NCBI GenBank assembly: GCA_964016885.1
Contig: OZ024741.1
Span: 336,598,001-336,662,000, forward strand
Origin: Eledone cirrhosa
Lineage: Eukaryota
Direction of reading: 5' to 3'
DNA length: 64,000 nucleotides
Shown: positions 1 to 64,000 of the stretch, in pieces
Layout of the letters: every line of letters begins with the position of its first letter
Numbering within the stretch: the first letter of the stretch is position 1
The notes under the pieces: model-generated
Database searches by the model: none
Told to the model about the DNA's origin: nothing
What the model saw: the letters and a program-made list of their open reading frames with translations, nothing else
Made by a program: the position numbers and the translations under genes

Positions 1-126
1 CACCCAGCACTCACTGTAAATGAGGTTGGTGTTAGGAAGGGCATCCAGCTGTAGAAATCAAGCCAGAATCAGTTCCCGTCCCACCCTTGCAAGCAGGGAA
101 AAGTGGACGTAAAATGATGATGATGA

Positions 127-128
<2 letters not shown>
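1..128 (+). mobile_element. 3' part of tRNA-derived SINE (family B) with RTE-type tail and (ATG)n end
   Basis: Matches the 3' part of the full copy at 33925-34272 (GGTTGGTGTTAGGAAGGGCATCCAGCTGTAGAAA ... CCCACCCTTGCAAGCAGGGAAAAG.GGACGTAAAATGATGATG). Confidence 0.75.
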
Positions 129-194
<66 letters not shown>

Positions 195-200
195 GCACAC

Positions 201-238
<38 letters not shown>

Positions 239-429
239 CGAGGAAGAGAGAGACATATATATACACTCGGAGTTACAGATAAGCATTTCTCAGCTGTTTA
301 AATTTATAGAAAACAATCCCTTGATACTGAAAAATGTTTTGATCCTTCAGCATTTCATATTGTAGTGGAAAGCATTTAAGCTTAATTAATTAAGTGCTTC
401 CCAATTTCCAAATCCACTATTCGAATGAA

Positions 430-955
430 GTGTGGCTGTGTGAACGAGCAATCATTTCCCCCCAAGATATCCCAGTGAATGTGGTCTACAAAATCTCTCA
501 CAAATGATCACTGGAAGTAGCCAGAAATATAAATGAATTGACAAAGTTGTCAAAGAGGATGATGTTGTTCATTATCCCATGTAATTTCTGGAAATGTCCA
601 TTATGCTGTGACACAACCTAGAATTGAAGATGGGCATGGTCACCATGCTTCTTAGTAACATGGATCACCAAGATTGTGCAATGGGACACATACAGTTGTG
701 ACTGAACTACAACCTCACATTATCAAAACAAAAATCCTCACTGGATGTGGTAACGGAGACAGTGCATTTATGCCTAGAATGCCACTGAAACCAACAGATG
801 TCGCCTTTCATTTTAAATGATTGTAATTCCCTGTAAGAGTCAGTTAAACAATGACCATTAAAAAGTCCCAAGATAAAACCCTGCAAGTTGTTGGTCTCTA
901 TCTAGAAGAGGCTGTTTCTCACTAAGTCAATTGTATGTAGGTTATTCCAAACTCT
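430..955 (+). pseudogene. Degenerate PIF1-family helicase C-terminus, probably a Helitron Rep/Hel fossil
   Basis: Manual translation across stops/frameshifts gives WLCERAIISP, MLLSNMD..RLCNGT, FMPRMPLKPTDVAFHFK*L*FPVRVS*TMTIKKSQDKTLQVVGLYLEE, QLYVGYSK. These are the PIF1 helicase motifs typical of Helitrons. Confidence 0.8.
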
Positions 956-1009
956 TCATATATGCTCCATAGAAAAAAGTTCAAAATTTCATGGATGTTA
1001 TCCAACCAT

Positions 1010-1450
1010 CTTGCCTTGGTTTTTACCCTAAAATCTGTCCAACAATTCTTTCCTGAGACATTCTAACCACATTCCCATAGTATCAGAGCTGTGATCTCTC
1101 AATTTGGAGAAGTAGTGGCTTTACCTGGAGTGACTCTCTGATCTCTGAGCTACACGCTCTATCGAATAACATTACTCCAAAGACTCTTCGATGGAACCCT
1201 ATTTTGGCTGCTTGTATTTGTGACCATATACATTTGGTCATTACCCAAGATAGATGACCATAGGTAAGGGTTGGCGCAAATACCAAATTGAAGATAGCAA
1301 GTTTGGCTTTTATGCCTACCTCCCTTCTGATTACTGAATGCTGAAGCTGGCACATTACTGCACCAACTCCTGCAATTCTTGCACTTAATTCAGCCTCCTC
1401 CCTTCTAGCACTCATGAACATTGTCCTGAGATAGTTGAATTTCTCTATGT
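1010..1450 (-). pseudogene. RTE-clade LINE ORF C-terminal fragment (a different family from the PHD-bearing RTEs)
   Basis: EKFNYL...ELSARI...KLAIFNLVFAPTLTYGHLSWVMT...IQAAKIGFHRRV...SSEIRESL...IERSQL*YYGNVVRM is the post-RT RTE region. Confidence 0.75.
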
Positions 1451-1573
1451 GGGTGTCTAAATATGTGTGTATATGTATATATATGTGTGTTTGTATATAT
1501 ATATATAGAGAGGTAGAACACTGGAAGGTAATATCCATAGTGGTAGAGCACGCAGTCCATGGGACGAGTTAGG

Positions 1574-1787
1574 TAGAAGTGGTAACACAACAGTTAGTTC
1601 ACCATACCGAGAACAATTGTTTCAGCTTAGCGGAGAATCCACTAAGGTGAAACAATTGTTCTCGGTATGGTGAACTAACTGTTGTGTTACCACTTCTATA
1701 TATATATGAGGATCACCGAGCTGAGGATCGACTAAGGTGAAACAATTGTTCTCGGTATGGTGAACTAACTGTTGTGTACCACTTCTA
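1574..1787. repeat. Palindrome (1574-1698) plus a third tandem arm copy (1731-1787); PLE-terminus derivative
   Basis: TAGAAGTGGTAACACAACAGTTAGTTCACCATACCGAGAACAATTGTTTCA is followed by its reverse complement, then repeated again. Confidence 0.85.
1715..1756 (+). ncRNA. Minimal type-I hammerhead ribozyme
   Basis: ACCGAG (stem I) CTGAGGA tcgactaaggt GAAA CAATTG TT CTCGGT (stem I'). Palindromic stem III ACAATTGT, GUU triplet. Confidence 0.75.
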
Positions 1788-1808
1788 TTTATATATATAT
1801 TATATATA

Positions 1809-1980
1809 TCATCATCATCATCATTTCATTTTACGTCCACTTTTTCCCTGCTTGCAAGGGTAGGACGGGAACTGATTCTGGCTTGATTTCTACAGCTGGA
1901 TGCCCTTCCTAACACCAACCTCATTTACAGTGAGTGGTGCTGGATGCTTTTTTGTCGTGGCACCTACACAACCACTTTGC
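1809..1980 (-). mobile_element. SINE family B 3' fragment
   Basis: Reverse complement of the 1-128 tail, with (CAT)n. Confidence 0.7.
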
Positions 1981-1983
1981 ATG

Positions 1984-2256
<273 letters not shown>

Positions 2257-3777
2257 ATATATATATATATATATTTACATGTATGTGTATATGTATGTGT
2301 GTGTGTATATATATATAAATACTAGACATGTTAGTGAATAAAATGCTGTCTGGTTTAAATGCTTAAAAGTAAGACAACAGTAAAAACAATTTTATGTAAA
2401 AACATGACAGATTTTATGACAGATACAGCACTGTAATTATAAAATCCTACAAATAAGCAAATTTAGTAAAGATAATTGCTTGCATAAAATATATAATGGT
2501 TATATATGAAACAAACTACAATGTTAAATTCCTCATATCAAATTATTTGTAAAATAATCAATAGCAGTTACAATTGTAGTAAAAATTGATTGGGATATTA
2601 AACTGATATTTCAGAAATGCATGAAGCATAAGCGCTACTGTAGTGATCCTATGCATGTGCATGCATTTTGTGCACAGACAAGTTAAGGGGAAAAAAACTG
2701 AAATCTCTTATTACTCATTTTGTTTTATCTTGGACTGATTCAACTTTGCATATGAAAAGAGGGTAATAGCCCTGAAATATCATGTTAAAATACACTGGGT
2801 AAAACATTATTTTGTTTTGTTTTATTTGTCATCATTTGCTCTTCATATCCTTTTACTGCATTGTACCGGCTTTTAAAAAATATAAAAAAAAGTTATTGGT
2901 AAAATAATCAATAGAAGATACAATTGTTGTTTCAATTGATTGGGATATATCAGTCTTCAATCATTCATCTTGATCCTATTTACTTACTCTCTTAAGTGTT
3001 CCAGCCCATAGGTTGAGGCCATGCTGGGGCACTGCCATTAAAAGTCTAAAGTCTGAAGCCCGGAGGGCCTTCCGGCCAGTGTTTATCTTTATGGAGTTAA
3101 GTGACTGAGACTACAAGATTCCCCCTGAACAAGATGCCAGTCTATTACAGGGTTGAAGTCTGCCACAAATCTGTATGCTCATTAGATTGGTGCTTATCCA
3201 GGTTTCTGTGGCAATAAGCAACTGAGAATACAAGACTACACCTGGTCATTACGCCAGTTCATCACAGGGTTATGTCTATCTCAAGCCCAGATGCTTACTA
3301 GGTTGGTGTTTATCCTGGTTTCCAAGGAATGAAGTGACTTAGAATACAAGACATCCCACTAGACTGGACACCAAGCTAGCACAGGGTTAAACCCCCAGCT
3401 ATTGCTGCTGCTACTCATTTTCAGCTGTGTGAAATGAAGTGTTTTGCTCAAGAACACAACATAAAATCTAGTCCAGGAATTGAACTGACAGCATTATGAT
3501 TGTAAGTACAACACCCTTATCACCAGGCCATCTGACTTAACTGTTCTTTTATTTACATATACAAACATGGTTTTGAGGTTAAGATGGCCATTTTGGTGCC
3601 ATGATAAAAAAAACACCCAGTTTACTTGGTAATGTGGTTAGCATTAGCCAGAAATAGTTCTGTATGAGCACAACATGGTCATCTGACATGATTTGTTTCA
3701 TAACATGGCAGACCATCTAACCCATGCAAGCATGGAATATAAACAATGATAATAATGATCCCCCTCTCTATTTCTCA

Positions 3778-3842
<65 letters not shown>

Positions 3843-3847
<5 letters not shown>

Positions 3848-4553
3848 CCATGAAGAATATCCCTATTCCACCAAGGAGACAGTACTTAAAAACTCTTATC
3901 AGGCATACAGACAGGTTCATCAAATACATTAGATGGAGAACCTTCTTCTTTGATCACCCTGATGTAGCAGCAAGCAATGATGAGAGGTTTGGTTTCAAAA
4001 TTAATAAGGCACCACCCACCAACAGACCACTTGATCCATTTGAGGAGGACTTCTTCAAAATTATCAGAAATTTCAATTTCCCTAAAGCTAACACTCCATT
4101 CTAGGCCTATTTAAAAGATGAACTGCTTAAAATGAAAAGTTCCTCCAACCTACATGTCCCCTCTGATAAAACTCAAAACCTTTATGAGGTGGACTTACCG
4201 ACCTACCAGAAGCTGGCAAAAAACACCACCATGACCTGACCACTTACAAAAAAGTAGATGAGAAGGCATTGATTGATACCAACATGGTTGGTAAAGAGAT
4301 CGCAAAAACCCTTAAAGATGAAGACTGGACTGAACCGTTAAGGGCAGAGACCCTGCACTTTACCCTTAAAGACCACAAGGCCAATTTCATTAATAAACCC
4401 TCGATTAAGCTGATTAACCCTACACACTAAGACATTGGATCAATCAGCAAGATAATCCTCGAGAAAATATTACCTTTGCTGTGTGCAGCCTTACCATTCC
4501 CACTCTGGAGCAGAATTTTAGAAGCAATCTCTTGGTTCCTGGAATTTCCTAAG
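3843..4553 (+). pseudogene. PLE (Naiad-like) ORF N-terminal fragment with stop/frameshifts
   Basis: SMKNIPIP...FIKYIRWRTFFFD...[45 protein letters not shown] are colinear with the N-terminus of the 13262-15703 protein. Confidence 0.8.
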
Positions 4554-4675
4554 AAATATATATATATTTGTGTAACTGTGTGTCTGTATATATATATATA
4601 TATAAATATATATATATATAGTCCAGAAATAGCCGTCGAAACGGCTTGAGCTTTGCCGCCGGGGTCATACTTTTT

Positions 4676-4776
<101 letters not shown>

Positions 4777-5503
4777 CACACACACACATATCAACACACA
4801 TAGAAAAAGAGAGTGGGGAAAGAAACAGTTACTTCTAACAATAATAGTAATTTGGCAAGATGTTAAAACAATTTATGTATCAATGATCATACACTCTGGG
4901 TTAAAGGGAGTTAAGCAACATTAAATTCAATAGAAGATTCACTATATTTTCAGAAAAATATTAAATTCTCAGAATATCCATTGTTACTAATGGAAACAAG
5001 ATAGCTAGGAACAAAAAGTGTCCCCATGTATGCATGTGTATATATTAATATGTATGCATGCTTATAAATATAATAATAATAATAATGAAAATATTGTGTA
5101 CAGTGCTCAGGTGCACTACAACTCATCAAAAAGTGTATGTATAGTACATAGGGTAATGTACAAACGTGTACATATTATTTTATACTTTTACTGGTTTCAG
5201 TCATGAGACTGAGCTCTGCTCATTGAGTTCAAATCCCGCCAATGTCAACTTTGCTTTTCATCCAGTCAAGTTTGATAAAAAAAAAAGTACCAGTCTAGTA
5301 CTGGGGTCGATTCTTCCTCTATATATCTTACTCACTTTCTATCCTTCTCTGGAAGAAATCTGCTGTAGAGGAGAGGAGATGCGTTCTGCTAGGCTTAAAA
5401 AATGTCCAACCCTATGACTCCATCAGGAGTTACGGGACCATATATCTATGATCCCACTTAGGGTGAAAGCAATAATTGTTTGCTTAAACATCTAATCTAT
5501 GCT

Positions 5504-5900
5504 AATAATTGTTTCTACTTTTGGCACAAGGCCAGCAATTACCCAGTACATCACTGGTACTTTATTTTATCGACCCCGTAAGGATGAAAGGCAAAGTTAA
5601 CCTCGGCGGGATTTGAACTCAGACTGTAAAGGGACGTAACTATGCTAGAAAGCATGGCATCCAACCCTCTACCGATACTGCCAATTTACCGAATAATGAT
5701 TTCAGATTTTAGACACAAGGCCAACAATTTTGGGGGAGGGCAAGTCAATAAATTAATCCCATTGTGTTACTGGTACTTTATTTCATTGACTCCGTAAGGA
5801 TGAAAAGCAAAGATAACCTTGGCAGGATTTGAACTCTGAATATAAAGGGCCATAAATCTATGATGCAAAGCATGTCCAATGCTCTAGGAGTACTACCAAT
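5504..5900 (-). mobile_element. Two tandem copies of tRNA-derived SINE family A
   Basis: On the minus strand: B-box GAGTTCAAATCC, core TTTGCCTTTCATCCTTACGGGGTCGATAAAATAAAGTACCAG and tail GGCCTTGTGCC..AAGTAGAAACAATTATT. Confidence 0.8.
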
Positions 5901-6516
5901 CTATGCTAATAGTAAATATATATAAATGTCATCGTCTTCGTTTTTATATCTACATTTCCATACTGACTCAGGTTGGTCGGAATGTTTTGAGATAATGGTT
6001 TTACAGTTGGATGCTCTTCCTGATCCCAACCCTCATAATCACCTCTTATGATATGCAAAGATACAATGTATATATTTAAAAAAACATGATACACACGCCA
6101 TATGTGTCTATACAAATATATATGTGTGTATGTGTATCTATGAGTCTGTGTATAAGATCCATGGTGTAATATCTCAATACATGTCAGTATTTACATATAT
6201 ATGTGTGTATGTGTAATCATAGCCATGAGTGTGCATATTACAGATATAATATAATAATTTAATATGTATGTCTATATAATTATGTATAAATATGTGTGAC
6301 TCTGATTTATTGTTGCCATCCTTATTCTGAGTGTTATGAATATCATAGCCTCCTAAACAATGTTCAGTAGCCATGGTGGATATCATCCTGCTTTATTATG
6401 AATGAACAATACCTTCAACTAACCTATTGACAATGGGAACATATGCGAGGATATAGTTTTATAGAAGAACAGTAGAGAAAAGAAAAGGAAAGAATGTATG
6501 TATGTATGTATTATGT

Positions 6517-6904
6517 ATGTATATGTATATATACGTATGTTTGTATGTGTATATGTATGCATATATTTATATATATATATATATATATATCACATATTTT
6601 TATTTGTTTGACCTGAATTACTTGGTCGTTTCTATGACTGTGCGGATGACGGTTTAACCATCGTCTCAGTGTGTTTGGCCTTTAACGTATGTTGTAGCTC
6701 TGGTTCGTCTGAATTATTGAGCGCTTGCCACACATCTCGTAAGTTGGTTTTCGTTAATTCCAAAGTCGAAATACGATTCTCGCTAATTTATATTGATATA
6801 TATATATAGGTAAGTTATTCCGGGTTGAATCGGAGGTAACCACAGTAAGTAAGATTCCTGATGATTTGTAAAGAATGAAACAAATCATCAGGAAATCATC
6901 AGGA

Positions 6905-6951
<47 letters not shown>

Positions 6952-7334
6952 TGAGATTCTACAGGACTCCTGATGATTTGTTTCATTCTTTACAAATCAT
7001 CAGGAATCTTACTTACTGTGGTTACCTCCGATTCAACCCGGAATAACTTACCTATATATATATATCAATATAAATTAGCGAGAATCGTATTTCGACTTTG
7101 GAATTAACGAAAACCAACTTACGAGATGTGTGGCAAGCGCTCAATAATTCTGACGAACCAGAGCTACAACATACGTTAAAGGCCAAACACACTGAGACGA
7201 TGGTTAAACCGTCATCCGCACAGTCATAGAAACGACCAAGTAATTCAGGTCAAACAAATAAAAATATGTGATATATATATATATATATATAAATATATGC
7301 ATACATATACACATACAAACATACGTATATATAC

Positions 7335-7344
<10 letters not shown>
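6517..7344. repeat. Long palindrome (arms ~6517-6892 / 6969-7344) containing PLE-terminus sequence and HHR remnants
   Basis: Arm coordinates sum to 13861. GTTATTCCGGGTTGAATCGGAGGTAACCACAGTAAGTAAG is shared with the PLE end at 43563. Confidence 0.85.
6954..7009 (-). ncRNA. Rearranged hammerhead motif (same family as 50176-50226)
   Basis: AGATTC CTGATGA tttgtaaagaat GAAA CA aatcatcaggagtc CTG TA GAATCT. Loop 3 is replaced by the reverse complement of the core. Confidence 0.55.
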
Positions 7345-7414
<70 letters not shown>

Positions 7415-7420
7415 GTGTGT

Positions 7421-7620
7421 ATATTGAGATTTGATAAAATAAATCACTGCCAATACTCAAATTGAATAATCAAGACCGTAGTGGCATGTCAAATCATATA
7501 TTTTGTCTGATGAGGACGTACTGAAAAAACAACACAGTACCTTTGAAATATAAATATATATATAATAAACTATATATTTTGATTATGTGAATATTTTTAT
7601 TTGTTAACATTTTGAATAAT
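7421..7620 (+). mobile_element. ~200-bp PLE-terminus fragment with HHR-like motif (inverted twin at 20705-20925)
   Basis: TTTTGT CTGATGA gga c GTACTG...CAGTAC c ttt GAAA TATAAATA. The stem I 3' strand is degraded. Confidence 0.6.
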
Positions 7621-7642
7621 ATATATATATATGTATATACAT

Positions 7643-9357
7643 ATGCAGTTTGGGTTTGTGTCAGGAAAAAGTACCACAGACGCTCTTTTCATTGTACGAC
7701 AACTACAGGAGAAGTACCTAGCTAAAAGTAAACCCCTATACTTAGCTTTCGTCGACTTGGAGAAGGCCTTCGACAGAGTCCCCCGTTCCATTATCTGGTG
7801 GGCTCTTAGAAAACTAGGTGTCGATGAATACAAGCCATGTATAAAGAAACAGTCAGCAAGGTTAGAATTAACAACGAATATAGTGAAGAGTTTAGTGTAA
7901 AAGTTGGTGTTCATCAGGGCTCTGTTCTTAGCCCCCTACTATTTATTATTGCCCTCCAGGCTATAACAGTGGAGTTCAAGACCGGCTGCCCATGGGAACT
8001 CCTATACGCAGATGATCTAACGCTCATAGCTGAATCAATGGCCGAGCTAGAGAAGAAATTCCAAACATGGAAGCATGGCCTAGAATCAAAAGGCCTTAAA
8101 ATTAACCTGGCTAAGACTAAAGTTCTAGTTTGTAAGAAAGAAAATAAGACGGCGGTCCCCTCCGGGAAGTGACCATGCGCAGAGTGTAGGAAAGGCGTAG
8201 GTAGAATTCCATTTTGTGTCCCAAATGCAAAATTTGGGTTCATAAAAGATGTAGTGGGATCACAGGTAAGCTAACTAAGAACATAGATTTTACATGTGGC
8301 CGGTGTTCTGGGGCAATAAGTAGCAGCAAGAGCCCACAAAATACTAGCTCATTCAACTGCGCAGAGGGTTCTATAGAAATAGTGGACAGCTTCCGTTACC
8401 TGGGTGACAAAATCAGCAGTGGGGGAGGGTGCTCTGAAAGTACAGTAGCTAGAGTCAGAACTGGGTGGAAAAAGTTCAGAGAGCTTATACCACTATTAGC
8501 CGCTAAAGGGTTCTCCCTAAAAATGAAAGGCAGGTTGTACGATGCCTGCATACGAACAGCAATGTTGCATGGCAGTGAGACCTGGGCATTGTGTGCAGAG
8601 GATATACGCAGACTAGAGAGAAACGAAGCTTGCATGCTCCGCTGGATGTGTAATAGTAATATACGTGAACGACAAAGCATAAACGAACTAAGGAAAAAAT
8701 TAGAAATAAGAGGGATCAGATGTTGTTTACTCGAGAGAAAGCTACGTTGGTATGGTCATGTGATGCGCATGAAGGACGATAGCTTTATAACAAAGTGCAG
8801 GGCAATAAAGATAGATGGTAGCCACGGAGTAGGCAGACCCAGAAAAACCTGGGACGACTTGATAAATTCCGACCTCACACACTTACACCTCTCCAAGACA
8901 ATGTCACTGGACCGAGATCTTTGGCGGTACTCAGTAATAGAGAAGACCCGCCTTACCTAAATACAAAGTAAAACCTACTACAGTCAGTAGGCATCTCTAA
9001 CAAAATACACCCCCGTCCTACCACCCCCACCCCATCCACACCGCCCCCCTTCTATGTAAAGTTATGTTGGTGCCACACCATCCAGGCCGAAACAAATGAG
9101 ATCGTGTAGGTGTCACGACAAAAAACACACAGTCCACGCTGTAATGTGGCCGTGTAGGCAACACGGTAAAAACTCCCAGACCCACACTGTAAATGTGGTT
9201 GGTGTTAGGAAGGGCATCCAACTGTAGAAAACCTGCCAGACAGTCCTATGCGAGCAAGACAATCACTCTTGCCTCAAGTGGGAAAACCCCCGTCCAAACC
9301 CATGCAAGCGTGGTACACGGACGTTAAACGATGATGATGATGATGATGATGATGATG
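7643..9357 (+). mobile_element. 5'-truncated RTE LINE (RT + PHD-like finger + C-terminus), disrupted
   Basis: [44 protein letters not shown]. Small deletion near 7827, TGA at 8170, (ATG)n tail. Confidence 0.9.
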
Positions 9358-9361
9358 ATAT

Positions 9362-9398
<37 letters not shown>

Positions 9399-9407
<9 letters not shown>

Positions 9408-9724
9408 GTGAGTTTTTTTTACAAATTGAAAATTAACCGAGGTGTCCTACATGAGTGAAAGTATAAAGAAAAAGAGATGAAATCGAAAATGCAACTGTGG
9501 TTTTTCTCACATAAGATGTGAGAAAAACCACAGACCCTCCATCTCAACTCTACTTTTGAAAAGCAGAAGAACTGCGAAACCGGTAAAGCAACCAAATAAA
9601 TATATATATTTTTTTTAAAAATAAGACTACAGTTGCATTTTCGATTTCATCTCTTTTTCTTTATACTTTCACTCGTGTAGGACACCTCGGTTATTTTTCA
9701 ATTTGTAAAAAAAACCTCACTTTC

Positions 9725-9728
<4 letters not shown>
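9399..9728. mobile_element. Foldback element with ~100-bp inverted arms in (TA)n, containing a variant HHR
   Basis: Arms 9399-9498 and 9629-9728 are near reverse complements. The internal motif is at 9551-9590. Confidence 0.8.
9551..9590 (+). ncRNA. Variant minimal hammerhead (U3-A8 core)
   Basis: tactt TTGAAAA GCAG aagaa CTGC GAAA CCGG TA aagca. Perfect stem II, palindromic ACCGGT, stem I with one mismatch. Confidence 0.55.
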
Positions 9729-9777
<49 letters not shown>

Positions 9778-9780
<3 letters not shown>

Positions 9781-10584
9781 GTAGATAAATCTACCAAGAG
9801 TTTACGGTAGTGTCCAATCCGTATGAAGAACTCAATGTATTCCGGATATCATGGAAAGAAGAGATGTAATGAAAATCCACTTTCGGTGAAAGATAAACAG
9901 TATACAGAGTCAAGATAAAATATTAAACAAATAATGAACAAACAATTTCTTATATTAAACAAAAAAAGTTCACTATTTAACGATCGTTTCTAGGGTATAT
10001 ATGTGTTATAATTGGTATGCATATTTAACAGATCTATGTACAAAATTATACAAAATTATACAAATTATCAAGATTAAATATACATACCTAACTCATATAT
10101 ACGCCGTCTTCAGAAATAATGAAGTATATTTATTGATAATAACAACAATTCAAAATATCAGTTCAAAATTGACCAATGAAAACACAAAGGGTTAAAAGCA
10201 GTTTGGTGTGTGTATATACATGTAAAAACCTTACACATATTTTACAATAATGTGTGTATAATTTGTATGTGCATACTAAAAAGATGGATGCAAACACAAA
10301 ATTTCAAGGTTAATATCTCTGTAAGCTTAATGCGCTGATAAGATACGCAATGATACTTATGGAGTCAAGCATATAAATATATTTTTTTCATACTCACACA
10401 TATCAGTATAATCACACATACATGTGCGTATATGCATAAATATACACATAACCACGAACATATAAACACACACACTCCCCCACTCACATTTATATATGTG
10501 GATATAAAATCATAAGCAAATAGAAATTAAGTCACTCACATAAAAACACTGGCACACACATTTCAAGATCAAGATACAGAAATT
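9778..10584 (-). repeat. 3' pseudo-LTR of PLE-1
   Basis: 807-bp direct repeat of 15856-16662. One mismatch noticed (9899 A vs 15977 G). Confidence 0.9.
9969..10123 (-). ncRNA. Type-I hammerhead ribozyme with long stem II (3' pLTR copy)
   Basis: Reverse complement of 20463-20617. Confidence 0.8.
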
Positions 10585-10709
10585 AGGTGGGAGGGGGGGG
10601 GGGGAGGGGTCAGTATTAGATTGTCAGACCAGACTGCCTAATATAAATGTATCTATAAATTAAGAAAAATAAAAAAATAAAAACAATAAAATATAAAAAT
10701 ATAATATAA

Positions 10710-10895
10710 TGTACATACACATACAGATATACATACACATACATACATGTACGCGCACATAGAGATATCTACACATACATACATACACACATACCTATAC
10801 AGTCATACACACACATACATTTACACGAATATATACATATACACATATAAAAAGATATAAATACACACACACTCACGCGCAACACATACACACAT

Positions 10896-10936
<41 letters not shown>

Positions 10937-11276
10937 TACGCACACACATAGACTCATATATATATATATACACATACACATACATATATATAAACATATA
11001 TATATCCACACACTCATACCACCATAAATACACATACAAACACCCACATGCATATATATATATATATATATATAACCACATACACACACGTACACATATA
11101 TATATATACATATATACACATACATATATATATATACACACACATAAAAAACAGACATGCACATATATATATATATATATATATTTCATTACTCTTATAT
11201 ATACACATAGTATATATACATACACAACCTCACTTATACACATATACACATAAGTTATATTACAATAATAATAAAG

Positions 11277-11318
<42 letters not shown>

Positions 11319-11440
11319 ATATATACACATATATATATATATACATACATACATACACATACATACATACACATAAATATATACATACATAAATACACAC
11401 ATACGAATAAAGACATATATTCACACATAGACACCCATAT

Positions 11441-11472
<32 letters not shown>

Positions 11473-11950
11473 CTATATATATATATATACACACATATAT
11501 ATATATATATATATATACACATACACACACACACACACACACAGACACACATACACACTCACATATATATATATATATATATATGTGTATGTGAGTGTGC
11601 GCAAATACACATATATATAGACACACACATACAAACACACACAAACACATACATATGCATACGTGCACACACCCACACATATATCACATAGATACGAAGA
11701 TAAACATATAAATAGAGAGACATACAAATATATACAGAACCCATATACACATACATACAAACACGCATATACATATACATACATATATACACATATATAT
11801 ATTCCTATATACAAGCATACACATACATACACATATATACATATACATACACATATACATACCACACATTCACATACACATACATATATAATACATATAT
11901 ATACATATATATACATACATATGTATGTACAATCATATATACACACTCAA
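10710..11950. repeat. Complex (TA/CA)n microsatellite array inside the PLE-1 3' UTR (mirror at ~18636-19876)
   Basis: Dinucleotide mosaic. Identical ORF-track translations appear on the opposite strand in the inverted copy. Confidence 0.9.
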
Positions 11951-13261
11951 TCTTACATTATATTTACATGCTCATATATGTATTTTTATATTTAGAAATA
12001 AATACCAAAACCTATATAGACACCCACCTACACATATATTCATACATATACGCTTACAAAAACAGATGATAATAGTATGGGGGAAAGGGGGGGTTTGGAG
12101 AAGGGGATCAAAGTAAATATATGTTTCAAGAAACATATAATATTTTCCGTATCTTAATTCAATGTATGTTCTTACATATTTTCAGTGCTAGGAAATACGA
12201 AATCTATGCATCTCAAAACAAAAAAGTAAACCATTAATCATATGTTAACTAAACCAAAGATAGTCAACATATTGATTTCCAAGGTGTAAATTAGTTAGGT
12301 TTATAATATTTGAAGCAGAATTATGAAGTCAAACAGTAGTAGATTATTAATTACAATATAACTAAATTAAAGTTAATAACGTTATGGTATCAATATTAGG
12401 AGATGAATTTAGTAATAGGGAAAAGAAACCCAAATAAAAATAAAATAAAGTATTACATCGGTAGTAGCATATAAATTATATGTTAACTAAATTAAAAATT
12501 ATATATTTATTTCAATAGTATACGTTAATTAGTATATGTTAATTAGGTATACAATACATAAAGCAGATATTGTATTTCATCAATAGCATAATATAATTAT
12601 ATGCAAATAAAAATCAAAATTAATACGCATACATATACATATACATACACATACACATACATATACATATACACTCATATATATATATATATACACATAT
12701 ATACACATATATACATATATACTCACATAAATATACATACAGATACACATACAACACACACATATATACATATACATATAGATATACATATCTTTTTCAA
12801 AAAATTGCACAGAATATATTAATTAGGTATATATCCAAAACACATCTCATTCTATGATTACATGACATTCTGCAATTCGTCTGTACAAGGATACTAATTT
12901 TAAGCAAATTAAAATTAAAGTTTTAGGTTGATTAAAACTAAAACCAAATAATAAATATATTTCCAAAATGTATATTAATTAGGTCTATAATACTAAAAAT
13001 TCTTTCTCCGTCATTGGATACATGATATTATTTTGTTATATTTTATCTGTAAAAGAATTATAATAAAAAAATTATAATAAAAGGTTAAAATAAATTAAAA
13101 TTAATCTATAAATTAAATTACTGAGTATATATTAGTAATATTTAAAGGTTTTTCAAAATTTATGATTACATAATATTTTCTCATCTGTAATAAAATATTA
13201 ATTAAATTAAATTTATAGGTTAACTAACATTTAAATTAAATTAAATTCTAGAATAATGTTA

Positions 13262-15703
13262 TTAATTAGGTTTATAATATTTAAATGTTTTTTTTAGTTT
13301 ATGATTACACGATATAATTAATTCCTGTCTTTTATTTAATAAGATATCCCTAGACTTCATTATTTCAAATAGTTCTTGGGAACATAATCTACATTCCTTT
13401 CTATTATTTTGATAAGGGGTGGCTCTTTTGAGCACACTCCAGGTCAAATCATATTTTATATTTTTATTTTTATAACTATTGATTTTTTCTGCTAGAGATG
13501 TTGTATTAGCCAGTGCGGCATTTTTAAAGCTATGTTTGTGGGTATTATACCTTGTCTTAAAATTGTTAGAGGTAGCTCCTATATATGAGCAAATAGAATC
13601 TTTAGTTTTAACATTACATTTATAGACTATGTTGTTAACAAGACAATTCCCTTTTAATGGGCAGTTTGTTTTGTTTCTACAGTTACATCCTTTCGTTAAT
13701 TCTGTATTTGAGGAGATATTATTGTTAATTTGATGTACTGGTGGTATACTTATGGTTTTCTTACATTTATATGCATTATATGCACTTATATTTTGTTTTA
13801 TGTTATTTGTTGTAGAGTATGAGAATTTAACTGTAGACCTATTTAAGATTTGATGGTATTTGTGGTTTGGCGGGAAGTTTTTCTCAAGGATATAAAAAAA
13901 TTTTTTAGCAATATTATCCTTAACTTGTAAATTAAAAGGAGCATTATACCAAGTAATTCGTCTATTACGGTTTCTATGTTGTTTATTATTTTTATTATTT
14001 TTATATGTTGTATCATGATTTTTACTAGGAGGATTAATGTTAATGATCTCACCACAACTATTTTTAGTTATATTTGTAGATTTAGGTGTTTTATCTTTTT
14101 TATTAGGAGTTTTATTATTAATATTTATTATAGTTGTATGATGAGTAGTTTTTTGAGGGTTACTATACTTTATATTAGAAGATTTAGTATTTTGGGGTAT
14201 ACTGTGGGTGGCATTTAGGTGTGTACTTTTCATTTGGTGTTTGTTGGTAATATTATGCTGTATGCTTTCAGTATTTTTAGTAGAAGGTATATACTCTAAT
14301 CTATTTTTGTGGCCACTTCTATCTAGAGCTTCATTATAAAAGGTCGCATTTTTATCAAATACATCTTGGTTAGAAGAAAGGTTAGAAATTCTAAGTGATA
14401 TATTATATGCAAGGTTTTTAAGGATAGATTTAGGGTGATTAGATTGTGAGTGTATGTAATGTAAGTTTTGGTTAGGTTTATGGTAAGGTTGGTATATACC
14501 CGTAGCTAAATCTAAAGTTATATCTAGGAAATTTACTACTTTACTTGTTTTTTCAAAAGTAATATTAAGATTATAATAGTCTTTAAGGAAAGTTCTAATA
14601 TGCTTTTTGTTTTTTTCGATTTCTGAAAGGCTAAGGTTGTTAGAAAGAAGAAGACAGTCATCACGATATAAACCACCTTTGAGGTGGGGAAAAGAGGCAT
14701 TTATGTTGAAAAGGAGAAAGAGGCCCACAAGATCAGTAATTTGGGCGGAATCGCTTGAACCCATAGTAATATCAAAAAGATTACTGTATGTGTTTCTGGT
14801 CCAGTACTCATTCTGAAATTCAATAAGTGTTTGTCTAGCATGTGTAATAATGTTAATGTCATCCGAAGTTAAATTAGATCTATTTTTAGCAAATATTAAT
14901 GCTTTGTTCAGGAGTATGGGTGATATAGAAGAATAGTAATTATCTATATCAAATTGTAGGAAAGAAGCAGAGGATTTACACCTAATATTTTTAAACCAAT
15001 TAATTACCTGGGAGGTGTTTTCCCAGAGTGGTAAAATAACGTATTTTCTTATTTGTGGGATGACTCTATCTAAAATTTTTTTGCTAATTATTCCAATATC
15101 TGATTTGGAGGGACATATAAGTCTAATAGAAGGATTAGAGTTAAAGTTAGATTTGTGATCTTTCAGGTTGAAGTGTGGTCTTTTCAATGCCAAAGGTTCA
15201 GTTCTATCTTCAATATTTAGTTTTTTTACTATGTTGTGTGTTTTGTTGTTGATGTTGGTGAGTGACACATTATTAGATTTTTTATAATTTTTTCTGAGTT
15301 CTTTAAATATGAACTCATTATAATGTTCAATATCCATATGATACAAGTTACCAGTTTTGTCCGAGTGGACATGGATTTTTTTAGACTTTTTTAGGTCCAA
15401 TAGGGTAGAATCAAGGTCCTTTTGAAAGACGGATTTGTACTTTTTAAATTTGAGGTGTTTAATTAAATTAAAAAGGTCTTTCTCGAAGTCTTCAAGTAAA
15501 AAGTTGTGTGGTGGATTCTTGTAAGTGTTGAAATCATACATATATTTCCGATCTGCCTGTTTAGATTTTCTATCGAAGTGGTAGGCTCTCCATCTAACCC
15601 TTCTGATAAAATTATTAGTTTTCTGAATCATAAGGAGTAAGAAGTCGTCCTTAGAAGGTATTGGTATGTTTTTTAAGGAGGTTCCTAAATATTGTTTTTC
15701 CAT
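13262..15703 (-). CDS. Intact Penelope-like (Naiad-like) reverse transcriptase + GIY-YIG endonuclease, 813 aa from first ATG
   Basis: SDKTGN, FLQFDIDNYYSSI, ITMGSSDSAQITD, GGLYRDDCL, FLDITL, PYHKP, WYNAPF, linker CNCRNKTNCPLKGNCL, IVYKC...YIGAT..FKTRY..HK.SF, CRLC..E. No stops. The ORF-track start at 15724 is a TTG. Confidence 0.93.
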   Translation of the reverse strand: MEKQYLGTSLKNIPIPSKDDFLLLMIQKTNNFIRRVRWRAYHFDRKSKQADRKYMYDFNTYKNPPHNFLLEDFEKDLFNLIKHLKFKKYKSVFQKDLDSTLLDLKKSKKIHVHSDKTGNLYHMDIEHYNEFIFKELRKNYKKSNNVSLTNINNKTHNIVKKLNIEDRTEPLALKRPHFNLKDHKSNFNSNPSIRLICPSKSDIGIISKKILDRVIPQIRKYVILPLWENTSQVINWFKNIRCKSSASFLQFDIDNYYSSISPILLNKALIFAKNRSNLTSDDINIITHARQTLIEFQNEYWTRNTYSNLFDITMGSSDSAQITDLVGLFLLFNINASFPHLKGGLYRDDCLLLSNNLSLSEIEKNKKHIRTFLKDYYNLNITFEKTSKVVNFLDITLDLATGIYQPYHKPNQNLHYIHSQSNHPKSILKNLAYNISLRISNLSSNQDVFDKNATFYNEALDRSGHKNRLEYIPSTKNTESIQHNITNKHQMKSTHLNATHSIPQNTKSSNIKYSNPQKTTHHTTIININNKTPNKKDKTPKSTNITKNSCGEIININPPSKNHDTTYKNNKNNKQHRNRNRRITWYNAPFNLQVKDNIAKKFFYILEKNFPPNHKYHQILNRSTVKFSYSTTNNIKQNISAYNAYKCKKTISIPPVHQINNNISSNTELTKGCNCRNKTNCPLKGNCLVNNIVYKCNVKTKDSICSYIGATSNNFKTRYNTHKHSFKNAALANTTSLAEKINSYKNKNIKYDLTWSVLKRATPYQNNRKECRLCSQELFEIMKSRDILLNKRQELIISCNHKLKKTFKYYKPN

Positions 15704-15855
15704 TGTGATATGGATGATGGACAATTGAAAGAGCTCAACTAAATGTATATGGGTTTACAAAATCATACATATATATATGTTTATACATAAATATAAAATT
15801 AATACACACATACAGTACAAAAATACGAATATTTCCGTGAAAATAGGAGCAAAAT

Positions 15856-16662
15856 TATGTAGATAAATCTACCAAGAGTTTACGGTAGTGTCCAATCCGT
15901 ATGAAGAACTCAATGTATTCCGGATATCATGGAAAGAAGAGATGTAATGAAAATCCACTTTCGGTGAAAGATAAACGGTATACAGAGTCAAGATAAAATA
16001 TTAAACAAATAATGAACAAACAATTTCTTATATTAAACAAAAAAAGTTCACTATTTAACGATCGTTTCTAGGGTATATATGTGTTATAATTGGTATGCAT
16101 ATTTAACAGATCTATGTACAAAATTATACAAAATTATACAAATTATCAAGATTAAATATACATACCTAACTCATATATACGCCGTCTTCAGAAATAATGA
16201 AGTATATTTATTGATAATAACAACAATTCAAAATATCAGTTCAAAATTGACCAATGAAAACACAAAGGGTTAAAAGCAGTTTGGTGTGTGTATATACATG
16301 TAAAAACCTTACACATATTTTACAATAATGTGTGTATAATTTGTATGTGCATACTAAAAAGATGGATGCAAACACAAAATTTCAAGGTTAATATCTCTGT
16401 AAGCTTAATGCGCTGATAAGATACGCAATGATACTTATGGAGTCAAGCATATAAATATATTTTTTTCATACTCACACATATCAGTATAATCACACATACA
16501 TGTGCGTATATGCATAAATATACACATAACCACGAACATATAAACACACACACTCCCCCACTCACATTTATATATGTGGATATAAAATCATAAGCAAATA
16601 GAAATTAAGTCACTCACATAAAAACACTGGCACACACATTTCAAGATCAAGATACAGAAATT
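15856..16662 (-). repeat. 5' pseudo-LTR of PLE-1
   Basis: Direct repeat of 9778-10584, upstream of the ORF. Confidence 0.9.
16047..16201 (-). ncRNA. Type-I hammerhead ribozyme (5' pLTR copy)
   Basis: Same motif as 9969-10123, shifted by 6078. Confidence 0.8.
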
Positions 16663-19113
16663 TTAAGGATAATATTGCTAAAAAATTTTTTTATATCCTT
16701 GAGAAAAACTTCCCGCCAAACCACAAATACCATCAAATCTTAAATAGGTCTACAGTTAAATTCTCATACTCTACAACAAATAACATAAAACAAAATATAA
16801 GTGCATATAATGCATATAAATGTAAGAAAACCATAAGTATACCACCAGTACATCAAATTAACAATAATATCTCCTCAAATACAGAATTAACGAAAGGATG
16901 TAACTGTAGAAACAAAACAAACTGCCCATTAAAAGGGAATTGTCTTGTTAACAACATAGTCTATAAATGTAATGTTAAAACTAAAGATTCTATTTGCTCA
17001 TATATAGGAGCTACCTCTAACAATTTTAAGACAAGGTATAATACCCACAAACATAGCTTTAAAAATGCCGCACTGGCTAATACAACATCTCTAGCAGAAA
17101 AAATCAATAGTTATAAAAATAAAAATATAAAATATGATTTGACCTGGAGTGTGCTCAAAAGAGCCACCCCTTATCAAAATAATAGAAAGGAATGTAGATT
17201 ATGTTCCCAAGAACTATTTGAAATAATGAAGTCTAGGGATATCTTATTAAATAAAAGACAGGAATTAATTATATCGTGTAATCATAAACTAAAAAAAACA
17301 TTTAAATATTATAAACCTAATTAATAACATTATTCTAGAATTTAATTTAATTTAAATGTTAGTTAACCTATAAATTTAATTTAATTAATATTTTATTACA
17401 GATGAGAAAATATTATGTAATCATAAATTTTGAAAAACCTTTAAATATTACTAATATATACTCAGTAATTTAATTTATAGATTAATTTTAATTTATTTTA
17501 ACCTTTTATTATAATTTTTTTATTATAATTCTTTTACAGATAAAATATAACAAAATAATATCATGTATCCAATGACGGAGAAAGAATTTTTAGTATTATA
17601 GACCTAATTAATATACATTTTGGAAATATATTTATTATTTGGTTTTAGTTTTAATCAACCTAAAACTTTAATTTTAATTTGCTTAAAATTAGTATCCTTG
17701 TACAGACGAATTGCAGAATGTCATGTAATCATAGAATGAGATGTGTTTTGGATATATACCTAATTAATATATTCTGTGCAATTTTTTGAAAAAGATATGT
17801 ATATCTATATGTATATGTATATATGTGTGTGTTGTATGTGTATCTGTATGTATATTTATGTGAGTATATATGTATATATGTGTATATATGTGTATATATA
17901 TATATATATGAGTGTATATGTATATGTATGTGTATGTGTATGTATATGTATATGTATGCGTATTAATTTTGATTTTTATTTGCATATAATTATATTATGC
18001 TATTGATGAAATACAATATCTGCTTTATGTATTGTATACCTAATTAACATATACTAATTAACGTATACTATTGAAATAAATATATAATTTTTAATTTAGT
18101 TAACATATAATTTATATGCTACTACCGATGTAATACTTTATTTTATTTTTATTTGGGTTTCTTTTCCCTATTACTAAATTCATCTCCTAATATTGATACC
18201 ATAACGTTATTAACTTTAATTTAGTTATATTGTAATTAATAATCTACTACTGTTTGACTTCATAATTCTGCTTCAAATATTATAAACCTAACTAATTTAC
18301 ACCTTGGAAATCAATATGTTGACTATCTTTGGTTTAGTTAACATATGATTAATGGTTTACTTTTTTGTTTTGAGATGCATAGATTTCGTATTTCCTAGCA
18401 CTGAAAATATGTAAGAACATACATTGAATTAAGATACGGAAAATATTATATGTTTCTTGAAACATATATTTACTTTGATCCCCTTCTCCAAACCCCCCCT
18501 TTCCCCCATACTATTATCATCTGTTTTTGTAAGCGTATATGTATGAATATATGTGTAGGTGGGTGTCTATATAGGTTTTGGTATTTATTTCTAAATATAA
18601 AAATACATATATGAGCATGTAAATATAATGTAAGATTGAGTGTGTATATATGATTGTACATACATATGTATGTATATATATGTATATATATGTATTATAT
18701 ATGTATGTGTATGTGAATGTGTGGTATGTATATGTGTATGTATATGTATATATGTGTATGTATGTGTATGCTTGTATATAGGAATATATATATGTGTATA
18801 TATGTATGTATATGTATATGCGTGTTTGTATGTATGTGTATATGGGTTCTGTATATATTTGTATGTCTCTCTATTTATATGTTTATCTTCGTATCTATGT
18901 GATATATGTGTGGGTGTGTGCACGTATGCATATGTATGTGTTTGTGTGTGTTTGTATGTGTGTGTCTATATATATGTGTATTTGCGCACACTCACATACA
19001 CATATATATATATATATATATATGTGAGTGTGTATGTGTGTCTGTGTGTGTGTGTGTGTGTGTATGTGTATATATATATATATATATATATGTGTGTATA
19101 TATATATATATAG

Positions 19114-19145
<32 letters not shown>

Positions 19146-19267
19146 ATATGGGTGTCTATGTGTGAATATATGTCTTTATTCGTATGTGTGTATTTATGTA
19201 TGTATATATTTATGTGTATGTATGTATGTGTATGTATGTATGTATATATATATATATGTGTATATAT

Positions 19268-19309
<42 letters not shown>

Positions 19310-19649
19310 CTTTATTATTATTGTAATATAACTTATGTGTATATGTGTATAAGTGAGGTTGTGTATGTATATATACTATGTGTATATATAAGAGTAATGA
19401 AATATATATATATATATATATATGTGCATGTCTGTTTTTTATGTGTGTGTATATATATATATGTATGTGTATATATGTATATATATATATGTGTACGTGT
19501 GTGTATGTGGTTATATATATATATATATATATATGCATGTGGGTGTTTGTATGTGTATTTATGGTGGTATGAGTGTGTGGATATATATATGTTTATATAT
19601 ATGTATGTGTATGTGTATATATATATATATGAGTCTATGTGTGTGCGTA

Positions 19650-19690
<41 letters not shown>

Positions 19691-20671
19691 ATGTGTGTAT
19701 GTGTTGCGCGTGAGTGTGTGTGTATTTATATCTTTTTATATGTGTATATGTATATATTCGTGTAAATGTATGTGTGTGTATGACTGTATAGGTATGTGTG
19801 TATGTATGTATGTGTAGATATCTCTATGTGCGCGTACATGTATGTATGTGTATGTATATCTGTATGTGTATGTACATTATATTATATTTTTATATTTTAT
19901 TGTTTTTATTTTTTTATTTTTCTTAATTTATAGATACATTTATATTAGGCAGTCTGGTCTGACAATCTAATACTGACCCCTCCCCCCCCCCCCTCCCACC
20001 TAATTTCTGTATCTTGATCTTGAAATGTGTGTGCCAGTGTTTTTATGTGAGTGACTTAATTTCTATTTGCTTATGATTTTATATCCACATATATAAATGT
20101 GAGTGGGGGAGTGTGTGTGTTTATATGTTCGTGGTTATGTGTATATTTATGCATATACGCACATGTATGTGTGATTATACTGATATGTGTGAGTATGAAA
20201 AAAATATATTTATATGCTTGACTCCATAAGTATCATTGCGTATCTTATCAGCGCATTAAGCTTACAGAGATATTAACCTTGAAATTTTGTGTTTGCATCC
20301 ATCTTTTTAGTATGCACATACAAATTATACACACATTATTGTAAAATATGTGTAAGGTTTTTACATGTATATACACACACCAAACTGCTTTTAACCCTTT
20401 GTGTTTTCATTGGTCAATTTTGAACTGATATTTTGAATTGTTGTTATTATCAATAAATATACTTCATTATTTCTGAAGACGGCGTATATATGAGTTAGGT
20501 ATGTATATTTAATCTTGATAATTTGTATAATTTTGTATAATTTTGTACATAGATCTGTTAAATATGCATACCAATTATAACACATATATACCCTAGAAAC
20601 GATCGTTAAATAGTGAACTTTTTTTGTTTAATATAAGAAATTGTTTGTTCATTATTTGTTTAATATTTTAT
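16663..20671 (+). repeat. Inverted 5'-truncated PLE-1 copy (GIY-YIG coding end 16663-17324, 3' UTR, partial pLTR)
   Basis: Reverse complement of 9915-13923 with a constant coordinate sum. Confidence 0.92.
20463..20617 (+). ncRNA. Type-I hammerhead ribozyme with 116-nt stem II
   Basis: TTCATTATTT CTGAAGA [GTATATATG...GGTATGTATATTTAA ... TTAAATATGCATACC...CATATATAC] GAAA CGATCG TT AAATAGTGAA. 10-bp stem I, palindromic ACGATCGT, predicted cleavage after 20607. Confidence 0.82.
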
Positions 20672-20674
20672 ATT

Positions 20675-20704
<30 letters not shown>

Positions 20705-20725
<21 letters not shown>

Positions 20726-20925
20726 TATTAAAAATGTTAACAAAAAAAAAATATTCACATAATCAAAATATATATTTAATTATATATATATATATATTTC
20801 AAAGGTACTGTGTTGTTTTTTCAGTACGTCCTCATCAGACAAAATATATGATTTGACATACCACTACGGTCTTGATTATTCAATTCGAGTATTGGCAGTG
20901 ATTTATTTTATAAAATCTCAATATA
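20705..20925 (-). mobile_element. Inverted twin of the 7421-7620 PLE-terminus fragment
   Basis: TTTCAAAGGTACTGTGTTGTTTTTTCAGTACGTCCTCATCAGACAAAATATATG is the reverse complement of 7495-7548. Confidence 0.7.
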
Positions 20926-20945
20926 TATATGTACATATATATATA

Positions 20946-23243
20946 TCATCATCATCATCATCATCAATGTTTAACGTCCGTGTTCCACGCTTGCATGGGT
21001 TTGGACGGGGGTTTTCCCACTTGAGGCAAGAGTGATTGTCTTGCTCGCATAGGACTGTCTGGCAGGTTTTCTACAGTTGGATGCCCTTCCTAACACCAAC
21101 CACATTTACAGTGTGGGTCTGGGAGGTTTTTACCGTGTTGCCTACACGGCCACATTACAGCGTGGACTGTGTGTTTTTTTGTCGTGACACTTACACGATC
21201 TCATTTGTTTCGGCCTGGATGGTGTGGCACCAACATAACTTTATATAGAAGGGGGCGGTGTGGATGGGGTGTGGGTGGTGGGATGGGGGTGTATTTTGTT
21301 AGAGATGCCTACTGACTGTAGTAGGTTTTACTTTGTATTTAGGTAAGGCGGGTCTTCTCTATTACTGAGTACTGCCAAAGGTCTCGGTCCAGTGACATTG
21401 TCTTGGTGAGGTGTAAGTGTGTGAGGTCGGAGTTTATCAGCTCGTCCCAGGTTTTTCTGGGTCTGCCTATTCCGTGGCTACCGTCTATCTTTATTGCCCT
21501 GCACTTTGTTATACAGCTATCGTCCTTCATGCGCATCACGTGACCATACCAACGTAGCCTTCTCTCTAGTAAACAACATCTGATCCCTCTTATTTCTAAT
21601 TTTTTCCTTAGTTCGTTTATGCTTTGTCGTTCACGTATATTACTATTACACATCCAGCGAAGCATGCAAGCTTCGTTTCTCTCTAGTCTGCGTATATCCT
21701 CTGCACACAATGCCCAGGTCTCACTGCCATGCAACATTGCTGTTCGTATGCAGGCATCGTACAGCCTGCCTTTCATTTTTAGGGAGAACCCTTTAGCGGC
21801 TAATAGTGGTATAAGCTCTCTGAACTTTTTCCACCTAGTTCTGACTCTAGCTACTGTACTTTCAGAGCACCCTCCCCCACTGCTGATTTTGTCACCCAGG
21901 TAACGGAAGCTGTCCACTATTTCTATAGAACCCTCTGCGCAGTTGAAAGAGCTAGTATTTTGTGGGCACTTGCTGCTACTTATTGCCCCAGAACACCGGC
22001 CACATGTAAAATCTATGTTCTTAGTTAGCTTACCTGTGATCCCACTACATCTTTTATGCACCCAAACTTTGCATTTGGGACACAAAATGGAATTTCTACC
22101 TTCGCCTTTCCTACACTTTGCACATGGCCACTTCCCGGAGGGGACCGCCGCCTTATTTTCTTTCTTACAAACTAGAACTTTAGTCTTAGCCAGGTTAATT
22201 TTAAGGCCTTTTGATTCTAGGCCGTGCTTCCATGTTTGGAATTTCTTCTCTAGCTCGGCCATTGATTCAGCTATGAGCGTTAGATCATCTGCGTATAGGA
22301 GTTCCCATGGGCAGCCGGTCTTGAACTCCACTGTTATAGCCTGGAGGGCAATAATAAATAGTAGGGGGCTAAGAACACCAACTCTTCACTATATTCGTTG
22401 TTAATTCTAACCTTGCTGACTGTTTCTTTATACATGGCTTGTATAGCTCTCACAAGCCATTCATCAACACCTAGTTTTCTAAGAGCCCACCAGATAATGG
22501 AACGGGGGACTCTGTCGAAGACCTTCTCCAAGTCGACGAAAGCTAAATATAGGGGTTTACTTTTAGCTAGGTACTTCTCCTGTAGTTGTCGTACAATGAA
22601 AAGAGCGTCTATGGTACTTTTGCCTGACACAAATCCGAACTGCATTTCATCTAGATCAATTCGCTCTCTGATTAGTTGCGCTATTACTTTTTCCGTGACC
22701 TTCATGACCTGGTCGATTAATTTAATGCCTCTATAGTTACTCCTATCTAGGGCATCTCCTTTACCCTTATAACAGTTAACGATAATGCTGCTACGCCAGT
22801 CCTTCGGAACAACCCCATTCTGTATGACTTGGTTGACTATCCGGGTGACCATGGTGTGTCCCACCGTACAAGATGCCTTCAGCATCTCGGCAACTATTTC
22901 CGAAGGCCCAGCCGCCTTGCCTGTCTTCATATCTTTGATTACCTTACTTATTATACTACCCTCGACTAACACTGCTGGTCCCTCTATTGGGTCGATGTGG
23001 GGGAGACTGTCTTTCTCCCATTTATTCTCCTCATTTAGTAGCCTTTCATAGTGACACTTCCAAGCTACCTTCTTATCGGCGTCGGTGATGGCAAGTACGC
23101 CGTCATCGTTAAGTACACACTTCTCCCCGACAATATCACTGTTTTCCTTGACACATTGCCTAGCAATCCTGAACACCTCACGTTTTTGGTCCTCACGTTG
23201 TAGAACATGCTTGAACTTTCTTTCCTCTGCTTCCCTTCTTGCG
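20946..23243 (-). mobile_element. 5'-truncated RTE LINE, frameshifted by a small deletion near 22380
   Basis: ORFs 22334-23176 and 21339-22331 carry RT motifs (NYRGIKL, FVDLEK.FDRVPR, YADD). 3' UTR and (ATG)n tail present. Confidence 0.9.
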
Positions 23244-23320
23244 TGTGTATATATATATCTATATATATATGTATATATATATATATGTGTGTGTGTATAT
23301 ATATATATATATGTATATAT

Positions 23321-23402
<82 letters not shown>

Positions 23403-23417
23403 ATATTTATATATATA

Positions 23418-24105
23418 TCATCATCATCATCGTTTAACGTCCATATTCCACGCTTGCATGGGTTTGGATGGGAGTTTTCCCACTTGAGGCAAGAGTGGTT
23501 GTCTGGCTCGCATAGGACTTTCTGGCGGGTTTTCTACAGCTGGATGCCCTTCCTAACACCAACCACATTTACAGTGTGGAACTGGGAGGTTTTTACCGTG
23601 TTACCTACACGGCCACTTTACAGCGTGGACTGTGTGTTTTTTGTCGTGACACCTACACGACCTCATTTATTTCGGCCTGGATGTTGTGGTACCAACATAA
23701 CTTTACATTGAAAGGGGCGGTGTGGATGGGCTGGGGGTAGTGGGATGGGGGTGTATTTTGTTAGAGGTGCCTACTGACTGTAGTAGGTTTTACTTTGTAT
23801 TTAGGTAAGGCGGGTCTTCTCTATTACTGAGTACCGCCAAAGATCTCGGTCCAGTGACATTGTCTTGGAGAGGTGTAAGTGTGTGAGGTCGGAATTTATC
23901 AAGTCGTCCCAGGTTTTTCTAGGTCTGCCTACTCCGTGGCTACCATCTATTTTTATTGCCCTGCACTTTTTTATACAGCTGTCGTCTTTCATGCGCATCA
24001 CGTGACCATACCAACGTAGCCTTCTCTCGAGTAAACAACATCTGATCCCTCTTTTTTCTAATTTTTCCCTTAGTTCGTTAATGCTTTGCGTTCACGTATA
24101 TTACT
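23418..24105 (-). mobile_element. RTE LINE 3' fragment
   Basis: [11 protein letters not shown]...GRPRKTW...KTRLT* plus the shared 3' UTR. Confidence 0.85.
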
Positions 24106-24226
24106 ATATATATATATATATATATATATACCATCATCATCATCATCATCACCGTTTTACGTCCGTTCTAACACGCTAGCATGGGTTAGACGGGAGATAT
24201 ATATATATATATATATATAAATATAT

Positions 24227-24465
24227 ACACTTTATTTCACATTGTTCGAGTTTACTCAGCTGTAGAAATGAGATGATAGGGACTGGGGTCCATATCATTC
24301 CACTGTGAAGTGGTTGTGGAGGTGCTATGGAAAAAAGCATCCAGCACACACTGTAAATGAGGTTGGTGTTAGGAAGGGCATCCAGCTGTAGAAATCAAGC
24401 CAGAATCAGTTCCCTTCCCACCCTTGTTAGCATGCAAAAGCGGACGTAAAATGATGATGATGATG
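24227..24465 (+). mobile_element. 5'-truncated SINE family B
   Basis: ACACTTTATTTCACATTG...CTCAGCTGTAGAAATG...GGAAGGGCATCCAGCTG...GGACGTAAAATGATG. Confidence 0.7.
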
Positions 24466-24550
24466 GTATATATGTATATATATATGTATATATATATATA
24501 TGTATATATATATGTATATATATATGTATATATATATATATGTATATATT

Positions 24551-24623
<73 letters not shown>

Positions 24624-24642
24624 ATATATATATATATGTATG

Positions 24643-24673
<31 letters not shown>

Positions 24674-24677
24674 GTAT

Positions 24678-26045
24678 ATCATCATCATCATCATCACCGT
24701 TTTACGTCCGTTCTTCCACGCTAGCATGGGTTAGACGGGTTGTCCTGTTGTGGGCAGTGTCTGGTCGGCTGACCATGCCTTGCTCATACAGGAACTGATC
24801 TGGCTTGATTTCTACAGCTGGATGCCCTTCCTAACACCAACCTCATTTACAGTGAGTGCTGGGTGCTTTTTCGTGGCGCCTACACGTCCACTTTACAGTG
24901 TGGGCTGGGTGCTTTTTTGCCGTGGCACCTCCACGACCACCTTGCGGTGGGGGGGGGGGGGGCATATTGTTTATATGCTTCAGCATGTACCCATGGGAGG
25001 TCGGGTACCCTGTATTACTGCGTGACGCCAGAAGTCACGGTCGTGTGTCATTGACTTTGAGAGGTGTAGTTGGGTAAGGTCGGCTTTTATCACCTCATCC
25101 CAAGTCATCTTGGGTCTCCCCACTCCGCGGTTTCCATCAACTTCTAGTGCTCTGCACCTTTTTATGCAGCTGTCATCCTTCATACGCATCACATGTCCAT
25201 ACCAGCGTAACCGCCTCTCCTGCACGCAGCATTTGATTCCTCTTATGCTCAGTCTCTCTCTCAATTCATTTATGCTTTGTCGTTCACGTATATTACTGTT
25301 ACACATCCATCGGAGCATGCAGGCTTCGTTTCTCTCTAATCTACGTAAGTCTTCCACCTTCAGCGCCCAGGTCTCACTACCATGCAACATCGCTGTTCGG
25401 ATACACGCATCATACAGTCTGCCTTTCATTCTGAGGGAGAAGCCTTTTGCAGCTAGCAGTGGTAGTAGTTCCCTAAACTTCTTCCATCCCGTTCTTACCC
25501 TAGTTATTGTACTTTCTGAGCACCCACCTCCGTTGCTAATTCGGTCACCTAGGTAGCAGAAGCTGTCTACTGTTTCTACAGGGCCCTCCCAGAGATTGGT
25601 GGTACTTGTTTCCTGTGGCTGTTTGCTTGCTGTTTCAGCACAGCTGCTGCATGTGAATCCTACATCCTTAATTAAGCTTCCTGAGATCCCGCTACATCTC
25701 TTGTGTACCCATTGTTTGCATTTGGGGCAAAGAATGGAGTTCCTACCTACACCTTTCCTACATACTGAGCAAGGCCATTTCCCTGAGGGGATCTGGGTTC
25801 TGTTTTCTCGTCTACTTATAAGGACCTTAGTCTTTGTCATGTTGACTTTGAGGCCCTTTCTCTCTAGTCCCTGCTTCCAGGTTTGGAATTTATTCTCTAG
25901 TTCTACCATAGATTCAGCTATGAGTGCGAGGTCATCAGCATACAGGAGTTCCCATGGGCATCCGGTCTTAAACTCCTCCGTTATTGCCTGCAGGACTATG
26001 ATGAACAGGAGAGGGCTAAGAACAGAGCCCTGGTGGACCCCAACA
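24678..26045 (-). mobile_element. 5'-truncated RTE LINE (second subfamily)
   Basis: [23 protein letters not shown]...[17 protein letters not shown]; (ATG)n tail. Confidence 0.88.
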
Positions 26046-26073
26046 TATATATATATATATATGTATGTATGTG

Positions 26074-26108
<35 letters not shown>

Positions 26109-26300
26109 GTAAGTATATATATATATATTTATATATACATATACATATATACATATATATATATGTATGTATATATATATATATACATTTATATATGTAT
26201 ATATATATATATACATATATACATATATATATGTATGTATATATAGCGGCGATGAATTAGTTTTGCGAGGTTTTTTATATGAAATCGTGTGTCGAAACAG

Positions 26301-26934
26301 ATATTGTTATATTTGGGGAGGGTCATATTTGCGTAATATTGCCAGAATTAATAACAGAACACACTCACTGTTTGGTTGGTTTTCGCTTCTCGCTGTCTTT
26401 TATATATATATATCTGCGATCTAACTTACTCGGTCCTCAATGTTGCCATTGACTGACCGGCGGTCAAAAATAATACAGATACAATATAGACACAAACACA
26501 TATATATAGTTTACATAATTTACATAAATCTTTCGTTGCACATCTGCAACATCGTCAGTGGTGTTATATTCCTTGTTCCTCCTGTTGTGTTGTATGTCTA
26601 CGCCATTTTTTTGTTCAGGACTGAACAAAAAAATGGCGTAGACATACAACACAACAGGAGGAACAATGAATATAACACCACTGACGATGTTGCAGATGTG
26701 CAACGAAAGATTTATGTAAATTATGTAAACTATATATATGTGTTTGTGTCTATATTGTATCTGTATTATTTTTGACCGCCGGTCAGTCAATGGCAACATT
26801 GAGGACCGAGTAAGTTAGATCGCAGATATATATATATAAAAGACAGCGAGAAGCGAAAACCAACCAAACAGTGAGTGTGTTCTGTTATTAATTCTGGCAA
26901 TATTACGCAAATATGACCCTCCCCAAATATAACA

Positions 26935-26938
<4 letters not shown>
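26301..26938. repeat. ~640-bp near-perfect palindrome in (TA)n
   Basis: Coordinate sum 53239, centre TTGTTCAGGACTGAACAA. The ORF track shows mirror ORFs 26440-26775(+) and 26464-26799(-). Confidence 0.9.
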
Positions 26939-27005
<67 letters not shown>

Positions 27006-27035
27006 CATATATACATATATATATATGTATATATG

Positions 27036-27069
<34 letters not shown>

Positions 27070-27191
27070 GGAGGTGAGTTTTATTGTAGCACAATAAAGC
27101 AATGCAAATATCGGATAAGTAGCACTCTGCAGTTTGTAGGACTGGAGTATGAATAAATATAAGATCAAAAGATGGTTAAAAGAGTTCCAAG

Positions 27192-27262
27192 TATTTTATT
27201 ATGCGTATTTCAAAAATAAATATCATCATGGGATGATATCTGCGTTCTCATCAGATAAAATA
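27192..27262 (-). ncRNA. Type-I hammerhead ribozyme at PLE-2 3' end
   Basis: TATTTTAT CTGATGA gaac GCAGATATCATC ccat GATGATATTTAT tttt GAAA TACGCA TA ATAAAATA. Perfect 8-bp stem I. Confidence 0.8.
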
Positions 27263-28432
27263 GGGAGACATGATATGAAGCTTAAAAAACACTTGTGAGC
27301 AGTGAAGTTTTAAATCAACATAGGAAAAATAAACTAAGATGGATAAATGAGATTGAGGAAAATATAGGGAGGGGGGTAGGAAAAGGTAAAGAAGAGGAAG
27401 AAAGAAAAATAAAGTTGGTGGGGGACGAGTATAAGAAAGAAGAATGATAGAGGAGGAGAAATGAGTGATAGAGATAGAGAAATAACCTTTACAACTGAGA
27501 AAACATTGTCTCACAGAGAGAAATTAAAAAACCGTTGGAAGATAATAGATAATTTAAAAGATTTTGAAATTAAAAGTTAATGAGGTTTATGCATGAAGAA
27601 AAAAGAATTAAGAATAGTATTAAATTAAGGTTTGTATATTCAAGGGTCTAATAATATGTGCGAAAAAGAATTTATTAATATGTATCTTTAAAATAAAAAT
27701 ATTAATGATATTAAGGATATAATGTGAAAGAAGGAGAAGAATAAATGAATTATGAACTTAGGAATTAGTTAGGGTTTAAGTTTGTTTTTGTGCATTGTAA
27801 TATGTAAACGTAAATAGTAGGTTTAAAAGTAGCACGGAAGGAGAGAAGAAAAAAGAAAGTTTAAAGAAGAAAAATATCTAACGTCAAAAAGTATACATGT
27901 TTACGAAAATTTTCTAAAAGTAATATTATAATATATTAAAAAAGGAATTAGTTAGGGTTTAAGTTTGATTTTATGTATTGTAATATGTAAAAGTAAAAGT
28001 AAATAGTAGGTTTAAAACGAGCACGGAAGGAGAGAAGAAAAAGAAAAATTTAAGGAAGAAAAAATATCTAACGTTAAAAAGTATATATGTTTACGAAAAT
28101 CTTCTAATGGTAATATTATAATATATTTTTTAAAATATAGTTTTAATGGCCAATAATATGAGGAAAAATGGAAAATGCTGTAGTGAGTAATAATATGAAT
28201 TGAGAAGTAATTGGAATGAAAAAGTATAAATTAGAGATTAGAAATTAAAAAAGAAAAAAGGAAGAAAGGAAAATGATAAAGAAGAAAGATAGGGGATCAT
28301 AACAACATAGAATGAGTAAATTGTATTATATAATATATAATACTGAAATAAGGTAGAAAGATGGGTATATTTGTAAAAGATATAAAAGCCTTTGAGAAAG
28401 AGAAGATTTTAAACTAATTAGGTATTGAGATA

Positions 28433-30790
28433 TTAGCTGTATACTTTATGGAATGTTCTATGGGATTTATGCAAGCAGTGCGAAAATAAATCCGTGCGTC
28501 TATTTATTATAGAATTGAAATTAGATATAATGGTAAATTTCTCGGCTAGGCAGAGATTACATGTTCTGGATAGGGAAGAATTCAGGTAAGGAAAGGCGGT
28601 GCAAACCGTCCTCCAAGAGATGTCATAGTTAATATTTTTGTCTTTTAAGGACCATATGAGTTCCGAGAGTGCCGTGTTAGTTCTTTTAAGCTGGTATTTA
28701 AAAGACGATTTGTGATTATAAAATCTAGCTTTAAAGGAAGTAGAAGTGGAACCGAAATAGGTAAAAGAATTAGTATCAGTTATAACCTTACATTCATACA
28801 CTAAGTTTTTATCAAGACATTTGTTATTAAGAGGACATTTAGTTCTAACAGGGCAATTACAATTACGATTAGAGAAATTAACAGAGTTATTAACAAGTGA
28901 CCTAGTATTATTTATAGAAGGAATTGGATTGGAGAAGTTATTTACGATAGGAACTATAGTTTCCTGATTTAGATTGGTATTGTGAACATTCAACGAAGTT
29001 ACGTTTGACGTCGTATTTAAATTTACAGAATCTAGCCTAGAGTTAACAATGACGTCGGGTTTACTGTTGTAATTATTATGACGCTCAGTGTTGGAAGGAT
29101 GTAATTTATTATTTAATATTTTATTGTTGTGTTTAGAGATAATGTTAGAGATGTTGGAAGTGGTGGAATAAGAAAATGTGATTGTATGTTTGTTAAAGGT
29201 TTTACTATAGATATGTGAGGGAGGGAAGCATTTATCTAAAGCCCTTAAGAATAGTTCAGGAATATTATTATTAATAGTAAGAGAAAAAGGAGCATTATAC
29301 CAAATTATATTTTTGTATCTAGGTCTTTTATTTAAGTTATTGGAATGTTCATAATTAACTATTTTACTATAGGACCTTCGATGATTGGTTTCCTTACTGT
29401 ATTTAATTTTATCAGGATAACCGGCTTTGTAAAGCGCATTATTATAGTAATTGGCATTAGCGTCGAAGATATCTTTATTAGAGGATAGATTTGAGATTCT
29501 TTTTTCAATATTACTGACTATAGCATTTTTAACGTTAGTGGGATGGTTAGATTTAAAATTAACATAATTTAGATTCTCATTGTTTTTATGGTAAGGGTAA
29601 TATAGGCCAGTATCAAGATTAAGGGATATATCCAAGAAGTTAGCTAGTTTGACGTTGTTATCAAATTTAATTTTAAGGTTATGGTGCTTAAATAGATCAC
29701 GTATATTGTTCTTAATAATATTAAGGTTTACTAAGTTACAGTTTAAGACAGTAAAAAGGCCATCGTCGCGATAAATTCCACCGCGAAGTTGATCAATTTT
29801 CCGATTTAAAGAATTCAAAATAAAGATACCAATCAAATCACTCAATTGCGATGAATCGGAAGCACCCATTGTGATATCAAAATTGTTGGAAGTATCAGCC
29901 CTAGTCCAATATTCATTGTTGAATTCCAATTTAGTTTTACTTGCGGTGAGAATGATGTAAAGTTCATCTGTGGTAATGTCAGAATATTTAAATGCGAAAG
30001 ATAGAGCGTTGTTGAGGAGTGAAGGCGAAATAGAAGAATAGTAGCTGGCAATATCAAATTGAATACATTTTTGTTTGTTTTCTTATTCAGATTATTGAAC
30101 CAGCCAATTACTTCAGATGTACCAATCCATAAATTTAAGTTAGAAATAGAGCAATTAGAACGAACCTGTGGGATAATTCTATTCAAGATGGCTTTATTAA
30201 CAACCCCCAGATCTGATTTAGAGGGGGCGATTAGTCTAACAGGCAGTTCCGTTCGAAAGTTACTTTTATGATCCTTGAGATTTATCCTCGGAGTTCTTGG
30301 GAAGAATGGTTCGGTCTTTTTCTCAATGCCAAGTTTAGACATAATCTAAGAAGCTTCCAAGTTTATAGATTCCAAATTGTCATGGTTAGTTTTACGATAA
30401 TTTTTCCTTAGTTCCTTAAGGATAAGGTTATTATACTGATCTTTAGATACGCCATATAAATTATTAGTTTTGTCGGAGTGGACTAAGACATTTTTAGAGG
30501 AATTAAGGTTTAAAATCGTATTCCTGAGATTTATAAGGTGCTGTCCTCTATAAGGGTTTCTCTTGAATTTAAGACTTCTTATAATTGTTTCTACTTTTAG
30601 CACAAGGCCAGCAATTACCCAGTTTATTACTGGTACTTTATTTTATCGACCCCGTAAGGATGAAAGGCAATAAGACTTCTTATAATATTAGTTAATTCTT
30701 CCTCAAACTGCACTAGATTTTTGTTGGAAGGAGAATTTCTTCTAGAGTTGAATAAATGATCAAAATAGTTATGTTCCTTACCGGAAATCT
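28433..30790 (-). pseudogene. PLE-2 RT + GIY-YIG pseudogene
   Basis: HSDKTNNLY, IQFDIASYYSSI, GGIYRDDGL, FLDISL, WYNAPF, CNCPVRTKCPL, LVYEC..YFGST..FKARF..HK.SF, CNLCLAE. TAG at 30346-30348, frameshift in an A-run near 30070, SINE insertion. Confidence 0.88.
30586..30670 (-). mobile_element. Truncated SINE family A inserted in the PLE-2 ORF with 16-bp TSD
   Basis: TAAGACTTCTTATAAT at 30570-30585 and 30671-30686. Confidence 0.88.
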
Positions 30791-31553
30791 TCCCTATCCC
30801 GAACATGTAATCTCTGCCTAGCCGAGAAATTTACCATTATATCTAATTTCAATTCTATAATAAATAGACGCATGGATTAATTTTCGCTCTGCTTGCATAA
30901 ATCCCATAGAACATTCCATATAGTATACAGCTAATATCTCAATACCTAATTAGTTTAAAATCTTTTTCTCAAAGGCTTTTATATCTTTTACAAATATACC
31001 CATCTTTCTACCTTATTTCAGTATTATATATTATATAATACAATTTACTCATTCTATGTCGTTATGATCCCCTATCTTTCTCCTTTATCATTTTCCTTTC
31101 TTCCTTTTTTCTTTTTTAATTTCTAATCTCCAATTTATACTTTTTCTTCCCAATTACTTCTCAATTCATATTATTACTCACTACAGCATTTTCCATTTTT
31201 CCTCATATTATTGGCCATTAAAACTATATTTTTAAAAATATATTATAATATTACCATTAGAAGATTTTCGTAAATATATACTTTTTAACGTTAGATATAT
31301 TTTCTTCCTTAAATTTTTCTTTTTCTTCTCTCCTTCCGTGCTCGTTTTAAACCTACTATTTACTTTTACTTTTACATATTACAATACATAAAATCAAACT
31401 TAAACCCTACCTAATTCCTTTTTAAATATATTATAATATTACCATTAGAAAATTTTCGTAAACATATATACTTTTTGACGTTAGATTTTTTCACATGTTG
31501 ATTTAAAACTTCAATGTTCACACGTGTTTTTTAAGCTTCATATCACGTCTCCC

Positions 31554-31624
31554 TATTTTCTCCGATGAGAACGCAGATATCATCCCATGATGATATTTGT
31601 TTTTGAAATACGCATAATAAAATA
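31554..31624 (+). ncRNA. Mutated hammerhead in the inverted PLE-2 copy
   Basis: TATTTTCT CCGATGA ... GAAA TACGCA TA ATAAAATA, with a U4C core change. Confidence 0.55.
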
Positions 31625-31650
31625 CTTGGAACTCTTTTAACCATCTTTTG

Positions 31651-31727
<77 letters not shown>

Positions 31728-31814
31728 TTGTATGTATATATGTATGTATATATATATATGTATGTATATATATATATATATATATAACTGTTCAATCATC
31801 TGACAGGAAGGTAT

Positions 31815-31857
31815 ACGATGCTGTCCATAGCTAATAAGCTTGAAACTAGTTCATCGT
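31815..31857 (+). ncRNA. Hammerhead-shaped motif with divergent core
   Basis: ACGATG CTGTCCA t AGCT aata AGCT t GAAA CTAG TT CATCGT. All stems are perfect, but the core is CUGUCCA. Confidence 0.4.
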
Positions 31858-32123
31858 TCCTTTGTCGCTGTTGAACACAAGGGCGACGATGGTTGCCGAA
31901 CACTGTACGGTTTAATATCGGTCTGTTTGTTTACAAATAAACCGAACAATATAATAAATGTTCGGTAAACCCATACGTACATATATATATGTGTGCATGT
32001 ATGCATGCATACTACTGCACGTCTGTATACATATATGTATGTACGTATACGTACTTATATTTAAGTATCAGCCGTACTAAGAGTGAGAAATGAAATTTCA
32101 TTTTATTCTTTTCCATCTCTATG

Positions 32124-32177
<54 letters not shown>

Positions 32178-32194
32178 AATGAAGTAATTCCGTC

Positions 32195-32410
32195 GGAAAA
32201 GTCCAGGAAAAAAGAGTGCTCTATGTAGGAAACAAAACTTATGTGCTCTATGCAGGAAAAGTCCAGGAAAAAAGAGTGCTCTATGTAGGTAACAAAGCTT
32301 AATAGTTATGTAATAAACAACATAAGGCAATTATTCCATTTACAATTTTTTGCTTTTAAGAAACCACTGGTAAATGGAATAATTGCCTTATGTTGTTTAT
32401 TACATAACTA
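32195..32410. repeat. Short tandem duplication (GGAAAAGTCCAGGAAAAAAGAGTGCTCTATGTAGG x2) followed by palindrome 32303-32410
   Basis: Direct inspection. Confidence 0.7.
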
Positions 32411-32550
32411 TATATATATATATATTATTATTACACAAATATGACCCTCCCCAAGTATAACAATATGTATATATAGTATATATATATGTATATATATATA
32501 TATATGTATATATATGTATATGTGTATATATATATATATATGTATATATT

Positions 32551-32593
<43 letters not shown>

Positions 32594-32761
32594 GTATATA
32601 TATATATGTATATGTGTATATATATGTATATATATCTATATCTATATGTGTATATATATATGTATATATATATATGTACATATATATATAAAAACACATA
32701 TAGATATATATATACACATATAGATATATATATATACATATATATATATATTCACATATAC

Positions 32762-33782
32762 AATAGATGTAGCAGAATCTCAGGAAGCTTAATTAAGAAT
32801 GTAGGCTTCACATGTAGCAGCTGTGCTGGGACAGCAAGCAGCAAACAGCCACAGGAAACAATGGGTACCACCAATCTTGGGGAGGGCTCTGTAGGATCAG
32901 TAGACAGATTCTGCTACCTAGGTGACCGAATTAGCAGCGGAGATGGGTGTTCAGAAAGTATAATAACTAGGGTAAGAACGGGATGTAAGAAGTGCAGGGA
33001 ACTACTGCCACTGTTAACTGCAAAAGGCTTCTCCCTCAAAATGAAAGGCAGACTGTATGATGCGTGTATCCGAACATCAATGTTATATGGTAGTGAGACC
33101 TGAGCGCTGAAGATGGAAAACTTACATAGATTAGAAAGAAACGAAGCCTGAATGCTTCGATGGATGTGTAACAGTAATATACGCGAACGGCAAAGCATAA
33201 ATGAATTGAGAGAGAGACTGAGCATAAGAGGAATCAAATGCTTTGTGCAGGAGAGGCGGTTGCGTTGGTATGGACATGTGATGCGTATGAAGGATGACAG
33301 CTGCATAAAAAGGTGCAGAGCACTAGAAGTCAATGGAAACCGCGGAGTGGGGAGACACAAGAAGACCTGGGATGAGGTGATAAAAGCCGACATTACACAA
33401 TTATACCTCTCAAAGGTAATGACAACCGACCATGACCTCTGGCATCATGCAGTAATACAGAGTACCCCTCCCCATAGGTAGCGGCTGAAGCATATAGACA
33501 ATATGCCCCACACCCTCCCACTGCAAGGTGGTCGTGGAGGTGCCACTGTAAAAAAGCACCCAGCCCACACTGTTAAGTGGACGTGTAGGGGCCACTGAAA
33601 AAAGCACCCAGCACTCACTGTAAACGAGGTTGGTGTTAGGAAGGGCATCCAGCTGTAGAAATCAAGCCAAAATCATTTCCTGTATGAGCAAGACAAGGTC
33701 AGCCGACCAGACACTGCCCACAACAGGACAACCCATGCTAGCATGGAAGAAAGGACGTAAAACGGTGTTGATGATGATGATG
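32762..33782 (+). mobile_element. RTE LINE 3' fragment (second subfamily), with stops
   Basis: RCSRISGSL...FCYLGD...[11 protein letters not shown]; 3' UTR and (ATG)n tail. Confidence 0.85.
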
Positions 33783-33876
33783 CATATATATATATCATCA
33801 TCATCATCATCATCAGCGTTTAACGTCCGTGTTCCACGCTTGCATGGGTTTGGATATACATATATATTTATATATG

Positions 33877-33907
<31 letters not shown>

Positions 33908-33924
33908 GTGTATATATATATGTA

Positions 33925-34272
33925 TATCATCATCATCATCATCATTTCATTTTACGTCCGCTTTTTCCCTGATTGCAAGGGTGGGACGGGAACTGATTCT
34001 GGCTTGGTTTCTACAGCTGGATGCCCTTCCTAACACCAACCTCATTTACAGTGAGTGCTGGGTGCTTTTTTGCCGTGGCACCTCCACGACCACTTTGCAG
34101 TGGAATGATATAGACCCCAGCCCCTATCATCTCATTTCTACAGCTGAGTAAACTGGAGCAATGTGAAATAAAGTGTCTTGCTCAAGGAAACAACACATCA
34201 CCTGGTCTGAGATTTGAACTCACAACCTTTCGATTGCAAGGCCAATGCTCTAACCACTAAGCCATGTGCCTC
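33925..34272 (-). mobile_element. Full-length tRNA-derived SINE family B (tRNA head, V-domain-like core, RTE-related body and tail)
   Basis: Head GAGGCACATGGCTTAGTGGTTAGAGC...GAGTTCAAATCTC (A/B boxes); core TGTTTCCTTGAGCAAGACACT; tail nearly identical to the end of the 52313-54460 RTE. Confidence 0.8.
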
Positions 34273-34366
34273 CATATATATACATATATATACATATATG
34301 TATATATATATGTATATATATATATGTACATATATACATATATATATATATATACATATATATATC

Positions 34367-35215
34367 TAAGGGTTTCTCTCTAAAAAGGAAAGGCAGACTC
34401 TATGATGCCTGCATACGAACACCAATGTTACATGGCAGTGAGACATGGGCATTGTGTGCAGAGGATCTGTGCAGACTGGAGAGGAATGAAGCTTGCATGC
34501 TCCGTTGGATGTGTAATAGTAATATACGTGAATGGCAAAGCATAAATGAACTAAGTGAGAAATTAAGAATAAGAAGGATCAGATGCTGTTTACTCGAGAG
34601 AAGACTATGTTGTTATGGTCACGTGATGGGCATGAAAGACGACAGCTGTATAAAAAAGTGCAGGCGATCAAAATACATGGTAGCTACAGAGTAGGCAGAC
34701 CCAGAAAACCTGGGACAATTTGATAAATTCCAACCTTACACACTTACACCTCTCCAAGACAATGTCACTGGACCGAGATCTTTGGAGCTACGCAGTAATA
34801 CAGAAGACCCGCCTTGCCTAAGTACAAAGAGAAACCTACGGTCAGTAGGCACCTCTTAACCAAAAATACACCCCCACCCCACTACCCCAACCCCCACCCC
34901 CATCTACATCACCCCTTTCGCTGTAATGTTATGTTGGTACCACATCCAGTCCTAAATAAATGAGGGCATGTAGGTGTAACGACAAAAAAAACATAAAATC
35001 CACGCTGTAAATTGGCTGTGTAGGTAACACGGTAAAAACCTCCCAGTCCACACTGTAAATGTGGTTGGTGTTAGGAAGGGCATCAAGCCGTAGAAAACCT
35101 CCCAGACAGTCCTATACGAGCAAGAGAATCAATCTTGCTTCAAGTGGAACAATTCCCGTCTAAACCCATGCTAGCGTGGAAGATAGACGTTAAACGATGA
35201 TGATGATGATGATGA
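34367..35215 (+). mobile_element. Diverged RTE LINE 3' fragment
   Basis: [25 protein letters not shown]; 3' UTR; (ATG)n tail. Confidence 0.82.
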
Positions 35216-35259
35216 TATATATATGTACATATATATATACATATATATATATGTATATA

Positions 35260-35299
<40 letters not shown>

Positions 35300-35321
35300 T
35301 ATATATATGTAAATATATATG

Positions 35322-35368
<47 letters not shown>

Positions 35369-35475
35369 GTATATATATATACATATATATATATGTATAT
35401 ATATATACATATATATATATATGTGTATATATATATATATATGTATATATATATGTATATATATATATATATATA

Positions 35476-36552
35476 TAGAACATAGATTTTACATGTGGCC
35501 GGTGTTCTGGGGCAATAAGTAGCAGCAAGTGCCCACAAAATACTAGCTCTTTCAACTGCGCAGAGGGTTCTATAGAAATAGTGGACAGCTTCCGTTACCT
35601 AGGTGACAAAATCAGCAGTCGGGGAGGGTGCTCTGAAAGTACAGTAGCTAGAGTCAGAACTGGGTGGAAAAAGTTCAGAGAGCTTATACCACTATTAGCC
35701 GCTAAAAGGTTCTCCCTAAAAATGAAAGGCAGGTTGTACGATGCCTGCATACGAACAGCAATGTTGCATGGCAGTGAGACCTGTGCATTGTGTGCAGAGG
35801 ATATACGCAGACTAGAGAGAAACGAAGCTTGCATGCTCCGCTGGATGTGTAATAGTAATATACGTGAACGACAAAGCATAAACGAACTAAGGAAAAAATT
35901 AGAAATAAGAGGGATCAGATGTTGTTTACTCGAGAGAAGGCTACGTTGGTATGGTCACGTGATGCGCATGAAGGACGATAGCTGTATAACAAAGTGCAGG
36001 GCAATAAAGATAGACGGTAGCCACGGAATAGGCAGACCCAGAAAAACCTGGGACGAGCTGATAAACTCTGACCTCACACACTTACACCTCACCAAGACAA
36101 TGTCACTGGACCGAGACCTTTGGCGGTACTCAGTAATAGAGAAGACCCGCCTTACCTAAATACAAAGTAAAACCTACTACAGTCAGTAGGCATCTCTAAC
36201 AAAATACACCCCCATCCCACCACCCCCACCCCATCCACACCGCCTCCTTCTATGTAAAGTTATGTTGGTGCCACACCATCCAGGCCGAAACAAATGAGAT
36301 CGTGTAGGTGTCACGACAAAAAAACACACAGTCCACGCTGTAATGTGGCCGTGTAGGCAACACGGTAAAAACCTCCCAGACCCACACTGTAAATGTGGTT
36401 GGTGTTAGGAAGGGCATCCAACTGTAGAAAACCTGCCAGACAGTCCTACACGAGCAAGACAATCACTCTTGCCTCAAGTGGGAAAACCCCCGTCCAAACC
36501 CATGCAAGCGTGGAACACGGACGTTAAACGTTGATGATGATGATGATGATAA

Positions 36553-36555
<3 letters not shown>
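35476..36555 (+). mobile_element. RTE LINE 3' fragment (same subfamily as 20946-23243)
   Basis: ORF 35581-36159 is nearly identical to the C-terminus of 21339-22331. Confidence 0.88.
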
Positions 36556-36642
<87 letters not shown>

Positions 36643-36643
36643 G

Positions 36644-36682
<39 letters not shown>

Positions 36683-36705
36683 ATATATATATATGTATGT
36701 ATAAA

Positions 36706-36763
<58 letters not shown>

Positions 36764-36887
36764 AATATATGTATGTATATATATATATATATGTATGTAT
36801 ATATATATATATATATTTGTGTATATATATATGTATGTATTTATATATATATGTATATATATGTATATATATATATATATATATATA

Positions 36888-37473
<586 letters not shown>

Positions 37474-37474
37474 A

Positions 37475-37522
<48 letters not shown>

Positions 37523-38124
37523 CGTGTATGTATATATATATACACTTCATTAGTAAATTGGTTGCCATATTTACCATATTACTTATCTTATTCTCAGTAA
37601 TGGCATTATAGAAGTTGCATTAATGCATATCTTTGCTAGTGCAGCACCAGATAACAATAAATTTAATTAACAATAGCAATTTCTCAAGAATAAGTTAATT
37701 TAACTTATCCATTGAATGCCTAATCGAGAAGTGGTTGGGCTGAAGGTGGAGATAGATGTTGGGGGAGGGGGCATAAATATCAACTTCACATTTAGATTAT
37801 ACACAGAGATGGAGCATGATGACTTTACTATATCATGCATGTGTTTCTTAATGAAAATTATCATTGGTCATTTTTTTTGTTTGTTTGTTTTGATTTGCTT
37901 TTGTTATTATTCAACATGCTGACGCATATGTGTGCATGTATGTATGTGCATATGCATACATTTATAGGTATGAGTATATAAATATAAATGTGCAAACACA
38001 GACACACAAAAATACACACTCACATACATAAATTCACACAACCACACACAGACATTGTGTAATGAATAGAAGTTGCTCAAATGTATATATAGATTATTAT
38101 TGAGCAAAAATTAACCAGGATAAT

Positions 38125-39600
38125 TTGGTGGGCCTGCAGCTTGGCACCTGGAGAGGCAGGTCCATGCCATCCTACAGTGTCATCAGGCACTGGAAGGATG
38201 GACCGGTTAAATTGCTCAGGATCTGTTAACGGACAAAAAACTGGGACAAAATGACGAGTAGGGTGGCCACTCTCACCCAGAAATGGGCAGAAAGGAAGCT
38301 ATCCTTGAAAGGTCGGGCGAAGGTGGCAAACACATACATCGCATCCGTCATCTACTACCACCTGACTCTCATACCTTGTCCAAAGCCTCATCTGAATAGA
38401 CTGGAGCATTTGCTCTTTTTTTTTTTTGTGGAAGGGACGTGCTCCAATTGTCACGTGGTCCATCTGCTGTCAACACCTGCTGCATAGAGTACTGGGGATG
38501 TCATGGTTGATGATGCACAGACATGCGCTAAAGATATGAGATCTTCAGCTTTTCTTGAACAATGAACAGGTGTGGTCGCCCATTTACTAGGCACATTTTT
38601 CCCCAGCTCATCTCTTTGATGGAGTTACAATCCTGGGTCAAGCAGAGACCAGGAGGGAGCACTTGAAGGCTAGAATATCTTCAGGTGCTCATAGCCCTCA
38701 GCCAATCAGGAATTATGATCGGTGGAAACTCTATCTTGGCATTCTATAGAGGGTTAGTGTGTGTAAAAGTGATGACGTTCTTGGGGAATCTCTGAGCATC
38801 GACGAAAATCAAGTAGCCATTCTCTTCTGCACATTTTTCAGTCCAGGGCCTATTGATAACTTCCAGAAATCCCTGGCGTGGCAGTGCTTTTGGTGAATAT
38901 TGCTGGTCCGAGATAATTTCTACAGGCATGGAAGTGCCATCAGCCGGGCATGTCTGAGATGCACACAGAGCAATTAAACCATCATGCATGAACTCATCCA
39001 GCATCCAAGTATCGCTAGCTTGTGGGTTTATCTCGAACATCTGCTGTCACGTGTGGGACAAATCTGACTGTCAACTGAGCTCATCATCAAAAATGCCCTG
39101 CTGCCTTTCCTTAGCCAGGAAGGGCCGGGTGTTTTAGTCTGTCTGGGGGCCATGGCAAAAGAAGTTGTATGATGGCCGCATCTAAAAGGGCGAAAGATGG
39201 GCACATTCCTTTTCAGCGACCCCATGATTAACTTCTTCAGGTTTAAGTTAAAGAGGAAGATCAGGGTGGAGAAGGAAGTGCTGCCTTCAAAGCAATTTGT
39301 TGAAAGGTGGGTAAAAGAGGCAAGAATGGCCCGAGTGAATGGGCCTGCTCTGAGCATGTGCCTGTAGATTGAGGGAGGACACCTGGGAGAGGACACTTGC
39401 CCTGGCAGTCAGGGTGACGTCTCCCTGCTATTGGCGAATTTTCTTTTGTTTCTATTTTTTTGTTACATCCTTTGTTTTTGTTTTATACTCATTTTTACAT
39501 GCAGAAACCCACATTTTACCATCCTGTGCTGTCCTTAATGTATTTTATTTTTATAAACCCTTTGTAGTCAATAAAGAAACCATTATTATTATTATTAGTA
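38125..39600 (+). mobile_element. Degenerate L1/Tx1-clade LINE ORF2 3' portion with (ATT)n tail
   Basis: QKWAERKLSLKGRAKVANTYIASVIYY, a C..C...H zinc-knuckle remnant and AATAAA before the tail. Homologous to 62700-63628. Confidence 0.75.
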
Positions 39601-39610
39601 GTAGTAGTAG

Positions 39611-40180
39611 GGCGGTGGATTGGCAGTATCGGTAGAGAGTCGGACACCATGCTTTGAAGCATAGAGTTACGTCCCTTTATGATCTAAGTTCAAATCCCGC
39701 TGAGGTTAACTTTGCCGTTCATCCTTACGAGGTCGATAAAATAAAGTACCAGTAATGTACTGGGTAATTGCTGGCCTTGTGCCAAAAGTAGAAACAATTA
39801 TTATTAGTAGTATTGTGGTTGTTGGATTGACAGTATCAGGAGAGCATTAAACATGTTCTGCGGTATATAGTTATAGCTCTTTATGTTCTGAGGTAGATTT
39901 AATCGACTTTCCCCTCTCCCCAAATTGCTGGCCTTGTGCCTTCAGTAGAAATCATTATTATTGTTATTATTATCATTAGCATCGGACAACATGCTGTGGG
40001 GGCATAGAGTTGTGTCCCTTTGCGTTCTGAGTTCAAATTGCGCCAAGGTTAGCTTTGCCTTTCATCTTACAGAGTTGATAAAATAAAGCACCAGTAATGC
40101 ACTGGGTCGATTTAATTGACTTTCCCCTCTCCCCAAATGCTGGCCTAGTACCTAAAGTAGAAACAATAATTATTTTTATT
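39611..40180 (+). mobile_element. Three tandem SINE family A copies
   Basis: GGATTGGCAGTATCGGTAGAG, GTTCAAATCCC and GGCCTTGTGCC..AAGTAGAAAC repeated. Confidence 0.8.
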
Positions 40181-40354
40181 ATTATTGTTTGTTTGTTTAA
40201 GAAGTTCACTTTATAAATTTCTTGCCACACCAGTCAGGAGTTACACAGCTGTTCCTTCTAAGAAGAGAGCTCCATTCAATTATATCCAACAGCAAATTCA
40301 TTAGAGGCCTTCATATCAAGCTTTTTGTCTTTCTTCCCTAAATTTTTACACCTG

Positions 40355-40580
40355 CATTCTCTCCCCCTTCTCTCTTTTCTTTTTCTCAACCTTCCTCTCT
40401 TTATCCTTCCTGCTTCTCTCTCCTCTATCACCACAGCCTCTCTCTCTCCCTCCCCTCTCCTCTGCCTCTCTCTCACCTCTATCACCCTTGCCTCTCTCTC
40501 TCCCACCTCTTTCCTTGCTATCACCCCTCTCTCTCCCTTCTCTTCTATCCCCTCTTCTCTCTATCATTTCCTTCCTCTCT
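40355..40580. repeat. CT-rich low-complexity tract
   Basis: Polypyrimidine mosaic. Confidence 0.75.
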
Positions 40581-41112
40581 ATTATGTGTTGTTCTCTTAT
40601 TCACACATTACATACAATATACGGGGCAATTCTGCATCCATAGTGTAGTTGGTTACAGGTTTTTAATGGACCAATCACTTGTTCTATATTTTGACAATGA
40701 GAAGAACATAACAAAGGAGTGTTGATAACTCAGTGCAAACATGTTAAAGGAATTTGTTTGAAGATGTGGTTGGCATTAGGAAGGACATCTAGCTGTAGAA
40801 ACAAAGCCAGGAGCAGTTTTGTATGAGCAAGGCAGTCATCTGAACTGACATATCACACAATGGGACAACTAGTCTAATTCATGCTATCATGGAAAAACGG
40901 ACATTAAACGGTGATGATTATGATGATTCTTTGCTTTCATAACCTGTTTTACATTCTTCTTCTATACATCATGCCAAAAGTTGGTATATACAAGTGATAC
41001 ATGTTCCTTTAATCCATCTATGAGGGCAGTTACTCTGAAAAAGAAATGATTCACACCATAATATCCATTTAACCCATGCCAGCATAGTAAACAAATGTAA
41101 AGTGATAATAAT

Positions 41113-41330
41113 AATGATTTCTGATTTAGGCACAAGGCCATCAATGTTGGGGGATGGGAAAGTTGATTAAATCAACCCCAGTGCATTACTGGTACCCTAT
41201 TTTATTGACCCTGTAAGGATGAAAGGCAAAGCTAATCTTGGTGGGATTTGAACTCAGAATGTAAGGGGCATAACTCTATGATGTCAAGCATGTTGTTCAC
41301 CACTCTACCAATGCTGCCAATCGACTGCCC
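41113..41330 (-). mobile_element. SINE family A
   Basis: Same core and B-box as 5504-5900. Confidence 0.75.
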
Positions 41331-42413
41331 TTAATGATAATGATGATGATGCTGAATTAAACACTTAAAAGATCATCAGTAGTTTCCAAACACGCTGTTT
41401 TACCAGTACATTCACCTTGATAAATAATTCATGAGAAACAAAAAATAAAACAAAGATATAGATCTTAGAAAGTTTATCATCAGAATAAAAAGATCATACA
41501 CAACAGAATTTGATACTTTTTTTTTAATAGTTTGCAATCTTTTATATGGTTTCAATAAATTTGGAATTATTATCTAATCATTTAAAGTTTATGATTAAAG
41601 AAAGGCAAGTTTTATGTGGCAGCTATTAAGCAAGCAAGGGACATTTTAGGATGAAAGGAATTAAAATGTATCAATAAAAACAACAAAGGATTAAAAGCTT
41701 GTGAACAATATTTGCTTTCATAAAACTCAACATATAAATTCATTATTTTGCAGTTATTCTTGTTGGTTGAATAAAAGTTATCAGAGGACAGTTTCTTTGA
41801 TATAGTTTACATAATATAATTTTAATTGTTTCACATTACTCATGTTTAAGCTTTGTAAATTAATGATCGGTTTGGGGTGGTTAAGCTGATTTCTATGTCC
41901 ATATTTATCAGATTCATTTCAAATCAGAATTTAAGGAAATAACAAAAGCACATAATACATTTTCTTTGTTCTTAACTGAGGATTTATATGTTTTAATACT
42001 GTAGCCTTCTGTTACTATTGTATTATGTATGCTCTTGATTGACTGAATCTATCATTCAGTTGAGCAAACTTACCATATTCACTGTCTAGCCCTTGGGTGT
42101 CTTTAGTGGACTCCACTCTGTTTCAAGTGTTCAAATCAGATCTCCAGTCTAGGATTTTCTTCCTTGGTTCTTCTCAGTCTCTGACGCCCTGCAAAAGGTC
42201 AGATGATGTACAGTGCTCTTCTTCCTATGACTAAGCCATCAAACACATTCTAATATATATATTTATATATATATATATATATATCATCATCACCGTTTTA
42301 CATCCGTTCTTCCACGCTAGCATGGGTTAAATATATATATATACACTACATACATATATATATATATATATACACATATATATATATATATATACACACA
42401 CACATATATATAT

Positions 42414-42474
<61 letters not shown>

Positions 42475-42499
42475 TATATATATAAATATATATATATAA

Positions 42500-42582
<83 letters not shown>

Positions 42583-42665
42583 GCTCTATAAGAATATTGA
42601 GTGCTAATTTTGGCATACCGCCTATGGAAGCACCATAGCTACCATTATACACACATATATATATA

Positions 42666-43134
42666 TCATCATCATCATCATCATCAACGTTTAACGTCCG
42701 TGTTCCACGCTTGCATGGGTTTGGACGGGGGGTATTTCCCACTTGAGGCAAGAGTGATTGTCTTGCTCGCATAGGACTGTCTGGCAGGTTTTCTACAGTT
42801 GGATGCCCTTCCTAACACCAACCACATTTACAGTGTAGGTCTGGGAGGTTTTTACCGTGTTGCCTACACGGCCACATTACAGCGTGGACTGTGTGTTTTT
42901 TTGTCGTGACACCTACACGATCTCATTTGTTCCGGCCTGGATGGCGCGGCACCAACATAACTTTACATAGAACGTGGTGGTGTGGATGGAGTGGGGGTGG
43001 TGGTGGTGGGACGGGGTGTATTTTGTTAAAGATGCCTACTGGCTGGAGTAGGTTTTACTATATATTTAGGTAAGGCGGGTCTTCTCTGTTACTGAGTACC
43101 GCCAAAGGTCTCGGTCCAGTGACATTGTCTTGGA
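42666..43134 (-). mobile_element. RTE LINE 3' end/UTR fragment
   Basis: SKTMSLDRDLWRYSVTEKTRLT* plus shared UTR and (ATG)n tail. Confidence 0.82.
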
Positions 43135-43230
43135 GATATATATGTGTGTGTGTCATTTATATTAAAACAATCTTGACTGTTTAAATTATAGGCACACATA
43201 TGTTAAATATATATAAATGTATATATATAT

Positions 43231-43426
43231 ATAATAATTAAGGGACAAAGAATCAGTATTGCATCATATACATATTTAATTACATATTACAAGTGTTTCA
43301 CTGCCGATCGGCTTGAGGAACGATAGATTATGTTCATTTCTTGAGCTGATCAGCAGTGAAACATACATAACATTTATTTAAATATGTATATGATGCAATA
43401 CGGATTCTTTGTTTCCTAATTATTAT
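43231..43426. repeat. Imperfect palindrome, probably an older head-to-head PLE-terminus fragment
   Basis: GTATTGCATCATATACATATTTAA...TGTTTCACTG / CAGTGAAACA...TTAAATATGTATATGATGCAATAC. Confidence 0.7.
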
Positions 43427-43511
43427 TATTGATACTCTGTTCCCCAATAGCATGAAGTGCTCATCTCGGTATACCACCTGTGAACACAATCTAATTGCAC
43501 CTTCATTACTA

Positions 43512-43562
<51 letters not shown>

Positions 43563-43644
43563 GTTATTCCGGGTTGAATCGGAGGTAACCACAGTAAGTA
43601 AGGTACTCAATACATAGCAGAGTATAAAAGTTTTAATATAGATG

Positions 43645-43695
43645 AGATTCTACAGGACTAGAACTGTTTCATTCATTAGAAATCATCAGGAATCT
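43645..43695 (-). ncRNA. Type-I hammerhead ribozyme at PLE-3 3' end
   Basis: Reverse complement of 50176-50226. Confidence 0.75.
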
Positions 43696-44272
43696 GGGTA
43701 TCAAAAAATAAAAATGGTATTTATAGGTCTCTACAAGTGGTAGGAGAGGGTGGGGAGTGGGATGGGTGTAGGTCATTGGTTGATAGAAAAGGGAATTCAT
43801 TAAAAGATAATTCTACAAAGCTATAGTTTATTTTTATTTATTTATGTTTTTAGAGTAACAAGGGCAGACAGAATTCTATAAACAGGTTCCGGATGGCATA
43901 CCATTCCTTGTCATTAAGTTTCTCTTAAGCAAACAGATGTCTATAAGATCAGTGGGGGGTCAGTCATGGTCGATAGAATTAAAGAAAAGGGAGATTCTTT
44001 AAAAGCTAAAATCATTAAGGTTCTACTAAGTGACAAAGGTCTAGAGAATTCTGTAGACAGATTCAAAATACTGAGTGCATATCTTACAATTATCTTCGAA
44101 CTTCTCTTAAACTAATCAACTATATGCCAAAAATCAACAGACACATTCACAAAAAAACATACTCACTCACACACTCACGCGCAACCATAAACACACACAC
44201 AAACACATGTACACACATAAAAACACACACACATATATATAAATATATTCATATACATACATATACATACAC

Positions 44273-44335
<63 letters not shown>

Positions 44336-44540
44336 TATATATACATACACACACACATACATATATATACACTCACACACACATATATACACATATAAAT
44401 ACACTCACACATATACATACAAACACAAATATACATGTGTATACAAATACACACAAATACATATAGATATATATACATATATATACATATATATACACAT
44501 ATACACATATATATATATATATATATATACATACATACAA

Positions 44541-44583
<43 letters not shown>

Positions 44584-44720
44584 CACATATATATATACAC
44601 ATACACACACACATATATATATATATAAAAAAACACATACACACATATATACATATACACACACATACACACAAACACACACACACATATATATACACAT
44701 ATACATATATATATATATTC

Positions 44721-44797
<77 letters not shown>

Positions 44798-44844
44798 AAC
44801 AAATATATACACATACAAACACACACACACACATACATACACAC

Positions 44845-44879
<35 letters not shown>

Positions 44880-44942
44880 TATACACATATATAAGGAAAA
44901 AGCACCATACTTACATGCATAAATATATATATATATATATAT

Positions 44943-45003
<61 letters not shown>

Positions 45004-45097
45004 TACACCATTCATACATATATTCATATATATATACACATACACACATATATACACATATACACATATATACACACACACATATATACACATATAC

Positions 45098-45136
<39 letters not shown>

Positions 45137-45321
45137 TATACATACACATATACACACACACATACACATACATACATATATACACAAATACATACACACA
45201 TATACACACACACATATATATATATATATATAAACATATATACACATACATACATATATATATATATATATACATAAATATATATATATATATAAAAATA
45301 TACACAGATATACATACATAT

Positions 45322-45366
<45 letters not shown>

Positions 45367-45424
45367 AACATACATACAAACATACATATACACATCTATA
45401 TAAATAAATATATATATATATACG

Positions 45425-45479
<55 letters not shown>

Positions 45480-45517
45480 ACACACATACACACACACACA
45501 TATACACATACACACAC

Positions 45518-45552
<35 letters not shown>

Positions 45553-45593
45553 CATACACATACACACACATATATATACACGCACACACATAT

Positions 45594-45640
<47 letters not shown>

Positions 45641-45654
45641 TACACATGCATATG

Positions 45655-45691
<37 letters not shown>

Positions 45692-45888
45692 ATATATATA
45701 CAAATATACACACACATACACAGACTTATACATAAGTATACACATATATATATACACATACATATAACGCATATATACACACATATATACATATATATAC
45801 ACACGCATACACACATACACACACACACACAAATATATATACACACACTCTCTCTCACGCACATATATATATATATACACATATATAC

Positions 45889-46004
<116 letters not shown>

Positions 46005-46066
46005 TATATACATATACATACATATACACACACATATATATATATATACGCACCTGCCCACACAAC

Positions 46067-46108
<42 letters not shown>

Positions 46109-46603
46109 TACACACATACACACACACACATATATACATATATATATATATACATATATATATATACATATACATATATATATACATATACATATATACA
46201 TAAACATACATATATACATACACATACACATACATACATACCCATACACATATATACACATATATATATATATACATATATATATACACATATATATACA
46301 CATATATACATACACATACATACATAAATATACACACATAAAACACATATACACACAAACATATATATATATATATACACATACACATACATATACACAC
46401 ATACAAACAAATATATACACATACAAATAAATAGGTACTCAATAAATATACGCATATACGCAGGCACATAAAGACACCTCTACAGGCAAAAAAATGTAGA
46501 TACGGAAGCGGTACTCACATAACCATAGCGGCCGTATTTCAGGTTGAGGAGGGTGGGGGTAGGGTGGGGAGGAGGTATAGGGGCCAATAGGGGGAGGTCG
46601 TTT

Positions 46604-47878
46604 TTAGCCATCGGGCTTTAACACTGGCTTAAAGTGTTTGAAAGTTGCAAAGTTCTTGTGCATGCAGTTCGGGCAGTGTTCAGAGAGTTTGTTCAGTAGC
46701 GGGCCCTTGGCGAATAAAATTTCGTAGCTCTCTGAAATACAAAGGTCGCAGCCCTTGTGTCCTCCGTTGTAAGAGCGCGCTTTCTGGAGTATTTTCCATT
46801 TAAGCGTGAAGGGGGTGGAATTCCTTTTGAGGTCCCAAACGTAGGAGGCGAGTGTTGTCTGATTTGATTTATCCGGTCTCCTGAAGGAGTGGGTATGAGC
46901 ATACCAACGGGTCTTAAAGTTGTTGGAGGTCATGCCGATGTAAGTTTTTTTGCAATCCTCGGTGCCTGAGATGACATCGCATTTGTATACGATGTCATTT
47001 GTGAGGCATTTGTTTTCAAGTGGGCATGCTTCCTTATTTAGGCAATTACATAGAGCCCCAGTCCGGGGATTGGTTTCGGAGGTGGTTGGCTTATTTAATT
47101 TAGAATTGTGGTTGGCTATATTCCTAGCTAGGTTAGGTGTGGTGGAGTTAGACAGTCTTATAGTGTTCTTATTAAAGATGGTGTAGTACCTATGTTGTAT
47201 GGGGAAGTGTAATTTCAGTAAAGTGAAGAAAATCCTAGCTATCGGAGTAGATACCTCTCTATTGAAGGGAGGGTTGTACCAGCTAATCTGCCTATGTCTA
47301 TTCCTCCTCTGCAATCTTGCGGTGGTTTCTAGGTAAGTTATCTTATCTTTAAATCCGCTACGGGCGAGGGCGTCATTGTAGTAGGAGGCAGATGCATTAA
47401 AAATATCTTTGTTGGCGGAGAGGCCAGATATTCTAATAGAGACGCTTTTTACTAGGTTATCAATGATGTTTTGGGGGTGGTTTGAATTAACATTAATATA
47501 TTTAAGGGACTCGTTAGGTTTGTGGTACGGGTAATAGAGGGAAGTATCTAGGTCGAGAGTGACATCTAAGAAGTTGGCCCTAGTCAAATTAGAATCTATA
47601 GTTATACTAAATCCTAGATTAGAGAAGAAAGAGCTTAAGTTTTTCCGAAACCCATAGGTGGTCCTGGGGTTAACCTTATGCAGGGCGAAGAGGCCGTCGT
47701 CTCGGTATAAACCTCCCGTTAGGCCGGTAAAGAGGTTCTTCAGGTTATGTAGGATGTACAGGCCCACAAGGTCGCTAATTTCAGCCGAGTCACTCGGCCC
47801 CATGCTAAAGTCAAATGGGGTCTGAGATTTCTTGTTGATCCAGTAAGATCCATCGTGGTATAGAAAGGTCTTACGAGC
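46604..47878 (-). CDS. PLE-3 RT C-terminal half + GIY-YIG (open frame, 5'-truncated)
   Basis: The frame extends upstream of the called ATG ([13 protein letters not shown]...[15 protein letters not shown]). [55 protein letters not shown]. Confidence 0.85.
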
Positions 47879-47925
47879 GTATATATATATATATATATAT
47901 GTATATGTATATATACATATATATG

Positions 47926-48046
<121 letters not shown>

Positions 48047-48087
48047 GGATATATATATATATATATGTGTGTGTGTATATGTGTGTA

Positions 48088-48127
<40 letters not shown>

Positions 48128-48181
48128 GTTGTGTGGGCAGGTGCGTATATATATATGTGTGTGTGTATATGTATGTATATG

Positions 48182-48277
<96 letters not shown>

Positions 48278-48521
48278 GTATATATGTGTATACTTATGTA
48301 TAGGTCTGTGTATGTGTGTGTATATTTGTATATATATGGATATATATATATATATATATATTTATACATATGCATGTGTATGTGTGTGTGTGTGTGTATA
48401 TATATATATGTGTATATGTGTGTGCGTGTATATATATGTGTGTGTATGTGTATGTATATATATATATATATATGTATGTATGTGTGTGTGTATGTGTATA
48501 TGTGTGTGTGTGTATGTGTGT

Positions 48522-48568
<47 letters not shown>

Positions 48569-48626
48569 CGTATATATATATATATTTATTTATATATATG
48601 TGTATATGTATGTTTGTATGTATGTT

Positions 48627-48675
<49 letters not shown>

Positions 48676-48752
48676 ATATGTAGGTATATCTGTGTATATT
48701 TTTATATATATATATATATTTATGTATATATATATATATGTATGTATGTGTA

Positions 48753-48795
<43 letters not shown>

Positions 48796-48810
48796 ATATG
48801 TGTATGTATA

Positions 48811-48865
<55 letters not shown>

Positions 48866-48958
48866 ATATGTGTATATATGTGTGTGTATATATATGTGTA
48901 TATGTGTATATATGTGTGTATGTGTATATATATATATGAATATATGTATGACTGGTGT

Positions 48959-49056
<98 letters not shown>

Positions 49057-49097
49057 ATGTATGTGTGTGTGTGTGTTTGTATGTGTATATATTTGTT

Positions 49098-49174
<77 letters not shown>

Positions 49175-49279
49175 GAATATATATATATATGTATATGTGT
49201 ATATATATATGTGTGTGTGTGTTTGTGTGTATGTGTGTGTATATGTATATATGTGTGTGTATGTGTATATATATATGTG

Positions 49280-49366
<87 letters not shown>

Positions 49367-49545
49367 ATATGTGTATATATATGTATATATCAGTGTATAT
49401 ATATGTATATATATCTATATGTATTTGTGTGTATTTGTATACACATGTATATTTGTGTTTGTATGTATGTGTGTGAGTGTATTTATATGTGTATATATGT
49501 GTGTGTGAGTGTATATATATGTATGTGTGTGTGTATGTATATATA

Positions 49546-49600
<55 letters not shown>

Positions 49601-50175
49601 GTGTATGTATATGTATGTATATGAACATATTTATATATATGTGTGTGTGTTTTTATGTGTGTATATGTGTTTGTGTGTGTGTTTATGGTTGCGCGTGAGT
49701 GTGAGTGAGTATGTTTTTTTGTGAATGTGTCTGTTGATTTTTGGCATATAGTTGATTAGTTTAAGAGAAGTTCGAAGATAATTGTAAGATATGCACTCAG
49801 TATTTTGAATCTGTCTACAGAATTCTCTAGACCTTTGTCACTTAGTAGAACCTTAATGATTTTAGCTTTTAAAGAATCTCCCTTTTCTTTAAATCTATCG
49901 ACCATGACTGACCCCCCACTGATCTTATAGAAATCTGTTTGCTTAAGAGAAACTTAATGACAAGGAATGGTATGCCATCCGGAACCTGTTTATAGAATTC
50001 TGTCTGCCCTTGTTACTCTAAAAACATAAATAAATAAAAATAAACTATAGCTTTGTAGAATTATCTTTTAATGAATTCCCTTTTCTATCAACCAATGACC
50101 TACACCCATCCCACTCCCCACCCTCTCCTACCACTTGTAGAGACCTATAAATACCATTTTTATTTTTTGATACCC

Positions 50176-50226
50176 AGATTCCTGATGATTTCTAATGAAT
50201 GAAACAGTTCTAGTCCTGTAGAATCT
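50176..50226 (+). ncRNA. Type-I hammerhead ribozyme
   Basis: AGATTC CTGATGA t TTC taat GAA t GAAA CAG ttctagtc CTG TA GAATCT; GUA triplet. Confidence 0.78.
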
Positions 50227-50238
50227 CATCTATATTAA

Positions 50239-50279
<41 letters not shown>

Positions 50280-50282
<3 letters not shown>

Positions 50283-50706
50283 ATATTAAATAAATGGAAA
50301 ACTATATTTATAAAACCATATTTATTTAATTATATATATTTCAAGGGTACCAAGACACATTGGTACGCTTTCATCAGATAAAATACAAAGTTTGTTTTAT
50401 AACTAGAGACATACCCATGAAAATCATCCCTCATCGGTTGGATATTCACTAGATAGACTATCCAGTGAATATCCAACCGATAAGGTATGATTGTCATGGG
50501 TATGTCTCTAGTTATAAAACAAACTTTGTATTTTATCTGATGAAAGCGTACCAATGTGTCTTGGTACCCTTGAAATATATATAATAAAATAAATATGGTT
50601 TTATAAATATAGTTTTCTATTTATTTAATATCATCGAATATTTACTCCAGTTATAAACATTTATATTTGTCGGACTTCCAACAAATTATATACCCCTTCT
50701 ACTTCT
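50280..50706. mobile_element. Head-to-head palindromic mini-PLE (centre ~50457) with an HHR in each arm
   Basis: Arms 50280-50450 / 50465-50634 (sum 100914). The right arm has an extra tail to 50706. Related to 36888-37340. Confidence 0.82.
50529..50591 (+). ncRNA. Type-I hammerhead ribozyme (mirror copy 50323-50385 on minus strand)
   Basis: TATTTTAT CTGATGA aag c GTACCAA tgtgtc TTGGTAC c ctt GAAA TATATA TA ATAAAATA. Confidence 0.82.
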
Positions 50707-51197
50707 ATATATATATATATATAGCTAAGTCATGTATGAAGTTCTTTTGTTGGTTGGTTTTTCAGTCTCTCTGGAAGGAGAGAGATGAAAGAGAGAGATT
50801 GACAGGTTAGGAGTAAGTAGCTTGTAAGATATGCTATTAAAAGAATAGTTAAATATATGGGGTGAGCATGGTAAAAGAGATAGTGCGAGTAACAGTGGAG
50901 ATAGTGAAAGAAAACAGATAAGGCTTTATTATAGAGAGACAGAATTAGAGAAGTGACATGATAAAATAACAGATGTTTGTGTGTATGTTAGTCAAGTGTA
51001 TAACAACAGTTATAGGTGGCATGCCGTTCAAAGCACTTAATGCTGTTACGAGGTCTGTTTCATTTGGGTCATATTCCGGTGTTATGGCTGTAGTTTGCAG
51101 AGTATAAATAGATTTAAAAGACTTGAAGTCAGTGTTGCAGCATATGTACAAACTTTATTAGTTTGTACATATGCTGGAACACTGATTTCAACTCTTT

Positions 51198-51284
<87 letters not shown>

Positions 51285-52183
51285 ATACACACACACACAT
51301 ATATATATATATATATGTATATATCTTTGTGTGTGTATATATATATATATGTATGTGTGTGTATATATATATATATGTGTGTGATTGTATATATATATAC
51401 ATATATATCATTTTAAACATATTTACAGTTTCTATTATGTGTTTCCTCTCAGAATATGTTTACAATTATTAAGTTTAGTCTCTATGTACAACTATATCAT
51501 GCAAAAATCTATGCTTGTTATTACATTTTTCTATCTTCTGTTTGAACTTCTACATGTGTATGTATATGTGTGTATGTGTAGATATGTGTGTCTGTGAGAG
51601 AGAGAGAAAAAAAAAAGAGTCATACACCTTATACTTCACGATATGTTCTTTAAGAACTAGGCTAAAGTAACAACAAAAACAATTGAAGACAAACACAAAA
51701 GACATCTTTAAATGATGTCCTCAAGCTAGCAAGATTTCAAATAGTGGTATGCATGCCAATTTTAAGATATATGATCCCTGCCAATACAGCTACATATTGT
51801 TGTTGAATCTCGTATTTCTCTGCTCCTTTATCATCTCATTCACCACCATTTGATTATGTGTCATGAATTTGGCAAGCTGCAAAAATCCAAACCATAATCT
51901 ATTCACTATCAATATTGCTATTTGCAAAATGCCAAGTATTTGGGATATCTTCAATTCTAATGCTATATTGAAGCCATAAAAATGTAAAAGCATCTAAATC
52001 CTCACCATTAAAATACTATAGCAACAATTTCTATACTCATCTGACTAAAATAGTTTCTATACCTTCTTTTTGATTTATTGCACCTTCCATAGCTTCATTA
52101 TTAAAAGGGAAATTTGTCTATTTTTACCATATTTCTTTTCATATATCATATTGACATATATTCGAAAATTTAGAACATATATA

Positions 52184-52264
<81 letters not shown>

Positions 52265-52312
52265 AGACATACACACACACAGATACATATATATATATAT
52301 ATATATATATAT

Positions 52313-54460
52313 GATGAAACCTGTGGCTGGAGCAGAGCTCCAACCAGACAGAGAGTGACCTGGTGGTGGAACAGCACAGTAGATAAGGCTATTAGAGACA
52401 AAAGACTAGCATGGAAGGCTTGGAAAAAGGGTGGGAGTAGGGAAGAATATACAGCCACTAAGAGAGAAGCTAGACGTCACGTGTACTTAGCACGCAGGGA
52501 GGCAGAGAGTAGGAGGTTTGCCAATGTTCTGCGACGGGAAGATCAGAGGCGTGCGGTGTTCCACATTGCAAGGCAGTGTGTCAATGCAAATCAGGATGTT
52601 GTTGGAGATAAATGTGTCCGGGATGATGCCGGTGTACTTAGTGTCACGAATGATCAGAAAGAGGAGGCCTGGAAATGTCATTATGAGAGACTGATGAATG
52701 TGGAGAACGAATGGGAGAGAGAGAAATTACCCTTGGTAGATCCGACAGAGAGACCAGCTATTGATATTGACGAATATAGGGTCCAAGAGGCGATTAGGGA
52801 AATGAAAAATGGTAAGGCGGCCGGACCATCGGGAATAGTTGCTGAGATGCTGAAGGCATCAGGGGACGTAGGCACTAAACTGGTTGCACGCATCATCAAT
52901 CAGGCTATATATGGTGGTGTCATACCCAAAGACTGGTGCAGCAGTATTCTCATAAACTGCTACAAAGGTAAAGGGGATGCTTTGGAGAGGAGCAATTATA
53001 GGGGTATAAAACTGATAGATCAGGTTATGAAAGTGGCAGAAAGGATTTTAGCACAACTAATTAGAGAAAGAGTCAAACTAGATGAGATGCAGTTTGGTTT
53101 TGTGCCTGGGAAGAGTACAACAGATGCCCTCTTCTTGGTGAGACAAATGCAAGAGAGGTTCTTAGAGAAGAATAAGCCACTATACTTAGCCTTTGTTGAC
53201 CTAGAGAAGGCCTTTGATAGGGTACCCCGATCTGTCATCTGGTGGTCCCTAAGGAAGCTAGGTGTTGAGGAATGGCTTGTGAGGACAGTGCAAACTTTGT
53301 ACAGAGGTACTCTCAGTAAAGTCAAGGTAGGAATGGAGTTTAGTGAGGAATTCCAGATACAAGTAGGAGTACATCAGGGTTCGGTCCTCAGCCCGCTCTT
53401 GTTCATTATAGTCCTCCAAGCCATAATAGAGGAGTTTAAGACTGGCTGTCCATGGGAACTTCTCTATGCTGACGATCTGGTTCTTATAGCAGAATCAGTA
53501 GAGGAGCTAGAGAATAAATTCTGGCTATGGAAACAGCAGTTGGAAGCAAGAGGACTGAGAGTGAATCTAGCTAAGACAAAAGTGTTGATGAGTAGAAAAG
53601 AGGACAAAACCCTGATTCCGTCAGGGAAATGGCCATGTTCGATATGCAGAAAAGGAACTGGCATAAATTCTATAAAATGCACACAATGCAGATCCTGGGT
53701 ACACAAGAGATGTAGCGGGATAGCAGGCAAACTAACAGGTAGGGAGAAATATGTATGCAGTAGATGTACAGGGAAATTAGACAGTAGAAGTCGCACTGAT
53801 AGACACATTTTTCAAATGCAAGAGGGCGCTATAGAAGTGGTGGATAGCTTCCGGTACCTAGGAGATCAGATTAGCATGGGAGGAGGGTGTTCCGAGGCCA
53901 TAGTATCTAGAATAAGGACGGGTTGGAAGAAGTTTAGGGAGCTGCTTCCTCTGTTGACGAAGAAGGGTTTCTCCCTGCGTACAAAAGGCCGGTTGTATGA
54001 TGCCTGTGTGAGGAGCGCGATGCTGCATGGTAGCGAGACATGGGCAGCAACCGCAGAGGATATGCGACGGCTGGAGAGAAATGAGGCAAGCATGCTCCGT
54101 TGGATGTGCAGTGTAAATGTGCGTGAACGACCCAGCATAAATGTGTTGAGAGAGAAACTGTGTCTGAGAGGGATAGAATGTAGTGTACGGGAGAGGAGAC
54201 TGAGGTGGTATGGACATGTGATGCGCATGGAGGATGACCGATGGGTGAAGAAGTGCCAGGAAATGCCAGTTGAAGGAAGACGTGGTAGAGGTAGACCACG
54301 AAAAACATGGACGGAGGTGGTGAGAACAGACCTCAGATCATTGAAGCTCACGGTGGAGATGACGAGGGACCGTGACGAGTGGAGAGATGCTGTGCTGAAT
54401 AAGACCCGTCCCACCCTTGCAAGCAGGGAAAAGCGGACGTAAAATGATGATGATGATGAT
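52313..54460 (+). CDS. RTE LINE, 5'-truncated but uninterrupted frame to stop 54442 (RT + PHD-like finger; APE endonuclease missing)
   Basis: Real homology begins at DETCGW..WWWN. KGKGD...[48 protein letters not shown]. Sequence upstream of 52313 in the ORF track is microsatellite. Confidence 0.9.
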
Positions 54461-54751
54461 GATATATATATACATACATGTACAGACATACACACACACA
54501 GATACACATATATATATATATAGTAATAATAATAAATCTGAAGAGTAAAATCCAAAGAGGGCTCGATAAGGATAAATATATATCAAATATATAAGAACCA
54601 TAAAGCAAATATTTTTTAAAATAAAAAATTAAAGTTTAAGCAAAGAATCACAGTTTTCACCCTTAATGGGATCTTCTATATTAAATATTGTATATATATA
54701 TATATATTAAATATTATATATATATATATACACAATATTTAATATAGAAAT

Positions 54752-54803
54752 GGCTTCTACAGGACTAGAACTATTTCATTCGAAGGAAATCATCAGGAAA
54801 GCC
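54752..54803 (-). ncRNA. Type-I hammerhead motif (50176 family, covarying stem I)
   Basis: GGCTTTC CTGATGA tttccttcgaat GAAA TAG ttctagtc CTG TA GAAGCC. Confidence 0.7.
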
Positions 54804-55207
54804 CTGATCATGCTGGTTGGGTCTTGTAATTATCAAGAGATTTCTCTTGCCTGAGTCTTCCTGGATCAGAGGAAAGTCAAGGAGACACAACCAAACACAG
54901 AAGTAGCAGTCAGAAGAAAGTCAGGGATGGTAAGGAATGGATAGCAATCTGAGGGAAACTCAAGGCCAGTACATCTGGGAGAGATAACCAGGTGTAGGGG
55001 TAGCTAATTAATTGAAACTGTAGTCTGTTAGTTAATTAAAAAATAAAATACTTTGAATATTCCCTCATGATTTTGTTTGGATGAATTAATCCTTGTTTAA
55101 GTATGTTTACCTCACATCTTTATATATACAGTTTTGACTAATTATTCTATGTACTATACATACACCTTTAATCAGTTGTAGTGCACCTGTACACAATAAT
55201 TTTCATT

Positions 55208-55400
55208 ATGGATTGGCAGTATCGGTAGAGGGTCGGACGCCATGCTTTGACGCATAGAGTTACGGCCCTTGCCATTCTGAGTTCAAATCCCGCCGAGGTT
55301 AACTTTGCCTTTCATACTTACGGGGTTGATAAAATAAAGTACCAGTAATGCACTGGAATAATTGCTGGCCTTGTGCCAAAAGTAGAAACAATTATTATTA
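55208..55400 (+). mobile_element. SINE family A
   Basis: GGATTGGCAGTATCGGTAGAGGG...GAGTTCAAATCCCG...AGTAGAAACAATTATTATT. Confidence 0.82.
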
Positions 55401-56029
55401 AAGTTACAATTCTTACCACATTGTGTTAATGCTTACTTTATTAATTATGTCACCTTATAAACATACAGAGCAGGACCATCACCAGACTTTGGTACTAGGG
55501 ATGGTATCTTCCGAGGCCCCAGACTTCAGTGCTAGGAGTGTTGTCTTCAGAACATTTCGTGTGGGCACTCTAATTTGCAATAATTCAAAATCAGAGTTTT
55601 GGAATCAAGAATTGTCACAATAAAACTTTCTACATCTGAGGGTACACCGTTGGAAAGTAGGAGGTGTCTCTGTGTGGGTGAGGGAGGGGGGGCAGTGCTA
55701 TCAATTACTCTCCCTTTATCCCCCAGTGTTGGACCTGATTTTTTATTTTAAATGACTGACAAAATACTAGACCTCATTCTCTTACCAATTGTGGTGGAAC
55801 ATGTCAAATCAGACCAAGGAAACAATGTTTCCTTTGATATTTCCTTTGCTGATATTTACCATATCATCTCCTGGCAGAAAGAGCAGCATGATATAAAGTT
55901 TCTTGCTCACAACCTTACGATTGTAAATTTAATTCTCTAACCACTAAGCCATGTGCTTTCATGTGATTATATTTGATACAGGGTTAGATTTGTCCTTTCA
56001 TTGAAAACAGTGTATCCTGATTAATATGA

Positions 56030-56470
56030 GTGAGGAACACTTTTGATCCTATGTTTCTTGGACAACTGTAAAACAGTATCAAAATAAAACCCCGATACAA
56101 GATTCCTTTTTCTGAACACATCTATCTATAGAGGAGACTGAAAGGAATATGGGAAATTTAATGATTAAGGAAGCCATTTTCGTCAGATGAATAAATCCAG
56201 AGATAAATAATAGATCAGAAATGCATGAGGCAGAGTGGTTACTGTAGTGACCTTTCATATGCGCAAGTGTTTTTCAAACACACAGACCAGTTAGGAAAGA
56301 AAACTCTGATCACTCGTTTGTTTTGTCTTGGGCTTTTTCAGCGCTGAAAAGAGGGTAGTAGCCATGAAATATCATGCTAAAATACACTGGGTAAAACATT
56401 ACTTTGCTTTATTTCATTTGTCATCATTTGCCCATCGTATTTTTCTACCGCATTGTACCGGCCTTAAAAA
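56030..56470 (+). mobile_element. Old PLE 3' fragment (GIY-YIG C-terminus + terminus); homologous remnant at ~2610-2880
   Basis: LMIKEAIFVR*INPEINNR resembles the E..I....P.LN end of Penelope GIY-YIG. Downstream GAAAAGAGGGTA.TAGCC.TGAAATATCATG.TAAAATACACTGGGTAAAACATT is shared with 2754-2808. Confidence 0.5.
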
Positions 56471-56885
56471 AAATTTATAGGTCTTTTATTACATAAAAAT
56501 ATTAAATATAGTTTTCTCTGAACATCAGCATTAAAATTACATTTGAAATATTTCGGCTGCTTAATATGATATAAAAGGAAAAGCATTCATAAACATTGAT
56601 TTTTAGAAATGTCAGAAAGAAAAACTAAGAATAAATATTCACATGGAAAGGTGGCTGCATAAATTATCACTTATGATGATGCAAGATTCACTTACACCTT
56701 ACCAAGTATTATCAGAAATAGGACCTCCTCCTACACACACACACACAGTATATGTGAGCGCTTCAAATTAGATTATTATGTTGAGTAATTAGGCAATAAT
56801 AATGAAGCCGTCTTTATTCTCAACTGACTTAATTTTCATTTGTCATATTTGATTTCCGAAGACATTTTTGTTTTTTTAAGAATTT

Positions 56886-57012
56886 GTTTTATTTTTTTAT
56901 TTTTTTATTTTTTTATTTTTTTATTTTTTTATTTTTTTATTTTTTTATTTTTTTTATTTTTTTATTTTTTTATTTTTTTATTTTTTTATTTTTTTATTTT
57001 TTTATTTTATTT
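56886..57012. repeat. (T5-7A)n simple repeat
   Basis: Direct inspection. Confidence 0.85.
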
Positions 57013-57850
57013 CCATGAAATTTCTTGAAAGTAATTTATTATCTCCTTCAACTTCAATGGATCATATTTCTCTTCCTTTTAAATTAAATACTTCTCTACT
57101 ATGATATAAACAAATAAATACATACATAAATAAATAAAAACGAAACCATCTCATAAGGTTTTGTTCACACCATCATTATTGATCCTTTTAATTATCAAGG
57201 TGTTGCTAAGATTTCTTCCTCAGCCAGAATTATTCTAATTTTTACTTTATTTTAGTTACTTGGAATCAAAGCTTTCCTAGAATATTTTATGAGTTATTAG
57301 AATATAGCAGAATACAGAATATTAGCGACATGGACTTCACAATGGAATGTTTATAACTCAATAAGGGTATATATATATATAGAGAGAGGGGGAGAATGAG
57401 GGAGAGAGTAAAGAAATGAAATTTTCAATTTAATTTGATATATAGTTTGATAGGCATTATTAATCACAGTAAAGCTATCTCGATAAAAATATATATAAAT
57501 GTTGTTTGATACATATGAAACAGATAATCAGTCAAAGAAATTCTGCGAGATGATTCATAAGTTCACTATGATCTCCATTTGATTATTTATTTCAGATTCC
57601 AAAATATTAATGATTTTATTGAATTTTTACATTAAAACACCTCTGGCAATGTTCAAACACAAACCCAGTTATAAACAAATTAAATGTTCTGGTTTTCTGA
57701 TGCAACTTTTCAGATTTTTCTCCCTTGCCTTTCTTGACAAAGATTGTAATTAACATGCATAAATTTTCTTCTCGTTACATGCATAATTTCTTTAAAAATT
57801 ATTTTTGTTTGACTGCATTAAGTATATTAGACCCCTCTTAATACAAAAGA

Positions 57851-58053
57851 CATCTCTTAACTATGGGTTCTTTATAAGATAGCATCTCTTAACTATAGGT
57901 TCTTCATTATTATGTCTCTTAATTATAGGTTCTTCATAAGATGGTGTCTCTTAACTATAGGTTCTTCATAAGATGGCATATCTTAACTATAGGTTCTTTA
58001 TAAGATGGCATATCTTAACTATAGGTTCTTTATAAGATGGCATCTCTTAACTG
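57851..58053. repeat. 32-bp minisatellite, ~6 copies
   Basis: Unit CTTAACTATAGGTTCTTYATAAGATGGCATMT; period 32 between 57982 and 58014. Confidence 0.85.
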
Positions 58054-58365
58054 TTCTTCGTACTGAAGGCATCTCTGGAAAATTTTCCAGTTTCATGGTT
58101 TTTCCTTAGTTTTCTAAAACAATTTTTCCAAAAAGTGTTATATCAGCTTTACTTTTCATGTTTAATCAAAGAAATTATATAAGCATATATATCATTGTTG
58201 GTCATTGCTTTTCATTCACTTTTACATGTTGGCATGAGTTCCATTGGATGTTTTAAGACAATATTTTACAACCAGACACTCTTCCTGATCCCAACCACTT
58301 TAGTTGCCTCTTACAAGAGAAAAAAGATATGGTATCTATTCTAAAAACCTGGGATACAAGTGTGT

Positions 58366-58410
<45 letters not shown>

Positions 58411-58414
<4 letters not shown>

Positions 58415-58991
58415 CATAAGAGGAATCAAATGCTGTGTGCAGGAGAGGCGGTTGCGTTGGTATGGACATGTGATGCGTATGAAGGATGACAGCTGCATAA
58501 AAAGATGCAGAACACTAGAAGTCAATGGAAACCGTGGAGTTGGGAGACCCAAGAAGACCTGGGATGAGGTGATAAAAGCCGACCTTACCCAATTACACCT
58601 CTCAAAGGCGATAACACACAACCATGACCTCTGGCGTCACGCAGTAATACAGAGTACCCGACCTCCCATGGGTACAAGCTGAAGCTGAAGCATATAGACA
58701 ATATGCCCCCCACACCCCCCACTGCAAGGTGGTCGTGGAGGTGCCACGGCAAAAAAGCACCCAGCCCACACTGTAAAGTGGACGTGTAGGCGCCATCGAA
58801 AAAAAGCACCCAGCACTCACTGTAAATGAGGTTGGTGTTAGGAAGGGCATCCAGCTGTAGAAATCAAGCCAAAATCAGTTCCTGTATGAGCAAGACAAGG
58901 TCAGCCAACCAGACACTGCCCACAACAGGACAACCCGTCTAACCCATGCTAGCGTGGAAGAACGGTCATAAAACGGTGATGATGATGATGA
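58411..58991 (+). mobile_element. RTE LINE 3' fragment (second subfamily) next to (TG)n
   Basis: [23 protein letters not shown]...; UTR; (ATG)n tail. Confidence 0.85.
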
Positions 58992-59039
58992 TACACATAC
59001 ATATATATACATACACACACACATATATATATATATCAT

Positions 59040-59232
59040 AATAATTGTTTCTACTTTTAGCACAAGGCCAGCAATTAACCAGTGTATTACTGGTACTTTA
59101 TTTTATTGACCCCATAAGGATGAAAGGCAAAGTTAACTTCGGCGGGATTTGAACTCAGAATGGCAAGGGCTCTAACTCTATGTGTCATAGCATGGCGTCC
59201 GACCCTTTACCGATACTGCCAATCCACCACCC
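59040..59232 (-). mobile_element. SINE family A
   Basis: Reverse complement of 55208-55400. Confidence 0.82.
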
Positions 59233-59856
59233 TATATATATATCATAATAATAATAATATAACATGTTCAGGAACATAACCCGAAATATTGAATTATATT
59301 ATAGAAATGAGAGGTACAACTTTGGTAAAACTCTAGTCCAAATTACTTATAAAGATGAAATTTTAAAAGAAAATTATTATTTTTTGCGTCTGATTTGTTT
59401 TTTAGTGTTTAGCAAGTTGAAAGGAAATATCTTTAGAACTAGATAATATCTGCTATTAAAGAGTATTGTTGTGAAAAACATTCAGTGCAGCTTGTTTACA
59501 AGAGGTGCATTGGTTTCTGTGAGGTTATAATAATAGATTGTACAACAATAAATCTATTGGATGCCAGAACAGAAAGATTATTTCCAGGAAATGCACTGAA
59601 AGTTTTGCACTTTCACATTGAGTTGGCTTAATAATAGATTTTTAGGATTTTCTTTAAAAGAAAGGTTCAAAACCTGTGATGGTTTCGAACATAAAAAAAC
59701 GTTTCAATATTACACACACACACATTTACAAACACATATTCATGTACATGCATATATATATATATGTGTGTGTGTGTTGCGTATGTGTAAATATGTATAT
59801 ATTATATGCATATTTGCATGTTTATATATTACACACTCACAAACACATATTCATGC

Positions 59857-59931
<75 letters not shown>

Positions 59932-60339
59932 TATTTGCATGTTTATATATATATATATATATTGTGTGTATATATATTTATGTATATATTATTTATTATA
60001 TGCATATTTGCATGTTTATATATATATTGCGTGTATATATATATTTATGTATATATTATTTATTATATGCACACTTGCATATATATATATATATAAGAAA
60101 ATTTATTGAAAATTTATTCTACCCCTGGCCATAATACAAATGAAAGTATTGAATAGGAGTTATAGTTAGAACATTTCATATCAAGATATTTCACATTTGT
60201 TTTATTGATGTATGAACTGGATAATTATATATAAATACTTGTTGAATAACAAGTATTTATATACAAGTATTTTATTTTCATCAAACCTGTAACACAAAGT
60301 CTTTGTTTCAAACATGTGTTGTAACATCAAAGGTATCAT

Positions 60340-60506
60340 TACTACTACTACTTCTATGATGATTACTCCTCCTCCTCCTACTACTACTACTACTACTACT
60401 AATAATAATAATAATAATAATAATAATACCACCACCACCACCACCACCACCACGACCATCATTATCATCATCATCATTAATATTTTTATTGTTATTATTA
60501 TTATTT
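60340..60506. repeat. Compound trinucleotide microsatellite (ACT/CCT/AAT/ACC/ATC)
   Basis: Direct inspection. Confidence 0.85.
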
Positions 60507-61156
60507 TTGGCATTCTTTAAGACAACTATAGGTTTGTCCATGATATAACCAGTAATATTTATTGAATACTTTCAACATCAATAATAAATAAAAGACATTT
60601 TGTTGCAAACATAGATTTAACTTTGTGAGAGAAAAACAAATTTTTGTGCTTGTTAGTAATAAAGAAATTTTAAGCTATTTATCTTAACTATTTCATATAT
60701 ATATATATTTATTATATGAATTCTATCTATAGTTTTCTCTTCATAGCTAGAAACTTGACACACTAATAATTTACTTCTATACTGATATTATTTTGGACAT
60801 GATGATAAAATAAATTGTAATTTTTCCTTTAGACATAGATATAATTTCTTTATAGCTGATGTCAGTGATTTTCTATAAAGCTGACATTTCCTATAAAGCA
60901 GCTCTGTAGTATCATAAACAATTGTTAGTGAACCATACAACAAAGATAGAGTATTTGCTATCCTCAAGTAAGAATTATAGCATGAAAACTTTTTCATTGT
61001 TGTTATAATACAGCAACATTATCTTTAAAATCTATATATACATATATGAATATACATACATACACACATACATGTGTGTGTGTATTTATGTATATACATG
61101 TGTGTGTGTGTATATATATATATATATGTATATGTATATGTATATATATATGCATG

Positions 61157-61194
<38 letters not shown>

Positions 61195-61320
61195 TGTATG
61201 TATGCATATGCCAGTGTCTATATGCATGTATATATATATGTATATATGTGTGGATATATATATATGTGTGTGTGTGTATAAGTATGTATATACATGTATG
61301 TATATGTATGTATATATATG

Positions 61321-61400
<80 letters not shown>

Positions 61401-61479
61401 TGTATGTATACATATGCCAGTGTCTATATTCATGTATATATATATATGTATATATATATGTATATGTATATATGTGTGG

Positions 61480-61511
<32 letters not shown>

Positions 61512-62034
61512 ATATGCATGTATATATATATATGTATGTATATGTATGTATTTATATATATGTATGAATATGTATGTATGTATATATTTATATAGGAAGA
61601 GTTATACTTTTCATTTAACATAACTGACAAACAATGTTAAGCCAAAACAAAATAATTTGACAGGTTACATTCTCTGTTTCTTTTTTCTTTCCCCTCTGAA
61701 TAAACTAGTGCTTCTTGTTCCACATGACTAAATTATAGCATCATAATCACTGTTGCCATGTCATGCCACATCATCATCATCATCATGCTGGGTAGTAACA
61801 GTACCAGCAGCAGTGAGGCTCTGTGGTGCTGCAATAGGCTGGTTAGTTCAGTTCTTTAAACTAACCTCTCTTCAGCTAATACTAAACTAATGCTATATTT
61901 TTCATTTCTAGACGTTCGACTTCTCTGTTTCATTATTAGCAGAAAAATGGTCATGGAAAAATAGTCATCTTATAAAATACCTCAATATTTTTCTTCATCT
62001 TCTCTACTCCTTCTTCTTCTCATCATCATCATCA

Positions 62035-62459
62035 TAATAATAATAATAATGATTTCATTTATTAGCCACAAGGGCTGACATGTAGGGGACAATACAAAGA
62101 CAGGGACAGTGGGGGTTTTCAATAAGGTGGAGTAAAAGTGCACAATGGCAAGACTAATTTAACAATGAAAATATAAAAATATAAAATAAACTATGCATAA
62201 ATATAACAAAATAAATTCCCTGATAGGGGGTGTACGACCCTGGGGTGCTTCAGGTACCCCACCAATCCTGAACCACCCTGCGCTTCTAGGGCACCCAGGG
62301 AGAGCACCCCTCTCCTCAAGTTAGCCAGCCTATAGGCGCATGGTCAGAGTAGGCCCATTCACACGAGCCATTCTCGCCACATTCACCCACCTTTTAGCAA
62401 ATGTACTGGGGGGCAGCACTTCTCTCTCCACCCTCACCTTCCTTTCCAGGTGAAACTTG
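62035..62459 (-). mobile_element. L1/Tx1-like LINE 3' end
   Basis: FKFHLERKVRVEREVLPPSTFAKRWVNVARMARVNGPTL is homologous to the end of 38125-39600. Confidence 0.7.
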
Positions 62460-62479
62460 AATAATAATAATAATAATAA

Positions 62480-62695
62480 TAATGGTTTCTTATATAGGCA
62501 CAAGGCCAGCAATTTTTGGGGAAGGGAAAAGTCGATGAAATTGACCCCAGTGCGTGACTCATACTTTATTTTATCGACCCTGTAAGGATGAAAGGCAAAG
62601 TTAACCTCGGCAGGATTTGAACTCAGAATAGAAAGGGATGTAACACTTTGCATCAAAGCATGGCGTCCGACCCTCTACCGATACTGATACTGCCG
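62480..62695 (-). mobile_element. SINE family A
   Basis: Shared core and B-box. Confidence 0.78.
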
Positions 62696-62699
62696 ATAA

Positions 62700-63628
62700 T
62701 AATAATAATAATAAGGCTTTCTTTATTAACCACAAGGGTTTACATAAAGTAGACATTAAGGACAGTATAGGACAATACAGGACGGTACAAATGGGCATTT
62801 CTGCGTATAAAATAAACAGAGGATATAATAAAAATAACAATGAAAAATTCCCCAATGGGGGGAGACTTCCGAAGAACATTTGTGGAGAAAGCCCATTAAA
62901 AGGCCACAGTGACCCTGACCACCAGGGCAAGTGCCCTCTCCCAGTTTTCCACCTTTAATTTAAAGACACATACTCAGAGTAGGCCCATTCACTCGGGCCA
63001 TACTTGCTTCTTTCACCCATCTTTCAACAAAATGCTGGGAAGAGAGCACTTCCCTCTCTACCCTGATTTTCCTTTTCAAATGAAATTTGAAAAAGTTAAT
63101 CAGGGCATCACCGAAGAGGTAAATGCTCATCTTCAGCCCTTTCAAACGTGTCCACCATACTATCTCTTTCGCCATGGCCACCAGACAGATAAAAACTGCC
63201 TGCCCTTGCCGGCTAAAGGAAGAGGGCGGGGCAATCCTCACGATGGACTCAGCTGATAGCTGGATCCGTCCTACACGTGACAGCAGGTGTTCGACATAAA
63301 CCCACAAGTCAGCAATGCTCGGGCACTGGACGAGTGCACACCCTGTGCGCATCTCGTACATGCCCGGCTGACGGCACTTCCATGCCTGTAGAGTTTATCC
63401 CAAACTGGCAAAGCTCCTTGGTAGCACTGCCAGGCCAGGGATTTCTGGAAATTGTACATAGGCCCCGGCCCAAAAGTTCTTCCGAAGAGATTGGCTAGTT
63501 GATTTTCGTTGACGCCTAGAGTTTCCCCAAGTACATCATCGCTCTTCCCCTCCACTAATCCTCTATAGAATGCCAAGGTGGAGTTTCCACTGATCACATT
63601 GCCCGACTGGTCGAGGGCAGTGGGCGCC
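62700..63628 (-). mobile_element. L1/Tx1-like LINE ORF2 3' fragment
   Basis: NFQKSLAWQCYQGALPV.DKL...ACTRC...ALVQCP....LW resembles zf-RVT; (ATT)n tail. Confidence 0.75.
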
Positions 63629-63629
63629 T

Positions 63630-63870
63630 AATAATAATGAAATTATTGTGTATGGTGCTTAGGTGCACTCATCAAAGGTGCATTTATAGTACATAGAATA
63701 ATGTACAAATGTCAGGAAAGTGAACAGTATATGAGTCATGATATACTTGTGTGCATGTGTATGGAGGGGGTATATCAGGTGTAATGTTGGCGAATTTCAG
63801 GATGCATGGAGGTTTTAAAGGATGCAGTGTCTCGGCAGCTAACAATTGATGCAGGTAGTTTGTTCCATGC
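63630..63870 (-). mobile_element. CR1-like LINE 3' end (also remnant at ~5090-5165)
   Basis: WNKLPASIVSCRDTASFKTS matches the CR1/L2-type terminal motif WN.LP..VV....F K. Confidence 0.55.
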
Positions 63871-64000
63871 TCACCTATTCCTGGGAGGGTCATGAGAGCA
63901 AGGTTCAGCAGGTACCAGAGTCTTGAGATACATAACCTTTGTGCTTCCATCCAATTTCTTCATAATTTAAAAATTAATTGAAATACATAGGTAGTATATT

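Follow-up and report, generated by a model that had tools for sequence, protein, structure and literature searches.

The stretch of Eledone cirrhosa DNA analysed here (the window, 64,000 nt) carries a Penelope-like element (PLE), the features of which are collected in Table 1. Its two 807-bp direct repeats (9778-10584 and 15856-16662), offset by 6078, differ at a single position (9899, a CpG-type transition); that mismatch does not discriminate between a circular and a linear template. The minus-strand frame between the repeats (13262-15754) is open from stop to stop for 830 codons, with a first ATG at 15703 that gives 813 aa. Judged from its sequence, the element is an intact, very recent and autonomous-looking Penelope-like retrotransposon. 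In this the original prediction of a recent autonomous element, with an uninterrupted reverse transcriptase (RT) and GIY-YIG ORF between the repeats, is borne out by the intact frame and the near-identical repeats. Its extent had been put at 9778..16662; the insertion in fact continues beyond 16662 as an inverted copy (16663-20671) that carries a third hammerhead.

Table 1. Positions of the element's features in the window
Feature	Position	Strand	Remarks
Left (TA)n target flank	9727..9779	.	
Sense arm	9778..16662	-	6885 nt: one 6078-nt unit plus 807-nt upstream partial copy
3' terminal repeat	9778..10584	-	
Tail, ~137 nt	9778..9914	-	left end only; matches the interval separating the two inferred RT starts
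Second copy of hairpin 1	9830..9910	-	within tail
Hammerhead 2	9969..10123	-	identical to hammerhead 1; predicted cut after 9979
Long 3' UTR	9979..13261	-	stop to cut 3283 nt
ORF, 813 aa	13262..15703	-	telomerase-like RT, low-complexity insert, CxCx5C linker, GIY-YIG nuclease
Linker and GIY-YIG domain	13265..13699	-	
Leader hairpin 2	15733..15850	-	same bulged stem as hairpin 1; 118 nt overall
5' pseudo-LTR	15856..16662	-	5'-truncated copy of 3' end; 807 bp, 1 mismatch to 9778-10584
Leader hairpin 1	15908..15988	-	5+ bp stem, 2-nt UU bulge; expanded loop, 81 nt overall
Predicted competing hairpin	16006..16057	-	takes up stem I 3' strand and scissile base; not conserved in relatives
Hammerhead 1, type I	16047..16201	-	stem I 10 bp, 116-nt stem II arm; predicted cut after 16057
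Inverted 5'-truncated arm	16663..20671	+	reverse complement of 9915-13923; 4009 bp, identical throughout
Hammerhead 3, inverted arm	20463..20617	+	identical; predicted cut after 20607
Right (TA)n target flank	20672..20726	.	

Insertion layout and clade placement

A partial tandem pseudo-LTR, an adjacent inverted 5'-truncated copy and a tail at one end only are found together here, as in the published PLE layout, in which the tail is usually 30-40 bp. The inverted arm meets the pseudo-LTR 5' to 5' without microhomology, no target-site duplication is discernible at the (TA)n flanks, and a (TA)/(TG)-rich tract of the 3' UTR (~10670-12050) is part of the element. Identity of 100% over 4009 bp, microsatellites included, could point to an assembly or fold-back artefact. 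We regard this as highly improbable, however, as the junction is asymmetric (the 10584-equivalent joined to the 13923-equivalent), the inverted arm breaks off within the element, at hairpin 1, to be followed by a (TA)n flank of its own, and two other families of the window, along with relatives, show this head-to-head layout. Hammerhead-ORF-hammerhead layouts occur in 11 same-family relatives at a spacing of 2386-2847 nt, the unit being 6.1 kb (6078 nt) in Eledone versus 2.4-2.8 kb in relatives, and one relative contig (L014) is a full tandem; the relatives are short-read contigs in which repeats may be collapsed, and related families are not independent. This arrangement is ordinary for such elements and was published in 2014, circle hypothesis included (PMC4209133). 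Of the 18 sequencing runs listed, 14 hold part of the stretch, and no RNA run is among the listed holders.

The protein went unrecognised in Pfam, PHROGs and PDB sequence searches, a search for loci with this one protein as query gave none, and no relative was found in the viral contigs searched. Its predicted fold best matches telomerase RTs/TERTs (Foldseek E 1e-8; VIA Z 16.2, rmsd 4.5, 304 aligned), and D269 and YRDD 363-366, numbered from the 830-codon frame, are conserved in 119-120 of 120 homologues. Beyond a low-complexity insert (497-587), the C-terminal domain superposes on the I-TevI GIY-YIG nuclease (Z 9.6, rmsd 2.3, 89/92 residues), with Y711, Y724, G726, R735, H739, E794 and N807 in agreement with 112-118 of 120 homologues. 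PF01541 matches 14 of 63 aligned GIY-YIG domains (E up to 1, best 2.4e-05), the window's own not among them. On these models the element has a single ORF with a telomerase-like RT and a GIY-YIG endonuclease (EN), as EN+ PLEs do.

Within these, motif content assigns the element to the Hydra clade of C-terminal EN+ elements, which is none of the three (Naiad, Neptune, Poseidon) that had first been named for an RT phylogeny; the assignment comes from motif tests and by-eye comparison with the published Fig. S7 rows, alongside a quick tree without labelled clade references. With its EN C-terminal, the protein has DKT in place of DKG at 132 (T in 103 and S in 16 of 120 homologues). Its N-terminal RWK motif reads RWR, a common variant since R occurs in 34 of 120 homologues (K in 78). 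A CxCx5C linker lies at 690-698, and CxxC and CxH surround the conserved E and N at 788-818. The CCHH motif, whose layout was taken from the alignment and in part from general background, is absent from the EN: there is no CxxC between IVY and YIG, and only one H is conserved. The Hydra traits of (TA)n insertion and a type-I hammerhead are both present; the trend to less than 3 kb, descriptive and not diagnostic, does not hold for the 6078-nt unit. Naiad identity was rejected on domain order, as Naiad/Chlamys elements should have an N-terminal EN and no canonical hammerhead, whereas here the EN is C-terminal and hammerheads are present. DKG, the EN CCHH and, for Neptune, a Cx2-5CxxC linker are all missing, contrary to Neptune and Penelope/Poseidon, and an 813-aa ORF in a 6-kb unit does not fit the 170-400 nt non-coding tandem unit of a non-LTR retrozyme.

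Hydra-1_Obim, Hydra-1_Ajap and other Hydra-clade elements (Craig et al. 2021, PMC8557442) resemble the element in their single RT-EN ORF, RW[K/R], DKT and CxCx5C; CxxC..E..N..CxH, a type-I hammerhead near the 3' end and the (TA)n target are likewise common to the clade, and one listed family has an inverted 5' copy. Unlike the families listed there, at 1.1-3.0 kb, the element has a 6078-nt unit with a 3.3-kb microsatellite-rich 3' UTR, a 116-nt stem II arm, a ~90-aa low-complexity insert and enlarged leader hairpins of 81 and 118 nt.

Hammerheads

The prediction placed a full type-I hammerhead in each repeat, 6078 nt apart. Positions and core stand: cores lie at 16191-16057 and 10113-9979 on the minus strand, 6078 nt apart, each with a predicted cut after GUU, and CUGANGA, GAAA, UH and three helices are present. 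The form is not canonical, with 116 nt between the core halves (stem II is 10-31 nt in relatives), C.A at position 10.1/11.1 and a mismatch in the fourth pair as well. A 161-nt hammerhead fragment folds with a z of -5.3, equalled by none of 200 shuffles, and a core-compatible fold lies within 1.3 kcal/mol of the minimum for a 155-nt fragment; the first four stem II pairs are predicted to be weak (P at most 0.06). At 10.1/11.1 the relatives (n=71) have G-C in 29, U.U in 23 and other combinations in 19, C.A in none, so that the usual G10.1-C11.1 pair, absent from the element, is conserved and not obligatory in the clade; C..A does occur in PLE-X1_cBra. A literature search for data on this mismatch found nothing. 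The minimal PLE hammerheads of Cervera and de la Pena (PMC4209133) are likewise of type I, present in both repeats and equipped with a short palindromic stem III suiting dimer cleavage (2-3 bp in the element), whereas their consensus has G10.1-C11.1 and a 6-8 bp helix II, against C.A, the 116-nt arm and a 10-bp stem I here. Rfam returned nothing at gathering score in the window and no hammerhead model among 11 weak pseudo-LTR matches, and the hammerhead of a short relative likewise falls far below threshold. Hammerheads were detected in 60 of 91 related loci; genome contigs scanned for a 15-nt hammerhead pattern gave prokaryotic matches that we took as chance.

With 50 nt of 3' flank included, folding predicts that stem I is displaced, the margin being 7.7 kcal/mol. 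A conserved anti-ribozyme switch was considered and rejected, given that stem I is likewise lost with 71 of 100 shuffled flanks, none of 13 well-folding relatives loses it, and the Wilcoxon p over 64 is 0.53; the displacement stands only as a feature of the Eledone element's family.

Leader hairpins and insertion ends

Between the hammerhead and the ATG, two bulged hairpins are present in the Eledone element and in 27 of 32 distinct relative leaders (28 by pattern, one discarded as spurious; shuffle control 0/3200). The pattern was derived from the same loci in which it was counted, and for the Eledone element the limit on loop length was relaxed. A fifth stem pair forms with a 2-nt bulge in all 59 distinct hairpins (38 C-G, 20 U-A, 1 U-G), and with bulges of 0, 1 and 3 nt in 1, 0 and 5 of the 59. 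Pairs 5-8 are formed in 155 of 188 cells versus 99.9 +/- 5.4 shuffled, and the first pair swaps between G-C and U-A in relatives, being A-U in the Eledone element. Across the 91 loci, 105 of 118 strict matches have a hammerhead no more than 260 nt before them or an ORF start no more than 260 nt after them, with one match in shuffled loci; the hammerhead precedes hairpin 1 by 40-54 nt in 25 of 27 relatives, and 52 of 59 hairpins have TA a short way upstream, versus 18 of 59 in a control window. Two published consensus sequences, curated independently of this analysis, agree: Hydra-1_Ajap contains both hairpins and opens 2 nt ahead of hairpin 1, and Hydra-2_Amil ends after hairpin 1 (PMC8557442). 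The accompanying text passes over the motifs in its available part, and the supplement (Craig 2021) has zero uses of 'hairpin' or 'stem-loop'. We found no description of them in the literature searched, most subscription papers being outside its reach.

Covariation of the pairs, together with a 2-nt bulge fixed to one side, speaks for folding as a single strand. It should also be considered that the motifs might act as DNA or cDNA, the nuclease recognising the pseudo-LTR motif or a folded cDNA strand setting the ends. The sequence of the outer stem and flank hardly varies, the asymmetry between G-U and A-C does not suffice to tell which strand folds, and the D. virilis tail is required for nuclease recognition of DNA (cited in PMC11167929). 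We nonetheless find this reading improbable in view of the covariation and bulge, and because the ends made by PAc, the Poseidon protein of Anolis, map to RT starts on RNA (Frangieh et al. 2024, PMC11167929).

At the end of the sense arm hairpin 2 begins 6 nt further on, and at the end of the inverted arm hairpin 1 begins ~2-5 nt further on; end positions are blurred by ~3 nt because template and target are both TA-rich. Aligned termini stop 1-6 nt before a hairpin in 13 of 25 cases, the remaining 12 being uninformative. Relative ends with a TA run (n=27, of which two, in L031 and L091, are leader sequence and not ends) carry one hairpin in 8 cases, none in 19 and both in none, and in seven of eight informative head-to-head pairs a short end is matched with a long one, the exception (L083, 5791/9522) having two short ends. 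The twin hairpins would likely explain the Penelope 'tail'.

Both ends of the element lie 3' of the predicted cut, 64-67 nt and 201 nt beyond it, and the cut site is crossed three times, exactly and without scar. A linear self-excised unit, one form of the template originally proposed, is therefore not supported as the sole template. Long copies, with insertion ends beside the hairpins, therefore need a template continuous across the hammerhead, either an uncut tandem transcript, which we favour, or a re-joined circle. RTs of the R2 type are capable of end-to-end template jumping, and linear cut units might be used in this way, RT from a hairpin reaching the 5' end in 64-201 nt and jumping to the 3' end of a unit, with a product identical to that of a circle. 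Template jumps usually leave small additions or deletions, whereas all three crossings are exact, and we consider this quite unlikely.

Templates for copying

On balance we lean slightly towards a model in which the bulged leader hairpins position the RT and copying starts once at each, on RNA probably uncut at the hammerhead. Transcription from the pseudo-LTR would read through the tandem junction, and hammerhead, hairpin 1 and hairpin 2 would therefore all lie 3' of a full unit. Two protein molecules would bind, one per hairpin, and the GIY-YIG domain would cleave both strands of a (TA)n tract. Each DNA end would then anneal to a small UA-rich patch located 4-10 nt 5' of a hairpin, so priming cDNA, and the two cDNAs (6885 and 4009 nt) would join 5' to 5', giving an insertion that is head-to-head and tailed at a single end. 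Hammerhead cleavage would be dispensable for this step, the ribozyme cutting slowly and depending on a dimer or on protein to do so. This uncut route would require a tandem parent, at least 7.2 kb of continuous element, of which none was seen in the window, and it gives a clade-wide hammerhead no role in making the template.

PAc cuts and extends both DNA strands and uses uncut RNA in vitro (PMC11167929); its RT starts at two internal sites, which lie 3' of the hammerhead and delimit the tail, and its target is AT-rich, as proposed for the element. In PAc, copying begins within the ORF, in an AC-rich stem-loop that shares no homology with the target, whereas the element's inferred starts are in the leader, which is non-coding; each precedes a conserved hairpin of its own and adjoins UA-rich patches that could pair with (TA)n. 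That PAc start sites are alike on both strands, within one AC-rich stem-loop, tells against a two-start model such as ours. Tails are ~137 nt in the element and 55-83 in relatives, versus 30-40 for PAc.

The circle route is possible and, we judge, distinctly less probable: the hammerheads would cut as a dimer, a host ligase would join the 6078-nt unit, and RT from the hairpins would round the circle past its own start to make the pseudo-LTR. Cleavage, ligation to circles and more-than-unit reverse transcription were proposed by Cervera and de la Pena (PMC4209133). Because each start leaves its own hairpin uncopied, no hairpin 2 lies downstream of the element's 3' hammerhead; joining the unit ends would restore it, and the sense arm is 1.13 units long and begins at hairpin 2. 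Cofolding favours a dimeric hammerhead (-100.6 versus -85.8 kcal/mol for two monomers), and hammerheads are widespread in the related loci. Metazoan non-LTR retrozymes, which share tandem type-I hammerheads with the element and are related to pseudo-LTRs (bioRxiv 2026.07.22.740005), form circles in vivo (PMC7229834), although their units are non-coding and of 170-400 nt and the element is autonomous and of 6 kb. Against this, PAc insertion was undiminished in vitro by hammerhead mutants and no RNA-seq reads ended at the hammerhead site (PMC11167929), Naiads without canonical hammerheads still yield tandem, inverted and tailed insertions, and minimal PLE hammerheads cleave poorly, dimers included (PMC4209133). 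The C.A mismatch, weak stem II pairs and predicted stem I displacement described above count against it too, and cut RNA would be capless with five upstream AUGs. The broader proposal that Hydra-clade elements replicate via a hammerhead-made protein-coding RNA circle, with a dimer priming cDNA at the twin hairpins from (TA)n-break ends, is more doubtful still. Were the circle reading true, one rolling event would yield pseudo-LTR, inverted arm and tail, from a 6-kb circle with a 116-nt stem II arm. Circle and tandem transcript are cleanly testable against one another because a lone copy cannot regenerate the long end without re-joining.

The layout and hammerheads are known; the twin bulged hairpins, with their proposed role in positioning the ends, are described nowhere in the literature searched. 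Hammerhead and hairpins tolerate large insertions, and standard descriptors would therefore miss such motifs. Being intact, the element is a candidate for in vitro study of the Hydra clade, for which we found no biochemistry in the literature searched. The twin hairpins bear on how Penelope-like elements choose their copying starts, why the tail is at one end and what the hammerhead does, and they offer a concrete, mutable cis-element that would predict both insertion ends across dozens of families.

Structure and family placement of the element

The element, a Penelope-like retroelement (PLE), combines a sense arm with an adjoining inverted arm, and the table collects its parts and neighbours. 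The two 807-bp direct repeats announced in the original prediction are present, offset by a unit length of 6078 nt and differing by a single CpG-type transition, and the hammerhead motifs lie at the positions it gave. The uninterrupted ORF that it described, encoding a reverse transcriptase (RT) and a GIY-YIG nuclease, is open over 830 codons (813 aa from the first ATG). We regard the insertion as a very recent event, as had been proposed, because only one mismatch was found in ~4800 compared bases. No microhomology marks the 5'-to-5' junction between the inverted arm and the pseudo-LTR (the upstream repeat), and at either outer end the whole insertion runs into (TA)n. This is the arrangement of the PLE layout drawn in the available part of PMC8557442: a partial tandem, an adjoining inverted truncated copy and a tail at one end. 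The hammerhead-bracketed intact PLE is real, but already known.

Features of the element and of its neighbourhood
Feature	Position	Strand	Remarks
Sense arm	9778-16662	-	predicted hammerhead cuts 16057, 9979
Pseudo-LTR	15856-16662	-
3' counterpart	9778-10584	-
Tail	9778-9914	-	~137 nt, left end only
First ATG	15703	-
Hairpin 1	15908-15988	-	leader
Hairpin 2	15733-15850	-	leader
Inverted arm	16663-20671	+	perfect inverted copy of 9915-13923; contains third hammerhead (predicted cut 20607)
Fold-back element	9358-9770		(TA)n; adjoins left end; kin to 2029-2261; lacks a hammerhead core
247-bp repeat	20700-20946, 7399-7644		93%, inverted; adjoins right end; CUGAUGA core on minus strand; probably a further decayed PLE end
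Second Hydra-like family	27070-31663		hammerhead cut 27200, 36-nt stem II arm; inverted arm stops ~31655, its hammerhead core mutated
Its open frame	28433-30082	-	frame break upstream
Short fold-back	50342-50700		hammerhead cut 50583, 28-nt stem II arm; resembles second family
Third Hydra-like family	43561-50242		head-to-head; hammerheads 43651 (-) and 50220 (+), 8-nt loop III; extra same-type hairpin just upstream of each (43728-43747, 50124-50143); long, microsatellite 3' UTR
Its ORF remnant	46604-47878	-
Fold-back fragment and ORF remnant	1574-1790, 3850-4538		fragment with decayed hammerhead cores; remnant N-terminal, from a fourth Hydra-like ORF
LINE copies	52049-54442, 21339-23533, 24980-26128, 8205-8960		RVT_1 then PHD finger; some with (GAT)n tails; presumably RTE-like

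The distance from stop codon to cut is 3283 nt in the element and 80-558 nt in its relatives, the members of a set of 91 related loci (n=48, measured from the nuclease match); long distances also occur in two other families of the window (1233 and 2953 nt). Thirteen (TA)n runs with n of 5 or more lie in the 3' UTR, at 10670-12050. Such runs are the element's own target type, and it could therefore insert into itself and build tandems.

The ORF protein had no match in Pfam, PHROGs or PDB sequences. Its AlphaFold model (pLDDT 84) is structurally closest to telomerase RTs, and the predicted fold of the C-terminal domain alone matches I-TevI and other GIY-YIG nucleases. A search of 8000 candidates yielded 329 homologues, 120 of them listed (median 707 aa); among those listed, 112-120 share the catalytic residues and 113 have P at the atypical S275. 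The protein carries RW[K/R], DKT, CxCx5C and CxxC..E..N..CxH and lacks CCHH, which are the Hydra-clade marks in the available part of Craig et al. 2021 (PMC8557442), and when compared by eye with their Fig. S7 it agrees with the Hydra rows rather than with those of Neptune, Poseidon or Nematis. Judged by these motifs and rows, the element appears to be a new and enlarged Hydra-clade variant. In a quick 29-row tree, drawn without labelled clade references, it clusters with two further elements of the window and a protein from Argonauta (9 rows, SH-aLRT 100), which makes an octopod the likely host. Hydra-type elements also occur in contigs filed as bacterial genomes (L079-L091), probably as host contamination of the bins, and in each of the loci L083 and L089 several families lie nested.

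Hammerheads and twin leader hairpins

Hammerheads in both pseudo-LTRs with a dimer-type stem III are ordinary for PLEs. Both were described by Cervera and de la Pena 2014 (PMC4209133), whose available text already proposes cleavage, ligation into circles and more-than-unit reverse transcription. Our descriptor recovered 92 hammerheads (71 distinct) in 60 of the 91 related loci, with a same-family hammerhead-ORF-hammerhead order in 11, spaced 2386-2847 nt apart. The element's stem II arm measures 116 nt, against 10-31 nt in the 71 relative hammerheads, and is a real fold (-38.8 kcal/mol vs -18.6 +/- 3.1 for shuffles, 0/500 as good). Position 10.1/11.1 is C.A, a pair absent from all 71, where U.U is frequent (23), and present in one published PLE hammerhead. 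In predicted folds a dimeric hammerhead forms when two molecules are folded together, and at least 50 nt of 3' flank lets a 12-bp hairpin displace stem I. Given these features, cleavage activity is uncertain. A conserved displacement was considered and rejected: in controls it was not conserved among relatives, and it arose commonly by chance. A distinct hammerhead type with an extra A after the core, a 4-6 nt stem III and (TA)n ends was seen in four loci (L037, L041, L083, L089), with no GCUC hairpin nearby, and may represent a further clade or else a non-autonomous family.

The leader of the relatives, from cut site to ATG, contains a bulged hairpin twice, with the form GCUC-stem-(UU/UC/UA bulge)-GAGC-ACU. 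This pattern, itself derived from the same loci, occurs twice in 28 of 32 distinct relative leaders (one later discarded as spurious) and once in 4, whereas 0/3200 shuffled leaders matched twice. The pair above the bulge is formed in 59/59 distinct hairpins, as C-G or U-A and in the 2-nt register only; with kinship among loci left in, 155/188 upper pairs form, above all 2000 column shuffles (maximum 117). Strict matches follow the hammerhead or precede the ORF in 105 of 118 cases (shuffled loci gave 1), and TA lies upstream of 52/59 hairpins vs 18/59 in a control window. The element retains both stems, with enlarged loops that bring its hairpins to 81 and 118 nt in all. Published Hydra consensus sequences hold the motif, unremarked in the available text; paired leader hairpins are undescribed in the available parts of PMC6765202, PMC2377424, PMC6431247 and PMC13282606, within an incomplete coverage of the literature.

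Insertion ends and the copied template

Counted from the cut, the sense arm stops at +201, 6 nt short of hairpin 2, and the inverted arm at +64 to +67, about 2-5 nt short of hairpin 1. Thirteen of 25 aligned termini stop 1-6 nt before a hairpin; the other 12 comprise nine with a diverged or unrelated reference only, a contig end, a doubtful hairpin and a non-terminus. A TA run marks 27 ends in relatives; both hairpins occur together in none of these, and the eight that contain one stop 32-43 nt past it, the expected start of hairpin 2 (gap 34-60). Seven of eight informative head-to-head pairs (three window families, one by eye; L083 twice; L088; L089) join a short end, reaching hairpin 1, to a long end, reaching hairpin 2; in the exception, an L083 pair, both ends are short.

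According to the available part of PMC11167929, the Poseidon protein of Anolis (PAc) in vitro cuts and extends both DNA strands and begins reverse transcription at two internal sites bounding the tail; it was modelled as a dimer and did not require hammerhead cleavage. In the Hydra clade, we infer, each hairpin would seat one protein molecule and set a start just 5' of itself. For a long arm to end at hairpin 2, the template would then need the leader after the 3' UTR, provided by an uncut tandem transcript, by a re-joined circle or by a precise jump. Linear unit-length RNA, one form of the predicted product, is not supported as sole template, for the cut unit alone would give just 64-201 nt. 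We lean modestly towards the uncut tandem transcript over the circle, the chief reasons being that Naiads form the same structures without a hammerhead (available part of PMC8557442) and that PAc is indifferent to cleavage. Both observations weigh against a re-joined circle, which we hold to be a rather improbable template, although hammerhead-hairpin spacing is fixed and retrozyme circles occur in animals (PMC7229834 and bioRxiv 2026.07.22.740005, as available). An erosion argument also speaks for the circle: because no start copies the hairpin that sets it, hairpin 2 is missing downstream in copies such as the element. Hairpin-set starts on an uncut tandem transcript remain our preferred reading; the twin hairpins predict both insertion ends, and it is this part that we consider worth pursuing.

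Follow-up and report, generated by a model that had tools for sequence, protein, structure and literature searches.

The 3' ends of Penelope-like elements (PLEs) in Eledone cirrhosa fall at two family-fixed positions downstream of a predicted hammerhead ribozyme, and the head-to-head doublets formed by these elements nearly always carry one end of each kind. Twin target-primed reverse transcription would probably account for this pattern, with two family-fixed sites, one per DNA end, used likely on one RNA molecule. Positions with a sign are counted from the predicted cleavage site, and the window is the whole stretch of 64,000 nucleotides that was analysed.

Three head-to-head elements in the window

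As judged from their sequences, PLE-1, PLE-2 and PLE-3 are three unrelated Penelope-like elements, each inserted as a head-to-head doublet in (TA)n (Table 1). Their 3' ends are unequal and run past the ribozyme (+201/+64, ~+134/+37-44 and +88/+22, respectively), and (TA)n adjoins all six, as a sequence-only reading of this DNA had described. At both PLE-1 ends, the overlap with the target is the 3-nt TAT. The inverted arm of PLE-1 matches 9915-13923 at 4009 of 4009 positions, and self-comparison found 1 mismatch in the 807-bp direct repeat. The PLE-2 arms are ~94-97% identical to each other, while those of PLE-3 show 2 differences over 560 non-repeat bases. Cleavage in PLE-2 is predicted after 27200, with the long end at ~27066; its short end lies at ~+37 in the window copy, +44 being the family mode.

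Table 1. Coordinates of the features of the three elements in the window
Feature	Position	Strand	Remarks
(TA)n flank, PLE-1 long end	9727..9777		
PLE-1 main arm	9778..16662	-	807-bp pLTR and one 6078-bp unit; 3' end at +201
PLE-1 downstream pLTR copy	9778..10584	-	terminates at long site +201
PLE-1 predicted type I hammerhead	9969..10123	-	motif scan
PLE-1 long 3' region with internal TA/CA microsatellites	10585..13261	-	
PLE-1 intact ORF, 813 aa	13262..15703	-	ATG at +354
PLE-1 upstream pLTR copy (-605..+201)	15856..16662	-	806/807 identical to 9778-10584
Further predicted PLE-1 hammerhead copy	16047-16201	-	motif scan
PLE-1 inverted arm	16663..20671	+	start inside ORF (equivalent of 13923); end at short site +64
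Further predicted PLE-1 hammerhead copy	20463-20617	+	motif scan
(TA)n flank, PLE-1 short end	20672..20725		
PLE-2 main arm, 5'-truncated, ORF in >1 frame	27066..30800	-	long end +134
PLE-2 inverted arm	30801..31657	+	from equivalent of 28566, without ~27330-27868; short end ~+37
PLE-3 main arm, 5'-truncated inside RT	43563..47879	-	predicted cleavage after 43651; long end +88
PLE-3 inverted arm	47880..50242	+	start in internal microsatellite; predicted cleavage after 50220; short end +22

By motif reading, the PLE-1 ORF has the single-ORF organization of an EN+ PLE, with reverse transcriptase motifs (FDIDNYY and YRDD), a CxCx5C linker, a C-terminal GIY-YIG-like endonuclease domain, RWR and DKT. 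The C-terminal VYKC..YIG region aligns across all three families, and the best identity among the relatives recovered was 46%. A Pfam search of four PLE frames gave no match at 1e-3. The direct repeat of PLE-1 corresponds to the pLTR, or partial tandem, of EN+ PLEs, and 303 internal continuation matches were counted genome-wide. A type I hammerhead is predicted in the pLTR, the motif scan having located both the core motifs and stem I in each family. In PLE-1, CUGAAGA is found at 10113 and GAAA at 9990, with predicted cleavage after 9979, a 10-bp stem I, a stem II region of 116 nt and a short, palindromic stem III. In an Rfam scan of the window, the 150 matches listed out of 296 included no hammerhead and were microsatellite-driven miRNA models. 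For family 3 alone, 17,787 ribozyme matches were counted.

The accessible text of PMC8557442 and PMC3846280 describes EN+ PLEs as carrying a partial tandem, an inverted 5'-truncated copy and a one-sided tail of 30-40 bp. The window elements resemble them in the pLTR, the 5'-truncated inverted copy placed head to head at the 5' end, the unequal ends with a one-sided tail, the microsatellite targets and the palindromic junctions, but their tails measure 137, ~90 and 66-73 nt in families 1, 2 and 3. As in the Hydra clade outlined in PMC8557442, there is a C-terminal EN, a CxCx5C linker with CxxC and CxH in the EN (all three proteins), a predicted hammerhead and insertion in (TA)n; the RW(K/R) and DKT motifs occur with R replacing K, as RWR and DKT, in PLE-1 and one family-3 locus. 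That clade tends to be <3 kb, whereas the PLE-1 unit is 6078 bp owing to its microsatellite-filled 3' region. Assigned to a clade by motifs, the window elements are Penelope-like with Hydra-clade features. Non-LTR retrozymes, presented in the available text of PMC4209133 and bioRxiv 10.64898/2026.07.22.740005 as non-autonomous hammerhead-bearing PLE derivatives, were considered and rejected as an identity: they are non-coding units in head-to-tail arrays, each with a hammerhead, whereas ORFs are present in the window elements and the stubs have a head-to-head arrangement.

Fixed end sites and the pairing of long with short

In family 1, all 107 terminal ends fell at +59..64 or +197..203 (64 position-ordered clusters, an unselected sample that was retrieved with an exact 25-mer and is biased towards the young subfamily). 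Not one of the 107 lay at the predicted cleavage site, which supports the earlier proposal that the template is continuous across the ribozyme site. TA-abutting ends behaved similarly in family 2 (59/68 at +44..47 or +132..134) and in family 3 (57/63 at +15..22 or +86..88), the short site of the latter being split into two sub-sites, +15 and +22. No copy running beyond the long end was found among the family-2 loci examined, and RNA folds at the start sites of families 1 and 3 revealed no clear common structure. Exact end-plus-TA patterns matched 2082 and 4330 times genome-wide, long ends outnumbering short ones 2:1. This excess is largely an effect of the pattern, as, of 18 long ends for which the pattern gave no partner, 10 proved to have a variant short arm, 7 were single arms and 1 was out of range.

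Every one of the 43 family-1 doublets joined one long to one short end (p=2e-13). The same was true of 33/33 adjacent head-to-head pairs over 99.6 Mb of C1, a set that overlaps the 43 doublets, of 17/17 further loci, of 21/22 doublets in family 2 and of 23/24 in family 3. Exceptions include L282, a family-1 doublet with two short ends, and L152 in family 2, with ends at +41/+69. With one end of either kind per doublet, neither arm selects its start site freely. Read from these loci, the one-each pairing is nearly strict and goes beyond the tail that the available text of PMC8557442 and PMC3846280 calls "optional" or "often" one-sided; no paper stating the rule was found in the literature, although older subscription Penelope papers may state it. 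Doublets are the form of all three window elements, as first described, but not a universal one, since 46/64 family-1 clusters were doublets and 18/64 single-armed.

The sequence-only reading had the two ends of a break priming independently at variable positions through TA microhomology. Short TA overlaps at every end and the family-3 sub-sites +15 and +22 are what this would produce. However, family 1 offers 43 ATA/TAT sites between +1 and +355, of which only two are used, by 107/107 ends and in the one-each manner of 43/43 doublets. The ends are family-fixed, and the counts refute priming at variable positions, a scarcely credible reading.

Arms, junctions and 5' stops

Opposite arms of a doublet differed at 20 of 28,074 sites, compared with ~324 expected from other loci, and private variants were common to both. 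Such identity could also arise by gene conversion, through polishing of the assembly or from two RNAs of a single donor locus. An RNA-editing signature, as a marker of a single molecule, was sought in the shared private changes (n=36), which included A>G 9, T>C 4, G>A 8 and C>T 4.

The short-end arm reached further toward 5' in 23/43 doublets, the long-end arm in 8/43, and both equally far in 12/43; some of the short arm's 23-to-8 advantage is inherent in its starting 137 nt ahead. In 8/43 doublets, the long-end arm starts at +49..+164 and lacks upstream sequence present in the short-end arm. These figures bear on the origin of the tail, which the accessible text of PMC3846280 credits to self-priming and that of PMC8557442 to resolution by the EN. 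Under these ideas, one cDNA would fold back or self-prime and copy itself, an endonuclease trimming one end to leave the tail. Self-priming would readily give near-identical arms and the near-perfect palindromic junctions seen where arm starts are <=5 nt apart (12/43), and it may cover a subset. A self-copy must, however, be nested, and the short-end arm has sequence that its partner is missing in those 23/43 doublets, the arms barely overlap in 8/43, and several palindromic junctions lack a loop and show just a 2-nt overlap. The non-nested arms contradict self-priming as a general rule, which we consider improbable, and support the earlier claim that both break ends prime separately.

Microhomology is seen at doublet junctions, as are templated insertions that are specific to a locus and reach 48 nt. 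In the window, the junctions 16662/16663 and 30800/30801 were placed as the earlier reading had them, while 47879/47880 is a change from ORF to microsatellite for which the main-arm equivalent, ~46336, is approximate. An assembly fold-back could generate the 100% identity of the PLE-1 arms over 4009 bp, and junction 16662/16663 was unseen in four public runs, but these differ at many sites and give short-piece coverage, so they neither support nor refute it. Against an artefact stand the same fixed end difference in three unrelated families, the locus-specific insertions, the divergence of the PLE-2 arms and the publication of this layout in other animals. We regard a fold-back as extremely improbable.

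Of the 17 doublets in which an arm halts at -141, none has an arm that goes beyond -144 (both arms at the stop in 10, the short only in 7, the long only in 0). Among the other doublets, 5' ends lay <=5 nt apart in 4/27 (shuffle mean 0.22, p=1e-5). An asymmetric dimer could prime both arms with each half holding its own RNA, usually from the same donor locus. Such a dimer, of the kind predicted for PAc (in the portion of PMC11167929 available), would yield the fixed ends, one-each pairing and overlapping arms without strand displacement, and a single donor would give the arm identity and shared -141 stops. It offers no reason for the coincidence of arbitrary 5' ends in 4/27 doublets, nor for why 0/17 pairs combine a -141 arm with a longer one. 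Two RNAs are unlikely in our judgment, if a more serious contender than self-priming.

In family 1, stops at -133..-144 were found in 29/82 terminal passages versus 0/25 internal ones (p=2e-4). Internal copies extended past -605 in 23/30 cases, where a constant fall-off rate predicts ~79%, and tandem units differed at 6 of 14,192 sites; copying for more than one round, suggested earlier as the source of the pLTR, is plausible. Two RNA classes apparently served as template: the first ends sharply on its 5' side at -141, and the second was copied past unit length. The test of two classes is clear in family 1 only, as internal copies in family 3 have mixed starts, of which five fall close to the stop, at -35..-50. 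An extra G, as would mark a cap, preceded -141 in 23/100 copies, not significantly above an assumed 16% (p=0.07), and -141 is for this reason unproven as an RNA start site.

A proposed twin-priming model and its place among known elements

We favour, as the probable explanation, twin target-primed reverse transcription from two family-fixed sites, one per DNA end, likely on one RNA molecule; its steps as a whole we infer from genomic copies. The element protein would cut (TA)n on both strands. Each of the resulting DNA ends would prime at its own fixed internal RNA site, with TA pairing over 1-3 (up to 5) nt. An asymmetric dimer may assign the upstream (short) site to one of its active sites and the downstream (long) site to the other, with the trailing enzyme displacing the leading cDNA or halting early. 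End-joining repair would then link the two cDNA 3' ends head to head, and a single arm would result when only one DNA end succeeds. With less confidence, we suggest that linear, uncleaved RNA starting just upstream of or within stem I (-141, family 1) gives the abundant stub doublets, and that RNA without a 5' end in reach gives long arms, pLTRs and tandem arrays. The simplest form of such an RNA would be a unit-length circle released by cleavage at two ribozymes. Read-through of a tandem array could stand in for the circle.

In twin priming by L1, both DNA ends prime on one RNA to give an inversion, the second primer using variable internal sites and the two copies covering non-overlapping parts. 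Here, in contrast, neither site varies and overlap between the arms is usual.

The closest parallel is PAc, the Poseidon element of Anolis, which in the available text of PMC11167929 cuts and extends both strands and uses two internal starts on uncleaved RNA. PAc shares with the present elements two RT starts downstream of the hammerhead, AT-rich targets and a tail equal to the distance between the sites (PMC11167929). Its starts lie inside the ORF, whereas here they precede the start codon, an ATG at +354 in family 1 and at +137 in family 3. The main text of PMC11167929 gives no strand difference in start site and does not address inverted doublets. This lack of a strand difference for PAc in vitro counts against the twin-priming model. 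A circular template, formed by ribozyme cleavage and ligation and copied for more than a unit, is put forward as a proposal in the accessible parts of PMC4209133 and bioRxiv 10.64898/2026.07.22.740005; genomic copies back it here indirectly. Already in print are the inverted copy, the tail on one side, the starting of RT at internal sites of uncleaved RNA and the idea of a circle; the genome copies would add the one-each rule, tails of 66-137 nt, often non-nested arms sharing a template and two apparent RNA classes.

An obligately asymmetric form of twin reverse transcription, with the hammerhead as its switch, is a more tentative possibility. Transcripts with one ribozyme would stay linear and yield thousands of self-propagating palindromic stubs, while those with two would circularise and yield pLTRs and arrays. 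If true, the tail, inverted copy, pLTR and MITE-like hairpins would all share one mechanism. The counts yield sharp predictions (a site for each end, one RNA or two, an RNA start at -141, a 6078-nt circle), and PLE-1, being young and having its ORF open and its sites mapped, is suited to the published in vitro assay. The origin of PLE tandem and inverted structures is posed as an open question in the accessible text of PMC8557442 and only partly answered in that of PMC11167929. Under asymmetric twin priming, many hairpin "MITE-like" repeats in such genomes would be retro-insertions.

Penelope-like elements of the window and neighboring inserts

The window holds three mutually unrelated Penelope-like elements (PLE-1, PLE-2 and PLE-3; protein identity 44-45%). 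A motif scan predicted a type I hammerhead in each of them, the cleavage sites falling after 9979, 27200 and 43651. Relative to these sites, in element sense, the outer 3' ends lie at +201/+64 in PLE-1, +134/about +37 in PLE-2 and +88/+22 in PLE-3, and (TA)n adjoins 6/6 of them. Mapping of the repeat, ORF, hammerheads and ends bore out the coordinates that a sequence-only reading had assigned to the three insertions. The long ends of the corresponding genome-wide families 1-3 each fall within or beside a TACAT motif, at an offset that differs in family 3.

The PLE ORFs carry RT motifs, a CxCx5C linker, RWR and DKT motifs and, at the C terminus, a GIY-YIG-like region that contains CxxC and CxH; a Pfam search of these ORFs gave no match. 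These predicted motifs agree with the Hydra clade as described in PMC8557442, where clade members are reported to insert in (TA)n. An inverted 5'-truncated copy and a one-sided tail of 30-40 bp are both published PLE features (PMC8557442, PMC3846280).

PLE-1 arms and other inserts in the window
Feature	Position	Strand	Remarks
PLE-1 main arm	16662->9778	-	807-bp direct repeat; intact 813-aa ORF
PLE-1 inverted arm	16663-20671	+	identical to 9915-13923
Short hairpin inserts, arms head to head, flanked by TA runs	50278-50705; 36890-37338; 43236-43516		arms unequal, length difference roughly 70-95 nt; first has a clear predicted hammerhead, cleavage after 50583
Palindromic inserts in TA runs	26246-26935; 1508-1790; 32170-32408; 9404-9724		second has a hammerhead motif, predicted cleavage after 1750
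Single-arm hammerhead-like element between TA runs, two copies	20726-20912; about 7420-7630		93% identical; one copy adjoins PLE-1 short end
Family-3 derivative, 104 bp	6949-7052		ribozyme motif; variant long end present at several other loci
Non-LTR retroelement, many copies	52049-54442; 7643-9383; 20921-22645; others		RT (Pfam RVT_1) and PHD-like finger; several copies terminate in (GAT)n

PLE-1 is flanked by two of the non-LTR copies, tail to tail. The three hairpin inserts look like stubs (short doublets, or head-to-head pairs of arms) of further PLE families. Family 3 has 17,787 exact ribozyme matches genome-wide versus 99 continuing toward the ORF, and many of the first 100 matches are doublets of ~200 bp, which suggests self-propagating stubs.

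Position and pairing of the 3' ends

A 25-mer at the family-1 ribozyme matches the 3.0-Gb genome exactly at 1131 places. Taken in order of position, the first 100 matches fell into 64 clusters, and every cluster sequence was examined. The tabulation of 3' ends against the hammerhead site that the sequence-only reading had proposed was run on this sample. All 107 readable terminal ends lay at +59..64 (short end) or +197..203 (long end) and 0/107 at the cleavage site. The sequence-only reading was thus right on an uncleaved template continuous across the ribozyme, but its variable priming positions were wrong, as the ends occupy two fixed places. With 43 ATA/TAT sites available between +1 and +355, microhomology alone therefore does not select them.

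Head-to-head doublets made up 46 of the 64 clusters, and 18 were single-arm (9 long, 9 short). Leaving out three doublets with one unread end, 43/43 joined one short with one long end. Neighboring end pairs found by end-specific patterns on C1 up to 99.65 Mb were long plus short in 33/33 cases (loci partly overlapping the 43 doublets), and further doublets followed the same rule in families 1 (17/17), 2 (21/22) and 3 (23/24). The family-3 exception, L230, has the long-end sequence after an internal deletion. Other exceptions are L282, inspected because a match listing flagged it (short+short), and L152 (+41/+69).

Probable two-ended priming and the source of the arms

A self-copy of cDNA has to be nested inside the first arm. 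In 8/43 doublets, the long-end arm starts at +49..+164 and the upstream sequence is present in the short-end arm; the furthest 5' reach belonged to the short-end arm in 23, to the long-end arm in 8 and to both equally in 12. Doublet junctions show overlaps of 0-5 nt, and also templated insertions as long as 48 nt, which would fit repair joining two separate ends. Together, these observations support the two-ended priming proposed from the sequence and make it very unlikely that the arms arise from assembly fold-back. The window junction 16662/16663 was not seen in four public read runs, which differ from the window sequence and cover it in short pieces.

Across 28,074 non-repeat sites compared between opposite arms, 20 differ, with ~324 expected from other loci, although a single donor locus or gene conversion could also produce such identity. 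None of the 17 doublets touching a stop at -141 has any arm beyond -144, and in 4/27 others the 5' ends lie <=5 nt apart at arbitrary places (shuffle p=1e-5). Separate RNAs account less easily for the common limit and the coinciding ends; symmetric trimming during repair may also have played a part. Of 36 shared private changes examined for RNA-editing marks, 9 were A>G, 4 T>C, 8 G>A and 4 C>T.

Possible template classes

In family 1, 29/82 arms reaching the region have their stop at -133..-144; the usual position is -141, which is the A of a TCATT motif inside hammerhead stem I; comparable stops occur at -122 in family 2 and -43/-44 in family 3. In the upstream pLTR (the partial tandem repeat) of ORF-bearing arms, 0/25 passages stop there (p=2e-4) and 23/30 internal copies pass -605, where a constant fall-off rate of 0.29 per kb predicts 79% (some matches share an array). 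This disfavors an RT pause; -141 would therefore be where one RNA class has its 5' end, and long arms would be copied from RNA that has no end there. A non-template base precedes -141 at 675 sites genome-wide, some of which may be substitutions, and G occurs there in 23/100 in a family-1 cap-G test (not significant, a point against reading -141 as an RNA start). Two independent arms, at window 16662 and at L065, start at -605/-606, a possible minor RT stop immediately downstream of a poly-C tract. A few arms (L146, L152 (family 2), L316 (family 3)) start at -3..+2, compatible with the 5' end of ribozyme-cleaved RNA and also with 4-nt microhomology.

The circular template suggested by the sequence-only reading, and proposed earlier for PLEs in PMC4209133, is plausible. 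In family 1, tandem units show 6 differences in 14,192 sites and hold private variants in common. The long-arm template would most simply be a circle of unit length. Against this, start positions of family-3 internal copies are mixed, which also counts against two classes, and read-through of tandem arrays is an alternative source of long templates. The short palindromic stem III type is said to require a second ribozyme for cleavage (PMC4209133); the predicted family-1 hammerhead has such a stem, and family-1 RNAs with one ribozyme would remain intact.

In vitro, PAc starts reverse transcription at two internal sites on uncleaved RNA, and both DNA strands are cut and extended (PMC11167929). 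The window insertions are real and belong to a kind of element already known. Beyond the literature searched, the copies add long tails, a near-strict pairing of one short with one long end, and evidence that the arms share a template and that two RNA classes exist.
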